Source of the DNA: Styela clava
Lineage: Eukaryota
Reading direction: 5' to 3'
Length of the DNA stretch: 64,000 nucleotides
Assembly: GCF_964204865.1 (NCBI RefSeq)
Contig: NC_135251.1
Span: forward strand, 17,732,001-17,796,000
Shown here: positions 1 through 64,000 of the stretch, piece by piece
Layout: the number at the start of each line of letters is the position of its first letter
How positions within the stretch are numbered: the stretch's first letter is position 1
The notes under the pieces: model-generated
Databases searched by the model: none
Told to the model about the DNA's origin: nothing
The model's input: the letters and a program-made list of their open reading frames with translations, nothing else
Made by a program: the position numbers and the translations under genes

Positions 1-861
1 TAAATTTAAGGACAAAATTCTTCCGCGTGCCGACCAAAATTAAAAACATACCGGTACCGGTACCTTTGCTACTTTCAAAGCAAACATACAAAATAATAAA
101 CCTTTTAAACATGTACAGACAGGTTCACTATTTGGGAAAATATCAGTCTGACAAATAGACTTGATTACTTTTTTTATTCAATATCAGTGAGACCTTTGCT
201 GCTGCATTAACGCTGATAGATATTTTATATTGGGTTTGTATTTTCTAACTTTAAAATAAATACACGGACTATCGGTACTGGTTTCATCTTACAGGTTACT
301 CCTATTACGAGACTTATGAAGTTCATAACTGAGAACAGAGATTAACAAGCATAATTATGTAGATGAAAATATGTAGAATTGTAGAGTAATGCAGTTGCAA
401 AGTTTTTAAGGCCCCGTAAATTTTCGGGAACGGCATCCCAATCATGCAAGCAATAGTTCGTTTTGTGCATTTCTCTCTTGTTACCTTCCCTAATCGCTTA
501 TATTTCTTTTGAAATCATTTTAGAACAGTAAGTTAGCAAGTGACTATAACCAACGTGGGCTGTTCCATTTTTAAATCAAGCAGAAATGACAAAAAATGGT
601 GGCACAGATGGTCTATATTATGTAAGAGTGTAGCCAAATGAATGCTGAGTGAATGCCAAATGAATTCTCGACCAAATTTCGCAAGAGCTCCATCATTTGT
701 TACGTCACAATTTATTCTTTGTAGCCATATGTCATGAAAGGACAAAAAGAGTTTAAATAAATACCGGATTGTTAACATTCGAAAATGAACAAACGAACAC
801 CTATTTTCATCAGATAATTCATAGTCTTAAAACTTTTTATCTAAAGGAGAATGATCTCGTT

Positions 862-940
862 TCCGAGGCCTCGCTCGCGTGCCGAATAAATGGGCTCGTG
901 TGCCAATCTTGGCACGCGTGCCAGGGGTTTCCCACCCCTG
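862..940. mobile_element. Right end of a hAT-type MITE; left end probably lies upstream of the window
   Basis: Ends in ...ggtttcccacccctg (reverse complement caggggtgggaaacc, like the other hAT TIRs here), with subterminal cgcgtgcc repeats; the same cgcgtgccga motif occurs near position 25. Confidence 0.5.
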
Positions 941-1063
941 GTCTATATCATCTATGGTCTGATGGTCTATATAGTCTATTATCGGAGCAACCAAGTTTTC
1001 ATGGAATAACGTTTATAACGGTATAAAGTGAGTAAAATAGTTTGGTTAACCAGTTGACCGCAG

Positions 1064-2172
1064 CCAGTCTGGATTTCATGGCCTTTTTGAATGAGAAATC
1101 GGGCGTGCAGTCAGAAATTCCCGCGTGCAAATAGGAATTCCTGGCATGCAATTATAGCTCACGGTGTGCAAAACAACTGCGCCCGTTTGCAACTGACTTC
1201 GACATTAGATACCTCTCAATACATCCGCGTAAACTTACCGGTATTGGATAAAAATACGTTGAATCATTGCAAAAATGGACATCTGACCTTTGACCCCCAA
1301 ACATTATTTCTACAGTTTGTCGCTAGTTTTGAGAGTGTTTGTGCGACTTTGGATACCGGTACTGCTCAGTACATCCGCGTAAAACTATTGGATAAAAAAT
1401 ACGTTGAATCAGAGCAAAATGGACATACTTTGTCAAAAATTTTGGGAGTGTATTTACGTAGAATTAATGGTTAAAAAATAGGTTAAAAAATTGACCAAGT
1501 TTGTCAAATTTGAAAATGAATTTCACTATGTTGTGTATTAATACCAATTGCTACCACTTCATTAAATGCAATTATTTTGACCTACAACCCCAAGGCCAAT
1601 CAGAGTTAGGTCAGCATTTTTTGATGTATCACTGTCGTCAAATTTAGTATTAAAAAACATTATAGGATGCAAAAGGATAAATATTATAATTATCAACTAT
1701 TAGAAATTTTTATATGTGTAAATATAATTAGATGGTTATCAGCCAGAGCCACTCGAATTTTCGTATAGAAATCCGCTGTACACAATGAATATGCTTGATC
1801 AGGAACTAAAAAGTTTTTAGAAATAAAAAATTCTGCTGAAACAGAGCTGTAACTGGCCAGCGTCGGTGAGGAGGCGATCTTTTCGCCTATAACTATTCTC
1901 ACGGGATTCCTATCATTCAACACGATATGGTCTTTTTTGGTTCGCATTTCTCGATCAGGCCTAATCTTGCAAGCTAGTATTAGTCGACAATTGTGGAGTT
2001 ATAATTTTTTGATATCTTCATATTACTGGATTATTGATTTAAAGACCATTTAAACCGATTTACATTTGTGAGCAATTGCAAATTTTCGGCGTGCAAAATG
2101 GAATTAGCTCGCGTGCATATTTGTGGAGCGCTAGCGCCCCCGGGCGTGCACCTGCCATGGAATCCAGTCTGG
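1064..2172. mobile_element. Non-autonomous hAT-type DNA transposon (1.1 kb)
   Basis: 18-bp TIR ccagtctggatttcatgg / ccatggaatccagtctgg (2 mismatches); perfect 8-bp TSD gaccgcag at 1056-1063 and 2173-2180; subterminal cgtgca repeats; internal ~85-bp direct repeat (about 1200-1283 vs 1345-1426). Confidence 0.85.
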
Positions 2173-2802
2173 GACCGCAGGATGAATGTGGACTGGGGTG
2201 ACTTCTGGTGCTCTGATGTGATAATGGTCGCATTCACCCTCATTCACTTATTGCTCATTTGCTCATTCACTCATTGCCACCCGTTTTTTAACCACTATCT
2301 TATTGCATTTACATCAAAATTAATTCTACATTTCTAACTGATAACGTAAAACACTTAAAGCGCTTTGCGCAGCTTTCTGCAAAATTGCAGATTAAAAAAG
2401 CCCTCATGACTCCAACTGTCAGCCTCTAGGTTGGTCGATACAAAAATACTCTGCTGAAATATGTTAGGTAGATCTGTAGATGCATCTGACTGTGATCTTG
2501 GGGTTATGTAGATTTTTCGTAAAAGTATTAATTGTCCTATAGAATTTAATTTATATTATGAAAAAACCTCTTACGCTAACAAAATTACTCATAGCTTGCG
2601 ATTTGGTATGTGGTACCGTATATTTTTTAATCCTTAAAGTCTACTGACTGCTGGACCGATTGATACTTTTCTAACTTCATATTTTCATGGTTTTAAAGCA
2701 ATGCTATTTTTGAAAATATCCTATAGGCACGATAATACTGTAATAATATATAAATAAAAATCTTGCATGGGCATAGACTAACGTACAACTTCTCCCGCAA
2801 TC

Positions 2803-3699
2803 ATGGATAATATAGACAAACTCTCTAGTGAGCTAATAGCCAAGGATGTACCAGCATTGGAGGATCTACTTAAAATGTTATCAACAGAAGCCCAATCAAT
2901 GACAGAATTCGTGGATACTTTGTTACAAAGACTTGATGAAAATGAGTTGCCAACTGAGGGAGGAGTATCATTACTAGATGTAAAATATCATTCATTATTG
3001 AGTTATATCATAGATCTCGTATTTGTCACAAAAATGAAGATTCAGGGAGAAAATATTGCAGACTGTCATGCGAAAAATCGCTTGGTTGAAAACAGGACTG
3101 TGCTTGAAAAGTTAAATCCATTAGAACACAAAATTAAATACCAAATTGACAAACTGCTTCAGCAATCGACCCAAAATTTATTGAATGATCCACTGTCATT
3201 GAAACCTAATATTGATAATTTAGAAAGCAAAATTGATAACGATGAAAGTGGTAATTCAGATGATGAACAAGAACCTAAGAAATATGTTCCTCCACGAATT
3301 GCAGCTTCACATTATGATGTAGAAGATGGAAAAAGCGAGCAAGAAGACCGTCGATCAAGAGAGCGTGCTCTCAAGCGGTCTTCCATCATCATGGATCTCG
3401 CACAAGAAACTTCAGATGCTCCTTTTGAAATATCAGAGTATTCAGCAGGGAGAAAGCGGGTTCAAAAAGAAAGAGCAGAAAGAACAACTTATGAAGAAGC
3501 AAATCTCATCAGGATTAATCTAACAAAGAAACAAAAGAACGCTGAAAGACAGCTAATGAGACGGTCAGAGCTTGACACAATCACAAAGTTTGGCGATATT
3601 GGTGTTCTTGAGGGACGTCAGATAAAAAATAATAACAATAAAAGGAAAAGTACTGGAAAATATAATGGATCAAAAAAATGGAAAAAATTTAGAAAGTAA
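2803..3699 (+). CDS. NGDN: Neuroguidin (Sas10/Utp3/Lcp5 family; SSU processome, eIF4E-binding), single-exon CDS
   Basis: 298-aa ORF with family motifs GVSLLDVKYHSLLSYI, RLVENRTVLEKLNPLEHKIKYQIDKLL, KYVPPRI and YEEANLIRI, plus a basic C-terminal tail. Confidence 0.93.
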   Translation: MDNIDKLSSELIAKDVPALEDLLKMLSTEAQSMTEFVDTLLQRLDENELPTEGGVSLLDVKYHSLLSYIIDLVFVTKMKIQGENIADCHAKNRLVENRTVLEKLNPLEHKIKYQIDKLLQQSTQNLLNDPLSLKPNIDNLESKIDNDESGNSDDEQEPKKYVPPRIAASHYDVEDGKSEQEDRRSRERALKRSSIIMDLAQETSDAPFEISEYSAGRKRVQKERAERTTYEEANLIRINLTKKQKNAERQLMRRSELDTITKFGDIGVLEGRQIKNNNNKRKSTGKYNGSKKWKKFRK

Positions 3700-4109
3700 A
3701 TTTAGGATTATGACAAAAATGAATTTAGATGATAATTCTTGGGTGGCATATTTTCCAATTTTAATAATACCAGCGAAAAAACTCAGATATACAGTGAGCG
3801 GTCTTTTTCATCATTATTTCTTACAGGGTTTCTGTCTTGTAGCATTCAATGTTCTGAATTTAATTTGAAAATAGGAAAAATCATATTCGAAACATTGCTT
3901 CATGATGTTGATTTGTCATTTCCAGGTTTTTAGTTATAGTCTTAGAGACTTAGAATTCATAGAAAGTTTGTTATTTGGAATTATCGTGCCAACCTTGTGT
4001 CTGTTAATAATCAATTGTTCAATAAAACTTAAATGAAGAATGCCCAGAAACCTGCACTGCAGATTTTTAAATTATGACCTAAACTTTTCAACTGATGTTT
4101 ATTTTAAAG

Positions 4110-4415
4110 CAGTGGTTCTCAAACTGTGAGGCACCCCACAAGGAGTGCATAGACAATTTTTTGAGGGGGCGTGAAGCTAAATAAAAATTAAAATATTTGT
4201 TAGATCTTGTCCACCTTATTTTGGGTATTTGATTTCTTCATTTTGGATATTTCCGTATGTTCACGTATTTTCAACATGTTTTTTGAATAAAACATATTTT
4301 CGCCTTACTATCTGTCAATTGTAACTTATTGTTACCGGTAGTTATTTTTGAGGTGGGGTGCGAGACTTGATGAATTCTAATAAGAGGACCAGCTTAAAAA
4401 GCTTGAGAACCACTG
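4110..4415. mobile_element. hAT/Charlie-type MITE (306 bp)
   Basis: TIR cagtggttctcaa / ttgagaaccactg; perfect 8-bp TSD ttttaaag at 4102-4109 and 4416-4423. Confidence 0.88.
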
Positions 4416-4654
4416 TTTTAAAGCATCATTGGAGAAATTCTTTTTGTTTAAATTGAATTCCACTTACAATATACAAATTTATTCGAATCTACTTTAGATT
4501 CAATTCCTGTCTTGTGTTTTTGACTCACCACTTCAATATCGATATTTCCACAATCATGAATGTTATCAAATTATTTTTTTTTTTCGTTTAGTGGTTTTGC
4601 TATTTCACTAATTAATTTGTAATGTATGTGAGTTTTTATCTAAAGTAACACCAA

Positions 4655-5251
4655 ATGCTTGGATTACGAACAACAGCACGGGCCTTGCGGTCATGGTGTA
4701 ACAGGACTTTAACGAATTCAAGTGCAATGAAATCAGATTCAAAAACAATGTACTTTAGCAAAAAACTATCTTTTTCGAATATTAATAAATCCTGCCGTTC
4801 TCAATCTAACTTAAACTTTTGTGGAACAAATGAAAGAGATTATTCATCAACTGCAACTCAAGAACATGAAGGAGGAAGAGAAGAATCATCTCCAGAAACT
4901 GTTCAAATCACATATATAGACCGTGAAGGTGAAACCCATGTCATTGATGGTAAAGTTGGTGACAATGTCATGTATTTAGCCCAGAGGCATGATTTGGAGG
5001 TTGAAGGGGCATGTGAGGCATCGCTGGCATGTTGCACATGCCATGTTTATGTCAAGGATAAGTATTATGATATGTTGGAAGAACCAACAGAGGAAGAAGA
5101 GGACATGTTAGACCTTGCACCATTTCTTCAGGAAAATTCTAGACTTTCATGCCAAATAATACTTTCTAAAGAAATAAATGGAATTGAAGTTCAATTGCCA
5201 TCAGCCACACGGAATTTTTATGTTGATGGTCATAAACCAAAGCCTCATTGA
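4655..5251 (+). CDS. FDX2: Mitochondrial [2Fe-2S] ferredoxin-2 (adrenodoxin-like), single-exon CDS
   Basis: Arg/Ser/Thr-rich N-terminal presequence; cluster ligands EGACEASLACCTCHV and SRLSCQ; FDX2-specific C-terminus TRNFYVDGHKPKPH. Confidence 0.95.
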   Translation: MLGLRTTARALRSWCNRTLTNSSAMKSDSKTMYFSKKLSFSNINKSCRSQSNLNFCGTNERDYSSTATQEHEGGREESSPETVQITYIDREGETHVIDGKVGDNVMYLAQRHDLEVEGACEASLACCTCHVYVKDKYYDMLEEPTEEEEDMLDLAPFLQENSRLSCQIILSKEINGIEVQLPSATRNFYVDGHKPKPH

Positions 5252-5448
5252 TATTGAATTATTTGAATACCATTAAACCGGAGTAGGAGTATATAAATTC
5301 AAGCATATATTTTAAAATTCTAGAAATCGCAAAAGTTCTCATAGCACATAATAATTCAAGTCACCATGAAATGAAAGTTGGCTATCTAAGAAGCATTTAA
5401 TCATGTTTCACTGTTTTATATTTTCAACGGACTGATCTTCATTACAAC

Positions 5449-5640
5449 GGGTCGCGATGGCCTAGCCCTAGTGGTTAAAGCATTGGACTTTAGCATAATC
5501 TAATCATAAAAGGTTGAAAATCACGGGTTCAAATGTCATACTTACTCACCCAGTGCATAATAAATTGAGTAGGAAATTAATGGCTTGTACAGAGCCTTGT
5601 TCGTGATGGAAGGATATATATAATGTTGAATAAAAAAAAA
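5449..5640 (+). mobile_element. Possible degenerate tRNA-derived SINE
   Basis: A-box-like tggcctag...tggttaaagc, B-box-like gggttcaaat, and an aataaa/poly-A tail at 5619-5640. Confidence 0.35.
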
Positions 5641-6615
5641 TATTAGATTGATCCATTTTAGTTAGTGCCTTTCTGTATTTATGGCCATATTAATGGCCTT
5701 CATTTGGTATATTATTTGCTATTGGGCGTAAAAATCGAGTTTGATGGTTTTGATGACTAACTAAGGGCTGGAGAATATAATCATGTTGGGTTTTTGAATT
5801 ATTTGGGTGGGTATTCAATACTGCGAGTAATTACCTTATTGGTGTAAAATCCACCCAATTATTTTTAATCATATTGTATATTGAATAATATGCATGATAA
5901 TTTTAAATGCATAATTGCCATTTTTGTGCTTAAATATAAAAAAAAAATTCTGAATGTGAAGTAATCATCTTGAAATCTCATATTGGAATAGTTTTATTCT
6001 ATCCCTTGATCGTCTACTTTATATCAACAATTTTGTTGGTCATTGGGCCTTATTTTACGATATATTGATCTAGGGATGGCTAAAAAAAATTCACCATGCT
6101 TATTGAGACATATTATAATATTGTTTTTGATTGTGGAATATATTTTAAATTGGGTCATAATCAACAGAAGTCAAAGTATTTAAATTTGGAGTTGTAGAAA
6201 GTTGAGAAGAACTGTGATTTAATTAGTACTCTATTTTTATAATTTTTGGAAATTGGGACTTTTCGATCATACTGGGATTCTGTGGAACACCAATTGCCTT
6301 ACCAAATGAACTATTCTGAATTGTTCCAATAAATCAAGAATTTTTTATATGGAATATACTGTAGTTGGTTTTCAAATCGATTGGAATATTCGATTCGCTT
6401 TGTGACATCCCTGCACTAAATTTATCCATTGTATTTATTCTCCCAAGAGTGAGTAAAAAATCCGGTTCAATGTACATATTCAGCTGAATGTACATGATTT
6501 TATTATATAAGATTTGCCATTTTTCGACTGCTGTGGATGCAATTGGTACAAAAGAAACATAAATCAAGTTGTTTGACCACCATTTGCCTAGAATCTCTAC
6601 TCGAAATCTGGACAC

Positions 6616-7271
6616 ATCGACACCTCAAAACCAAACAGTGCTAAGTCCACTTTTCCAAAAAATGACATTTTTCAATTGCTGATTTTCCTGGACTTAGCTC
6701 TACATTTTGGTCTATTTGCCTTATCTCTAGGTGCTCTAGATCTCAAGACAGCTATGGACATAACCCTGCTTTTTTTAGGGCATTTGAGAACTAAACAGAG
6801 CTGTGTCTACTATAGTGGACTTAGCTCTGGATAACTGCATTGTGAGTTGGGGCTAAGTCCGTTTTTTGGACATAGCTCCTCTCAAAAAATATAATACAAA
6901 GCGCTAAGTCCATTTTTTGGACATAGCTCCTCTCAAAAAATATAATACAAAGCGCTAAGTCCATACCAGCCTCTATAATAACATAATAAAGGGGCCCTAA
7001 GTCCAATAAAATTGTTTTTGGTCCAGAAAATTGAGAGTCAAAAAGGGTTAAGTCCAAAAAAAACCCCCCCAAAAAAAATTGGGGCGGAGCACAAATTTTT
7101 TTATACCATCTAAATATGGCCTTCATTGTAACTTTGGTGGACCATAAAAACTAGACATCCTCGATGTAAGGTATTAGAGAAATAAAAAAAAGAAACAAAA
7201 AAAAAACGTTTTTTGCGTTTTTCTCAAAACTAGAAAAATGGACTTAGCCCAATTTGGATTTCATGCGTCGA
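6616..7271. mobile_element. Non-autonomous TIR element with a repeated GCTAAGTCC motif and an internal 51-bp tandem repeat
   Basis: Imperfect ~38-bp inverted ends (tcgacacctcaaaaccaaacagtgctaagtccactttt vs reverse complement of aaaatggacttagcccaatttggatttcatgcgtcga); about 9 copies of (c)taagtcc/ggacttag; two near-identical 51-bp units at 6852-6962. Confidence 0.6.
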
Positions 7272-7588
7272 CATTAGGTGGGTTGTACCTTCTTGGCCAA
7301 TGATTTTCTTACAAATGCTGCTCATGACAGTTTTGCTGTGTTATTTTGATGACATTTGTTTGTAAATTCGAGGTAACAAAGTTCAAACTGATCGATATAC
7401 TCCCATACTTTCTGTTCTAGACAGGCCAGAGAGTATTTGATCTAACACAATAATTGTTCCTCATTAAATTGCTTATTTTCTGTGTTAACTTTTTACTTTC
7501 TGTTGTTTCCAAACCACAGTTTTAGTTGTAATAAAGTGCAATATATTTAAATAGGTTTTATCAATGATTTTATTCCTGATTTTACAAC

Positions 7589-10500
7589 ATGGATGAACTT
7601 GTTCAAGATCTAGTATCTGCTTTGGATGATTCATCATTATGGAAAGAAGAAATTGATGAACAAGGCGACATGTCGGCCGCAAGTTCTGCAATCGATCGGG
7701 AACTTTACAGGAAAAGAAGAACAAGGAAACGCAGAACTGCAAGCACAAGTTCACATCTTGTGTCAAGTATTCTCAACAACTTGGTCGTAGTTAATCAAAT
7801 TCACAGCCCTAGGAGTAGCTCAAGCCTGGATGAAGCGGTGAAAGACTATGTTGAAAGCTTTACTGCTAACTGTTCAGATGAATCAGATTCCTATACTAAT
7901 GTATGGAATACTAAGCTGAAAAATGTTGTTTTATCTAGTGGTTTGCAAGACAGAGTTCATCACAAACGTGTTTTCAAACAGGCGACACCATGTAACTGTG
8001 AATCAGATTCTCATACAGAAAATGGCATTACTATTCCGGTTTTGCGTAAGCATAGGAAAAAGAAATTGAAAAGAATGACTGTAGACAGTTCACTGCCAGG
8101 ATTACTTAGAAGTTCTCCTGGTTCTAATTCAGCTTCCTGTAATGATAATCACAAAAATAAACAGCTTAGTAAATCCATACCTCACCCATCTGGTGAGGAA
8201 ACCCACAAAATGTCATGTAAAACGACTAAGTTGAAAAAAGAACAGAAAACTGCAATTACATGCTTGGTTTGCTATCAAAAATCATGTGATAAATTATTTC
8301 ATAATCATACACAAGACAAGAATGGTTTGTGTCTTACAAACTCTGGTAATGACAAAGTGATGCAATGTGATAAAGCAAACTTGAAAGCAGATGAAGTAGT
8401 TTCATGCCAATGCGATTGTCATGCGAATCTAAACAAAGACGAAAGCAGTATCAGCAGCACAAGTAGTAATTCCGACACTGATTCTGCCAATTTTACACAA
8501 GATGATGTAGGTGTTGACGGAGATGATGAAATGACAGACTTTTATGCAGAAACAGATGGGGGTCCTGTTTGGGGTATACCGAACCTATGTGGCATGCGTT
8601 GCCCATCTTGGAGCTCAAAAGATGAATCAATGTGGGCTCATCAGGTTATACTACGACTTACTAATATTTTTTTATTTAGTATGTTATTTGTTGTCAATTG
8701 TGCAATGAGAAATCTTGATATCATATGCCCCAATTTTGTCACTGCAAACCCATCATTGTTACCGAGCATGGCTAACTTATGGTATAAAACATACTTTTGT
8801 CCATAAATATCATTTGGTAAATATTCGAATATTCTACCTGCTCGAAAATTTCTATAGGCAGCTAATAATGAAATGTTTGACCGAAATCATTCATATATTT
8901 ACAGGCAGAAGATGCTGGTATTCCTGGTGGTCCTTATGTATTTGATGAAAAAATTAAAAGATTTGTAACAGGGTCTATGCATATATCAGAATATTCTAGA
9001 AGAGGTAAGAAGTGATATATCTTGCATTGTGCAAAATTAATAAATACAAGGTTTTTTGATGACTAATTGGAAGAGATGACTAATCATACCTTGCTGCTGC
9101 AAATATGTTTATTTTTTATTTCCAGTTCTGCAATCAACTGATGTTATTTGCCATTTGATAAATGCAAAGGGGTCCTATGGATCATCTTGATCAATCATTA
9201 TTGGGACAAAAAATCAAATTTCTGTTGACGTACTGGACCATGAAAGTGTCTACTAGGTCTGGGGTTCTCAAATATTCTGGAGTTATGGGGCCCGTGAAGA
9301 AGTTGACTATTATTTACAGAGCCCCCACAATAAAATTATAAAAATGCTAATTATTTGTTGGAACTTATATAGATAATGTCATATTTGAATTACCGCCTTG
9401 TTGTTTTGGCGCTACCATTGGTAAATTTTATTAATGCTGTTATTGCTTCTTTAGACAGTTACAAAATTAGCAAAATCAGTATTGAAATATTTGAACTAAT
9501 AACTCGCGAGGCCACTAGAAATCTTTCATGGGGCCCTAGGGCTCCGTATGGAGCACTTTGAGAACCTATGTACTAGGTTATTAGCGCTTTTAAAATTGTT
9601 CGAATTTTTTCTGGATTTCTCAGTACTCTTTATGCTCTAACATTTTTTGTTGGTTTCCAAAAATGTTCCACTACTAACTTATATTATAGATCGGCAAATA
9701 TTGTGATGATACTGGTACAACTTCATGACCATATATTGGAGCATTACATTATAAACATGTTCTAATTGTAGGTTTTCATGCAAGAAATAATAGACTCCCT
9801 GGAATGGCTGCAAGATCAGTTCGTCGTGGACGAAGAAGAGCTAAAGTTAAGGTACCTGTGACCTTCAATTATAAGTAACTTCGGAATTATGAAATAAGAC
9901 TTAGCTAAGCTAGGTTTATTATAACAGATTTGTATAAATGATAATATAAAAGTCATATTTCAAGCAACTCATCTGAAAGACCGACTGGTTAACTATTTCT
10001 ATACTTTACATAGGCGGATCCCTAGACTAGAGATGTTGTTTGGCTTATGGTCATCATATCATCACAGTGAAATATTTTAATCACAGTGAATCATCTAATA
10101 TTGATTTGGAATCACCTCCAATTTTATATGTTTGCAATAAATCTTACAATTATTTTATTTTTATTTAGAAAGCAAAGGAGAAAAGAGATATGGAGTGAGT
10201 TTACTGATATGTAAATAGAAAGATGGTCTACTTAATTAGATATGAATAAATTTTATGTTAAGTTGCTAATGCATATGAAATTTGCAAATGTAAATCAGCA
10301 GTGACTATGTCTGTATTGTTCAAATACCGCCTTTTACATGCTGGAAATCAGTTCAAGTTAAAATATATTTGTAACAATTATATACCTTTAGAAGTAGATT
10401 GATGAAATTTTGTGGTAGTTGCAGAAAATGGTTGGGTCTTGTGTTGCGCATGAAACTATTCAATTATTGTGTAGTGTGAGCTTTTTGTACAAGTATAATT

Positions 10501-11597
10501 GTATAAATCTTGTTTCTGTCTAGGACTTTTCTTGTTCACTGAGTTTTCCAATTGCAACAGAGTGTATAAGAGTACACTATGTCAGTTATGCACTATTCAG
10601 TTAGGAATATGTTTTTCTTAATTCCATGTGATATAGCTTACTTTTCCCAATTCTTTGCCAGCACAGTAATGATTTAGAAACGTGATGTTGCAGAACCAAA
10701 AATATTAATATTCGAATTGTAACACTTTGAGTGATTGAAAATTATCTTTGGAACTCACATTGCTGTTCATGTTATGTTTAAAATAATGGACAGCAAGAAT
10801 TATAAGTTTTTTTAATGGGTTCCTCGCTGAGTACAGTTAATAGACGCTTCTTTCTTGAACTACTGGACGTTTGCTTTCAAATTTTCAGTGGTGAAGATTG
10901 TATTTTTTGCTATTACCTTTATATGCTCCTAAATTTTCTGTGAGATCTGATGTTTCATCTAAAATGCATTGTATAATTGTTCAATTATGGGAACACTTTT
11001 TATGAAATCATGATAGCTGTCTTCCACGTTTTTTGACATCGTGACGGCTGGTACACATAGTATACTGTGACAAATTGCTTTCCTGTGCTACGGCGTACTG
11101 GACTTTGTGTCCAACTGTCCATATATTTGAGCATCGTCATCTTGTATCTAATGTAATGTTTTGCCATTCAGTTTTCGTGCATCACTAAGCAAGTTGTCTC
11201 TGAGTGAGAGAAGTAAACGGATAAAACTGGATGAAATAAAAGAGACGTTTTACAGCCATCAAGGTAATCATAACTATCTCATTCAAACCATCGATAGAAG
11301 AGGCAATTGTTTTTCGGTGACTGTGCTGGCGTATCAGTAGAGCAGAAAAGTTGGTTTTTGTTGAATTTGTTTGAGCATTCCACTGTATGTAGCATTAAGA
11401 TTGCAAGTTTTAGTTTTCTTATGAATCCTGTGTCTTTAATATTAACAGATTGGTCATCAAACAAGTTCATGCCATCTGTACCAACACCACAAGGTACTTC
11501 CACAGAGAATATTGAAAATGGGATAAACATTGAAGGATCTGAAAGTCAAAACGTTGAAAAAGCTACTGGAAGTTCACACATGCTTAATGAACCATGA
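7589..11597 (+). CDS. GPATCH2L: GPATCH2-like protein, ~500 aa, no G-patch; exons 7589-8644, 8905-9004, 9772-9851, 10169-10194, 11172-11263, 11449-11597
   Basis: N-terminus MDELVQDLVSALD; motifs SSLDEAVKD, ESDSHTEN, GDDEMTDFY and the spliced SRRG|FHARNNRLPGMAARSVRRGRRR match GPATCH2/2L. All introns are GT-AG and the phases sum to 1503 nt in one open frame. The last three exons rest on splice signals and frame only. Confidence 0.82.
9259..9570. mobile_element. Intronic hAT-type MITE
   Basis: Ends ctggggttctcaaa / tttgagaacctatg; perfect 8-bp TSD tactaggt at 9251-9258 and 9571-9578. Confidence 0.8.
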
Positions 11598-12609
11598 TAA
11601 CATCTACACTCTACTTTCTGTAATGTGTTTTTATTCGGAAAATCAATCTAGGCATTACTTCACATTTTAGTATCTTATGATGGTCAAACTTGCTTAGGGT
11701 TTATTATTCATTTATATACATATAAACATGTTTATTGTATCGTTGTCAAAGTTTTTACGAAGTGACATATTTTTATACCTACACTTATTCCATATAAAGT
11801 TCATGTCTCATTTTACCTCCTACTTCCGATATTTATTGGCTGTCATCTTATGATGCCATTCAAGTTTTGGGTCTATGTCTAGTTTACTGTTTTACTTTCG
11901 GTGAATTGGATATTTCCAATCTATTTTATTCGGTGGGTGGAAAAGTTTATTGCTGTAATGTAAGTTGAATCCATTCCAAACACGCATAGAGTACATCAAA
12001 GTATTGTTGTTTAACCAGAAACTGAATCTTAGTATTTAGGATCATTCGTTCCATTATTTCGTGGTGCTTTTTCTAAAATTTGAAAGCCTTCCATTGGGTC
12101 AAACTATAACGATATTGATCAGCATCAATTTTTGTCAATTGTGAACAAAATTTCTTTGTATGGAAGATGGAACAATAAGTTTTTATCCAAATTTTTGATT
12201 CTGTTACAACCTGTGCTCTTCATACTGTGTTTTCGAAATGCTGCCACAATTATTGTAGTTCGATTAAAGCATTTGTGTGCATTCGTTTTAAAAGGGGCTT
12301 AGTCTTGAAGATTTTATGAGCCTAAAACAGTCTGAAAACTGCAGTTGTTTCCGTTTGTTTTACAGTCTTTGCCTTGATGCTTATTATATTTGGATTAGGC
12401 TTATTATATTTGGATTAGGTGAATACATATGAATAGACAGCATGAGAAAAACGGTTAGACATTATTGAAGACGCCGCCGAACAATACTAATCTGTAAAAC
12501 AAACCTCAAATATAGTTGATATCTGCATTTAATGCAATAGAAAGATGTTAAGACATCCGGAATGCAGGTGTACCATAGAATAGGAATAATTAGCGTGGCC
12601 GAGGGGAAT

Positions 12610-12826
12610 ATGCGGACCGCGGCATCAAGTCCGTGGGATTAGTTACCCAAATGTGTGTTTCCAGGTGGATGAACCAGCCTGTACTTGAACCACTACGAAA
12701 CGTCGAGAAGTCCGACAATACTCCCGCACATAATTATCAGCCACGGGATTCGCAAACCCACGTAGTGTAATCAGCGGTGCGATGGCAATCTTATGCCCAA
12801 CGCTTAGCACGATGCGCCACACCGCC
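12610..12826 (-). mobile_element. tRNA-derived SINE copy
   Basis: Minus strand begins ggcggtgtggcgcatcgtgctaagcg (A-box) followed by gggtttgcgaatccc (B-box-like); homologous to copies near 21640, 36795, 44249 and 60611. Confidence 0.72.
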
Positions 12827-13744
12827 ATCTGACAATTATCCAGCTGAGCGCTTTATCGCGCTGCTGTCTACCCCTCGGCGAAAAATTACGTGGGGGAAGA
12901 TTGGGTGGGGATCGTCGTTGCTCGATGGCCGGTTATCGGGACCACTTCTTCAACTAATCTAGGTACATGGAACAGTGATCTAGTTAGCTTATCGTATCTA
13001 TGAAATTATTGCTTTAATCAAACTGACCTGAATTCCCAGCGTTTTTTTTCATATTCTCGGGCCCTAAACCGATTGCCTGTTCTTTCGTGTAATAAGTAGA
13101 TGGGCATGAGTTAAAGTAGATTTCATGAACAAGGTGTTGCTGACTAGATGACTCTCCGAGTCTTTTCGCGATCCCGCGTCGACTGCAACAAGCCAATATC
13201 TGTTTGTCATTTTGTTACATTATATTATTTATTCATTTTTCATATCGCGCATTGTTTTTTGCATGACGAAAATAAATATCTGAATCTGAACAACAGTAAA
13301 TGAATCACTCACTAACTTATGTGTCCCATCACTGACCAATTGATAGTTTCAAAGACAAAGCTGGTCGGGGAAGGTGGGGCACAGTGGAAAATCAGCTCTC
13401 AGACTTTTACCGTATCAGACCGTATTTATGTATTTTAATGTTTCACTCCCTTTCAAGTGCGGTACGACGTCCCCGCAAACGGGCAGCGACCGTTCGGAGA
13501 GATGCAAGCTATGAGATCAAATTGGTTTTGGAGGGTTAAAACTAAAATTTCGCCATCTCAGTCTTCCCCTTTTCTACTTTATCATTTCTAATATATATCT
13601 GTTATTTCTTTGCTTTAGCACAATGTAAAATATTCATAACGTTGGTAAGTGTATGATCTTCTCTCTTCTCCTTTTGACATGGGGCAGTCTGAAATAGTTT
13701 GATGCCTACGGGGAACAATGCCAAATCTCTCTAAATTTGATGTA

Positions 13745-13895
13745 TAGTATAAGTTTAAGTTTATTTCGACTCCATAATCAGCAAAACGATAAAATGAATG
13801 GTAAAAATAAATAAATAAAAACTGATTATGAAATCAGGAGAGCGAACAAAACCTTAGATAAGGTTTAAAACGTACAGAATGTATATAAGATGGAA
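13745..13895 (-). repeat. Dispersed ~150-bp repeat (probable LINE 3' end), copy 1
   Basis: Reverse-complement match to 37783-37927 and 50077-50235 (core gattatggagtcgaaataaactt followed by a short-repeat tail). Confidence 0.6.
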
Positions 13896-14276
13896 GGTTT
13901 TGCCAAGAAGATGTGGTACGTGTTCACTCACCTAAAATAATTGAAATATTTCACACACGCTCACACGCACCCACAACCATATAGAAGTTATTAAGTAAAG
14001 GGAACATGAAAAATTACATACTGGTAGTTAATAAAAATAAATAAATAAAAATTACTTTCCACACCATATTAATAAATTTATGATTGCCACTGCCAAATTG
14101 ATCAATTTTATAAATGGGAGTGAACAGTAAAGATAAACTTTTATAAAAAAAATATATTGTCAAGCTGATTATAGCCCAGATAGCACAACTACGTCGGAAC
14201 AACCATGGCCGAACGTTGTTCGAACCACCGGCCCAATAATGGCGAACAACCATGTTCCAGCGAAGATTTGGCCGCT

Positions 14277-14487
14277 GGGCCAACGTCGGTCCTTTCGTTG
14301 TAATGCAACCGTGGGAAACGGTCGGGCCAACGTAGGCGATACGTTGTAACACAATCGTGAAATATGGCCGGTCCAATGTGGGCGATACGTTGTAACACAA
14401 TCGTGACATAAGGCCGGGCCTACGTAGGCGACACGTTGTAATATAATCGTGGCATATGGTCGGGCCAAGTTAGGCGATGTGTTGTAC
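14277..14487. repeat. 46-bp subterminal tandem repeat (~4.5 copies)
   Basis: The ggcga core recurs at 14335, 14381, 14427 and 14473; unit resembles gggccaacgtaggcgatacgttgtaacacaatcgtgacatatggcc. Confidence 0.85.
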
Positions 14488-15628
14488 AGACAGGGTATGG
14501 ATCTATACTACATAGAAATTTCCCACTAATCTAACATTTATATAATAAAAAACAAAATATAACAAAATGTCTTTATTTTACAAATATGTATACATGTAAT
14601 AAAATTAATCGAAGTTCGTTGCCAGATCATCCAGAGCTGAAAAATATAAAAATTCTGTGTTAAATTGCAGTATTAGCAAGTTACAGCATCAGAGTTCAAA
14701 GCCTAGTCTGAATGACTGCATCCCAACAAATTTTCAGAGTAGGAATCTTAAGCCAAGTTTCTGCAGTCGCAAATGTGTGAGTGAAGCTTACATTGACAAG
14801 ACAATAATAATTGAGAATACAGAAATTCTTGATTCTGCAAGGGGGCGTAGACAATGTTTTGAGGGGAATATTTGTTGGAGGGAGTAATGATGATTTGAGA
14901 TTTTATCTGACTAAAATGTCTTCAAATATTCCTTGTTGAAATTCATTTATCTTATTAGAAACAACATGCACCATGATTTGTTTAATTGATTTACAATAAA
15001 TTTGTGCTAGGGGGGGATGATAATGTAAAAAGTACTGTAAGGGAGCGATGATACAAATAAGCTCGAAAACCACTGTTTGTCATTATGCATTATAACTCTG
15101 GCAACATTGGATTGGCAATTTGGCACTTGACTCTAACCATAATCAGCTTGGCGATATCTCCTTAATAAATATTTTTCTATACTGTTCACTTTTGTATACA
15201 AAATCTACATTCAATTTCTTTACTGTTCACAGTTGTTAACAAAATCATTATTAAATTTGACAATCATAATGATAAAAATGAATGGTGTGGCAACTGGCAA
15301 GTACATTCTGTTCACTACCCAACTTATCTAAATTTTCTCGCCTGTTTTTATTTTGTTATATCTCTGTTGTTGTTGTGTGTGTGTAACTTAATTTAATTCA
15401 TGAACATGATAGGCATCTTTTTGGCAAAACCTTATTTCTTTATGCTTTAATCTTAATTAAGGTTTTGTTTTCACTCCAGATTGTCAGATTCTATTTAATC
15501 AATTTTTGTTCATTTCCCTTATGAATTATCTTAAGCTGATTTAGAGTCAAAATGATCTTATACTTATAAAATAGAAGAGGGTAGAGCAGAGAAAGATGGT
15601 GGTACAATATGATAAACATATTACATAC

Positions 15629-15787
15629 CTTTAATAGCAGAAACTAAGGTCGTCCCACTCACTCCTTCTTATCCACCGCGTACTGCACAGTTGAAAGAGC
15701 GGGAGAGTAAATTTGTTATACCTGAGCTCATGATTGTCCAAACCAGTCTTTCTTGGAGCAACCTCCAAGACTTGACAAATATCTTAT
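15629..15787 (-). pseudogene. Decayed DUF4806-like exon of the EnSpm-type element's accessory gene
   Basis: Flanked by AG and GTATGT; translates IRYLSSLGGCSKKD/VWTIMSSGITNLLSRSFNCAVRGG*EGVSGTTLVSAIK with one frameshift and one stop, resembling the GG...FNWxGRxxK DUF4806 pattern. Confidence 0.55.
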
Positions 15788-16992
15788 CTGGAATGAGTAA
15801 ATAAGCACAATTATGAGAATACATTTAATGAAAAAGTTTCCATTCGTTGCAAAAGCTCTATGTTAATTATCGCGAGTATCTACTCTAAAATATAAACATA
15901 TGTGATTTGTCCACATCGCATTCGTATAAGGACATTTAAATAATCTTCCTTGAACACGAAGCAAATTATGGGGCAAATTGTATTTCATACATTATTTCGA
16001 AGCGCTTCATGCAGACAAAAACAAAACGACAAAAAATAAAAGGCACTCAATAAGATGAGACCCAGCAAAGGTATTTTCACCTATTTCACTTTCATGTTCT
16101 GTTTAGCTTTCGAATTAATTATGGAGTAATCTGCAATATTTTAACATTGTACTAAAACTAAACAAATATTCTGAATCTCAGAGATTTTTACATCATGGTC
16201 TTCATACGACGGCATGTGTTACCGGTCAGCGAACTCTTTTAAATTAATTTTGCTTGCCCCCTTGCCGCTGGGTAAAAAGGTTGGGAACCACCGAACTAAA
16301 CAGTTAAGTACAACCACGTTACACCAACGCCCCGCAAACTTACAGTCGATTTTCATCAGAATGATTAAATAGAATATTCAGAATAGAATAAATTGATTTT
16401 TAATGTTTTCTCGTTGTGGGGTCGCAAGTATCTGTAGTATGTGATTTTACAAAAATTGGGGTCGCGGAAAAAAAAGTTTGGGAACCATCGCCGTAAAGTG
16501 TCCGTAATCAGCTTATAAAAATATTCAACTTACAAACCATTTTTTCATCCTTGAATGTATTCTGGATCAAAATGTAATCAGACAATGAATTTCATCAATT
16601 CCGGTATGTCCGAGTCCACACTACAATCAGTGGAAAGTTGCAGATGCCGTAGCTTGTAGCATCAGAGTTTCTACCGCCTGTCCCAACAATTTTTCCATGG
16701 ACTGGATTGGAGCATGGCTTGATCTCTGAAAATTAAGTTAGTGTTACCCAATGTATAGTACATTATTGTCTTTCAAATGTTGTACTAGATAATTATTCAA
16801 CCGATATATCTAGCTATTGCGCAATATTTTATGGCACAGATATGCAAGGAGCTACTATCAAACTATAAAACAAAAACACCTGTTTTGGGCATTGTCCGCA
16901 TTGAAACATTGAGATGCTTGAAATGACACAGTGTATGATTGCGTGAAAGAGGGAATTGGAGCAGGTGAATTTTCCAGTCCATTGTCATAGGG

Positions 16993-17537
16993 CAGGGGTC
17001 GGGAACCTTTTTGGTCAAGAGAGCCATAAAATATACATATTTTCAATTGCATTTCCGTGCAAGCCATATAACATTTCTTCACTTAATGAGGCCTGAAATG
17101 TTTACTCGAAAGTCAACACATACAATGTCAATATACATTTAATGTGATTTCTGATGCTGCATGTAGGCGCTGCGGGCCTTGGACGGTTGCTCACCTGCAG
17201 CCCAATGTGGAAATCAACGATACTCATCACCCTTTTTCGTTTAGGCATCTCCGTAGTGTTTTTAAAACTATATCGCTTTTTGATGTCACAATATATGTTC
17301 CAGAATCCCCTTGTTTGTCACAATGCCCGTCTAGTAAATATCTTACATAACATAGACATGTGCTGGGCGCGCGTTCTCAAACGTATTGGGAATTTCCTGC
17401 CAAATTTGGCTATAGAATAGTTTGAAATCTCGTAACAATAGTAAGCTTAGTCTTAGAATATTAGATTTTTCTGAGAGCCATATGCCGTCATCGAAAGAGC
17501 CATATATGGCTCGCGAGCCATGGGTTCCCGACCCCTG
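16993..17537. mobile_element. hAT/Charlie-type MITE nested in the EnSpm-type element
   Basis: Perfect 15-bp TIR caggggtcgggaacc; perfect 8-bp TSD tcataggg at 16985-16992 and 17538-17545; subterminal gagcca repeats. Confidence 0.9.
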
Positions 17538-20128
17538 TCATAGGGCATCATTATATCATTAAACTTACAATGGTAATATTGACACTTGACAGAATATCTA
17601 ATCGGTAATAATTATTAAGAATAACCGGAAAAAATGAATATTACACAAAATATGTTCAAATATTTGTAAAGGATGTGTCGTACAATACTTCATGCTTTCA
17701 GAGTCGCTGGATTGCACAGTTGCATGCACATTTTGGAAGTCATTGTACAGAGATGGGCTTCGCCCAGTCGCCCGAATCTTTTTTGCTAGTGGTCTACTTT
17801 CCAATTCACTTTAAAATATAATAACACATAATTAAGGTTGGTTGGGTAAGCTTACATAGCATACATACTGAAAATAAATTATATAAATATACCCAATATA
17901 ATTCTATTGAAATTTAAAACAAAATATTATTCAGAAATCAGTAATCTATTTCTCAACAAAGCTGAAAATATGAACTGGAGCAGGGTTGGGCAAAGTCTCG
18001 GACCGCGTGCAAAAATTTTGCGCATCTAGACTGGCGGGCCATGTCGCATCTCGCATGTGTGGCGTAAAAAGTTATACCTTAGAAACAAAATTTTATTTAA
18101 AGTGTTACAAAAACAAAAATGGAAAACAATAATCCTTGAGCTATTCTTTACCTAAAAACATCAAATTTTAGTTTCAGTTTGATTGTGGCAATTGTTAAAA
18201 CATATTTTAGATTTCAGCCAATTGAGATCTGTATTTAGATTTGTTGAAATTCATCAGACAGAAGGTTCACAAATGTACAACTATTCAGATTACTGGATTA
18301 AGTCGTCCAACGGGTTGGATTTGCGCTGCGAAAATGTTAGCACTTAGACAAATAAAGTAAATATAAAAAAATCATATCCAGGGATGAAGGACCAATACCG
18401 GTACTCGATAACGAATACTGGTAAATGAGAGATGGCAACCTCAGAAATTTTAACAAAAAAACGCCAAAAGACCAAGTACGATACCGGTAACGTACCTCAT
18501 CTCGTTCTTTCGTTACCGGTACCTACGGTGTCCAGGGATAAATATGTAACTTTCACCGGTATGCTGGTATGGTACCGTATCACCCTTATGAACCGTGACC
18601 TGACAACGCACTTAGGGTACCGGTACCATTAGATTAACTTACACGGTTACAACTATCTCTACTTTCGCCATTCTACTATGAAAGCATTAAAAGTTCAATT
18701 TCACTGTCCCATCAACGGCAAAAACCTCGCAACAGGACATCCATTACGAGTACCGCCAAAATGAATGGCGACCTCATGTGCTATATTCGAATCGCGCGCC
18801 CATTTCTTCGCATAATTACGGACTTTCATACGAACCATCGGAGCATGACGGCGTGTTTCGTTGAAGGCCAATCATGGCCTTACCATGGTAAATGGTTGTA
18901 AAACCGCGTACAACGGTTGCCGGCGGATTATAACGTTGGCCCAACGTAGTTGTGCTATCTGGGAGATGGAGTCAAATGCCAAAATGCCCAACCAAAGTTG
19001 CCAGAATTGGATGCATGAAGAGGTGGGCTAGACCACTTCATTGCCCAAACTAGAGCCTATCATTGCCAAATTATAGTCCAGATTGTAATAAGTATTTAAA
19101 TATATCAGTAACTTTATAAGTATGAGTAATTATAATTAATTAAGGTAGAAAGACAGGGTATAGGAATATGTTGGTTGCTAAGGTTATAAGTTTTTTTTTT
19201 TTTTCATTTTTAGATATTGACTTCTGCAAGGATAAAGGAATTAGTATTGTTATTTCACAGGATCATTTCTTCATTTAATTATTGTGGCGTAATAGATGTC
19301 AATTCAAGTTTATCGTGGATGAGACATCAGCCTGCGAATTTTGTTGTTGTAGACACCATTTATATTCAATAAACTAGCCATTGTATTGATCATCACGGAA
19401 CTACCTGAAAAAGAGAAAATAAATCTGCGAGTAGGATATTCAAGGGTTACATATTTGGAAACAGCACTACCCTACACTTTTGTTTAGAATTAATTATTAT
19501 TTCGAGTAGATATTGATTATTAGTTATCTATCTTTAAAACGCTAGTTCAAAGACCAGAGTTGAAATATGGTTGGGACACCGGGTGAATCCTCGCAAACCA
19601 TGCAGAAACTCTCAAACCACACTGACCATTCGTATGTTGGCCTTCACATTAACTTCACAGCAGAACCTCAACCTAGGATAAAATTTTGCCCTGAGTTCTT
19701 TAGATGCTGATTCTTTGCTGATTTTCAACGGCATATTTCGTTCAATTTATGGACCGCCCGAGATACCTGACAAACGTTTTTTAAAGCATTTCGGTGGTAA
19801 AACGTGTGTCGCTTAGGAATTTCTTAGTCTCTACTACATTAGTGCCTTTTTGCATTAGCCCCGCAATGTCAAATGAATGTGCAAGTCAAAGGGCTCAAAA
19901 GATGGAAAAGAAAAAAGTGTCAAACTTTTCCCAATCTGGAAAACACAATTCGTTTATCAATTTAATAATTGAAATTAATGGTAAAGTTTCTCTTCTGACA
20001 ATTATTAAATCATCTAATTCAAATGATCAGAAAAACGTTGCATCTAGCAGGTCCATAATGGGATGGTGTCGACAAGAGGCATGCACTAAAATTAGGCTTA
20101 CCATACGTCGTCCCGTTTTAGGCGGGAC

Positions 20129-21243
20129 CAGTATGTTCCCCAGCTTTTCTTTTTAGGGGGGGTGTTTCAAAATTTAGGGGGTGGTAAATAATTTGCTGTT
20201 AGATATAAAACTAGGCTATTTGTATTCTTAAAAAAATGGTATGTATTTAAGAAACGATGTAGACAACATGGGGGCCCCCAAGTTGATTGACGCGAGCCAA
20301 AATCCACAGCAGAATGTAATTGTAGGGCCAGAAAAGAGGAGCGAGAAAAAGTGCGGGACGACACGGCTGGGGTTCAGGGCGCGCTCAAGCGCCCTGAGAA
20401 AATTTTGGGAAATAGGCACCAAAATAGGCTCTAAGCTTGATTTTAGATACACCTAACATCGCAGTTTGTTATGTAATGAAATCAATAATTATAATATTTA
20501 GCTGATAGAATTCCCGGGGAATAGATAACAAGCACGGCTTTCAACCGTAAATATATACTACTACGTTTCAACAAGTAATTTGCAAGTTGCAACTGATAGT
20601 GACTAATGAAGTTACTTGCTCATCTGGCATTGTATGAATGGTTACTTATGGCTTGTTTTGTTACACATTTCTAATTTTTTTGAACATGTTTGTTTGACTT
20701 TTGTATGAATTAAATTTTGGAATAAGCTCGTCAACTGATCATAATGTTGTATTCCTTCAGAACTGAAATATTTTGTTGGTAAGAAGACAAATCGCTGAAG
20801 TTTGATTCTTTTCAATAAAGAAATAAACAACGCTGTCATTCATCTAAAAAAAGTCTGTTTTCAGTGCCTAGTTTTCGTTTTGTGACATCTTTAAGCTTTC
20901 TTAATATACGGCTGATATCTAAAATACTGCAGTGTGTAATCCTAATACCCATACGTATACATAAGATACCGGAATAATTCAATTGTTACGAAATAAACGT
21001 GCTTAAACTGTGATAATGATGTAACAATAGACGGTATCTAAAACTCAAAAGGTACCACATGAAGGGTTAAACTATTTCACTCAAGTTCGACGGGCCATTT
21101 TAAATCGTCACGCGGGCCGTAATTGGCCCGCAGACTGCGGTTTAGAACCCCTCAGTGTGAAATCGCACCTCAAAATTAGGGGGGGTGTTTGAAATTTTAG
21201 GGGGGGTGTTCACCCCCTATAGGGGGGGTATGGGGAATTAGTG
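20129..21243. mobile_element. hAT-type non-autonomous element inserted into the end of another element
   Basis: Perfect 8-bp TSD ggcgggac (20121-20128, 21244-21251); imperfect TIR cagtatgttcccca / tggggaattagtg; subterminal taggggggg repeats at both ends. Joining the flanks restores a tagg...ccatacgtc...gtcccg-type element end. Confidence 0.7.
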
Positions 21244-21639
21244 GGCGGGACAGTCTCACTTTTCAACGTCTTGTCCCGGCGTTCCGACCGGTCGGTCAAA
21301 AGTCCCACTTTGGCGTTCAGCCAGCATAATACATGAACATTACTAATTTTAGCATGTTCTCGATACTGTTGTTGCTGTGTAGCGCCCTGGTAGCCTACTT
21401 ACTGAAGGTGGATACGTAGTTTTGTTTGTTTTTTTCTTAATAATTTAAATCGTATTTACCACTCCTGGCATTTTATATTTGGGCGTCTAGGTGGCAATTA
21501 TTTATAACCGAATGAGCAATATTTTTTATACGATCAGTTATGTGTTATCATCTTTACAGACATCCGCCCTCATTGACCTATCAGACTGAAGAACTCACAT
21601 TTTGTTGATGATATATTAAAGGAATGAAAGCTCCAAGAT

Positions 21640-21775
21640 AGGAGGGGTCTCGTGAACCACCCTACGGCGGCTAGGAGTCCAGCAATCTTCTCGCACATGA
21701 TCATCCCTGCATGGGATTCGAACCCGCGCGGTGGTGAGCGTATTCCTAACGCTTAGCACGATGCGCCACACCGCC
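21640..21775 (-). mobile_element. tRNA-derived SINE copy
   Basis: Minus strand ggcggtgtggcgcatcgtgctaagcg...gggttcgaatccc (A and B boxes). Confidence 0.72.
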
Positions 21776-21782
21776 GATCCGC

Positions 21783-21900
21783 GGCGCTCCCGAAGTATGT
21801 GCACCAAGATGGCGCACAACCTGAACCCTAACCTGGTACACATGCTATGTTCAGGTTGTGCGCCATCTTGGTGCACATACTTCTGGGGGGGGGGGGGGGC
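21783..21900. mobile_element. Short foldback MITE (same family as 48371 and 62072)
   Basis: Perfect ~35-bp inverted arms gaagtatgtgcaccaagatggcgcacaacctgaac / gttcaggttgtgcgccatcttggtgcacatacttc. Confidence 0.75.
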
Positions 21901-22855
21901 GGTCCGCTAAGCAAAAACACCCGATACTTCCCTAACCATGTGTTAAGGTTGTGATCATAAATATATGTTTGATCCAATTATAGAAGTAATATATTTAATC
22001 AAAAGAATGATGTCTAACAAGATCACAGGGAAACAGTTCGATATTTCGATTTTTAAAAGTTTAAATTAAATATAAGAATCAAAATTGCAATAGCTAAAAT
22101 GCGCGCAAGAAGGTAGAAAATACCTAAATCACAACCAAAAATATTGAAGCATCTCGTAAAATACAATTTCATACATTGGCATAAAAGCATTCAATATTGC
22201 AGTAAATAACAACAAAACAGGAACCTATGAACCAGTTGTGCCTATTATATACACAAAGGTAGATAGATATACAGTATTTTAAACATGTTGCAATTTGCTC
22301 TTCAAATAAATTTCCTGTGTTATTAACGGAATAATATACAGATCCATGTGGAAACATGAATATATACAGGAGGAGCCAACATTATAAGAAAATAAACCAA
22401 AATTACTTATTAGTTCAGTTAATAGCTGTGCTGCTCCACTAAGTTCTTATTGCGCTAAGTAATTGTCATGAAAGGTGGCCCAAGTGATATTTTACACTGA
22501 CATAAAGTTTGAAACCTAATTCTATTCAATGCCAAGGGATTCATTTGAATCTTTTATGACCAAATAATTATGTAGTGTGATTAAACAAATTGAACTTTGC
22601 TAGAAGTACAGGATAGACTTACAGTCAATAAATAGCCTATAAAAGAAACGATAAAATATATACTTCATTTGAAGATTATGTTTATTACAAATATAGACAT
22701 AAAGTATTATCATCTTTATCGCATGCACAAAATTAAAAATATTGCATCACCTCATAGCTCACTGATTTTTCTTTAATCTGATTTGATGCCATCATATGCA
22801 ATAGTAATTTGAAGGTTTTATTTTACAATTATTACAAGTAATATTTAACATTATA

Positions 22856-25732
22856 TTACATATTTGCCAGAAACATCCTTTCTGCCAAGTCATCATAATT
22901 TGTCGTCTTAAATTGAATCTTTATGGTCTTCCATTTGCTTCCCATTATTGGATCATTGCTAGGATTGATGTCATCAACAAATTTGAAAGCTTCCGGTCGA
23001 AGTTGAGGGATAAGAATTCTCTTTACCCGTGCAAAGATACCCCATTTAGTATCACAGTTTTTGCAAAATAATCCATGTTTTCTTTCAGTTCCCCCGTCTT
23101 CAACTGGTCGCTCTATATATTTTGTTTTAAAATCTTCTGTAATGCAAGTATGATTTGTTCCATTAACAACTTCTATATTATCACTCATGCAAGCGAATAT
23201 GCTGCATTTTTTGCAGCGTACTTTGAACCGAGAGGAATTATTCATCTTGTTTGGGTTGGCTGTTGATAATTTTTGCTTGAGACGAAAATCACATACTGTC
23301 AAATTCTGATGTTTTTGTAATTCATCTAGATATTTTCTCTCATTTGTTCTGAACATATTTTGAATGACTTCAGTTGTTTTTTCCATCAGGAGAAATTTTG
23401 ATATATTTACTTTGTCTTTAGCCATAACAGATTGAGATGAAAATTGAACCATGCGCCCTTGTGGTTTTCTTGCCCTCCCCTTGACTTGAGTGCTACTTAT
23501 TTCATTTTTGACATAGTCATAGCAAATGACCAGATTACAATTGACAATATCCATACCCTCGCTCGCAACATCTGGAGTACACACAAGAATTTTGATGTTG
23601 CCATTTCTGAACTCCTCGAGAATTTTTTCCTGTTTGCTGTGAGTTAATCCAGGAGCGGCACCATCTCTACTCTTTCCGACTCCAGTGAAATATTCTGCAC
23701 GGATATTTAGTTTTTTCAATGCTTCTGTTTCATTTAACCAGTCTTTGATTGGTTCAGCATATTGACGCCTTAAAACATTCAACATTGCTCTAGAATCAAG
23801 GTCATTCACAAATGTTTCGAGAATCTCCTTCTCCATCTTGTTTAGATTTTGGTTGGCACAATGAGGATCATTGTAATATGCTTTGAGTTTTTCAATACTT
23901 TTCAAAGCCAGCTGTTGTAGATTTTTTTCAACACTTGTAAGATTTATGTCATGTGATTGACTCAACTTGGCTTCCAAATACTTCAGAGCATCAACAGCGC
24001 GACATTTGAAATGAAGATCAAGTGCCTCATTGAATAATTGTATCTGGGATACACATGCTTGAACATTTCTACAAAAATTAACATCACTGTCTTCCCTGAG
24101 ATATTGGATTGCTTTTGCAGCAAAATCCTTGCACCACTGAATATACTGTTGTGACCCTTTCGCAATAGGTTGTGGTCTGGTTACTCCTTTAATCTTATGG
24201 ATATCCATGTTGTGAAGAATTCCAACCATTTCATCTATTGTTTCACATAGACATAATGTAAATGGGTCATTGATCGTGTTATCATCCAGAACAACACTAT
24301 CTTCTTCAACTTTTGGTGTATATTTATTCAACTCATCTCTGTGTGTCAGAGGAACAGTCACAATTCCACCAGTTGCATCGAGATTTGCGCAAAGCATTAG
24401 CATATGCTCAATAGCATCAAAATCTGTTTTACCTTTCCCAACACCAAGAGTAGCTGTTAATCCCACAATTTGAGGAAGACCATTATGTTTATCAACTTTG
24501 ATATTGAGGTATTGCACCATGATACTGTTGTATGGACTATCTTTTATAGTATGATGACATTCATCAAATACAATCATATTGAACACTTTCAAAGAATTCA
24601 CAGAACCAGTTGTGATAGCATTCAGAAGTATTTGAGCAGTCATAACAACGACATTCGCAGTTCGTAAGGAATCTTCCAATGTAGCTTTGCTGTCTCCAAC
24701 AAGATAATCAATAGACCATCCACTTGCACAAAAATAAGTCTTAATGTTATCACATTGCTGCTTTGCTAGGGAAACTCTTGGAACAATGAATGCTATCTTC
24801 GGATTTTGAGACTTTAGCGTTGAATTGAACCTGGTGTAAATAATGTGGGATGCAACTCTAGTCTTTCCACTACCGGTTGGTGCACAAATAATAACATTCT
24901 TTCCTTCAATTGCATCTTGTGATAGATCTTTTTGATATTCTCTCAATTGTCGTCCTGGCACTTCCACTGTTGTAGACTGACTTTCAGGAATGCCTACTGG
25001 AAACTGTGCAGCCAGCCTTGGAATATTAATTTGACGTGTATTTTGTATCGGGTTTGCAGCGTTTTCCTTGAAACTGGCTTCATGAACCGAACCAACATCA
25101 CATTGTGTGTCACATGTGGCATATTGCACTGTCTCTTTGAATGATAAAGATTCTAGCGATTCAATGAGTTCAGTGTCATAATTGAGATGTCTACAAACAT
25201 CTGTCAATTCGTTCCAACATTTTATCGGCTTTCGAATAAGAATTGAAAGAAGAAATCTGACAGCCTCTCGGTTTCCATCTTCTCTGGCACGACATTCTAT
25301 AAGTTCAAATTCATCTTTTGTGATTCTTTCTCCCATTTTAACTGCAACCTCCTTTGCATTAATTGTTGATTTTATAAGTGGAGAAATAATTGTGAGATAT
25401 TTTCTGATGAACTCTCTATTTTCATTCTCAATAACAGCTCTTTCCACCTCTTCAGCTTCAATTTCTCCACTTACAAGCGCAGCTAACCAGCCATGGCCAC
25501 ATCTACGCATTGCACCAGTGAACTCTTCAATTTGTATATCACTATTTGCACATTCATTAATTATAATCTCAACTGCATCATGAGTCTTTTTACGATTCTT
25601 CATAACTTTGGTATGTTTCTCTGTACCAATTATGAATACATCAGGAAGACTCTCCATCATTTCCAAAGGATCCAAATGATCTTTGAGAACCGTTTTCCAG
25701 TGTTTGAGTAATGCCTTTTCCGCTTCTTTCAT
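22856..25732 (-). CDS. DDX58: RLR-A: full-length RIG-I-like receptor (2 CARD-like domains, DExD/H helicase, pincer, Zn-binding CTD); intronless CDS
   Basis: 958 aa. Q-motif LREYQ, Walker A APTGSGKT, motif II DECHH, motif III GLTAT, motif V VASEGMDI, motif VI QVKGRAR, CTD CKKC...CKNC...KWG, and a helical ~195-aa N-terminus. RIG-I vs MDA5 orthology is not resolved, so the symbol is a family-level call. Confidence 0.9.
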   Translation of the reverse strand: MKEAEKALLKHWKTVLKDHLDPLEMMESLPDVFIIGTEKHTKVMKNRKKTHDAVEIIINECANSDIQIEEFTGAMRRCGHGWLAALVSGEIEAEEVERAVIENENREFIRKYLTIISPLIKSTINAKEVAVKMGERITKDEFELIECRAREDGNREAVRFLLSILIRKPIKCWNELTDVCRHLNYDTELIESLESLSFKETVQYATCDTQCDVGSVHEASFKENAANPIQNTRQINIPRLAAQFPVGIPESQSTTVEVPGRQLREYQKDLSQDAIEGKNVIICAPTGSGKTRVASHIIYTRFNSTLKSQNPKIAFIVPRVSLAKQQCDNIKTYFCASGWSIDYLVGDSKATLEDSLRTANVVVMTAQILLNAITTGSVNSLKVFNMIVFDECHHTIKDSPYNSIMVQYLNIKVDKHNGLPQIVGLTATLGVGKGKTDFDAIEHMLMLCANLDATGGIVTVPLTHRDELNKYTPKVEEDSVVLDDNTINDPFTLCLCETIDEMVGILHNMDIHKIKGVTRPQPIAKGSQQYIQWCKDFAAKAIQYLREDSDVNFCRNVQACVSQIQLFNEALDLHFKCRAVDALKYLEAKLSQSHDINLTSVEKNLQQLALKSIEKLKAYYNDPHCANQNLNKMEKEILETFVNDLDSRAMLNVLRRQYAEPIKDWLNETEALKKLNIRAEYFTGVGKSRDGAAPGLTHSKQEKILEEFRNGNIKILVCTPDVASEGMDIVNCNLVICYDYVKNEISSTQVKGRARKPQGRMVQFSSQSVMAKDKVNISKFLLMEKTTEVIQNMFRTNERKYLDELQKHQNLTVCDFRLKQKLSTANPNKMNNSSRFKVRCKKCSIFACMSDNIEVVNGTNHTCITEDFKTKYIERPVEDGGTERKHGLFCKNCDTKWGIFARVKRILIPQLRPEAFKFVDDINPSNDPIMGSKWKTIKIQFKTTNYDDLAERMFLANM

Positions 25733-25958
25733 GATTGTAAAAAGTGTGTTTTACTCCATCAATAATTCAACAATATTGAGAAAACTTGGAACAATCTGAA
25801 AATCAAAACATCAACTCATCATTCAAGTGTTTGAGTAATGTCTTTTCAGTTTCTTCCATGATTGCAAAAACTGTGTTTTACTCTGTGTTTTTATCAATAA
25901 AATAATTCAACCATATTGAGAAAACTTGAAATAACCTGAAAACCATAATATCAACTCA
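25695..25958 (-). repeat. Tandem duplication (~130 bp) of the RLR-A splice acceptor, 5' UTR and first 11 codons
   Basis: 25695-25818 aligns with 25822-25958; the second copy reads MEETEKTLLKHLNDELMF* (25859-25803) vs the real start MKEAEKALLKHW. Confidence 0.85.
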
Positions 25959-27702
25959 AAATCGAGTTGAGGGACATTTAAGAAAAACAACATGGCTTGT
26001 AAATTCAGCAATAAATAAGTGTTCCGAACAAAATAAAAGTTTTGCTCTGTGCACTCAATACTGGTGTATATTCTTGTCTATGAGACTGGAAGAAAACCAG
26101 CAACTACAATCTAGAAAGTGAGCATGGAAGAAGGAATTAAACTGCTGATATTCAAAGTTATTTATGGGTACAAATTCCCTGTTGAAAATTAATATATATT
26201 AGTATTTGATAAAAATTGATCATAGGCCCTGTATTGCCGAATTTGCGGACTACTTTTCTTACATATATAATTACTTACCGGTACTTATGATTTTTCAATA
26301 AACACCACTGTTAGTAAACATGTAGAGATTGAGGAGTTTTGAATATTTTTTTGACCAAATATCTAATAAGAATGTTTTAATTTCAATATCTCTGATTATG
26401 TTTAGTATCACACCATCTCTTTTAACTTTACTTAAATTTGGAACAACTTTAGATATGGTAGTATACTTTCTGAATAAACTATAATGAAGTAAAAGTGAGT
26501 GAGGTTAATGATAAAAAGTAACATTTATTGATGAATACATCAAATGCCTCATCTAGGGGGTAAGGCAAATTTATGATGCATTGATGTTTAATTGATTTAT
26601 AGTGATTATTATTTTTCTTAAATAAACCTAAAAAATTTATTAACATGCCCTTTATAAGCCAAGTTGAATGAGGTTGTAACCAAATAATGCTTTGTGTCTA
26701 CAAACGAAACATTACGATTCCATGATTCGTGAAATTTTACAAGATAAAAAATATAAGACTCACTAGAAAAGGCAGTAAATGTAAGAAAAATAGAAATGAC
26801 CCTTAACAGAAAATATGAAAACCAAAAATAGTAGAATTTTTACAAACTTACGAAGAATACTCATTGCCAGTTGTATTGGTGCAGTTTTTTTGACTAGACT
26901 TGGAGCATCTTTATCCTGTTGTATTTGAAAAAGTAATGATATCTAGATAGCAGAACATCTGAAATATGAATAACACAACATTATTTACCACATATGGTAA
27001 GCAATAAAAGCTAAAACAAATCAATTGCGAGCAGACTCAGTGGAGATGGTGCCCACTGTTCAGTATAATTTTGAATTGACAAAATAAAGTATATTCATCT
27101 AAAATTCATCTCAATCAGCATACATCTCATTTTCAATTTGTAGAATATTATCAGCTTACATCTAATTTATAAATATTAGTTAACAATAATAAATGCACAC
27201 AATTTTTCAGTATTCGAAAGAAGATAATTTAAAGATATACAAGAGAAATCAGCATGCAACCGAATAATCAAATTCGTACGAATTTGCAAATAAAACTAGT
27301 AATAAATATTATCAAGTTTTCTTTATTTCAGCAAAAGAAGTTTCAATATGAAAGAAGGGGAAAATATTGCAGAGCATGTTTAATGAATTTGAAGAAATAT
27401 AAAATTTATTTATAAACGGTGATATTTTTTAGGATTTTCCAAATAATTTCTCATACACTTGAAGGTCAACAATTAGAAGAGTTGATTATTAGCTTAGAAA
27501 TATGATAATATAACTACAATGCAATAAATGCAAACATAAGCTACAGTGAATTATTCGATCATGAACGACAACATTTCAATGTAAATATTCGTTTTTAGAA
27601 TTTAAAAATGCTTAATGAAGTTTTCAAAGCATTAGAAAATCACAAATGAATTTAAATAAAAGATGGTTTTTAACCAGACAAATTTTACAATCTGATGAAC
27701 AA

Positions 27703-29655
27703 TTAAACAGAATAAATTTGTTTCAATTCAGTATACGAAATTTCTTGAAACGATATCTTAGGAACTATCTTCTTCCATTGATTTCCCTTTATTGGATTAT
27801 CTGGAGGATGTTCATTATTAACAAAATGCAGTGCTCCAGAATTTAGAAGTGGAATCGTTATCTCAACATGCTTTGTGAAATTTCCCCATTTTTTATCACA
27901 ATTTTTACAAAAATAGTCAAATTTCTTCTCAGTTCCACCATCCTTCATTGGACGTCTGATGTACTGGGTGCCAAAATGTTTTCTTATGCAAGTATAAATA
28001 TTACCGCTGAGAACTCTTATTTCATTACCTTTGCAAACCAACACTGGACAATCACTGCAGTACACTTCAAAACCCTGACTTAAAACTGCATCTTTTGACA
28101 CAGAAGAAACTTGCTTCAATGACTTTTCAACTTTTGAAGTCATTGCCATGGCGGATTCAAGAATTGGCTTATTTAGGTCAGATTTGTCAAGTTTTTCTTG
28201 CATTTCCTCTATCGCTGTCAAGTAATCCTTTTTGTTATTTTTAGCCATAAATTGAATTTTTTTAATGACTTCACTTTCGGGATCAAATTCATCATTTTGT
28301 GATAGCGTTATAATTCCACTTGTAGCCCCAAGGTTTGCACAAAGAGTTAGTACATCTTTTTCACTTTTATTGGCACCGGGGCTACTTGCAAATCCAATAA
28401 CTTGAGGGACATTTCTGGCATGCTGGTCCTTTAACTTATGGTAATATGACATGATGACATTATATAGATGTTTTTTTCTTGCATGCTGACAATCCGCGAA
28501 TACAATCAAATCAAATTTCTCCAAGGAATCCAGTGTTCCATTTTCCAGACTATCAGTAAGTAATTTTGGTGTTACAATAATGATATTTGAAACATTAACT
28601 GCATCCATAAAATTATTGGTTTTCCCACCTCCGAATACTTTCGCAATGGACCAATTGTATGAAGATAGTAGAATAGACTCAATCTTGGCACAGTATTCAT
28701 GGGCCAGTTCAACTTCTGGAACAATTACCACAATTTTTGATTTCGCGGGAGAGGGAAATCTTCTGGAAATGATAAAAGACATGATGCGGGGTATTTCAAC
28801 TTCTTTTGGTGCATACATTATCACATTCTTACCAATAGAGGCATCATATGCCAAAGTTATTTGTTGATTTTCAAGTGGAATATCTGTTGCTTCACTTTCA
28901 TTCGAAGCCCCATTCGTAGTTTGATGATGTGTAACCAAGCTTGTGTAACCCATTACTTTTGACTGAACATCTATGGTATCAGTTTCTCTATAAGAAACAG
29001 ATTCTTCAGCTACTATGTCACTACTTGGATTACAGAATGCTTTACTCGAGACATCAAGAAACACTCCATTTAACAATTCAATTAGTTCTCCATTGTAATT
29101 TGAATCTATCAAAATTTTTCTGAAACATGTCCACCATCCTGGTGGTTGTCTTACTAAAATAGAAAGTAGTTTTCTGACACCATGTTGATTTCCTTCTTGA
29201 TCAACTCTACTCTCTATCTCTTCAAATTCTTCAGTTCTTATTATACCATGATCTCTTAGACGCTGTCCAACTTCTTTTGCATTGATTATGTCTCTTAGGT
29301 GAGGAGATATGAGAGTAAGAAATTTCCTCATTCGTATCGCATTTTCATATCTGAAAACCACATCCTCAACATCTGAGTCTTCTACACATCCATTCATAAA
29401 TTCTGCCAACACAGAATGTTTAGACTCAAAAATTGCAGCAGTAAACTCTTCAAATGTCATGTCACTGGCTATTACTTCTTCTATTATGAGTTGTACAGCA
29501 ACATGCTTGTTCTTTCGATTAGATTGAATTTGTTCATATGCCCGAGAACCAATTTGAAATAACTGTGGTAATGCATCTATTATATCTAAAGGATCGAGGA
29601 ATTCTTTCAAAACTTGTTTCCAGCTTTCCAGCACTAGAATATGATCTTGTTTCAT
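27703..29655 (-). CDS. RLR-B: truncated RIG-I-like receptor (2 CARD-like, degenerate Hel1, CTD; no Hel2i/Hel2), 650 aa, intronless
   Basis: First ATG at 29655 (MKQDHILVLESWKQ) aligns with the paralogue starts, and an AG acceptor lies at 29791-29792. Walker A is replaced by APKEVEIP, motif II by ADCQH, motif III by GFASS. After LCANLGATSGIITL the chain jumps to the pincer end and an intact CSDC...CKNC...KWG CTD. Confidence 0.85.
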   Translation of the reverse strand: MKQDHILVLESWKQVLKEFLDPLDIIDALPQLFQIGSRAYEQIQSNRKNKHVAVQLIIEEVIASDMTFEEFTAAIFESKHSVLAEFMNGCVEDSDVEDVVFRYENAIRMRKFLTLISPHLRDIINAKEVGQRLRDHGIIRTEEFEEIESRVDQEGNQHGVRKLLSILVRQPPGWWTCFRKILIDSNYNGELIELLNGVFLDVSSKAFCNPSSDIVAEESVSYRETDTIDVQSKVMGYTSLVTHHQTTNGASNESEATDIPLENQQITLAYDASIGKNVIMYAPKEVEIPRIMSFIISRRFPSPAKSKIVVIVPEVELAHEYCAKIESILLSSYNWSIAKVFGGGKTNNFMDAVNVSNIIIVTPKLLTDSLENGTLDSLEKFDLIVFADCQHARKKHLYNVIMSYYHKLKDQHARNVPQVIGFASSPGANKSEKDVLTLCANLGATSGIITLSQNDEFDPESEVIKKIQFMAKNNKKDYLTAIEEMQEKLDKSDLNKPILESAMAMTSKVEKSLKQVSSVSKDAVLSQGFEVYCSDCPVLVCKGNEIRVLSGNIYTCIRKHFGTQYIRRPMKDGGTEKKFDYFCKNCDKKWGNFTKHVEITIPLLNSGALHFVNNEHPPDNPIKGNQWKKIVPKISFQEISYTELKQIYSV

Positions 29656-30069
29656 GTTGCCGAGTGATGCACTAATTGGTAAACTGTTTATTTGCAAAAA
29701 CACAACATCTTCAGTTCGAGGTATTCCGCAGTTTGAAGTATAGGCAATCTTTCGAATGAATCTTCCACCTAAATCTGAATCGAACACTTTCTAAAAAAAA
29801 CAAGTTTTCATCAATTTTATATTTCTGTCATAATAAATATCTTGGTTTGAAATCACCAAATTGAATGAAATACATGAATGAAATTTTGCACTAGCATAAT
29901 ATATCTGAAAGTAAATAGATCTTGGGACCACCTGCATTTTCCAAATTAAGAAGTAACACAGTGGTTTTATAGAGCTATTTTTCCATAATAAAACCAGTTC
30001 CTTATTTCTAAGATTCCTTTCAGCTTGACATTCACATTTTTGTCACCCTGAAATACCAATATCTACAGT

Positions 30070-30148
30070 AGTTCACTTTAAAGTTTCTTTATCAAGTTCA
30101 CTTTTCGTTTTATATTGCTTCACGAATACGTCTTCGCTCAGTTTCATT
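30070..30148 (-). promoter_or_regulatory. Cluster of IRF-element-like motifs upstream of RLR-B
   Basis: Minus strand has aaaacgaaaagtgaact, aaagtgaact, aaagaaact and aatgaaactga within 80 bp, about 300 bp upstream of the RLR-B acceptor. Confidence 0.35.
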
Positions 30149-32112
30149 AGATAAATATAAAGCTATACACACTTGTGCATCCCATTCATGCTTATAATAT
30201 TTTAGGTTTTAATTTAAAATCTGAAAGAAAATATACACCAATCACAAACATATAACTACAAAAATTACCATACATATTTTGAATCCAAATTCATGGATAC
30301 TTGAGTCTTGATAGTATACTGTGAGATATTTGAATATAACAAGTACCAGCCAGAGTACATGTTAAAGCAATTAATCCAGGAAAGAGCATCACACATGTAT
30401 AAAAGATATAGAGGTTGAAAAATACAGCAGATTAGAAAAAATATGAAAGACATTAGTCAAATTTGAACCCCTGTTGAATGTATTAATAATGTGTATAGTG
30501 TTTAAATGTATGTTTTGAAAAAAAACATATGTGTACATGAATATGAACATTTTGATTGATAAACCACAAAAATGGATTTAAACCATCCTAGATATAAATG
30601 GGGCTTCTGTAGCTTAATACAGTGAAAGAGTTTTTGTACGGTTATTCTATTTACATATTATAATGTTATCAAGTGTGTCCCTAATTCCACCTTAAAAGCA
30701 TTGAATTACTTACATGAAATTACATATATATTTACTTACACTATAAAACTTAGGACTCAATAATACCTGACAATGATAAAATAGAAAACAATTTTCTGGG
30801 CTATGTATGTACTCTTTCATAAACCATTTTTTGTCAAATGTGGTACATATAAAAAACTCTTAGCCATAATCACACAAAATAAAATATAGTTGATAGCTGG
30901 CACTTTTTAATCAGCAGAATGGAGAAGAAATCATGTCCTGTATCAATGGTATCAGATAAAGCCTAACTAGTGGAGCTAACTTGGCATACTGCATTATTAA
31001 TCTTTCTATTTGCATCTCGGAATTATAAGATGAAATTGAATTTTGTTTTAGGAATGTTACCACACACCCTCAAACCCCCCGAGTGAATATGAAAACGCAC
31101 AATGACACAGAAATAAAACAATAACCAAACATGTTCAATACTGTTCAAGTATATTTCTGACTGGAACAAAAATTACTAATTTGCATATGATAAAGAATAC
31201 AACAACAATCAATAAAACTGAAGAATTTAGGCTTAATTTATTATTAATATAGTTTATTAGGAGAGGTTCCATATTTCAAGTCTTGCATTTATGGATAGAA
31301 GATATTTCAATAAAAAATACTGCATTTACAATGATTGGGTACACAAATGCCTATTTATTTTATCGGGAATATTAAATAGTTACACATAGAAAAATGTCAA
31401 CATCAACATTGAATGTATATAAAAAGCTTAACACTAAATTTTTTTAAAAACAAATTATACAAAAAAAGCTCAATAGTGTTCCTTTGACAGCAGGTTTTAC
31501 AAGACTATTGAATGAGTATGATGCTACCATGAGATAATGTTGAAATATCTCTTCAAGGTAAAATCCACATTAATACGCAATTTTTTATTAAAAAAAATAA
31601 GAACAAACAATAATATTAGGGTAATGGGGAGAAGGACATAGTAGAAACAATTTCACTAAAAGACTTACGATAATAGCCAGATTGAATTAGGAAGAATTTA
31701 TTTATATAAAAATAATAATATGTAAATCATGATTACAAAAATTATAAAATGCACAAAATTATGTGTTGTTTCATGAAAATATCTTTATTTCTAATTAGTG
31801 TGTAACAACTTGGTTGTATAAACAAATTATTTGCTTTATCCTTTAAAAGCAACATAATTTTTACGAAATTCTGATTGAACATATAAAAATAGTAGTTAAG
31901 TGATCCCAAGTAAATATTTATTGCCAAAAAGATTTGGAGCACAGCCATTTCACAATGGAAACGAAAACAGTGGCTAATTGTAATCTGCATAATAACTACG
32001 GTATATCATCAACTCAGGAGTATGAAAACAAGTCAATCCTATGGAATCTACATATCCTATATGACATCGATTCTGAGAGTAAAACAATTATAATTAGGTA
32101 GACAACAAAATT

Positions 32113-34962
32113 TCAAGGACTCATCACTTTCGTCTCGCCTCTAGTATCCCTGGATTCTGTTAACGCTATTCGACCATCACACTGAAGCAGCTCACTTTGC
32201 TTGTCTGTGAGAATTTGTATGTAACGATTTTCATTTTGTTGACGCAGGCGTTCAATAGTCTCAGCTGCTCGCTCCATCACTAATCTTTTATCAACCTTTG
32301 CTTTATGGTCAATTGGTACTGTTTTTGGCATGACGCTAACTATACAAGGTGATTTTGCCGAGGCGTTAATCTTTTGCTTTGAAGATTTACCTGGTGCATT
32401 ACAGTTGTAATAGATAATCAAGTCACATGCTACAGAAATATTTGGAACAATATCTTTCATGCAAATCAAGGCTTTTATCCTATTATATTTGAAGTCATTC
32501 AAACAAACATTTTTCTGTCTTTGGCAGACAGTAGACGGAGGTTCTGAATCTTCAAGGAATTTTGCATTGAGTGAAAAGTTTGCCAGTCCTCGTTCTTCAT
32601 TCAACCAATTTTTCAAATATGGCATTACATCACCTTCATTGACCACAAGAAGCAGCTTAGCATTTTTATTTCTCTGTATACATGTTGATATTTGTTTTTT
32701 GATTTCAATCAAAGTATCGTTTTGGCAGCTCCCATCTTGTACATAAGATCGTAATTTTGCAATCTGTTTGTCCGAAATATCGAACAGACGTTTCACAACA
32801 ACCTTATTTGCAACATTATAATGTGGATGTTTTTTAACATTTTCTATCAAAAAATCTAGAGCATCATCAGCACGACACAGTAATGAAATTGACAATGCTT
32901 GATTGTATATTCTGAGATAGGAAGACCCGAGTTTTAAAATTGAAGATAAAGTTACGTCATTAATTTGTTTTGCTTTTTCAAACAGAGAATTGCACCACTG
33001 AATGTATTCAACACTGCCTTTAGACAGAGAACCAGATTTTGGAACTCCATATTTCATTATTGAAGGAATGGTTAGCAAATTGAGCATCTCATCAATTGTC
33101 TCACATATACACAAATTGAATGGATCAGTGATATGCTGTTTTTCTATAAAACTATCCTGTTTTTCCAGCTGTGATTTGGAGCGCCTAGATGTCAGTTTGG
33201 GAGTGGCACGTCCGGTAGTAATTCCACCAACAGCATTTAGAAGAGCGCAAAGAGCCCAAGTATACTTTTCTGCTGTTTCTTGTTTCTGAATGTTGCCATA
33301 TCCCAAGTTTGCACAAAGACCGAGGACTTGAGGAAGATGCATAGAATTGGTACGTTGCTTTGCTTTCAAATATTCTAGCATTATATGTTTTAATGGTCCA
33401 GTTTTGTAAACATTCTGACATTCCTCAATAATTATCATGTCAAATTGAGTAATATCATAAGTATCAGATGCTTCAACTAAGGCAGTCAAAAGGACCTGTG
33501 GTGTGATCATAATAACCTGAGATTTTTCCAACAAATAATTCAGTTTATCTGTTCTTCCATCATGAAAAGATACAGCCCACTCTGTTGATGCAAAATATCT
33601 TTCAATAAGGTAATGATCTTTTTTTATTTTTGGAACAATAAAAGCAACTTTTAGACCATTTGAATCTAGTATTGATGGAAATCTTGATTGTATAATATGA
33701 ACTGCCATTTTGGTGCTGTCGGCGACTTCAGATCCATAAATAATGACATTTTGTCCATTGATTGGTTTTGATGACAAACCTATTTGTTCTGGCTGAAGAG
33801 CATCTTTGCCAGTTACCTCTTTTTGATTTCTCATTAAAGAAACATTTATGCCTGCTTCTTTTGGAATGATGCTATTTGCAGGTGAATTTTTCACAGAACT
33901 ACTACTAACAGATCGATTTCTTTGCTTTCTCAGTAACGAAGGATTGAAGCCTGCTTCTTTTGGAATGATGCTATTTGCAGGTGAATTGACAGGACTGGCA
34001 TTTACAGGTTGATTTCTTTGCCTTCTTAATGATGAAAAATTAAAGCCTGCTTTTTTCGGAATAATGTCATTTGTTGGTGAAGACACAAGGGTGTTATTTA
34101 CACGTTGATTTCTACCAGAGAGACCAAAACTTTTTTGAAAAGTTTGATTTCGTGGGTAAGTTGAACTAACTCGCCAGCATTGTGCTTCCCGCATTCTAGC
34201 AGGTGCAATGGCAAAATTTGAAACATTCTTTCCATGAAGCTCATCCATTTGTATTAGAGAAGAAAAAAAATTATCATCTTCATCGCTTGCTTCTTCCTTT
34301 AGAAGAGCAGCTTTTGTCTCCATTGACATATCCTCAGGCTCAATAGAACATTTGAAATCTTTCAGTTCATCAGGCAAATCATGAAAAATTTGTTTAAGCT
34401 CAGTGCTGTAGTTTTTCTTTTCTAAAATTTGCTTGAAGTTTTTTAGCCATTTAGTATTACTTCTTACAAGTATTTGTAACAACATTTTTACACCTTCAAT
34501 ATTCCCACGATTCTTTGATGCTGCATCAATGCGTTCATTTTGTTCTTCAGATATGAACTCTCCTAATTTCAATTCCATGGATATTTCAGATGCATTTATA
34601 CCATTAGTGATATTTTCCATGAAAACTGTAAGAAACTTGCTCACATACTGATGATATTCATAATTATTCAGTGCTTGTTCTTTCTTTGTTTCATTTCCAA
34701 TAATCAGTGCATGTAGCCATTCATGCTGATTTTTGATTGCCTTGAGAAATTGGTTATAAGCCTCACCTGGCATTTTTTCCAGATGATTAATCATGACACT
34801 AACAGCTTCATGTGGCATATCTTGCTTTGCCATAACATCTGTTCGCGCTGCCGAATTGAGATCAAATAAATCTGGAATTTCTGCCATTACTTGTGTTGCA
34901 TTGAGATATAATTTAAGATACTCTCTCCATTTTTCAATAGTTTTCTTTTGAACATCATTCAT
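32113..34962 (-). CDS. RLR-C: RIG-I-like pseudo-helicase (2 CARD-like, repeat linker, degenerate Hel1/Hel2i/Hel2, pincer; no CTD), 949 aa, intronless
   Basis: Colinear with RLR-A (DPFNLCICETIDEM, KGSVEYIQWC, LCRADDALDFL, CDLIIYY). Walker A is YGSEVADST, motif II EECQN, motif III GLCAN; motifs V and VI are lost. It ends after the pincer with no CxxC pairs. AG acceptor near 35006. Confidence 0.87.
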   Translation of the reverse strand: MNDVQKKTIEKWREYLKLYLNATQVMAEIPDLFDLNSAARTDVMAKQDMPHEAVSVMINHLEKMPGEAYNQFLKAIKNQHEWLHALIIGNETKKEQALNNYEYHQYVSKFLTVFMENITNGINASEISMELKLGEFISEEQNERIDAASKNRGNIEGVKMLLQILVRSNTKWLKNFKQILEKKNYSTELKQIFHDLPDELKDFKCSIEPEDMSMETKAALLKEEASDEDDNFFSSLIQMDELHGKNVSNFAIAPARMREAQCWRVSSTYPRNQTFQKSFGLSGRNQRVNNTLVSSPTNDIIPKKAGFNFSSLRRQRNQPVNASPVNSPANSIIPKEAGFNPSLLRKQRNRSVSSSSVKNSPANSIIPKEAGINVSLMRNQKEVTGKDALQPEQIGLSSKPINGQNVIIYGSEVADSTKMAVHIIQSRFPSILDSNGLKVAFIVPKIKKDHYLIERYFASTEWAVSFHDGRTDKLNYLLEKSQVIMITPQVLLTALVEASDTYDITQFDMIIIEECQNVYKTGPLKHIMLEYLKAKQRTNSMHLPQVLGLCANLGYGNIQKQETAEKYTWALCALLNAVGGITTGRATPKLTSRRSKSQLEKQDSFIEKQHITDPFNLCICETIDEMLNLLTIPSIMKYGVPKSGSLSKGSVEYIQWCNSLFEKAKQINDVTLSSILKLGSSYLRIYNQALSISLLCRADDALDFLIENVKKHPHYNVANKVVVKRLFDISDKQIAKLRSYVQDGSCQNDTLIEIKKQISTCIQRNKNAKLLLVVNEGDVMPYLKNWLNEERGLANFSLNAKFLEDSEPPSTVCQRQKNVCLNDFKYNRIKALICMKDIVPNISVACDLIIYYNCNAPGKSSKQKINASAKSPCIVSVMPKTVPIDHKAKVDKRLVMERAAETIERLRQQNENRYIQILTDKQSELLQCDGRIALTESRDTRGETKVMSP
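33821..34110 (-). repeat. Coding tandem repeat in RLR-C (96-99 nt, 32-33 aa, 3 copies)
   Basis: Unit RNQxVxxSxVNSPANSIIPKEAGFNxSxLRxQ; DNA core gcctgcttcttttggaatgatgctatttgcaggtgaatt at about 33850 and 33949, with a variant at 34045. Confidence 0.9.
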
Positions 34963-37129
34963 GATGTATAATTCAATACGTTTCTACTATAAAAACAAGA
35001 AAACCCTGTGAAAATAGGTAAATTGAAGTTTAAACTTATTGGAATGACATAAATTTAACTCTGATAGCTTTAATAATTATTGAATAAAAAGTTAGATAGT
35101 TGCACATCCACGCAGGCAAAATCTGAGCACAAGAAACAAGATAAAAGTGAACCAAAGCCTGACTGATGCTCATTTAGGTAATATATATTTGTGATAAAAA
35201 CTATATTACTATCGGCTTTCTGACACTCTTGATTTCTGTGAAATCTGGCAAAGTCTATAGACAATCTGTCAAGACTAAAATAGCTTGCAACCCTAATATT
35301 TTCTATCGTTATAAGCAAGGAATGTTTTGACAAAGACTATAATGTTTTCACAAAGACTTCATTTAGAGAAAGAAAAAAATTCATGAAGAGTTCATACTTG
35401 TCGCGACGTATACTGAACAAATGAAAGCAAAGTGCTTACAAAGCAATTGTATTACTACAACAACACCAAACTAGCTGATTCAAAAATGTAATTCTTACAG
35501 ATACTTGTTTTCGAGGAAAGAAAAATTAAGTTCAGAATAATTATTTCATACTGTTGCGCATACTGAATAAATTAAAAAGTAAAATTCTTACAAAGCAATT
35601 GTGTTAACCAAGGCAGTCAATTGTTTTACGAAAAAAGGAAATGCATCTAGAAAATTAGACAGAAAGTGAATGGACAGTGCAGAAACCAAACAAATATTCT
35701 CGGCATTAAACGTTTACGTTATTCTCACAAAATAAACCATCAAGAAAATCTAAATAAATTGTGCTTACATAAATAGTTTCTGCATATGTCCACATGCCAC
35801 AACACTAAACTACCAATATTGCAGTTAAATTTGAATAAGTTTGCCTTTCTGAAGAAAAATTTCACACAAATTTAATATGTATGATATAGTAATATTTTAA
35901 ATTGGAGATTCATTTCATATCAGTATCAATATAGTGGTATAGTTACCAGGCACACGAATTCTGTGCCTCCGGAAACCAACATTAACTGTGTTTACATAAG
36001 GCAAATATTGATTTCAATTTTTAAAATAATTGAATACTGCTCCACTTATATTGTAGGTGTATTGTACAAACAAATTTCCGTACAAAAAATACGGTGCTTG
36101 TTTCTACTCATCTTAATGAAACTTACAGGTTTTTGTGATAAATATGATTCCCTTTTATTACTTAGTAATGTCTTCTTATGAATTGTAGATCAAGTTTCAA
36201 TACTCAAGTGAATCTTGAGTACTGAAACTATTTTTATGGTCAATGTTTATTGAAATAATTTAATCAAAATCCAACCCAAAGACTCCATAACTATCTGGCC
36301 ACCTTGAAATTTTTTATTCTTTCATTACCTCCTCCATTTCCATAATTGATTATGCCAATATCTTGAACTTGATTACTCCCTAAATTCAATATTCACAGGT
36401 TAATATTTCAAGGATGTGACTTTTTCAATTAGTAGGTGGAGATCAGCAGCGCTCTCAACCACTGGACCGAGGATATTAACATTTGTTATTGTTTTGCCAC
36501 ATTTCGCACGGCTCAAAAATCAAAATTACAATTAAATGATTTTTATGTCGCAAATCTCAAAATATGAATATGATTTATATCAGACAGGCCATTCACAGCT
36601 AATAATAGTAATACCATTTCAATATGATGTATAAGCATGCTTAGATGAGCAGCACAAGCCCTAAATTCTGGCATGGATTTAGGAAAGATAAACTCATTGT
36701 TCTTCTTCGACCAATCACAGTTCCATACCACTTTGATGTACATTCAGTATGCATTAGGAATGACGTTGACAAACTGCAACAACTGGCAAATCTGGCGAGC
36801 GTATTCCTAACGCTTGGCCCGTTGAGCCACACCGCCGCGTTTTTAAGCTGGGAAAATGCAATATTCTGACATTAATGCACCAGAAAAAGCATACGGTAAG
36901 CAAATGAAGCAGCACAGACACAGAAAAGGATTCTCATGTTTGTGTACTTGAGAATACTTTATCCCTTCCCCCAGGCCCCGTCAGTAAAAAGAGCACAGAA
37001 AAACTTTTAGAAACGAACGAACTAACTCAGTATATCGTAATTTTCCGTCTCTCAGTAGCTGTTGAAATGCTGTAACGTATAACTCCAAAATCGTTGTGCA
37101 ATAAATAATGCTCTATATTACCAAGACTT

Positions 37130-37350
37130 CACTTTGAGAATCCCTCCACGCACAGGATGCCAGTAGATAGGCCTATTTATGTACAACAGGAGCGTGGGCG
37201 TATTCGCAACATATTTCTCAGACTTGGGGATTCCCCGGTTAGATGTGAGGGGAACTTTTTACGTTCATTTTGCCGATCACGTGGTAAGTGCGTGAAAAAC
37301 TGTGCGTCGACGTTACGTCGTAGCTCTCGTTGTCAGGTACCGGTAAGTCT
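37130..37350. promoter_or_regulatory. Putative divergent promoter between the RLR cluster and LCMT1, with an NF-kB site
   Basis: CpG/GC-richer segment between head-to-head genes; GGGGATTCCCC at 37226-37236; second kB-like ggggaacttt near 37249; plus-strand splice-donor-like cggtaagt near 37341. Confidence 0.5.
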
Positions 37351-37782
37351 CAAAGCAGGAAGGGCCATTTGCTAAAAATTTTGTTCGTTGAATTGTAAAT
37401 TAGTAAAATTTCCCTTTTTCAGTACACAACGGTCTGACGGTACTATCCGTACAATCTGACAATACAGAACTACCGGTACCGGTACACTTTTCATAACACA
37501 ATGATTGCACATTTGATTATTCGGTCTGTGTTATTTTTCACATTTCATTTCAACTACTTGTTCAGGTTCCTTGCTGCATTGAGAGCTGCAGTCATTTTAC
37601 AATTTAGGCAATTCTTAGCTCTTTTTACTCAGTAATTGATTTTATTTACTGGCCTTTTTCACTCCTGACTTACATCATGTCTCAGTCTCGATGATTGTAT
37701 GTGTGTGCGTGCGTGCCTTAATTAGTTTTAATACTTTTGGGTAAGCGAACACGTACTATTACTTTCATCAATTCCCACTTCT

Positions 37783-37927
37783 CCCCTTCCCACCTAAAAT
37801 CTGTACGCTTTAAACCTTACTTGAGGTTTCGTTTGCTTTCCCGATTCTATAATCAGTTTTATTTATTTTGTTTTTATCAATTATTTTATCGTCTATTTCT
37901 GATTATGGAGTCGAGATAAACTTACTA
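37783..37927 (+). repeat. Dispersed ~150-bp repeat (probable LINE 3' end), copy 2
   Basis: High similarity to 50077-50235 and to the reverse complement of 13745-13895. Confidence 0.65.
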
Positions 37928-39163
37928 ATTACAGTTTATATATTCCATCCTAATCCTATCCCGTGCAGTATGCAATTTTGCAATTGTAACCCTACCGTAA
38001 CAAGCTTATACACAAAACCTTCTGACCTCATTTGTATTTCTACTGTGTTATCTTTCATTCCTCACCTATGATTGCATTTTGCCATTCTCGTCTTTACCAT
38101 ATTATTCTGATCTGAATTTATACAGCTGTAGCCATTGCTGCATTGAGGTTTTTTCTGCTGCCATAAAATATTAGCCCAAGCGCAGTTTCGCAGAAGCGGG
38201 AATAAAAGATTTGATATACTAATATATAGGGTTTCAAATTGATTTTAAAGTTTCAAATTTATTTTAAACTTTGAAATGAACAAATTTGACTTGAAAGTTC
38301 GAGTTGATATTGGAAATTCAATTTGGAAATAAGTTACAAGATAAAAAGAATAGATTTTAATATTTGCCGATTTGAATGACATATTAGAAAATTAAAAATG
38401 GGAATAAATAATTAGATGGTTAAGAGCTGGAGTCACTAGAATTTCTGGTAGCTCCAGCTCCATGTAATATGGTAAGCTTGGCTCCAGCTCCATTAGTTCC
38501 GGCTCCGCAGCCCTTTTTTCAATTACTGAATGAAAAGAAGTATTATGTATTCATGGATATCAGAAAAATTGCACGCTTCGATGAAGAGCTACCATATATT
38601 TCATTTAGATGCAGGAAATAATGTAATATAATATGACAATTGGCTCAGTGCCAACTGATTACTTTAAGATGAATGGACATATAATGATAACGAATGTCAA
38701 AACCAAAAATGGAAATAAAGGAAATTTTTTTTATCTGATCAAGCGATCAGATATCAATATTATCCAAGCACAGCAAATTACAGAATTACACCATTATCTA
38801 GGACCCAGTACTGCAGTATGTATTGTTTAATCTACATTCTACACTTCATGACTTGATACAGTAATATTAGTTATGCCTTGTTTACGGGAGTTAAATATAT
38901 ATGCCTATTCTGTGTGTCAAGAAACAATATTTTTTATTCACATGGGATGTATTTTTTCGGATTTCGAAATGAAATTCGTTGTGATTTTCATGTTATTATC
39001 TTTAGTTCCTTGGTTTCTGCAACCTGATGTAGCAAGCAGGTTTTGGTATAATATGTGACACAAACTTGTACCTTGTTTTCAAATATCAATTGCATTGTGT
39101 ATAAAGGAGATACAAGGCCTAATTTTCATTTACATTAACAGTCTAAGCCAGTAGTATTATAAT

Positions 39164-40111
39164 ATGAGCAGCGATTCAGATCTTGCTACTCAAGCGACCT
39201 GTAATGATGCTTCAACGTGTAAAAGATACGCTGTTCAGAAAGGATATTGGAATGATCCATATATATCGCATATGGTAAAAAGTGTGGGATCTCGTAAACC
39301 TCCAGAGATAAACCGAGGATATTATGCGAGAGTAGAATCAGTGTGGATACTGATTAAAAAATTTATTCATGCTACTGAAAGAAAGTGCCAAATTGTTAGT
39401 TTAGGTGCCGGCTTGGACACTACGTTCTGGAGACTTTGTGGAGAAGAATTAAGTCCTATTCGATATATTGAACTCGACTTTCCTAATGTCACAATGCGTA
39501 AAGTTCAAACTATCAAATCGAAAACTTTATTAACACAAGCCTTTAACACATCAGAAAACGATACAAAGATTGAAACATCAAGCATTATTTCAAATAAATA
39601 TTCCTTACTTCCTGCGGATTTGCGTGACATAGAACTTGTTGAAAAACAGCTAAAACTAGCTCAAATTGATTTTACTATACCTACTCTCTTTCTCACTGAG
39701 TGTGTTCTTGTGTACATGTCATCCAAAAATTCGAATGCTATCTTGAAATGGGTGACAACCAATTTTGAAAACTGTATGTTTGTCAATTACGAACAGGTCA
39801 ATATGAACGATCGTTTTGGACATGTTATGATTGAAAACTTGAAATCTCGTGACTGTGACATCCCTGGTGTTGATGTATGTGAAAGCCTTGAATCTCAGCG
39901 AAAACGATTTCAAGAAAATGGCTGGGATCAAGTAAATTGTATTACTATGTGGTCTGTGTATTCTATTTTACCACAATCTGATGTTCAGAGAATGGAACGT
40001 CTTGAGTTCATGGATGAACAAGAACTTCTTGAACAGTTATTGACTCATTATTGCTTATGTTGGGCAACAAAGGCGGGTGAGAGTTTCAACTTGAAAGAAA
40101 TTGAACTCTGA
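39164..40111 (+). CDS. LCMT1: Leucine carboxyl methyltransferase 1 (PP2A C-subunit methyltransferase), single-exon CDS
   Basis: 315 aa; QATCNDASTCKRYAVQKGYWNDPY, PPEINRGYYARV, SAM-binding QIVSLGAGLDT, TECVLVYM, YEQVNMNDRFGHVM, LEFMDEQE; acceptor AG at 39140-39141. Confidence 0.96.
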   Translation: MSSDSDLATQATCNDASTCKRYAVQKGYWNDPYISHMVKSVGSRKPPEINRGYYARVESVWILIKKFIHATERKCQIVSLGAGLDTTFWRLCGEELSPIRYIELDFPNVTMRKVQTIKSKTLLTQAFNTSENDTKIETSSIISNKYSLLPADLRDIELVEKQLKLAQIDFTIPTLFLTECVLVYMSSKNSNAILKWVTTNFENCMFVNYEQVNMNDRFGHVMIENLKSRDCDIPGVDVCESLESQRKRFQENGWDQVNCITMWSVYSILPQSDVQRMERLEFMDEQELLEQLLTHYCLCWATKAGESFNLKEIEL

Positions 40112-40885
40112 TATTGAGAGTACTTGTATTTTATGGTCATGTTTAAAAAATATTGTCAAAGAAAATTAATTGACTTTGAAATCATGGATGTTTCATTTAC
40201 ATTCAAGCATTAATATGTTTATTTCACTTAAAGTGCACTAATCATAGATGACAACAATTTGATAATTTATGAATATATACCTGATTTAGGTAGAGTTGCC
40301 AACTTGACAAATTTGAACATAGTATAGATTCATAATATGTTTGCTACAACTTACAAGTACATTTGATTTCCCTTCACTTGTGTTCCATCATATGCTAACA
40401 AATAAACTGTGTTCCACTATTCCTGTGATATACTGTCAATTGATAATATGTGTGATATCATTTGATAATGTAAACCATTCACTTACGTGTATTGTATAGG
40501 ATTATCATTAATGTATTACTATCTGTTTAATATATCTTCTTTTTCTTTGTATCGAAGCATTAAATGAATGACGTGGACTTAAGTGTTCTAGAGTGATGTG
40601 TTATTTTCACTGTTATATCAAAGTCAATCAAAGATGGATCCTGACTTATGATTTACAAATGAAGATTGAATTGGTACGTTAATTAGTTTGTAGGTATTTA
40701 CTTCAAAGTTGTAATCAGTATTAATAATAAATGATAAAAAATTCTATACACATTGATCAACTTATAAAAATTTCATATTTAATTGGTGTTAAGTTTATTT
40801 TAAAAGAACGTGAGCAAAAAACAAATTACTCCTTGAGAGTCCTTACATAATTATGATACGAAACTGAATGTCTTTTAGGTAAAGC

Positions 40886-41200
40886 TAAGATCTGAAGCCC
40901 GACCCGACCCCAAATTCGGGCCGGGTCGGGCTTCTCCATTGCTGACTTTTTTTTTAATTAAATATATGTTTATGAAAAATATTTACTATAACTGTGTGTG
41001 GATACTAAACTAAAGAATACTTGTTATAACATAAATATTATTATTATTGCTCGTAAGAACTCCTAAATAAAATATGAAATTTTGGGTTTGCTTTGGGCTC
41101 GGGCCTGCAAATTCAGTTAATTAGTCGGGCTGAGTCGGGTTTAATACCCATGGGCCTGGGTCGGGCCGGGCTGGAATTTTTGGGCCCGATTTTACCTCCA
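40886..41200. mobile_element. MITE with cccga/tcggg subterminal repeats (hAT/Ac-like)
   Basis: GC-rich ends made of repeated gcccgacccg / gtcgggc around an AT-rich core; no clean TSD. Confidence 0.5.
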
Positions 41201-42468
41201 CATTTAAGGTACAATATGTTCCTTTGTGCGAGTTACTTGTGTTTGCATATGGTTATGTCCTATCATAAAATATAATTTATCCAGAGGTGTGGTTTCGTAA
41301 GTACGTTGACAAATACGGTACCAATTATAAGTGTAAACATTACTCAAATATTCTCATCAAACTCCCCCATGAAGAATTTCATGAAGTCTGACATTCAGAA
41401 TCTTTGGTCATGCTTGGGAGTTATCTTATTTGAACAAAATTAGATTAGGCATATTTTAGAATAGTGTGTAGCGGTTTTATATTATATAGAAAAAATGCCT
41501 AATCGATTTTACCCTCTGGTGTCCTAATCAAATTTACATAATATCTCCGGCAAACTAAAATTAGTACATGCTTACGTTTACGTCATTGTTTGCTATTCTG
41601 TTATTGAGATAAAATGTTTACATAAAGTGAAAACTCCCGTTGTTGAGAGATCAGGATTTTCGCACCCCTTTTGAACAAACAAATACTCAACGCAACATTT
41701 ATTGTCTTTTTTTATTTGTTGTAATAATTAGACATTTAATGCTGGGTAGTTATTCATATTTTTTTTTTAGATAATCATGTGCTGTTTTCGTGTGTGGAAA
41801 AATTTGTGGAACATCCCCTATATAACAGCTTACCAATATTCGTAATGAAATGGTAAGTGTATTAGTGTATTATTTCATTATTACCAACACATTTCTATGC
41901 TATAATTCTAGTAGTTTGAGTGGCTCATGGCTATTCTGTGACCTGTAAATTTGAATTAGTCACTTCTACATTTTGTTGAGTGTGTGTGACCTTTGTCTTA
42001 AGCCAATTAGCTCAAAAAAATTATTCTACTTGATAGCATTGAACTAATTGATTATGAGTCTGTGGGGGATATTTATGTAAGAAAGGATTGCAGGACCCCT
42101 AGCTGCCGTAAGGGTGTTTCACATTAACGCTGGTTGGTTGTCGTTTTCTTCACAACCAGGCGTGCATCAGAAACAACAGGTTAACTATTCCCATACAGGA
42201 CATGGACTGGTTGATCCCATTTGTTGATTCATGATATTGGTGTGTTGCTCATATCATTTTATACATAAATTATTTATACTATGTCATCCAGATAAGGTTT
42301 GATATCAACAACAATCAAAATGATAATATGTGTGTGAGAATGAAATGTCAAATAGATGATTTTCAGATTCATTTATCAATCAGTGAGTGTTGAGAATTAG
42401 ACTAGTTAGTATGAAGCAATTTCTTGAATTCAACAAAGTTTTTGGTATGACTTCCTTGCACTCTAGCT

Positions 42469-42880
42469 CAGTGTTCTTCAACTTTTTTACTGAAGTATAC
42501 CTTTCACAACTTTGCATACCTTACAAATACTAATGTTTATTTAAGGCATGAATAAACATTAAATTTTAAGCACAGACTACAATATCATCATGCAATCTAA
42601 TGGGCTAATGTCCACATGTTGTAAACGGTGTAAATTTGACTGACAGCCCTATCGTCAACAGGAATAATGTTCAAGTAACTCAAGCGTCGTGCATGCCCAC
42701 GGCAACCAAAATCATTAACCCAGACACTGCCTGCATTATCTATATAATTTGTGATGTAACAATGTGCTAGAGTTGGTTCTTTGGGTAAATGACATTTTAT
42801 ATTTCATGTGTGCCGCATTTTGCATTGTTGTCTCCAATTGAATATTTTATAATTTATTATACTATAGTTTAGAACCCCTG
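42469..42880. mobile_element. Degenerate hAT-type MITE
   Basis: Ends cagtgttcttcaac / gtttagaacccctg resemble the other hAT TIRs; TSD not conserved. Confidence 0.4.
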
Positions 42881-43644
42881 ACTTAGGCAAATACAGTGCC
42901 AAGCATCACAACAGCCAGAGCTGTGGTGTATCAGGGAAATTTGACAATCGACCCCTGATTCCGAGTTGGAAAAAAATTTGACTCCATCTTGGTCAAAAAC
43001 TTTTTTACATTGGTTTCTGACCCTTAGAAGCTACTAACTCTAAGAAAAGCAAATCTCTGTTAAAAGTATTATTACCATTAAAGGTATGGGATTTCGAACT
43101 TCAGGAATTCAATATTTCGAACCTTGGCAATTTGAAAATAAGATTGCCACTTCAGAGAAAACATGCAAAACCCAGAATCTATAACCATGGCTAAAGTGTA
43201 TTTAAACCACAAGATAGCGGTAGTGACTCAGGAGATATGATTGTATAAGCAATAACGAATTTGATGAAGCTCTCTATGTTTTTGTAAATGAAGTAGAAGT
43301 TTTTGTATATATAATACAACAGATTGACTGTCTACTCACATATGTCATCATTATCTGTGAAAATACACCACCTATATGATTGGCTGTACAAAGTGTACAC
43401 CCGTAAATATATGGTACAACCCATGTTTTCATACTTTTTTGGTAAGTACTTTAATTTCGAAAAAAATGGTTACAATGGAACTTCCCCCGACTTTTGACCC
43501 CCGGGAAATTCTTCTCATACTTTACCGTTGTAAACTTTTCGGTGCTTATTTTGAGAATAGTTTGGAAATTTGGAATTTTTCATTATACCGCTACTGCTAC
43601 ACCGCGATTACGTTTTTTTTTTTTTTTTCAAGGTTAGGACTTAG

Positions 43645-44215
43645 GAGAGCCGACTTTTTTAGCGTATAATAATTTTTCTGCCATGTGAAATAGTCAATCC
43701 ATGACATCTACGAGAATATACAATGTCTTTCTATATTAATTCAACTGTGTTCAACGTAACTCGCGGCGATGTCGACTTACCGCAAAATAACAGCATTGAT
43801 AAATACCACGACAATCAGCGAAGATAAAATCTGAGAAAAACTTCCGGATAATATTTAGATTTGGTAGGTATTTTTTGCGATCTTGCCAATTCGTCATCGC
43901 CGTTCTCGAGATCCGCTATGAAATCCCAGAGTATGCGATTTAATTCAGTACACTGAAAATACACAAAGTATATTAGTATGTCGAAAATACTTCTGAAACA
44001 ACCGCAGCAATTACGCCCCTCGTTCAAAGAGCCGACTTTTTCAACTGATAATAATCATTTTTTTTGCGCAATGTACCGTAATCAATCCGAATAAAGCATA
44101 TTTATAATGTAGTGTTATTAGTTTAATTGTGTTCAATTTAACCCGCGGTTTCTTCGACTAAATAAAAGCATTACTCTGAAATACTGGGGCAATTTGCAAA
44201 CATAAAAATGTGTGG
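43645..44215. repeat. Diverged direct repeat with a period of ~385 bp
   Basis: agagccgacttttt...ataat...tcaatcc and tgtgttcaa..taac.cgcgg...tcgact recur at about 43646/44029 and 43746/44128. Confidence 0.55.
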
Positions 44216-46350
44216 CCGCCAGGTGCTTGATTATTATATTTTATGCGCGGCGGTGTGGCTCATCGTGCTCGCCACCACACCTCTCACACAAATGTTCAAA
44301 AAAGGGGGTTCGACTTATTCTAAACAATTAGTTGCTAAAAACACTAAATAGGTTTGAAGCCGTTATAAATAAATTGGTAGAGCTGGGCGAATCTTTTCAT
44401 GTTCATAATTTAGTGGCAAAGATCATTTAACCTTACTATGATACCATACCGTTTTTTCCGAATTACGTCGAAACGCTTATCCTAAGATTTTCAGACCGCA
44501 GAAACGACTTGAAAAGGATAACTATATTTTTTGCGTTCGAGAAGAAGATATGAAGTAACCGTCAACTCCGCCACGCTTTCATGAAGTAGTGTAATTTACC
44601 GAATTTAATGGAGGTTTTATTAAGTTACACTGCAGCTGTGTTTGAACACCACGCGTCGACCACACCATATTACTGGCGTAGTTACAAATCCCTGGGGTGG
44701 GCAAAATCAAATGTTTCTATCCAGTCGCATATTTTTAACGAATTGTCGAATATCGGAAATTTTTAAATAATTTTACAAGACGCTTTCAGAACGCTAGACA
44801 TTCTAAAGTTAATAATTTACGTTTCCGCTCGTCACAAGTACCAATTCTTGCGCAACTGCTGACGCCCAAGTTTTTTTTATTGCTTGCTATAATTCAGGAT
44901 TTTAATCTGATTTTTATCTTTTGTGCGGGATTTGATATCACCCATCCCTGTGTGTAAATTAAACGTCCCATTTGTAAGATAACAGTTTTATAATTACTGA
45001 CGCCTGAATGCGGATATTTATGAAGACGATAGTTGTCCATCTTATGTTACTTTTCTGTTGTGTCGGTGTTATTTTCGTATCACATGATAAATAAAAACTC
45101 TGCGAAGTCGTTATTCCGTGAATCCTGGATGTTATTTTGAGTTCAAATGATGATTAAATGAACCGGCAATAATAGCAATTCTTCTTGTCAAAATAATATT
45201 TCCTTGTTCAAATTCAAGAAAAACTTTACGAAATAACTTGTTATCTTGTTCGACATTCCTGAATTTGCGAAACGGTGTTGGTGCAGGTTATGCAAAACTA
45301 AGAATTGAATCGATACCCGAGTTTCGTGTCAGACCAAAACGGTCTAGGCTAGGTCACGTGGTACTGGATATCTGATAGTAAATGACATTCTATTATTTAA
45401 GTGATAGTGACACCGAAAAGTCATTGTAACGTACAATCTGCAACACGTCGCCATGTTTCTTGGTTTTTATCAAATTTCGCTTGTCCCCCAAAAGTTATGG
45501 CGAATGTCCACCTCTGCTTGTCCAAGCAACATTGTCAATCCAATTTCTATTTTAAACATGCAATTAATTGTACCAATTTGTGTACCTATGGATCGTTTTT
45601 ATATTATGCTGTTGTTGTTGTTCATCTGATCAGTCATTCTTTTCTTCTTCTTCTTCTTGTGAAAAAATCGCTTTTCTTATTAACTACTAGACCAGGGGTG
45701 GGCAACATACGGCCCGCGACGAGCTTTTGTTCGGCCCGCTGACTGTATCCAACCATGGCTTTTCTTATGGCGGAGCCGCGTGGAATTAAGGCCTGAGATC
45801 TCGTAAAGTAAGGTAGTATACCAGGAAATTTATTGGTAAATATGTTTATACGGCCGTATTCATATACACTGTCGAAATAGATATTATATGCAGTATTCGG
45901 TCAAATTTATAATTGGCCACAGCCCACAAGTGCGAACATGTGCGTGACATCGTATATTAAATCCAAAGTGGGATATGCGACCAGAGGGTGGTTTCTGATC
46001 GATTTTTAAGGATTGTGGAAATGCCTGAATGACGTGCGATTGCATTTTGTTGATTAACCGATCTAATTCAGTGTGATCCGTAACGTTGGGCTCTGAGCAT
46101 CTTCACGCCGTTATTTATCTTGCTTAATTTCCCGCTGCAAACTTACCGCATTTCAGAATTGCAAGCATTTTGTTCAAGAAGTTGTTTTTTTCCGTATTGT
46201 AAAATATATAAAATGAAACGAAAAATACCTTTAGTTTCCTTAGGCGGTTGACAGATTAAAAGCTCTTTTTCAGTTGATAAATTTGCCCTTGTGAACTATA
46301 CCACATAGTCACTGAATTCCTGCACTATGCCTGCGATATACCTTTTATGA

Positions 46351-46928
46351 CAGGGGTGTGCAACCTTCGAAGGATCGAAAACCTTTGAAACGCTTGTAAT
46401 AATATTTGTATAATTTAGGTTAATTTAATGCATTGCTTGAAGAAGTAACTACCGAATATGGCGCACATATCCTAGCGCCACCGTAAACGTTTTGATTTGA
46501 AACATTGCAGCCCTGTGCGACACTTCAAAAAATTATCTGGCACGATTGTTTCCCGCGGGTTTATACAATGTGTTGCTAGCGAAATTCTGTGAGAAGACAA
46601 TGATGCGATAAAAAATAAATATAAAATTTTGAATTTCATGTATGTGTGCTCATATGCTCTGAATTATAATCGAATTCAGTGAGAAACGCGTTTTTATAAC
46701 ATTGGGCATTTCGTAACATGATTTTGCTAGCTTGTTTTAGTAATATGACCGTGGCACTCAGATATTAATATAGGCTTTGTGAAAGAGAGAAAGATTAAAA
46801 TTGCTCCCACGCACCAAATTAAATGATCTAAAACACCATTCAAGATTAAATGGGAACACTATTCAAAATTGGCGCTTCTTCGCGAGCCCTACAAATTTTC
46901 TAATCGAGCTGCAGTTTGCACATCCCTG
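46351..46928. mobile_element. Nested hAT-type MITE
   Basis: TIR caggggtgtgcaa / ttgcacatccctg; TSD ttttatga vs ttttaggt (6/8). Confidence 0.65.
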
Positions 46929-47665
46929 TTTTAGGTTAAGGCGAAACTATCGTCGGGGACATATGCAGCTTTTACTCTGGTTATTATAAAATAAAAGATA
47001 ATTAATGTAATGCATATTCAGTCAATTTTTAATGTACTAAAATATATAGTAGTTTTTTATATTTTATCCGAGACGTAGGGATTTTTCTTGAAAAATAAAA
47101 AAATAATAGGAGTGGCAGAGCGGAGTCAGTGTTGTGAGAACATATATATCGCGAGGATTTCAAGGCGAATAATATTTATTTTGAACCTCTTTTGAAAATC
47201 CTGGCTATGGCCTGATTAAGATAAAGTACGTTGAAGCAATTTATTAATTGTACCAATATAAATTTGGGTAGACTTTGGAATTTTATCGTAGATCTTGGGA
47301 TTTTTTTAACAGTGATATCTTATAAATATAATCACAACTGGCTGTCAATACAGTTGAAACTCTGCCTACGAAATTAATTCGTTTCGGAAGCCCCTTCGCA
47401 AGTAAAATATTCTGTAAGTAAGGACGCAGTTTACATATAAATGCCATAATTGTTCTAAGCCTACACAAAACTCGGACGTAACATTTGTATAAATTATAAT
47501 ACTGGGTAAACCCGTAACAATTACATGTTAGAATTAAATTACCACATATTAAATAGAAAATGTGCACATAGGAAAAATAGTGAAATACCAAATAAAGACC
47601 GTGGCGTAGAGAGTGAGAGGGTGTCGGTCCGAGTTTTTATTATTATTTCATTTTAGTCACTAAAC

Positions 47666-48298
47666 CCGTGGTTTTCAAAGTGGGCGTCGCGACGCCCAAG
47701 TGCGTCGTTTCAATTTTGCTAGGGCGTGGCGAAACCCTCCACCTTTTGCGAAATAGTACCAGTTTTGCGGTGCGTAGAATAAGTCTAAATATTTACTTCA
47801 GGATCGGAAACACTACCAACGGCTCGAAAATTCCGAAATGTTTAAATGTCCATAAAACATGTCACACAGACCATGTAAAAATACCCTCACACGCAGAAGT
47901 ACATCGTGGATTGACTTCGAGTTCAGCTCAACGCGAAGAGATTTTGGAAAAATGGCGACGAGCCTCTGCAATCCACAAACGTGTCGATAAATTTCCTTCA
48001 CTCCTGTCGTATTTGATAAACGCATTGCATTGAGCTTTGGTCAGATTGTAGGTCATGAATGACTACATCGATCTTACCTGTGATGGTGCAATAAAAAGAA
48101 AGTTTAATTCTGATAATTTAAAGAGGTTTTGGATTTCCTTGCATAAAGGTTATCCTTCCTTGGTTAAAAAAGCGTCGCGTACTCTCACCCCCTTTACGAC
48201 TTCGTATCTATGTTAAGCAAGCTTAAGCTTAAGCTTAAGCGCAACTTAAGCAAATTTTTTAAAGGGCGTCGATATACAAAGAAGTTTGAGAACCACTG
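47666..48298 (+). mobile_element. Nested hAT/Charlie deletion derivative with a transposase C-terminal remnant
   Basis: TIR ccgtggttttcaaa / tttgagaaccactg; about 48120-48225 translates RFWISLHKGYPSLVKKASRTLTPFTTSYLC*AS (hAT dimerisation-domain pattern with a stop). Confidence 0.75.
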
Positions 48299-48370
48299 CA
48301 CTATTGCTAAACCATTTGTTGATTAAGTTAAACGCAAATATTATTACCCGATCATTGTCATAATCAAATG

Positions 48371-48607
48371 GGTACTCCCGAAGTATGTGAACAAAGATGG
48401 CGGACACCGGAACTTAGTATGTGTACCAGGTCAGGGTTGGGCCATGATTTCAGGTATAAATACTACGGGAGTCACTTGACTAGTCCCGGAACTCATAATA
48501 GAACAAAAACGAGGACAATTTGGAATAAAATTGTGGCCTAACTCTAACCTGGTACACATACTACGTTCGGGTGTCCGCCTTCTTGGTGCACATACTTCTG
48601 GGGCGCC
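48371..48607. mobile_element. Foldback MITE with GG...CC ends and ~8-bp TSD (Merlin-like)
   Basis: ~80-bp imperfect TIRs; flanks atcaaatg / atcaaata; an inverted homologue lies at 62072-62290. Confidence 0.75.
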
Positions 48608-50076
48608 ATCAAATAAGTGAACCCGATTCCATCCGTCAATGATGGAGAATTAAGACCGGAAATCGTGTTTTATTATTCGATTCAGTGCTGTTATAAATAT
48701 TTCATGTCAGCAGTTATGATTTCATTTTTGATTGCCATCAACGACGTCGGGAAAACGATGAAACTCGCAATAGATACTAAATAATATTTAAGAGCTATTC
48801 CACACGCTCTAAATTAAACGGAAATGAAAACTTTCCCGTAATGTCCGGTCACTATCGAAATTGAGGATGAAAACGATTAATTGCGACACAATTTGCTTTT
48901 AGAATTATTGTCGAGGCGCACAAACTATCTCGACTAAATTTAAATATACGATAATATTTTCGTATATTATTCGTAAAATATTTTCGAACAAAAACATCCT
49001 CGACGTGTTATAAGCAATTCAAGTCAGCGCTAATTTAAATCTTTTCTTGTGGCTCTAATTTATTGCCGTGCGTACACGGCTGCCTTCGATTACATTTTCA
49101 TCTTCTTCTCGAGAACGACGCTACTTAGAGACTTGAAATTTACATCACATGCAGATAATAAGTCCCCATCATAAATTGCAGACTTAATGCATGACTGATC
49201 ACGGCTTCATGCTCCAGTGCACATAGCATAATTTTCAGTTTTTTTCGCATTTCTCAATTACTATTGAATATTAAGAACTTGGCATTTGAGGTCGGTTGGC
49301 TGCATTACGCGGGAAGCCTGTTAAAGCTGCAAGCAGCTCTAGTAGTAAAATGTTTTTAATCGGAACGTGGACCGCGGTGCTAGGAAATGTGCGCTTATAA
49401 ACTCGGGAAAACGATATTCGAAGGTCGCGATATTTGAATCGGACATCCCCGATTTAAGCACTGCATTAAATTAATTTCAAATGATACTACACGCGGTATT
49501 CAAGTTTTCGACTTTCCGTATGTTGGTAATCTGGGAAGATCCGACTAGTTTACGAGTGGCGTAATTTGGCGAATGTTTCAGGGCCCATTACACGGAAATT
49601 TCCGAATTTTGATCTCCCCACCCCTTTGAAAATCTTGGCTGTGTCGCTAAAAGTGTGTATTGTAACGTGAGTCTGCGCGACCCTTTTTTATGACATTTTG
49701 TGCCGGGATAATATGCCAAATTTAGGTTAATCATGCTTAAGATAAGTATTTCGCAAGTCTTCATACACGGAAATTATAGGAGAATCCATCGTCTGAAAAT
49801 CAGTCGATTCTTACTATTACCGATTTTTATTAAGATCCTCATTAGCTAAATCATTGAGCTGAAGTTACAAACTTTCCATTACTATCAAATATACCACGTA
49901 TCGTGCTTCGAATCATTAGGATTTTACAAAGTATGGTTGTCACTTCACCCATAAATTCCTATGCATTCGCCGACAATAAATGCGTCGGAACAGAAGATCA
50001 GTCAAGCGTTTACTATCTGCAGCATAACAATGGTAAGACAATGGTCATTTTGATCGTACTACTTCTTTTATCAATA

Positions 50077-50235
50077 CCTTTCCATCTAAAATCTGTACGT
50101 TTCAAACCTTACTCTAGGTTTTGTTCGCTTTCCCGATTCTATAATCAGTAACTTTTACTATTGTTTTTATCTATTTTTTTTATCGTCTATTGCTGATTAT
50201 GGAGTCGAAATAAACTTATACTATTAAAACTTATA
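50077..50235 (+). repeat. Dispersed ~150-bp repeat (probable LINE 3' end), copy 3
   Basis: Matches 37783-37927; ends in aataaacttatactattaaaacttata. Confidence 0.65.
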
Positions 50236-52744
50236 TTATCAATGGTTAAACAAACACTATAAGGTAAAAGCAGAGTGCGTTGCAAACATTCCCCGCTACT
50301 GGTATAAATAAATTTTAGAAATCAGATTTTATATTGAGTTTTATTAACCATGGAATATCCCAAGAAACGTAAAGTTGACTGAGAGTGTTGAGCATTTAAT
50401 ATAGATTGGCTACCGAAGTTATTTTTGTAATAATCCGGCCCGCCGAGTACTTCATTTTTCCACATCTGGCCCACCGACTAGAGAAGTTGCCCACCACTGT
50501 GCTAGACCAATTGCTTTGAAATCTCCCGCGGTTAAAAATTGTATTTGTCGCCAGAAAGTTATTACTTTTATGTAATTCAAATATTTCTGTGGGCTCCCTG
50601 GCATTCGTTTTCTATGTTTGATGATGTCATTAAAATTAACCATTGCGCACCTTGTGATGGTGAAGACTGCGATACAGATAGTCTACTGGGAAATATTCCA
50701 TACCTTTCTACCTCGTTTCAACCTCTTGTGTCCATATATTTGAGCATTTCTCTCTTTTATTAAAATTATCATTTTTGGGGTGGATCCATATTTTTTATCT
50801 GTTTCTATTTTCAACGCATTTTGCAGGGGAAATAATATCAAATTTTGTTATCAAAATCGATAAAACACTCTTTTTAACATAATATTGGTTACTTTCCTAG
50901 ATAAATTCCAGTTACTTTTACCGGATTTTTTATTCTTTACAACATGATACTTATCGGCAACGTACGGTAACTGTCAACATATATAATATGTAATAACGGT
51001 ATTCCCGCCACATATTATATAAAATATCTATTAAAATATTTATCTAGTAAATATTTATCGAGGTATTATCTATGGCCTAATATTATGTTCACCGGCTTAG
51101 TTTGCATAGTTGCATAATCGTTGTATCGTTACAAATATTGTGTAACATGTTAAAGTGAGATCATCTGACCAAGTTCACATACCTGATATGAATTTATATG
51201 CAGTATATATGTAGGGTGGGAGTTGATGTGCGGTTGATGAATTGACAAGGATTATGCATTATTTTGTGATATTATATGCAGATATAGTCGTGGACATTAT
51301 TCTTATTACATTACTCTATCCAGTTCAGATCTGTTGTTCTTTATTTGTCTGAGTGTTGTTTAGTATAGAGAAGCTGTAAATTATGTAATAAGTAAATTTT
51401 TATAGTAATTGTATGAGTTTGCTTATTCTGAATGAACATTATTTTCATGCTCAGAATTATGGATGTTATTGACAAGAGTTTGCTATAGTTCAACTTCTAT
51501 TACCATATATATGTTGAAGTTGAAGTCAACTTACTTGTAGGATTTCACTTTTTACCATATCATGCAGGAAGGGAGATAGCTCATTTTATATGGTAGTAGC
51601 ATCCGCCAGGTAGTATTTACAGATTGTCAAAATTTGTAAGTAGTATTCATATCCAGTTTAAGCTATTTGTAGTTGAGTGTTGACGCAGGGATGATATTCA
51701 ATTCGAATTTAATATTGAAATATATTCGGAATATCACGACCTTCGAATATCGTGTTTAGTGATAATAAGAATATCGAATATTGCGCACAAAGTTTTTCGT
51801 GTACGCCGCGGCAATAAATCTTAGCCGACGTAAAAGGATTAAAATCAGCGCCGACTTGAAGTATTTATAACACGTCAGGACGTTTTTGATTTGAAAATAT
51901 TTTTAAAATCATTATTGTACATTTATTCATCATAATCGAGATAGTCTTCGCAGCCGGCCGCGGCAATAAACTTACCGGAAAAATTGTTAATTTGTTTGTA
52001 ATTATATGTTTTTCATGGTTTGTTCTGATCAGGGCAGAGCATGACGGGAAAATTTTTGATTTTTTTTTCAATTTACAACGTCACGATTAAATATTATTTA
52101 GTATCAATTACGGATGTTATCGTTATCCTGGTGTCGTTGATGATAATATTGTTCAATTTAAGTTGGCGGGATTAATTTATGCCCAAAGATAAAAGCTTTA
52201 CAAACGAACAAGAAATATTTAACTTATTTAGAGACTTGCAACTAAGTATGTGAGTTTGGAATGTTTCATTTTTGAATTGAACTTCGAATTGAATGTTTCC
52301 GAATCGGATTCTATTTAGCATAACATCATATTATCGCTAACTTTCTTTAAATTTGGAAAAACTATAGTATAAATTGTAATAAAATAACGATAATGAACTT
52401 CATAAAAAATGAATTAGGTTAGTAGAAAAACACATCGTATTGATGCATCAACTACCTATTATATTAGGTATGAAAAAAATAATTTCTGAATAGAGGTCCA
52501 CTCAGTTTCATATTTACTTATTATCGTACAGTGCATACTGCTGTGAGCAGTTTTTAAAAAAAAAAATGCGATTCTGTAGGACAGAATTCAGAAATATGCT
52601 TAGAGTGGGCACTTGCAAAGCCAACTTTGGGTTGCTAAAACTTAGCGAGTTGATCAGATGGCCTGGCCCTTTGCTTCACTATAATTGTACGTTTTAGCCC
52701 ATTGCGATAAACAGAGCCACCCACCTTGGCAATAGTATTTAGAT

Positions 52745-53979
52745 CAGGGGTGGCCAACCTATGGCGCATGCGCCAAACGTGACGCATTGCATGATTAGAG
52801 GTGGCGCATTGCATCTTTAACCCTTTTCATGCCAAAATTGTTAATTGCACTTGGCATCTCCACGCCAAGCCGTTTTTTGCGATTTACATTGTGACTTTTG
52901 ATTGTACCTAAAATCTATCCTCCTTACTCCACGTCGCCCACTTACGGCTTGTTGGAATTAGAAACAACAGGCGATTATCGACGTTAGCTTTTGGACGGAC
53001 TTTATGACATTCATTGTAGACTTTTAGCAAAAATTAGTAAAATTTACTATTTTTAGTTGATGTTACTAGCCATCTCAATGATCTAAATTTGAGACTGCAA
53101 GGCAAAAGCAAACTATTTCCAAGCTTAGTAAATGACATTATCGCATTCAAGATGAAGTTGAAACTTTTCATTTCCCAGTTGGAAAAAGAGGATTTGTCCC
53201 AATTTCCTCAGATAAAAGAACATCGTGAATGTGCTGCTGGTAATGGCAATTTGGCAATATACACAGAAAAAATCAAGTTATTGCAAGAGTCATTTGAAAG
53301 CCGTTTTCATGATATTTCAAAAGAAGAAGACTCTATACTTGCTTTTATAAACCCATTTTCACTTAGTGAACTAACCATAATGAAGATGCCAAGCAATATA
53401 CAATTGGAACTAATTGACTTGAAAACTCATCCATCATTGAAAATTAAATTTGATGAGCTTTCTTCAGTCCCAAGTGCATCTGACATGATCAAGTTCTGGC
53501 AATCGTTACCCCGTGAAAATTTTCCAGAACTGAGAAAATTTGCCCAGGGTTTTATATGTCGTTTCGGAACGACATATAGATGTGAACAAACATTTTCTGC
53601 CATGAAACTAATTAAAAGCGAGGTCAAGACTTACAGATTTAAAATTTGATGAATGCACTGCTCCTCTCAGTAACAAACTTAACTCCAAGAATAAAAAAAC
53701 TGGCGAAAGTAAAACAGCAGCAAAAGTCTCATAAAGGCGGTACTTGAAAATAAAATTGATCAGTTTTATTTATTATACTTCCTTGCTTAATTTCTATTCA
53801 TGTGAAGTTGTAAATTGTAAAAACTACATATACGTGTGTATATATGTGTGTGTATTATAAATTTATATAATTTCAACAAGAAGCGGACATTAGGCGTGGG
53901 AATACAAGAGATTTACGGCGCATCTGAAACATTATGTTTAAAACGTGGCGCATGGTATGTGAAAGGTTGGCCACCCCTG
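52745..53979 (+). mobile_element. Young hAT deletion derivative (1235 bp) carrying the 3' part of the transposase
   Basis: Perfect 16-bp TIR caggggtggccaacct; perfect 8-bp TSD atttagat (52737-52744, 53980-53987). Confidence 0.93.
53040..53735 (+). pseudogene. hAT transposase C-terminal fragment (GTF2IRD2/SPIN/EPM2AIP1-like)
   Basis: FLVDVTSHLNDLNLRLQGK...INPFS...QLELIDL...FWQSLPRENFPELRKFAQGFICRFGTTYRCEQTFSAMKLIKS; no ATG or N-terminus; frameshift near 53620. Confidence 0.85.
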
Positions 53980-54070
53980 ATTTAGATGGTGTTAAGTGAA
54001 AGCATAGATGGCAAGTATATACACTGAAATGCTTGATAAATATATAGAGATATATAATTTTTTTATAGGA

Positions 54071-57000
54071 ATGATTTTCAGTGATGTTGAAAAAATGACA
54101 ATACTGCAATCATCAATTTTAATTTTAATTTCATCATTCGTTTCTTTCCAATTATATTCAAGATATATCAGCATCACCATTGAATTACCAGATGAAGAAT
54201 ATGATTTCATAATTGGTATGTGGTAGAATTTTGATAATCTCAGTACATTTTTTACAATTTTCTATTCTGCTTGAAATTTTTTTTATAGTTGGCGGAGGAA
54301 CAACGGGCAATGTTGTTGCAAGCCGTTTGAGTGAAGAGACTTCATTCAAGTGAGTTTATCTGACTTACAATTTCATTGAAATCATTGTCATTTTGGGCAC
54401 ATTGTCCCAGGGTAATGACCATTGGTTGTTCCTGTTTTACGTATAAGATATTGGAATTTGTAAACACACTGTAATTTGGTTTTTAGAGTCCTGATCCTTG
54501 AAGCTGGATCTGAAGATGGATTTGATCCTCGTTTGAATATTCCAATATTTTCTCCTTTTAACACAAGATCGCAGAATGATTGGGGTTATGAATCTGAAAG
54601 TCAACCAGGAATTTTCTACTTGAAAAATAATAATGTATTATTTTGCATCTAAGCTTTGGTGGCCTTTATCTAAATTGAACATGGTTAGGAATTTCAGATC
54701 ACAATACTTTCAATTAGAACATATGACAGTTTTCTGATGTTACTATGACAGAATCATCATCAATACATCCAGTTATATGTTCACTCTTGGGGTTTTGTTG
54801 AGGAATTTCTATCCAGTTTGTCCAGATCTGTGAGGATAGGATTTCCTAATGGAGATGAGAGCCGTTAAAATGGTTTAATCATATTGCGAACCATGGCCTC
54901 TTGTCTGTTGATCAGTCTACGTGAGCTATAGGAATAGTTAATCAGTTAGACAGATCAGATCAGACATTATAGCAATTGGTGTATTACACTTTTTTATAGC
55001 ATAATGCAGAAACTTTATTTAACAGGTGGAATTATTAACAAGAGGTAAAACTCTGGGAGGCAGCAGTGCTGCCAATTTTCAATATTACATGAGAGGAAGT
55101 CCATCAGATTATGATTCCTGGGAGTCAGAAGGAAATGTTGGATGGGGATTTGAAAGTGTTTTGAAGTATTTTATCAAATCCGAAAGATCGGATCATGTCT
55201 TTCCTGTTGATAAAGAATTTCATGGCAAGGATGGACCTCTGCATATAAAACATCATGAAAAAATTCCACTGACTGATGTATTTCTCAATGCAACAAAAGA
55301 AATTGGTAATTGTATAAATGATTTAGTCTGAAACTGTGGTTTTCAACCTTTCTGGTGTAGCGGAACCACAAAGAAACATACCAAGGGCCCAATGAACCCC
55401 CATGCAATAGTCTAATTGTCTTTTATTGTCTGATTTGTATATCTATAAATAAATATGAAAACGCTTATCTAATTCTAGAAAAACAAAATGCTCTTTATAT
55501 TGTAGCAAGTTTAATAGTAGTGACAATATATAATATACACACGGTAGATATAATTTACATTGTATTAATATAGTCAGATTTGTACAAAAACTTGCAGAAT
55601 TCCTGGACTGTACAGACTGATAGAACCCTGGTGTGTTGCGAAACTACAGTTCAAAACCACCTGTCTTGAATTTTAATTCTCTTCTGTTCAAGCCAGAGTG
55701 GTACAGAAGCATACCTATTTACACAAATCACACCCTCTTTTTAAGTATCCATTATAACACATTTTAAGGTCTGAAACATATCTCTGATCACAATGGTAAA
55801 GATATTATTGGTGCTGCACTAATGCAAACTTCAGTGAAAAATGGAATTCGACAAAGTTCTTCAACAGCTTATTTACGTCATTTTGCTAAACAGAGGTAAT
55901 TGATGGTTAATTTTCTGCCCAGATATTATATTGAACTTTGTATATACAGTATATGAAATTTTTGTAAGTTTTCTGGCAAACCCTTTTGCTATTTTTCTAC
56001 CAATTTTCTCACTTTTGTTCAATAAATTTTTTTTGAAAAAATATAAAGTTTGTTCCTTTTTATTGCTCAAATTGTATTGTCAGTATATTGGAGGGAATTA
56101 CTTCATTTTAGCTGCTTTTCCAAAAGTACAGACCTCAAACTTCCATGATCCACATTCCCCTTTCAAGGACTCTCAACACTGGCCCCCTGCTCTTCCATAA
56201 AAAGAATAGATTTGCTTTTAACATGTTTCCATTGCCAAACAAACAAAAGTAAAAAAATTGAAAATGCAAATTACAGTCAAAGAATTGAACAAATCTCAGG
56301 TTACTTCAAGTAATTGTAGTCGCTTCCTTGTGGCTTCCAAGGACCCAGTTTGAGAAACTGTGGTGTGAATTTTGGTATTTCTCCAAGTCATATGTCAACC
56401 TCCATCTACTGATATATTTATATAATAATCGTAAACCTAAATGCAGCTTTTAGTGATTCAGTTGTCTATTGCAACTCTTCGATTAATACTTTTTCTATTT
56501 TTTATTGAAGGGTTTTGACCCTGATCAGACATGTATGAAAAAATAATAATTGCAATTATAAGACATGTCTTAGAAATAACAATTTGTAGTGAAATAAGTA
56601 GTGTATGGCAGGCTGCATGGTTAGTGTAATATAGGCTGCATTACCATTCAAACTAGATTCTGTATATGTGTGCACTATCACTCAAAGAGTCACTGCTTTG
56701 CTAATCAGGAAAGATCGTCTTCACATTGTAGCTGATGCCCACGTTACACAAATTTTAATCAAAGAGAGAAAAGATGGAATTAAATCTGCTACAGGAGTTG
56801 AATTTATTAAGAATGGAAAAACAATTTCTGTGAATGCTAAAAAAGAAGTAATATTGAGTGCGGGTATGAAAAGTAGTCATACTCTGTTTGACGAACCTCA
56901 TAAAAAGATGCAACTTTTATAACCAATCGGTTTTGTTTTTGGAAAAACTTTTTATGGGATTGAATTCTTATGAATCAGAATAATTTAATTAATTGTATTA

Positions 57001-60000
57001 TAAGCATGTCCAAAACATATTGAATATTCGAATACGTTCAAAATTCATTTTGATATAGTAATTTTTTGAATTCAGAAATAATTTTGAACAATACTAGCAA
57101 ATTAGGTATTTTGAGCTGTCAGACAAGCAGATCAAAACACATGATATCTTAACTGGTAACAAACCCCACAGAGAACACAATACACTTTATATTTATGCTG
57201 TTTTAAATATGATCAACCCAAATTTAGAATGAATTCGATATTGGGTTTTTGAAAATATGTTCTCAGAATGTTTTCGGAATATTGAAAAAATATTTGGTTT
57301 GGGCCATCCTTGATTGGATGTATTATTATACATTTTAGGAGTTTATGGAACACCTCATATTTTGATGTTGTCTGGAATAGGACCAGCTTATCATTTGCAA
57401 GAGCATGGAGTAAGATGTTTTTCTTATATGACTGGATACTATTGAGGGCATCGTCTGCAGGTTTGAATCCTGGGGGAGGTAGTCACTCTGTCGGTTATGC
57501 CTGCCTCCACCATCTAAAACAAGTAACTGGTTAACTATCCCCAAACTCAACATGGACTGGTAACTGTACGAGAGGCCATGGTTTGCCATATGATCAGCTT
57601 TTCTTTTTTTATAAAATTCTTGTCCATACCTTCTCATTTACCAGTATTATTCGTTTCTGCTGCTCTGCGTGCTAAAAGTTAAATGTAGCTTAATAATTTG
57701 TCATTTATCAGTTGATTCTTAGTCAAATAACCGCACTGTTTGCAAATTGTAAGTTAGTGAGAGCACACAGGCATGGCATACTCGCCTTAGATAAAATGTA
57801 CACGTGGGCCAACAACAAATAATTGGAATGAGTGGGTCACTGCTGCCTTGTCTTAAGCAAAATCTTTATTGGAAATTGTTTTAATTCATTAAGATCAATG
57901 TTATTAAAGATCTTCATGGAGTTGGTTCAAATTATCAGGATCATATTGCTCGACCACTGTATTTTTATGCAAGGAACTTATCATTTGGTGACACTTCAGG
58001 AAATGAAGAAGTAAGAAATGATCTAAAAGCCTAAAACTCAATGTTTTTGATACAAAATGATTAGGAGGCATCTTTGCAGAAAATAATTTCAGTGGCTCTA
58101 TTAAGCCATATAAACAGCAATCAGTACATTGCACACAGTATCACTCACTCACAGTACACACTCGTGCTCAAACCACTGGGATATCACACCTAATATTTGC
58201 CCCTCTTACATGGTGGACATTCAAGCTACAAAACATGAATAGCTTCGCTGACATGTTGTTCATACTTAATTTGGCTGTTTTAGCCTTATTTCAGCAACCT
58301 ATCTATTAAATCAATATTTGATATTTTGATGCCACACCTTAGAGGATTTGATTATTGTGTATCTTATTTAAAGATCTTTTCAAGTATTCCTGGATGGATA
58401 TGGAAAGGCACTGGACCATTGGGAAATATAGGGGGTGCATTGGCAAATTTTAAAGTCAAAGATAGCAAAAGGTACATTTTTTTGCTGTTTTATTTGATAG
58501 TGAACTAATTATATTAAAATCATAAGTTTTGTGAATGAAAACATTTTGAAAGAAAGTTTCATACCTACATTTGCTGGAAAATTTCATCGTCATCGGTGTT
58601 AACCACTGAGTTATCAGGCACTAATGTCTTTTATTAGTAGGAATGGGCCAAGATTTCGATTTGAACTCAGATTGGAGATTGGACGCATTTTTAAGACTCA
58701 GTGGCGGCGATATCAAGTTTACCTCAATTTCACTATATAGTCTATAATTTGTTCTGTTTTTACTCATTTTGCACATGTTTTTGTCTATAAAGGTACAGTA
58801 CGGACAATATCTAGCTAAATGATATGATCTCATTTCTAAAAACATACATACGTAGGTAATGTATCACAGATTCACAGGATCTTATTACAAAAAATTTCAC
58901 CTTTTTTGACACTAATGACCACAACAGAAAACCGCACCAACATATAGAAATTTATTTCTATTATAATACATGTACTCTCCAGTGCTATTCTTTTCATTAC
59001 ATGAACCGAAAATATGTGTTGCGCAATGTATTCATGTTTTGGTTCGCATAAAAATAAAACATGCTCTACCCTGATTAATTACTGATACAAGGAATAAATA
59101 GCCTGTTTATATTGAATTGTTCTTCCACAAATTATGAAGGAGATCAACTCGGGGGTCACTTTATTTTTATCAGGAGTTTATTACATGCACAGGTTTTCTC
59201 ATATTGGCATGGCAAGAATTTTTGAAACATTTCACTTTCATCCAGTTTGACCTAAATTATGATTCCATGCAAACTGGCAAATTGTACAGAGAACTAATTA
59301 TATTTTTTTGGTTATCTAGACTCCTAGAGTCTTAAAAAACATTTTCTTTGCATCTCATTCATTGGACATGAAGTGGACCTATTCAAATTCCCAGTATTTA
59401 AATAAAGGCAAAGTCACTCTTTACCTGTTTTTCCAGTTTTCCTCACATGTGACCACTTTTGAATTGCTTGTCCACCGATCTTTTCAGCAAACTCTATTTT
59501 CAGGCCTCCCCATACAAGCACCGATACCCACCCATTGTGTCCATGTCTTTGAGCATTGCTCTCTGTGTTAAATGAATGGATTTAAAAATCGAACAAATAT
59601 GAGCAGTGACCACTATAAGTTTTATGAATAAATATCTTTGTGTTTTGATTCAATGACAAATTTAAAACAAATTTTTTCGTTTTCTGATTGATTTCAGTGA
59701 TGTGGATGATACACCAGATATTCAAGCTATTTTTATTCCAATAAAATCGGAACCATTCTTCTTTGATTTGATGATTTCAAACTGGAACTACAAACAAGAT
59801 GTGAGCACTGCAAAACTATTTAAATGATTGATTTACATTTCTGGTTTGAGGGTGAAGAATATATATCATGACGTTAGCTACCCAATCAAGCTCGATGACA
59901 CGAGAGCAGAATAGCTGTACCCTGCACTGCAAACTAATTCTCTCTTGCGACATCTCAAAATCAAGCATAACCATTTCATCCTGGAATCTTTTTTACTATC

Positions 60001-63000
60001 TTATCAGGATCTCATTTCTATTTATCTTATTTCTCATTCTTAAATATAATCTCTGTTTACAGGCTGGGTCAAATTTAGCTCCAATTTTAGTAAATTGACT
60101 ATTCTCAAACCACATCTGAACTTGCAACTAGTCGACATGCTGTGGTTTACTGTGTGATTTGGGCATTTGCATTGGTTTTTCTCTACCCCTAATAAATATG
60201 AAAACTCGATCCTATTTTCTCATTTGATTAAGCCTGCTATTGTATGTTCAAATTCTTTCATATTCAGGTATTCAAACATGAATATGAAAGGGCAAAACAG
60301 GAAAGAAATAGTGTTTTATTTTCCTACATGGTTGAAGCTATCCTTCTTCATCCAAAAAGTAGAGGTAATGTCAGGTTGAAATCTTCAAATCCACTTGACA
60401 AACCAAGGATCGATCCGAAAGTATTTTCACATCCAGATGATTTAATCACATTGGCGGAAGGTGGGTTCCAAATAGACAATTCCCAAATGTTGCCAAGGTT
60501 TGTTGTTATTGAAGAACTTGATCAAAGCAAGGTTATGCATCCCACACTGGGAAATGGTGGGGATTGATCTCCGAGTGAATTTACAGGCGACTACTAAAAT
60601 GCCAAATGCTTGGTGTGGTGCATTGTGCTCAACAATGGAAATACGCTCACCACCGCACCTCTGATGTCCCTGCGTGGGTTCGCAGGTTCGAGAGGATTGC
60701 TGGACTCCTCTCGGCCAGAGGGGGTTTCACTTAATCACTGGTTGGTTACTCCGCCATCAAGTCCATGCTTCTGAAAACAAACAGCTGTCCAACTTATCTT
60801 ATGCCCAACATGGACTGGTACCTAGACGAGAGGCGGTGGTTTGCCATATAATTAAGCCGGCTTTCCTCTTCCCCCGGATAAATACGTGAGTCCTATCCTA
60901 GCTACTGATACTGAGAGGAATTTTAGTGTAGAATTTCACTCCAGTAAATACTGAATGACTTGAAACTTAAACTAGTTCATGTGAATACGATGAGGAAAGC
61001 TGCTATGAGGTAGTGATTTTTACACACAGTAACTGAAGTCCAAAAAAAATACTTTGGTCTGAAACCTTGAAAGAATTTTGTCTAGTGGGTACACGACTCA
61101 AAACGAGTGAAGAGTTCACTGCCAGTTTGATAGCTGAATACTATTTTGCGGAAACAAGTTCCAAAAGTTCTGATCAAAACAATTCATTATATTATCTGTA
61201 AAATAAACACAGCGATGCGTATGGGTTCATAATGTAGCATTTCTATTCTGAACACTGTTGCTATATCATTCTATGTAATATTAGAACACTTTTTATCATG
61301 TGTCTTTTACTATCCTAGGGGTGAAGTGGATAATGAACTTGACTTCAACTAAAGCATTTGCTAATGTAGAAGCAGAATTTGTTCCAATGCATACAGAATG
61401 TGATGATAAAATACATGGGTGAAATACTTTGTGTTGTTGTCATTTTTATTCTGTGTGCTTTTTTTGGGGATTTAGATTTCATCCGAACGTAAATCCTATG
61501 CCAACAGGTTTCGAATTCGTTATTCTGTTTGTATAATTTGATTTATTATTTTGCAGAATGTAATGAAATTTAAAATAAAGATCTTAATCTCTTTTTGTGA
61601 ATACTTATTTCAACTTTGAAATCATTTTGGCATAAGTTTATTTCGTTGAAATTCTTGAATTCTTGAAACTTTTCATTCTTCCCCCTATTTAAAACTTGTT
61701 ATAAAGGCTTTTTTCTTGTTTCTTCAACTGCATTTACCATAACCTTTATATATCTAAGTAAAAGTAACTTCTAGAACTTTATTTCAACTGCAAACATTTG
61801 TTTAATCTTCATATTACATTTTATTCAGTTCAGACGAATATTATAAATGTATTTCAACTGGTGAGGCCTCATTATTTCATGGCTGTTGTACTGCTAAGAT
61901 GGGAAGCTTTGATGACTCAGATGCTGTAGTTGATTCTCAATTAAGGTATCTACTGAAGTGTCATTTCATTTTACAGTTTGCAAGGAGTAAAATGTTTTTA
62001 TTTAGTCGAATAGTACTATTATGTTGTTGGTATGACAGGGGTATAATTTTTTCAAATATAAAAATAGATAGGGTACCCCTGGATAGGGTACCGGAACATA
62101 GTATGTGTACCTGGTCAGGGTTAGGCCATAATTTTATTTCAATTTTCCATATTTTTGTTCTATTACGATTTCGGAGACTAGCCAAGTGACTCCCGTAGTA
62201 TTTGTATCTGAAATTATGGCCTAACCCTAACCTGGTATACATGCTATGTTCTGGTGTCCGCCATCTTGGTTCACATACTTCGGGAGTACCATAGATAGTT
62301 GTAATATTAGCATTCAAGTATGATTATTTGGAGGGGTAAAAACTGGTTGATGTACCTCCATGCTATATGCTCTTGTCTTCAAGTTCAATTTGGTTGGGAC
62401 CCGATATTCCTATTGATAAGACTTCAGAACCATGACATGATTCAAATATTCCAACACATTTTGCCAATATAGGCTATATACAGCATATTTGATTTCGAAT
62501 ATTTTCATTTAAAAAATTGGTATTTTGAGAATTCACATAATGTGACAATCAATATTTATAATGTAAAATGAATGTTGAATATTGTAGTTGTGGAACATGT
62601 TCTATGAACTTCTATATAATATTATAAACAGTTACATTCATATTCATAATTGTACTTTATTCAAAGAATCACGCAAAGTCATGTCAAACTGGAATACAGT
62701 CTTAACTTTTTTACATTCTCACTTGACTCTATAGTATAAGTTTGGCAGTCATATGAAGTAAATCAATATTTGGCAACATACATATTTTTTCAATATAACC
62801 TTATTCAGTCTTTTTGATCTGTACAAGGCTATGCAGAAGCAGTCATTGATATTTGATGATATGTAAAGAGATACTATTTTCTGGAATCTTTCCGGTAGGG
62901 CATTTCCTACCTAATAAACTCTGGGTGAAATGGTAGACATGTTTTTATGCAGTTATCTCTCTTCTAAGTTGATCTACGCAGCTAATTGAATAACTCATAA

Positions 63001-63239
63001 TAGATTGAATCAATTTACGAAAAAAAAATCAATAAATGCCTCAATATATTTATGTTTTCAGTAACTACAATCTTTTATTTATTTATTTTTTTATGTGTAT
63101 CAGAGTATTTGGTGTCAAGCACTTAAGGATAGCTGATTCCTCTATTATGCCCCATCAAATATCTGCTGGACCACAAGCAACATGTTTTATGATTGGGGAG
63201 AAAGCTGCTGAATTAATCAAGGAAACACATTTGAAATAA
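54071..63239 (+). CDS. GMC oxidoreductase (glucose/choline dehydrogenase-like, FAD), ~616 aa; exons 54071-54215, 54289-54349, 54487-54634, 55026-55305, 55769-55895, 56709-56863, 57339-57409, 57894-58010, 58374-58471, 59698-59800, 60268-60460, 61319-61418, 61829-61945, 63104-63239
   Basis: 14 GT-AG exons give 1851 nt in frame. Hydrophobic N-terminus, EYDFIIVGGGTTGNVVASRLSE, VLILEAG, RGKTLGGSSAAN, KEVILSAG, PHILMLSGIGP, VGSNYQDH, LLHPKSRGNVRL, FHGCCTAKMG, AVVDSQLRVFGVKHLRIADSSIMP, MIGEKAA. The start could instead be the ATG at 54095. Confidence 0.9.
60611..60900 (+). mobile_element. Near full-length tRNA-derived SINE (intronic)
   Basis: Head homologous to the 12826 and 21775 copies; 3' part (catggactgg...gagagg...ggtttgccatat) shared with fragments at about 9980-10040, 42060-42210, 54830-54950 (minus strand) and 57450-57600. 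Confidence 0.7.
62072..62290. mobile_element. Foldback MITE (Merlin-like), intronic
   Basis: GG...CC ends; perfect 8-bp TSD atagatag (62064-62071, 62291-62298); inverted homologue of 48371-48607. Confidence 0.8.
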
Positions 63240-64000
63240 TAGTTTCATCTGCTGCTTCTAGAATGCAACATCACGCCCCATCAAATAAATATCTGCTGGA
63301 CTGTTATCTGCTTTTTGGGGAGTGGACAAATTTTAAATCAAAACTTGTTTTTGGGGAAATATATTTGGTTGTTATTTACTCATATTTATAATCTTTTGAA
63401 AGAATTATTCCAAGCATCATTATTCAGTATTTTTATTCCACTGTCTGTACATCAACATTAACAACAAATTATTGTCAATATATAATGTTCTTCATTGAAA
63501 AAAATTTGACGTTTTTAAAATAAATTTTTGGCATATTTCGAATATCATTTTAGTTGATTTTAAATATTGCTTGTAATGTGATATTTCCATAATTTTTGCA
63601 CTAAAAAAAGAATGAGAAGCTGGCAGGCATATTTTATAGTGCTTCTAGTTTTCAGCACATGTGTTTATGTTTTAAGTTTATTTTTGGTAGATTTGGAATA
63701 ATCTGTCAGTAAAAATTTTGTGTTGTTTTACATTTCATTACATCTAATATCCATACAGAAGCATTTTGCCACTAGAAAAAAACAAGAGTCCCCCTTATAA
63801 TGGTTTGTGGCGAAGGTACGCATTGCGGTGTTTGCTTGTCACTTCTACAACACGAATCTTTTCGCTTATAGTTGAGGCAATCATGCTTAGAGTAAAATTG
63901 TGTTGTTTTATATTTGCTGCAACATTAGGGCATCGAATATAGAGGATACCATGGTATTGATCCATTAATCGATAATTGCTTGTTGTTTTGACGCGATGAC

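What the first reader, a model, noticed from the sequence alone, without database searches (positions are those of the whole stretch)
22856..34962. RLR triad: one catalytic sensor plus two ATPase-dead paralogues with complementary domain losses
Seen: three tandem, co-oriented, intronless RLR ORFs with homologous CARD-like N-termini. A has all helicase motifs and the CTD. B has a dead Hel1 and the CTD but no Hel2i/Hel2. C has a dead helicase body and pincer but no CTD. B and C are strongly diverged from A, yet remain open over 650 and 949 codons. Known: the vertebrate RLR regulator LGP2 lacks CARDs and keeps its ATPase, the opposite architecture. Inference: this may be an undescribed antiviral module in which CARD-bearing pseudo-helicases act as helpers, decoys/guards or a split receptor (B supplying the CTD, C supplying Hel2i/Hel2/pincer), analogous to paired sensor/helper NLRs.
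Basis: partly seen in the sequence, partly recalled or inferred. Interest (0 to 1): 0.88.

Follow-up and report, generated by a model that had tools for sequence, protein, structure and literature searches.

The report
Sea-squirt RIG-I cluster with dead-helicase paralogues
A sea squirt (Styela clava or a near relative) carries three neighbouring RIG-I-like virus-sensor genes: one looks enzymatically intact, and two have lost their ATP-using motifs and different domains yet stay open, appear to be transcribed, and in one case are conserved in another species, so they are probably non-enzymatic helpers or regulators, not dead genes.

Summary
Three co-oriented minus-strand ORFs are RIG-I-like receptor (RLR) paralogues with tandem CARDs.

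- **A** (958 aa) has every domain and intact motifs Q, I, II, III and VI.
- **B** (650 aa) is 2CARD, a dead Hel1, a helical linker and the zinc CTD.
- **C** (949 aa) is 2CARD, a 180-aa disordered repeat linker, a dead Hel1-Hel2i-Hel2 body and the pincer. It has no CTD.

A is 98% identical to a Styela clava RIG-I-like protein. B and C are absent from the protein collections searched.

B and C are not decaying copies.
- Their frames are open at chance odds of 6e-24 and 4e-33.
- Losses cluster in the ATP motifs, while core and Hel2i residues are kept.
- Contigs of three transcriptome-sized runs cover both genes and skip the spacer between them. That these runs are RNA is a guess.
- Indels inside B are in-frame.
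- C has a reciprocal-best orthologue in another, unnamed species with the same architecture (clade support 100/100).

Dead ATP motifs were seen almost only in this tunicate clade among 261 RLR homologues.

I read B and C as maintained pseudo-helicases that modulate CARD signalling. This is a new variant of a known kind, and its function is untested.

The parts
22856..25732 (-). RLR-A: complete RIG-I-like receptor (2CARD, Hel1, Hel2i, Hel2, pincer, zinc CTD) with intact motifs Q, I, II, III and VI
   Evidence: It is 98% identical to a Styela clava 'RIG-I-like' protein, P0001. Its tree branch is short, 0.47.
27703..29655 (-). RLR-B ORF, 650 aa from the ATG at 29655: 2CARD, dead Hel1, helical linker, CTD; no Hel2i or Hel2
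   Evidence: AlphaFold2 mean pLDDT is 80.8. A transcript-like contig covers it.
29056..29655 (-). B tandem CARDs (aa 1-200)
   Evidence: Pfam CARD_2 at 60 bits; pLDDT is mostly 86-97, dipping to 73-74 at the CARD1-CARD2 junction; 41-43% identical to A's CARDs.
28306..28878 (-). B Hel1 RecA-like fold (aa 260-450), with motifs I, II and III destroyed and the TP of motif Ic (TPK for TPQ) and the PQ-x-G stretch kept
28075..28293 (-). B helical linker (aa 455-527) in place of Hel2i, Hel2 and the pincer; low confidence, and variable in length in the population (a 45-nt in-frame deletion allele at 28118-28162)
27706..28071 (-). B CTD (aa 529-650), with four zinc cysteines and the clade-specific DGGTE-x-K loop shared with A
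   Evidence: Pfam RIG-I_C-RD at 53 bits; alignment to the human RIG-I CTD; pLDDT mostly above 90; 45% identical to A's CTD.
32113..34962 (-). RLR-C ORF, 949 aa: 2CARD, disordered repeat linker, dead Hel1, Hel2i, dead Hel2, pincer; no CTD
   Evidence: AlphaFold2 mean pLDDT is 76.7. Foldseek top matches are MDA5 and RIG-I helicases. P0122 is its orthologue.
34363..34962 (-). C tandem CARDs (aa 1-200)
   Evidence: Pfam CARD_2 at 60 bits; matches the human RIG-I 2CARD structures 6bzh and 4nqk over aa 3-188; pLDDT 88-97.
33805..34347 (-). C disordered, mildly basic Ser/Asn/Pro-rich linker (aa 206-386). It holds three 32-33 aa repeats, each carrying the conserved short motif SIIPKEAG-F/Y or a near variant
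   Evidence: Tandem repeat at 33828-34113 with a 96-nt period and at 33791-34081; pLDDT below 50; the same motif is present in P0122.
33208..33795 (-). C Hel1 (aa 390-585), with motifs I, II and III destroyed
   Evidence: It is 38% identical to the Hel1 of P0122.
32668..33135 (-). C Hel2i insertion domain (aa 610-765); 11 of 12 family-conserved residues are kept
   Evidence: Pfam RIG-I_C at 32 bits.
32164..32655 (-). C Hel2 (aa 770-880, motifs V and VI destroyed) and pincer helices (aa 884-933)
30290..32112 (-). Probable unspliced 3' UTR of C, about 1.8 kb
   Evidence: Contigs of runs X1, X4 and X9 begin at 30290, 30364 and 30222 and run without a break into the C ORF.
29765..30221 (.). Spacer between the C transcript's end and the B transcript's start, taken as B's promoter region. 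Transcriptome-sized runs X1 and X4 leave almost all of it uncovered; the DNA run X10 covers it
   Evidence: tables 2 and 8.

Best explanation
[quoted passage not shown] One member, A, is a complete and presumably ATP-hydrolysing RNA sensor. Two neighbouring paralogues, B and C, are pseudo-helicases: they keep the tandem CARD signalling module and well-folded RLR domains but have lost the ATP-binding and hydrolysis motifs. B has also lost Hel2i and Hel2, and C has lost the CTD.

Shown here: domain content, motif loss, open frames, apparent transcription, and an orthologue of C in another species.

Inferred: B and C act without catalysis, joining or modifying CARD assemblies that signal to a CARD adaptor. 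A candidate adaptor is the tail-anchored MAVS-like ORF on piece C6. B lacks Hel2i, the surface that hides CARD2 in resting RIG-I, but keeps an A-like zinc CTD. It would therefore bind the same RNA feature as A with its CARDs permanently exposed, acting as an ATP-independent co-sensor or amplifier, or as a cap on A's CARD oligomer. C keeps Hel2i and the pincer but cannot cap RNA ends. Its conserved linker motif fits a docking site, so it would act as a regulator or adaptor, not as a sensor.
For: - Architecture and motifs.
- Selective loss: at 112 columns conserved in at least 85% of RLRs, the changes in B and C cluster in motifs Q, I, II, III, V and VI. Hydrophobic-core residues are kept, and so are B's zinc ligands and C's Hel2i residues.
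- Open frames: chance odds are 6e-24 and 3.5e-33, despite long branches of 1.34 and 1.2 against 0.47 for A.
- Expression: B is held by 9 transcriptome-sized runs from 3 studies (53-79 Mb of contigs, against 333-361 Mb for the DNA runs). Contigs of X4 cover B as one discrete unit. Contigs of X1, X4 and X9 cover C's 3' part from near-identical ends. X1 and X4 show a gap at 29765-30290, which only the DNA run X10 and the deeper run X9 cover.
- Constraint within the population: both indel events listed inside B are in-frame (45 nt; 2+1 nt), while 7 of 10 listed non-coding indels are not multiples of 3. Differences run at 0.5% in the C ORF against 1.2% in its UTR, and at about 1% in B against 4.4% in its 3' flank.
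- Conservation across species: P0122 (870 aa, from a Logan contig of another species) and C are reciprocal best hits. P0122 also has no CTD, has dead motifs, and carries the same linker motif. The C+P0122 clade has 100/100 support, and monophyly of A+B+C is rejected (p-AU 3e-7).
- The same other-species set includes P0121 (full length, dead motifs) and P0123 (no Hel1).
- Dead motifs are rare elsewhere: of 253 homologues with both helicase halves aligned, 238 keep motifs I, II and VI by a simple pattern test.
- Downstream parts exist in this genome: a MAVS-like ORF (N-terminal CARD_2, disordered middle with two ELCIS motifs, C-terminal membrane anchor) and TRAF-type MATH domains.
Against: - No functional data exist.
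- The runs are labelled 'RNA?' by guess, contigs cannot give strand or level, and one X9 contig runs from B towards A, so some DNA or read-through cannot be excluded.
- Polymorphism counts are small: in C, 4 non-synonymous against 3 synonymous, which fits only weak constraint.
- No B-type architecture (CARD, Hel1, CTD) was found in any other species. B's place next to P0121 and P0123 is only moderately supported (85/88), and an A+B clade is not rejected (p = 0.14). B's domain loss may therefore be young.
- The source species of P0121, P0122 and P0123 is unknown, so the age of the C lineage cannot be dated.
- The fast evolution of B and C could reflect relaxed selection as easily as an arms race.
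Confidence: 0.6

Rival explanations
1. B and C are pseudogenes or duplicates on their way to loss. The open frames are leftovers and the transcripts are noise.
For: Long branches; loss of every catalytic motif and of whole domains; a non-synonymous to synonymous count of 4:3 in C; absence from the protein collections searched.
Against: Frames of 650 and 949 codons stay open at about 65% A+T, with chance odds of 6e-24 and 3.5e-33. Folded domains keep 28-45% identity to A while the linkers fall to about 15%. AlphaFold2 gives pLDDT above 85-90 across most of the CARDs, the helicase folds and the CTD. Indels inside B are in-frame only. C-type orthologue P0122 has the same architecture.
Confidence: 0.05
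2. Split receptor, the first reader's strongest version: B and C pair up, so that B's CTD and C's Hel2i, Hel2 and pincer rebuild one RNA-clamping receptor.
For: In S. clava the missing parts are complementary, and the two genes are adjacent and co-oriented.
Against: Both carry Hel1, and both Hel1 copies are dead, so no ATPase site can be rebuilt. The complementarity is not conserved: the other species has a full-length dead form and a form without Hel1 alongside the C type. No interface evidence exists; complexes were not modelled.
Confidence: 0.07
3. Decoy or guard: B and C mimic A's surfaces to absorb or detect viral antagonists of RLRs, which is why they evolve fast and need no catalysis.
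For: B and C have fast-evolving branches beside a slowly evolving A. They keep surfaces (CARDs, Hel2i, CTD) and lose chemistry. Integrated-decoy NLRs are an analogy from general knowledge.
Against: No test for positive selection was possible. No tunicate viral antagonist is known. Branch length alone does not separate an arms race from relaxed constraint.
Confidence: 0.15
4. Independent, non-canonical sensors or adaptors. B is a stand-alone ATP-independent RNA-end sensor. C is an RLR-derived signalling adaptor that recruits a TRAF through its repeated P-x-E-x-x-aromatic motif. Neither depends on A.
For: B keeps the zinc CTD and has free CARDs. PKEAGF in C and PKEAGY in P0122 sit at aligned positions within a linker that is otherwise only 26% identical between the two. 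TRAF MATH domains are present in the genome.
Against: The TRAF6-type consensus is short; shuffled linkers give a match 10-16% of the time. Only one of C's three repeats fits it exactly. Which TRAF is the TRAF6 orthologue was not determined.
Confidence: 0.13

Closest known systems
Vertebrate RIG-I (DDX58)
   Same: A has the same domain order, intact helicase motifs, a zinc CTD and tandem CARDs. In the tree, the tunicate clade groups with vertebrate RIG-I and invertebrate RLRs, apart from the MDA5 clade used as outgroup.
   Different: A is only about 25-31% identical to vertebrate RIG-I sequences. Its CTD loop lacks the human 5'ppp-pocket residues F853 and H847 and has a clade-specific DGGTE-x-K stretch instead. 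The gene has no introns in the coding part.
LGP2 (DHX58), the regulatory RLR of jawed vertebrates
   Same: It is a paralogue that regulates and does not signal, and it arose by domain loss from a full RLR.
   Different: LGP2 lost the CARDs and kept ATPase activity and the CTD (PMC3879448; general knowledge). B and C kept the CARDs and lost the ATPase motifs, and one of them lost the CTD.
C. elegans DRH-2
   Same: It is an RLR paralogue adjacent to the active drh-1. It behaves as a negative regulator, and was proposed to compete with DRH-1 for partners (PMC2629121).
   Different: It works in an RNAi pathway, it belongs to a different lineage, and it arose independently. Its domain content was not checked here.
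Non-canonical RLRs of lophotrochozoans (Yao et al. 2022, PMC8998645)
   Same: Lineage-specific RLR expansion with altered domain sets and immune-related expression.
   Different: There the variation is grafting of N-terminal domains (Death, DED, IG, SAM) onto the helicase. That paper does not discuss loss of ATPase motifs. In my alignment the mollusc hits keep motifs I, II and VI, with two partial exceptions.
Paired sensor/helper NLRs with degenerate nucleotide-binding motifs (plants)
   Same: The concept is the same: immune receptors of one family, genetically linked, with one member lacking a working NTPase switch and acting with a competent partner (general knowledge, not tested here).
   Different: They belong to an unrelated protein family (STAND NTPases), and there is no evidence yet that A, B and C interact.

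Membership tests
RIG-I-like receptors (RLR), for A | DExD/H helicase core (Hel1 and Hel2) with intact ATP motifs Q, I, II, III and VI | tested here: met
   LREYQ, APTGSGKT, DECHH, TAT, QVKGRARK. Pfam DEAD at 90 bits and Helicase_C at 51 bits.
RIG-I-like receptors (RLR), for A | Hel2i insertion domain, zinc-binding CTD and N-terminal tandem CARDs | tested here: met
   RIG-I_C at 48.7 bits, RIG-I_C-RD at 66.9 bits, CARD_2 at 42.6 bits. CKKC and CKNC are present.
RIG-I-like receptors (RLR), for B | Descent from the RLR family (homology of the CARDs, Hel1 and CTD) | tested here: met
   BLASTP to A at 1e-84, plus the CTD at 3e-31. PDB hits to RIG-I, MDA5 and LGP2. Placement in the tree.
RIG-I-like receptors (RLR), for B | Complete helicase core with Hel2i and Hel2 | tested here: not met
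   There is no Pfam RIG-I_C or Helicase_C match. About 70 helical residues replace roughly 370.
RIG-I-like receptors (RLR), for B | ATP-binding and hydrolysis motifs | tested here: not met
   Motif I is APKEVEIP, motif II is ADCQH, and motif VI is deleted. Enzyme activity itself cannot be tested with these tools.
RIG-I-like receptors (RLR), for B | Zinc-binding CTD | tested here: met
   RIG-I_C-RD at 53 bits. All four cysteines align with human C810, C813, C864 and C869. pLDDT is mostly above 90. RNA binding was not tested.
RIG-I-like receptors (RLR), for C | Helicase fold with Hel2i and the pincer | tested here: met
   RIG-I_C at 32 bits. The AlphaFold2 model has Hel1, Hel2i, Hel2 and two pincer helices. 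Foldseek top hits are MDA5 and RIG-I, E about 4e-23.
RIG-I-like receptors (RLR), for C | ATP-binding and hydrolysis motifs | tested here: not met
   Motif I is GSEVADST, motif II is EECQN, motif III is CAN, and motif VI is QKINASA.
RIG-I-like receptors (RLR), for C | Zinc-binding CTD | tested here: not met
   The ORF ends 16 residues after the pincer. There is no RIG-I_C-RD match. The same holds for orthologue P0122.
MAVS-type adaptor (candidate on piece C6, L025:133-1812, minus strand) | A single N-terminal CARD of the RLR/MAVS type, a disordered middle with signalling motifs, and a C-terminal membrane anchor | tested here: inconclusive
   CARD_2 scores 30.9 bits in the six-frame search (above cut-off) but 27.4 bits on the ORF (cut-off 28.2). 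There is a hydrophobic C-terminal tail and two ELCIS motifs. No PDB sequence match was found.

The most novel reading that the evidence does not exclude
A, B and C form a hetero-oligomeric CARD signalosome in which only A reads RNA with ATP-dependent proofreading. B is an ATP-independent binder of the same RNA feature with permanently exposed CARDs, and lowers the threshold for CARD tetramer nucleation. C is an RLR turned adaptor whose repeated, conserved P-x-E-x-x-aromatic motif recruits a TRAF directly. If so, this would be an animal counterpart of sensor/helper receptor sets, built from pseudo-helicases and old enough to be shared by at least two tunicate species.
Probability: 0.2. Interest if true: 0.8.

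Novelty: new variant of a known kind. Interest (0 to 1): 0.62.

Why it matters
RLR biology rests on ATP-driven discrimination of viral from self RNA. The only well-known regulatory paralogue, LGP2, keeps its ATPase and lacks CARDs. Here a chordate close to vertebrates keeps the opposite design: CARD-bearing RLRs without a working ATP site, conserved in at least one case across species and sitting beside an intact sensor. If they modulate signalling, they offer natural separation-of-function variants. One has CARD and CTD without Hel2i autoinhibition. The other has CARD, Hel2i and pincer without the CTD. Such variants bear on how CARD release, RNA capping and proofreading can be uncoupled. They also show that pseudo-enzyme evolution, common in kinases and NLRs, occurs in the RLR family. 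A MAVS-like tail-anchored CARD protein with pLxIS-like motifs in the same genome makes the pathway testable in a tunicate.

Tried and rejected
- **Word-indexed protein searches.** B alone found nothing. An alignment of the dead clade found only P0122. This is a limit of the index, not evidence of absence.
- **The look-up of encoding contigs.** I could not fetch the RefSeq S. clava locus, the contigs behind P0121, P0122 and P0123, their source species or their DNA. No dN/dS and no comparison between assemblies was therefore possible.
- **Exact look-up.** A, B, C and the MAVS-like ORF are not in the collection as exact sequences.
- **ISRE-like motif GAAANNGAAA.** There are 6 matches in the window against 7 expected. 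The one upstream of A lies in a duplicated copy of A's first codons, so I rejected it as a signal.
- **Repeat flanking the triad (21732-21776 and 36793-36837).** The left copy lies beside a short palindromic element at about 21783-21890 that is high-copy genome-wide (MITE-like). I read the pair as interspersed repeat pieces, not as a boundary of the duplication; the copy number of the 45-nt piece itself was not established.
- **TRAF6-specific zinc-finger family PF18048.** There was no match anywhere, including the controls, so the search was uninformative.
- **The 45-nt 'skip' in B in run X9.** I considered an intron. Its ends are AA..GA, it is 15 codons long, and it sits in the low-confidence linker. 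I read it as an in-frame deletion allele.
- **PDB sequence search with the MAVS-like CARD.** No hit.
- **Structure models.** They were used only for domain content. The pTM values of 0.43 and 0.54 are too low to read inter-domain packing such as CARD2 on Hel2i.
- **Complexes.** A-B, A-C and B-C were not modelled, because no multimer tool is offered.
Full report
**What is there.** Between 22856 and 34962 the minus strand carries three long ORFs and nothing else of size.
- A runs 22856-25732 (958 aa).
- B runs 27703-29787 from a GTG. The ATG at 29655 gives 650 aa and aligns with the N-termini of A and C.
- C runs 32113-34962 (949 aa).

Pfam finds CARD_2, DEAD, RIG-I_C (the Hel2i insertion), Helicase_C and RIG-I_C-RD in A. 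It finds CARD_2, a weak DEAD match and RIG-I_C-RD in B, and CARD_2 plus RIG-I_C in C. The three are clear paralogues: A-B is 32% identical (1e-84) and 44% in the CTD, A-C is 32% (2e-75), and B-C is 28-30% over the CARDs and Hel1.

**Motifs.** In a multiple alignment with vertebrate, lamprey and brachiopod RLRs and with 261 homologues, the motifs read as follows.

| Motif | A | B | C |
|---|---|---|---|
| I | APTGSGKT | APKEVEIP | GSEVADST |
| II | DECHH | ADCQH | EECQN |
| VI | QVKGRARK | deleted (all of Hel2i and Hel2 are missing) | QKINASA |

A also keeps LREYQ (motif Q) and TAT (motif III). B keeps both CTD cysteine pairs. C stops 16 residues after the pincer, without a CTD.

**Organism and genomic setting.** A is 98% identical to a protein named 'RIG-I-like' in Styela clava (P0001). 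The next best hits are only 31-34% identical and come from limpets, abalone, Lingula and amphioxus, with cartilaginous and ray-finned fishes at about 27-30%. The window is piece C2:17732001-17796000 of a 377-Mb assembly.

The triad is not the only set of RLRs in the genome. CTD and Hel2 exons of intron-containing RLR-like genes lie on piece C3, with two copies near 4.57-4.60 Mb and several between 5.77 and 5.90 Mb. An annotated S. clava RLR of 1018 aa (P0127) has a CARD-region match and intact motifs. 'One catalytic sensor' is therefore true of the cluster, not of the animal.

CARD_2 matches in six frames are limited to A, B, C and one further ORF on piece C6. Ciona was already known to have two RIG-I homologues (PMC3879448).

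**Are B and C real genes?** Several independent lines say yes.
1. *Open frames.* At 35% G+C a codon is a stop with probability of about 0.08. Frames of 651 and 950 codons would stay open by chance with odds of 6e-24 and 3.5e-33, and the other five frames hold 26-93 stops each. On the tree B and C have long branches (1.34 and 1.2 changes per site, against 0.47 for A). That much neutral change would have closed the frames many times over.
2. *The loss is selective.* I took 112 columns conserved in at least 85% of catalytically normal RLRs. In B and C the substitutions pile up in motifs Q, I, II, III, V and VI. Core residues are kept, as are the Thr-Pro of motif Ic (TPK in B, TPQ in C) and the Pro-Gln-x-Gly stretch. 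B keeps the four zinc ligands, and C keeps 11 of 12 conserved Hel2i positions.
3. *Domains are conserved and linkers are not.* A-B identity is 41%, 43%, 39% and 45% in CARD1, CARD2, Hel1 and the CTD, but 15% in the linker.
4. *The domains fold.* AlphaFold2 with an 81-82 row alignment gives confident folds. In B the CARDs, Hel1 and the CTD are mostly above pLDDT 85, and the 455-527 linker is at about 50-65. In C the CARDs, Hel1, Hel2i, Hel2 and two long pincer helices are mostly above 85, and residues 206-386 are disordered. Foldseek returns only RLR structures at the top.

**Transcription.** Nine runs from three studies have 53-79 Mb of contigs, the size of a transcriptome. Four runs from one sample have 333-361 Mb, the size of the genome. 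The tool labels the small ones 'RNA?' as a guess.

I laid X1, X4, X9 and X10 on 27500-33499.
- The genome-sized run X10 covers everything evenly.
- X4 has one contig over 27500-29764. That is all of B with about 110 nt upstream of the ATG, and from the contig's length it extends about 425 nt below 27500.
- X4 has nothing in roughly 29765-30363.
- X1, X4 and X9 each have a contig that starts at 30290, 30364 and 30222 and runs without a break through 32113 into C. From their lengths these contigs would end near the repeat at about 33880.

Shared ends in three studies, plus a hole exactly between the two units, are what mRNAs give and what DNA does not. I take this as good but not conclusive evidence that both genes are transcribed, that C has an unspliced 3' UTR of about 1.8 kb, and that neither gene has an intron in the part laid. 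Two caveats apply. Strand and level cannot be read from contigs. One X9 contig also continues from B towards A, which may be read-through or contaminating DNA.

**Variation.**
- In run X1 the C ORF part has 7 differences in 1387 nt (3 synonymous, 4 non-synonymous) and no indel. Its UTR has 22 differences and several indels in 1823 nt.
- In B, the listed indels inside the ORF are a 45-nt skip (aa 498-513, in the low-confidence linker) and a 2+1-nt pair. Both preserve the frame. Of 10 listed non-coding indels, 7 are not multiples of three.
- The counts are small. The direction fits frame and sequence constraint, with at most moderate constraint on amino-acid change in C.

**Conservation in another species.** I searched 1.84 billion representatives with a profile of A, B and C. 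B and C themselves are not in the library, and they were also not found by word search or exact look-up. As far as these collections go, they are unannotated.

The nearest proteins are three unnamed products of Logan contigs.
- P0121 (876 aa) has the full architecture, but motif I reads IPTGHVGA, motif II DNCHT and motif VI KITGRALQ.
- P0123 (712 aa) is 60-74% identical to P0121 across the folded domains (45-58% in the linker and pincer). It has CARDs, Hel2i, Hel2 and the CTD, but no Hel1.
- P0122 (870 aa) has CARDs, a dead helicase with Hel2i, and no CTD.

None of the three is encoded in this genome; their best matches here are the triad, at 33-37% identity. They therefore come from another species.

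P0122 and C are reciprocal best hits. In a maximum-likelihood tree of 18 RLRs the tunicate sequences form one clade (100/100), and C+P0122 form a clade (100/100). B joins P0121 and P0123 with moderate support (85/88). The AU test rejects a clade of A+B+C (p = 3e-7) but does not reject A+B (p = 0.14).

So the CTD-less dead C type predates the split of two species and has kept its architecture at about 30% identity. For C this rules out the pseudogene reading. B's particular deletion may be younger, but dead, CARD-bearing relatives with other domain losses exist on its side of the tree too.

Dead motifs are otherwise rare. Among homologues with Hel1 aligned, only B, C, P0121 and P0122 clearly have dead motifs I and II. 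Two mollusc or unnamed sequences are partial cases, and the few others flagged are N-terminally truncated at motif I. By a simple pattern test, 238 of 253 keep motifs I, II and VI.

**How it probably works.** Two facts are established for RIG-I. In the resting state CARD2 is held on Hel2i. RNA capping by the CTD, together with ATP-dependent clamping by the helicase, releases the CARDs. The CARDs then tetramerise and seed MAVS CARD filaments, and ATP hydrolysis serves proofreading. I draw the following inferences against that background.

- *B.* B has no Hel2i, so it has no known place to hide CARD2. It keeps a CTD that is 45% identical to A's, with the four zinc ligands and the same clade-specific DGGTE-x-K loop where human RIG-I has F853-K858. 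B therefore looks like a pair of CARDs tethered to an RNA-binding CTD by an inert RecA-like domain. I think it most likely binds the RNA feature that A binds and contributes, or blocks, CARDs in the same assembly.
- *C.* C keeps Hel2i and the pincer but cannot cap RNA ends or use ATP. The canonical release mechanism is therefore unavailable to it. Its 180-residue disordered, mildly basic linker carries three 32-33 aa repeats. Their core, SIIPKEAG-F, recurs as SIIPKEAG-Y in P0122, in a linker that is otherwise 26% identical between the two. A conserved short motif in a disordered region suggests docking. PKEAGF and PKEAGY fit the TRAF6 consensus P-x-E-x-x-aromatic, but that pattern turns up in 10-16% of shuffled linkers, so this is a lead only. 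TRAF-type MATH domains are present in the genome.
- *A plausible receiver.* A 559-aa single ORF on piece C6 has an N-terminal CARD_2 match (27-31 bits) and a long Ser/Asn-rich middle. The middle contains an internal duplication that carries ELCIS twice, which fits the pLxIS pattern. The ORF ends in a hydrophobic tail. This is the MAVS layout.

I put 0.6 on the general statement that B and C are maintained, non-catalytic modulators or adaptors of CARD signalling. The specific roles carry much less.

**Rivals.**
- *Pseudogenes (0.05).* This is contradicted by the evidence above.
- *Split receptor (0.07).* Both proteins carry a dead Hel1, so nothing catalytic is rebuilt, and the complementarity is not conserved in the other species.
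- *Decoy or guard (0.15).* It fits the fast branches and the kept surfaces, but no selection test was possible.
- *Independent sensor or adaptor (0.13).* It rests on the CTD and on the linker motif.

**Comparison with what is known.** By descent all three are RLRs. A passes every family feature. B fails on Hel2i, Hel2 and the ATP motifs. C fails on the CTD and the ATP motifs.
- LGP2, the known regulatory RLR, has the opposite pattern: no CARDs, with the ATPase and CTD kept.
- C. elegans drh-2 lies next to drh-1 and was reported as a negative regulator that may compete for partners (PMC2629121). It is the nearest functional precedent.
- In lophotrochozoan RLR expansions the N-terminal domain varies, not the ATP site (PMC8998645).
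- My literature searches for tunicate or pseudo-enzyme RLRs found no description of CARD-bearing ATPase-dead RLRs. The library is partial.

I class the finding as a new variant of a known kind.

**Limits.**
I have no DNA and no species name for P0121, P0122 and P0123, and no second S. clava haplotype to compare.
- No multimer modelling was available.

Noticed in passing
L025:133-1812 (minus strand), about G000:C6:11058631-11060310: A single 559-aa ORF with the MAVS layout. It has an N-terminal CARD_2 match (27-31 bits, borderline) and a long Ser/Asn-rich disordered middle. An internal duplication in the middle carries two ELCIS (pLxIS-like) motifs at aa 353 and 411. The ORF ends in a C-terminal hydrophobic tail anchor. 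It is the only CARD_2 match in the genome outside A, B and C.
   Followed up: partly
window 33791-34113 (C aa about 285-390): Three 96-99 nt repeats encode a mildly basic Ser/Pro-rich unit. Its core, SIIPKEAG-F, is conserved as SIIPKEAG-Y in the other-species orthologue P0122. PKEAGF and PKEAGY fit the TRAF6 consensus P-x-E-x-x-aromatic, but shuffled linkers match 10-16% of the time.
   Followed up: partly
window 25695-25958: A local tandem duplication sits just upstream of A: 25695-25756 against 25822-25883 (89%), and 25761-25818 against 25901-25958 (88%). It copies A's start codon and first 12 or so codons about 130 nt upstream, creating a possible upstream ORF in A's leader.
   Followed up: no
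window 21783-21890; related piece at 36793-36837: A palindromic element of about 105 nt (38-nt arms, 97% complementary). It has more than 2,000 first-look candidates across the genome at 95-99% identity, so it is a young MITE-like repeat. A 45-nt repeat just beside it (21732-21776) recurs at 89% on the other side of the triad, at 36793-36837.
   Followed up: partly
G000:C3 about 4.567-4.598 Mb and 5.767-5.905 Mb (L006-L012, L015-L021): Further RLR-like genes that contain introns (Hel2 and CTD exons): two copies in one place and about five or six in a second cluster, some exons with in-frame stops. The annotated S. clava RLR P0127 (1018 aa, intact motifs) has predicted isoforms without the CTD (P0258, P0259). 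Its own genomic locus was not mapped here.
   Followed up: partly
window 28118-28162 and 28662-28666: In-frame length polymorphisms in B. One is a 45-nt deletion allele (aa 498-513 of the linker), seen in run X9. The other is a net 3-nt deletion (aa 330-332), seen in X9 and at about half depth in the DNA run X10.
   Followed up: partly
window 2803-3699, 4655-5251, 39164-40111 (plus strand): Neighbouring single-ORF housekeeping genes: a Sas10/Utp3 domain protein, a 2Fe-2S ferredoxin-like protein and a leucine carboxyl methyltransferase. Intronless coding regions are therefore not peculiar to the RLR triad in this region.
   Followed up: no

Follow-up and report, generated by a model that had tools for sequence, protein, structure and literature searches.

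RLR-B, the middle one of three tandem RIG-I-like receptor (RLR) genes in Styela clava, encodes a protein with two N-terminal CARDs and a CTD that has lost Hel2i, Hel2 and most of the first pincer helix in frame. The deletion is real, and its junction is present in independent animals. We tentatively suggest, at somewhat less than an even chance, that RLR-B is a motorless accessory subunit that joins RNA-bound RLR-A and adds its CARDs to the signal.

The window, which is the whole stretch of DNA that we analyzed, is 64,000 nucleotides long. It contains three RIG-I-like open reading frames (ORFs) arranged head to tail on the minus strand in the order C, B, A, each as one coding exon, so that RLR-B lies between RLR-A and RLR-C. 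The features are as follows.

32113..34962, minus strand: RLR-C, 949 aa, with two CARDs, a dead Hel1, Hel2i, a degenerate Hel2 and a pincer, without a CTD
30163..30290, minus strand: C/B boundary, operon-like, from contig ends, with an AG acceptor at 30222-30221
29791..29931, minus strand: GT-AG intron in the B 5' UTR; joint in run X6, one contig, depth 2
27703..29655, minus strand: RLR-B coding sequence, 650 aa, a single stop-free coding exon, spanned by single contigs
29374..29655, minus strand: B CARD1 (residues 1 to 94), by Pfam and fold comparison
29068..29349, minus strand: B CARD2 (residues 103 to 196), by Pfam and fold comparison
28876..29061, minus strand: B CARD-helicase linker (residues 199 to 260), disordered and 15% identical to A, by AlphaFold model and alignment
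28282..28875, minus strand: B Hel1, ATP motifs dead, by alignment and structure superposition
28261..28281, minus strand: B in-frame deletion junction (residues ~459 to 465), by alignment to A and bridging contigs
28183..28278, minus strand: B pincer stub (residues 460 to 491), the final turns of helix 1 plus helix 2, by alignment and model
28118..28162, minus strand: B pincer-CTD linker segment of 45 nt (residues 498 to 513), missing in frame in run X13
27718..28083, minus strand: B CTD (residues 525 to 646), by Pfam and residue alignment
25796..26851, minus strand: GT-AG intron from the B 3' UTR to an acceptor just upstream of A; joint in run X13, one contig
22856..25732, minus strand: RLR-A, 958 aa, full architecture with intact ATP motifs

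Of the 958 residues of RLR-A, 18 are different in the S. clava protein XP_039258797.1. A second NCBI S. clava model, XP_077976094.1 (2613 aa; P0154; window 22856-34962), fuses C, B and A and matches the three sequences of the window letter for letter. We rejected a single giant C-B-A protein: the joins of this model trim 2 residues from the C-terminal end of RLR-C and 10 from that of RLR-B, the sole B-to-A joint seen begins in the B 3' UTR, and no listed joint fits the model. Three separate ORFs are wrongly merged in it, and B and C are thereby hidden from protein databases. Two tandem duplications lie in the neighboring genes. Three tandem copies of 96 to 99 nt (window 33791-34081) extend the CARD-helicase linker of RLR-C, and the start region of RLR-A and its acceptor are duplicated at a spacing of 127 to 140 nt just upstream of A (window 25695-25958).

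The cluster may be an operon. Contigs of C end at 30222-30364 and contigs of B start at 30163-30164, leaving 58 bases between the closest C end and B start as judged from contigs, which cannot show true ends. The criterion for ascidian operons is less than 100 bp between same-strand transcripts, and Ciona operons consist of abutting genes, are rich in single-exon genes and are frequently merged by annotation pipelines (PMC2760879; here and below, cited papers are represented by the portions of their text that were retrieved). These traits match the fused 2613-aa model. One contig, in X13, continues from B into A, although a contig over two genes is not proof of one transcript. No spliced leader was seen on B in the contigs examined; a loose B 5' end at 30164 resembles adjacent genomic sequence and therefore looks allelic rather than like a leader. 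B contigs were found in all six RNA-like runs examined, where the RNA nature of the runs is a guess resting only on the two GT-AG joints and on coverage that tracks genes. This breadth does not suggest a silencing specific to B.

Thirteen public runs contain the stretch, of which we examined six, plus one run of raw DNA reads. Single contigs from X3, X4, X6, X8 and X13 (five of the seven runs; studies P2, P3 and P4) cross the junction without a gap. The junction was unbridged among the contig pieces listed for X9, and the raw reads of X14 cover it at a depth of about 1. An assembly artifact is excluded by the junction contigs from independent runs; this was the outcome against which the initial annotation had asked for a check, and it did not arise. 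A skipped or nearby exon is excluded as well, since the flanks of B hold no remnant of Hel2i or Hel2 able to be spliced in.

Alignment of B to the 958 residues of A places the exit from Hel1 at residues ~459 to 465 (window ~28281-28261) and the re-entry at A residues ~784 to 788. Depending on the register, 312 to 323 aa are gone, in agreement with an earlier estimate of about 320 aa in frame. The earlier description of the loss was correct for Hel2i but incomplete, because Hel2 is missing too, along with most of pincer helix 1. By mapping A onto human RIG-I, B re-enters within the final turns of pincer helix 1 and continues into helix 2, and not at the second pincer helix as first thought. Aligned without gaps, B 461-485 matches A from residue 784 with a shuffle p of 0.038, which is weak by itself. 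Nor is Hel1 joined almost directly to the CTD: about 65 residues, the pincer stub and a linker, lie between them.

Pfam finds CARD_2 in two stretches of B (E = 1.5e-16), DEAD, and RIG-I_C-RD (PF11648, E = 4e-14). It gives no Helicase_C or RIG-I_C (Hel2i) match in B, and both are present in RLR-A; Pfam and the alignment to A thus agree on the absence of Hel2i. The best PDB sequence match of B is RIG-I (E = 8e-25). We modeled B with AlphaFold from an alignment of 8 sequences (mean pLDDT, 72). The N terminus has a tandem-CARD fold, as had been supposed, and Foldseek ranks the tandem CARDs of RIG-I and MDA5 highest (E = 4e-6); its comparison with VIA gave a Z score of 13.9 over 183 aligned residues at an rmsd of 5.3. 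The model has helices at residues 460 to 473 and 475 to 491. Superposition of residues 257 to 497 on residues 240 to 794 of mouse RIG-I (3TBK) aligned 234 residues with an rmsd of 2.6 Å and a Z score of 28.9, which predicts the pincer stub in its native place on Hel1. Hel1 and the stub are therefore predicted by the model to form one compact unit.

The ATP motifs of B are altered as first described, with APKEVEIP at Walker A and ADCQH at motif II. In human RIG-I numbering, Lys270 is Ile288 in B, Asp372 is Ala387, Glu373 is Asp388 and His375 is Gln390; the Q-motif Gln265 is retained, and motif VI falls within the deletion. With substitutions at the motif I lysine and at both acids of motif II, and with motif VI gone, ATP hydrolysis by RLR-B is very unlikely, judging by these residues. 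The CTD (pI 9.0) retains all four zinc ligands (Cys533, Cys536, Cys583 and Cys586). The RIG-I residues Lys861, Lys888 and Lys907 are Asp580, Asn605 and Gln626 in B, and Lys858 is retained. RLR-A still has basic residues at positions 888 and 907. The capping-loop positions Phe853 and Phe856 are non-aromatic in both A and B. At the level of sequence, Tyr642 in the C-terminal tail of B aligns to the tyrosine of the mouse MDA5 tail.

RLR-B belongs with the RLRs by its tandem N-terminal CARDs, its zinc CTD and its descent from an RLR gene. It departs from them in the Hel1-Hel2i-Hel2 core, in ATPase motifs I, II and VI and in the complete two-helix pincer. It resembles RIG-I (DDX58) in having tandem CARDs, Hel1, the pincer elbow and a zinc CTD in the same order; however, it lacks Hel2i, Hel2, the ATP motifs, the Phe539 latch, the end-capping aromatics and most of the triphosphate-pocket lysine set. 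With MDA5 (IFIH1) it shares, in its sequence, the non-aromatic capping loop and the tail tyrosine, as well as most filament-contact parts and probably unlatched CARDs. Unlike MDA5, it would be unable to close a ring around double-stranded RNA (dsRNA) or to proofread by ATP hydrolysis. LGP2 (DHX58) is an accessory RLR that tunes a signaling RLR (PMC4885022), a role that is only proposed for B. In architecture the two are mirror images, because LGP2 has a full helicase without CARDs, whereas B has CARDs and lacks half of the helicase.

The exhaustive protein search returned 459 proteins at E <= 0.001, of which the best 150 were listed; 155 proteins were scanned for modules. Among those best 150 of 459, the nearest relatives of B are A and then the Logan proteins P0005 and P0006, followed by P0008 and a CTD fragment, P0011. 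All modules are present in P0005, but its Hel1 and ATP motifs are degenerate. P0006 lacks Hel1 entirely and is roughly the reciprocal of B. P0008 is C-like: it comes from another organism and has the ATPase-dead architecture of RLR-C without a CTD, so this CTD-less form is conserved across species. We found no credible CTD remnant after RLR-C. The tree unites A, B, C, P0005 and P0008 in a clade (100/97) that is sister to the Ciona RLR (98/95), and from the tree we infer that P0005, P0006, P0008 and P0011 are ascidian. Grouping the ATPase-dead proteins as one clade is not rejected (p-AU = 0.276), which is compatible with a single loss of the ATPase. The sisterhood of B and A on the CARDs has a support of only 80/81. 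No B ortholog with the same deletion in another ascidian appears among the best 150 of the 459 relatives. Word-indexed protein searches returned nothing for B or among shorter proteins, and since they also missed known relatives, absence is not implied; a word-indexed search with alignment gave one distant FANCM-like match. The Atlas comparison matched only generic RLR clusters, with scores below 0.9.

The module pattern of B recurs in only one of the 155 proteins scanned, P0024 (XP_035673073.1) of Branchiostoma floridae, which has CARD-Hel1-pincer-CTD without Hel2i and Hel2. However, this protein has one CARD, its Hel1 ATP motifs are intact, and its sequence picks up again at motif VI. The pattern may be convergent, or it may reflect a splice form or an incompletely predicted gene. 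Tandem duplication and domain change are common among invertebrate RLRs (PMC8998645), and a sea-star protein has a DED and a CTD with no helicase (PMC8662601). The non-canonical forms described in the retrieved portions of these sources include N-terminal grafts, reversed forms and loss of the whole helicase, and none of them keeps Hel1 and the pincer while losing Hel2i and Hel2. The retrieved portion of PMC9505182 has nothing on these genes, and our literature search, which covered the main texts of open-access papers, returned no paper that describes these genes or a form made of Hel1, pincer and CTD. Non-canonical invertebrate RLRs are thus already known, and the Hel1-pincer-CTD variant of RLR-B is new.

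In RIG-I, CARD2 is held silent by Hel2i, and the initial annotation had reasoned that the CARDs of B must be either constitutively exposed, so that B needs tight transcriptional control, or restrained in trans by the Hel2i of C or A. Its anatomical part holds, in that no CARD2-Hel2i contact in cis is possible in B. The dichotomy itself presupposes a RIG-I type of latch. The position of human Phe539 is deleted in B and is occupied by Gln558 in A and by Lys677 in C; of the 131 aligned proteins with a residue at this site, only 12 have phenylalanine. In apo MDA5, the CARD2-Hel2i contact is absent by HDX (PMC4333383). A non-aromatic instead of an aromatic capping loop is the mark that divides stem-binding MDA5 from the end-binders (PMC4885022). 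The missing Phe539 in A and C, the unlatched apo MDA5 and the MDA5-like capping loop suggest that exposed CARDs may be normal in this clade and gated by oligomerization. Silencing of CARDs by Hel2i is thus not established for this clade, and to judge from these residues, the loss of Hel2i in B need not bring a new danger. Two observations weigh against this reading: the CARDs of RIG-I and of MDA5, when free and overexpressed, signal constitutively, and full-length MDA5 is perhaps weakly autorepressed by its own helicase (both PMC4517655).

If RLR-B is an accessory subunit, the absence of Hel2i and Hel2 would keep it from encircling dsRNA, hydrolyzing ATP or nucleating alone, and its exposed CARDs would stay dispersed and quiet. 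It would dock on the pincer face of RLR-A through Hel1, pincer helix 2, the CTD and the MDA5-like tail. Because the start of pincer helix 1 is missing, B would be poor at extending a chain and would act as a cap. Its CARDs would then co-oligomerize with those of A, feed a MAVS-like adaptor and lower the signaling threshold. In one of the two main interfaces of the MDA5 filament, a loop of Hel1 contacts pincer helix 1, and in the other the CTD and tail contact pincer helix 2; Hel2i-Hel2 contributes 4 to 13% of the interface area (PMC6310684). B has retained mostly these filament-contact parts, which favors an accessory subunit; we infer by position that the pincer helix 1 contacts carry over onto B. 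However, the MDA5 interface residues are not conserved in RIG-I (PMC6310684), and RLR-A scores slightly higher against RIG-I (290 bits) than against MDA5 (268 bits), so A may not form filaments. The signaling of free CARDs alone on overexpression also counts against the proposal, as does a pN/pS of B above that of A. The positive sign of the effect of B is the weakest step.

Candidate partners are encoded elsewhere in the genome. A MAVS-like gene (P0156; L023:133-1812 on G000:C6) is a single ORF of 559 aa with a CARD, a low-complexity middle and a C-terminal hydrophobic tail; its N-terminal CARD_2 match scores 27.4 against a Pfam cutoff of 28.2. Complex prediction with four B tandem CARDs and the MAVS-like CARD scored 0.00 and is evidence neither way. 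There is also a second, multi-exon RLR family on G000:C3, at 4.56-4.60 Mb and 5.77-5.90 Mb. These two loci have Hel1, Hel2i, Hel2, pincer and CTD exons, CARD exons were seen in one of them, and there are several further Hel2 and CTD matches. RLR-A is therefore not the sole candidate for a full-length partner of B.

The anatomy of an accessory subunit fits an inhibitor equally well. RLR-B could be a brake or decoy that docks on the assembly of A, the adaptor or a viral antagonist, and whose CARDs do not propagate, so that it dampens A or absorbs inhibitors. We regard this as possible but unlikely. The capping geometry would end chains, and B lacks the latch while being found in all the RNA-like runs. 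In Caenorhabditis elegans, drh-2 is closely linked to drh-1 and negatively regulates antiviral RNA interference (RNAi) (PMC2629121). DRH-2 is thus an RLR-family paralog that regulates its neighbor, as we propose for B; it acts in RNAi and its negative effect was measured, whereas the effect of B is a proposal from sequence. Runs X13 and X9 carry a divergent B haplotype whose replacements cluster in the CTD (residues 580 to 620) and in late Hel1 (residues 410 to 437), as would be expected of a surface under pathogen pressure, and balancing selection on this haplotype is possible. The two clusters lie at window 27798-27916 and 28327-28426. Against a brake, the CARDs of B are as conserved as its other domains and fold as tandem CARDs, and the vertebrate regulator LGP2 works without CARDs (PMC4885022).

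It is improbable, we think, that B and C form a paired receptor, in which C would restrain the CARDs of B in trans or complete its ring until RNA or a viral protein releases them; the restraint in trans proposed in the initial annotation falls under this reading. The module losses of the two are reciprocal, their genes are adjacent with nearly abutting contigs, and the C-like P0008 occurs in another organism. RIG-I trimmed to the architecture of C (residues 1 to 797) is locked off (PMC4517655). However, the Phe539 position is lysine in C and glutamine in A, the Hel1 domains of both B and C would compete for a single site in a shared ring, and the Hel2 of C is degenerate (24% identity to A). 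The C lineage also occurs elsewhere with no B-type partner found among the best 150 of the 459 relatives.

We see only a slight probability that B is a stand-alone minimal sensor, with the CTD and Hel1 binding a ligand and clustering the CARDs without a motor. B, P0005 and P0006 have CARDs, pincer end and CTD in common and differ in the helicase parts, and the zinc ligands and the basic pI of the B CTD would suit such a sensor. However, the equivalents of Lys861, Lys888 and Lys907 are lost in B and there are no capping aromatics. A double mutant of Lys888 and Lys907 makes the RIG-I CTD deficient in RNA binding, and RIG-I activation requires the helicase RNA sites, including those of Hel2i (both PMC4517655). 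The loss of Lys888 and Lys907 in particular argues against stand-alone sensing of ends.

The retained domains of B look to be under purifying selection. A and B are 42% identical over the CARDs, 40% over Hel1 and 44% over the CTD. Over these three regions, dN is 0.53 and dS is 1.48 (NG86), where dS is near saturation and the divergence takes in time before the deletion. Among the best 40 of 107 variant rows for B, 34 are coding, with 21 replacement and 13 silent changes (pN/pS = 0.43; p = 0.019 versus neutrality). None of the 34 is a stop, and the two indels within the coding sequence, of 3 and 45 nt, are in frame. The best 40 of 309 rows for A include 35 coding variants with a pN/pS of 0.17; the difference between B and A has a Fisher p of 0.093, and the ratios are rough since rows were selected by support. 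A decaying duplicate, transcribed only through the co-transcribed cluster, is just as improbable as a stand-alone sensor: catalytic and RNA-contact residues are gone, the terminal branch of B is longer than that of A (1.12 versus 0.43) and its pN/pS is higher, but the 650-codon frame is open and free of stops and frameshifts among the listed variants, pN/pS is significantly below 1, the junction is structurally clean, and Hel1 is far more conserved than the linker.

An accessory RLR-B is part of a broader and more doubtful possibility, that styelid-type ascidians have split the RLR into a co-transcribed kit. The kit would comprise an intact ATPase sensor and motorless subunits (B, C and, elsewhere, Hel1-less proteins), all with tandem CARDs and hetero-oligomeric or paired on RNA. 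Such a kit would be to animal RLRs what sensor-helper pairs are to NLRs. RLR-B is a natural, selected experiment that parts RLR signaling from the helicase ring and the ATPase, in the sister group of vertebrates. The coding sequences of A, B, C and the MAVS-like adaptor each occupy one exon, which opens two questions to direct tests: is the CARD2-Hel2i latch ancestral or an invention of vertebrate RIG-I, and are Hel1, pincer and CTD alone enough for RLR co-assembly?

Other uninterrupted ORFs in the window are putatively neuroguidin-like (2782-3699), mitochondrial ferredoxin-like (4649-5251) and leucine carboxyl methyltransferase-like (39155-40111), and are presumably housekeeping genes. A high-copy repeat of ~47 bp flanks the RLR cluster on both sides (36793-36839 and 21732-21776) and is very deep across several runs.
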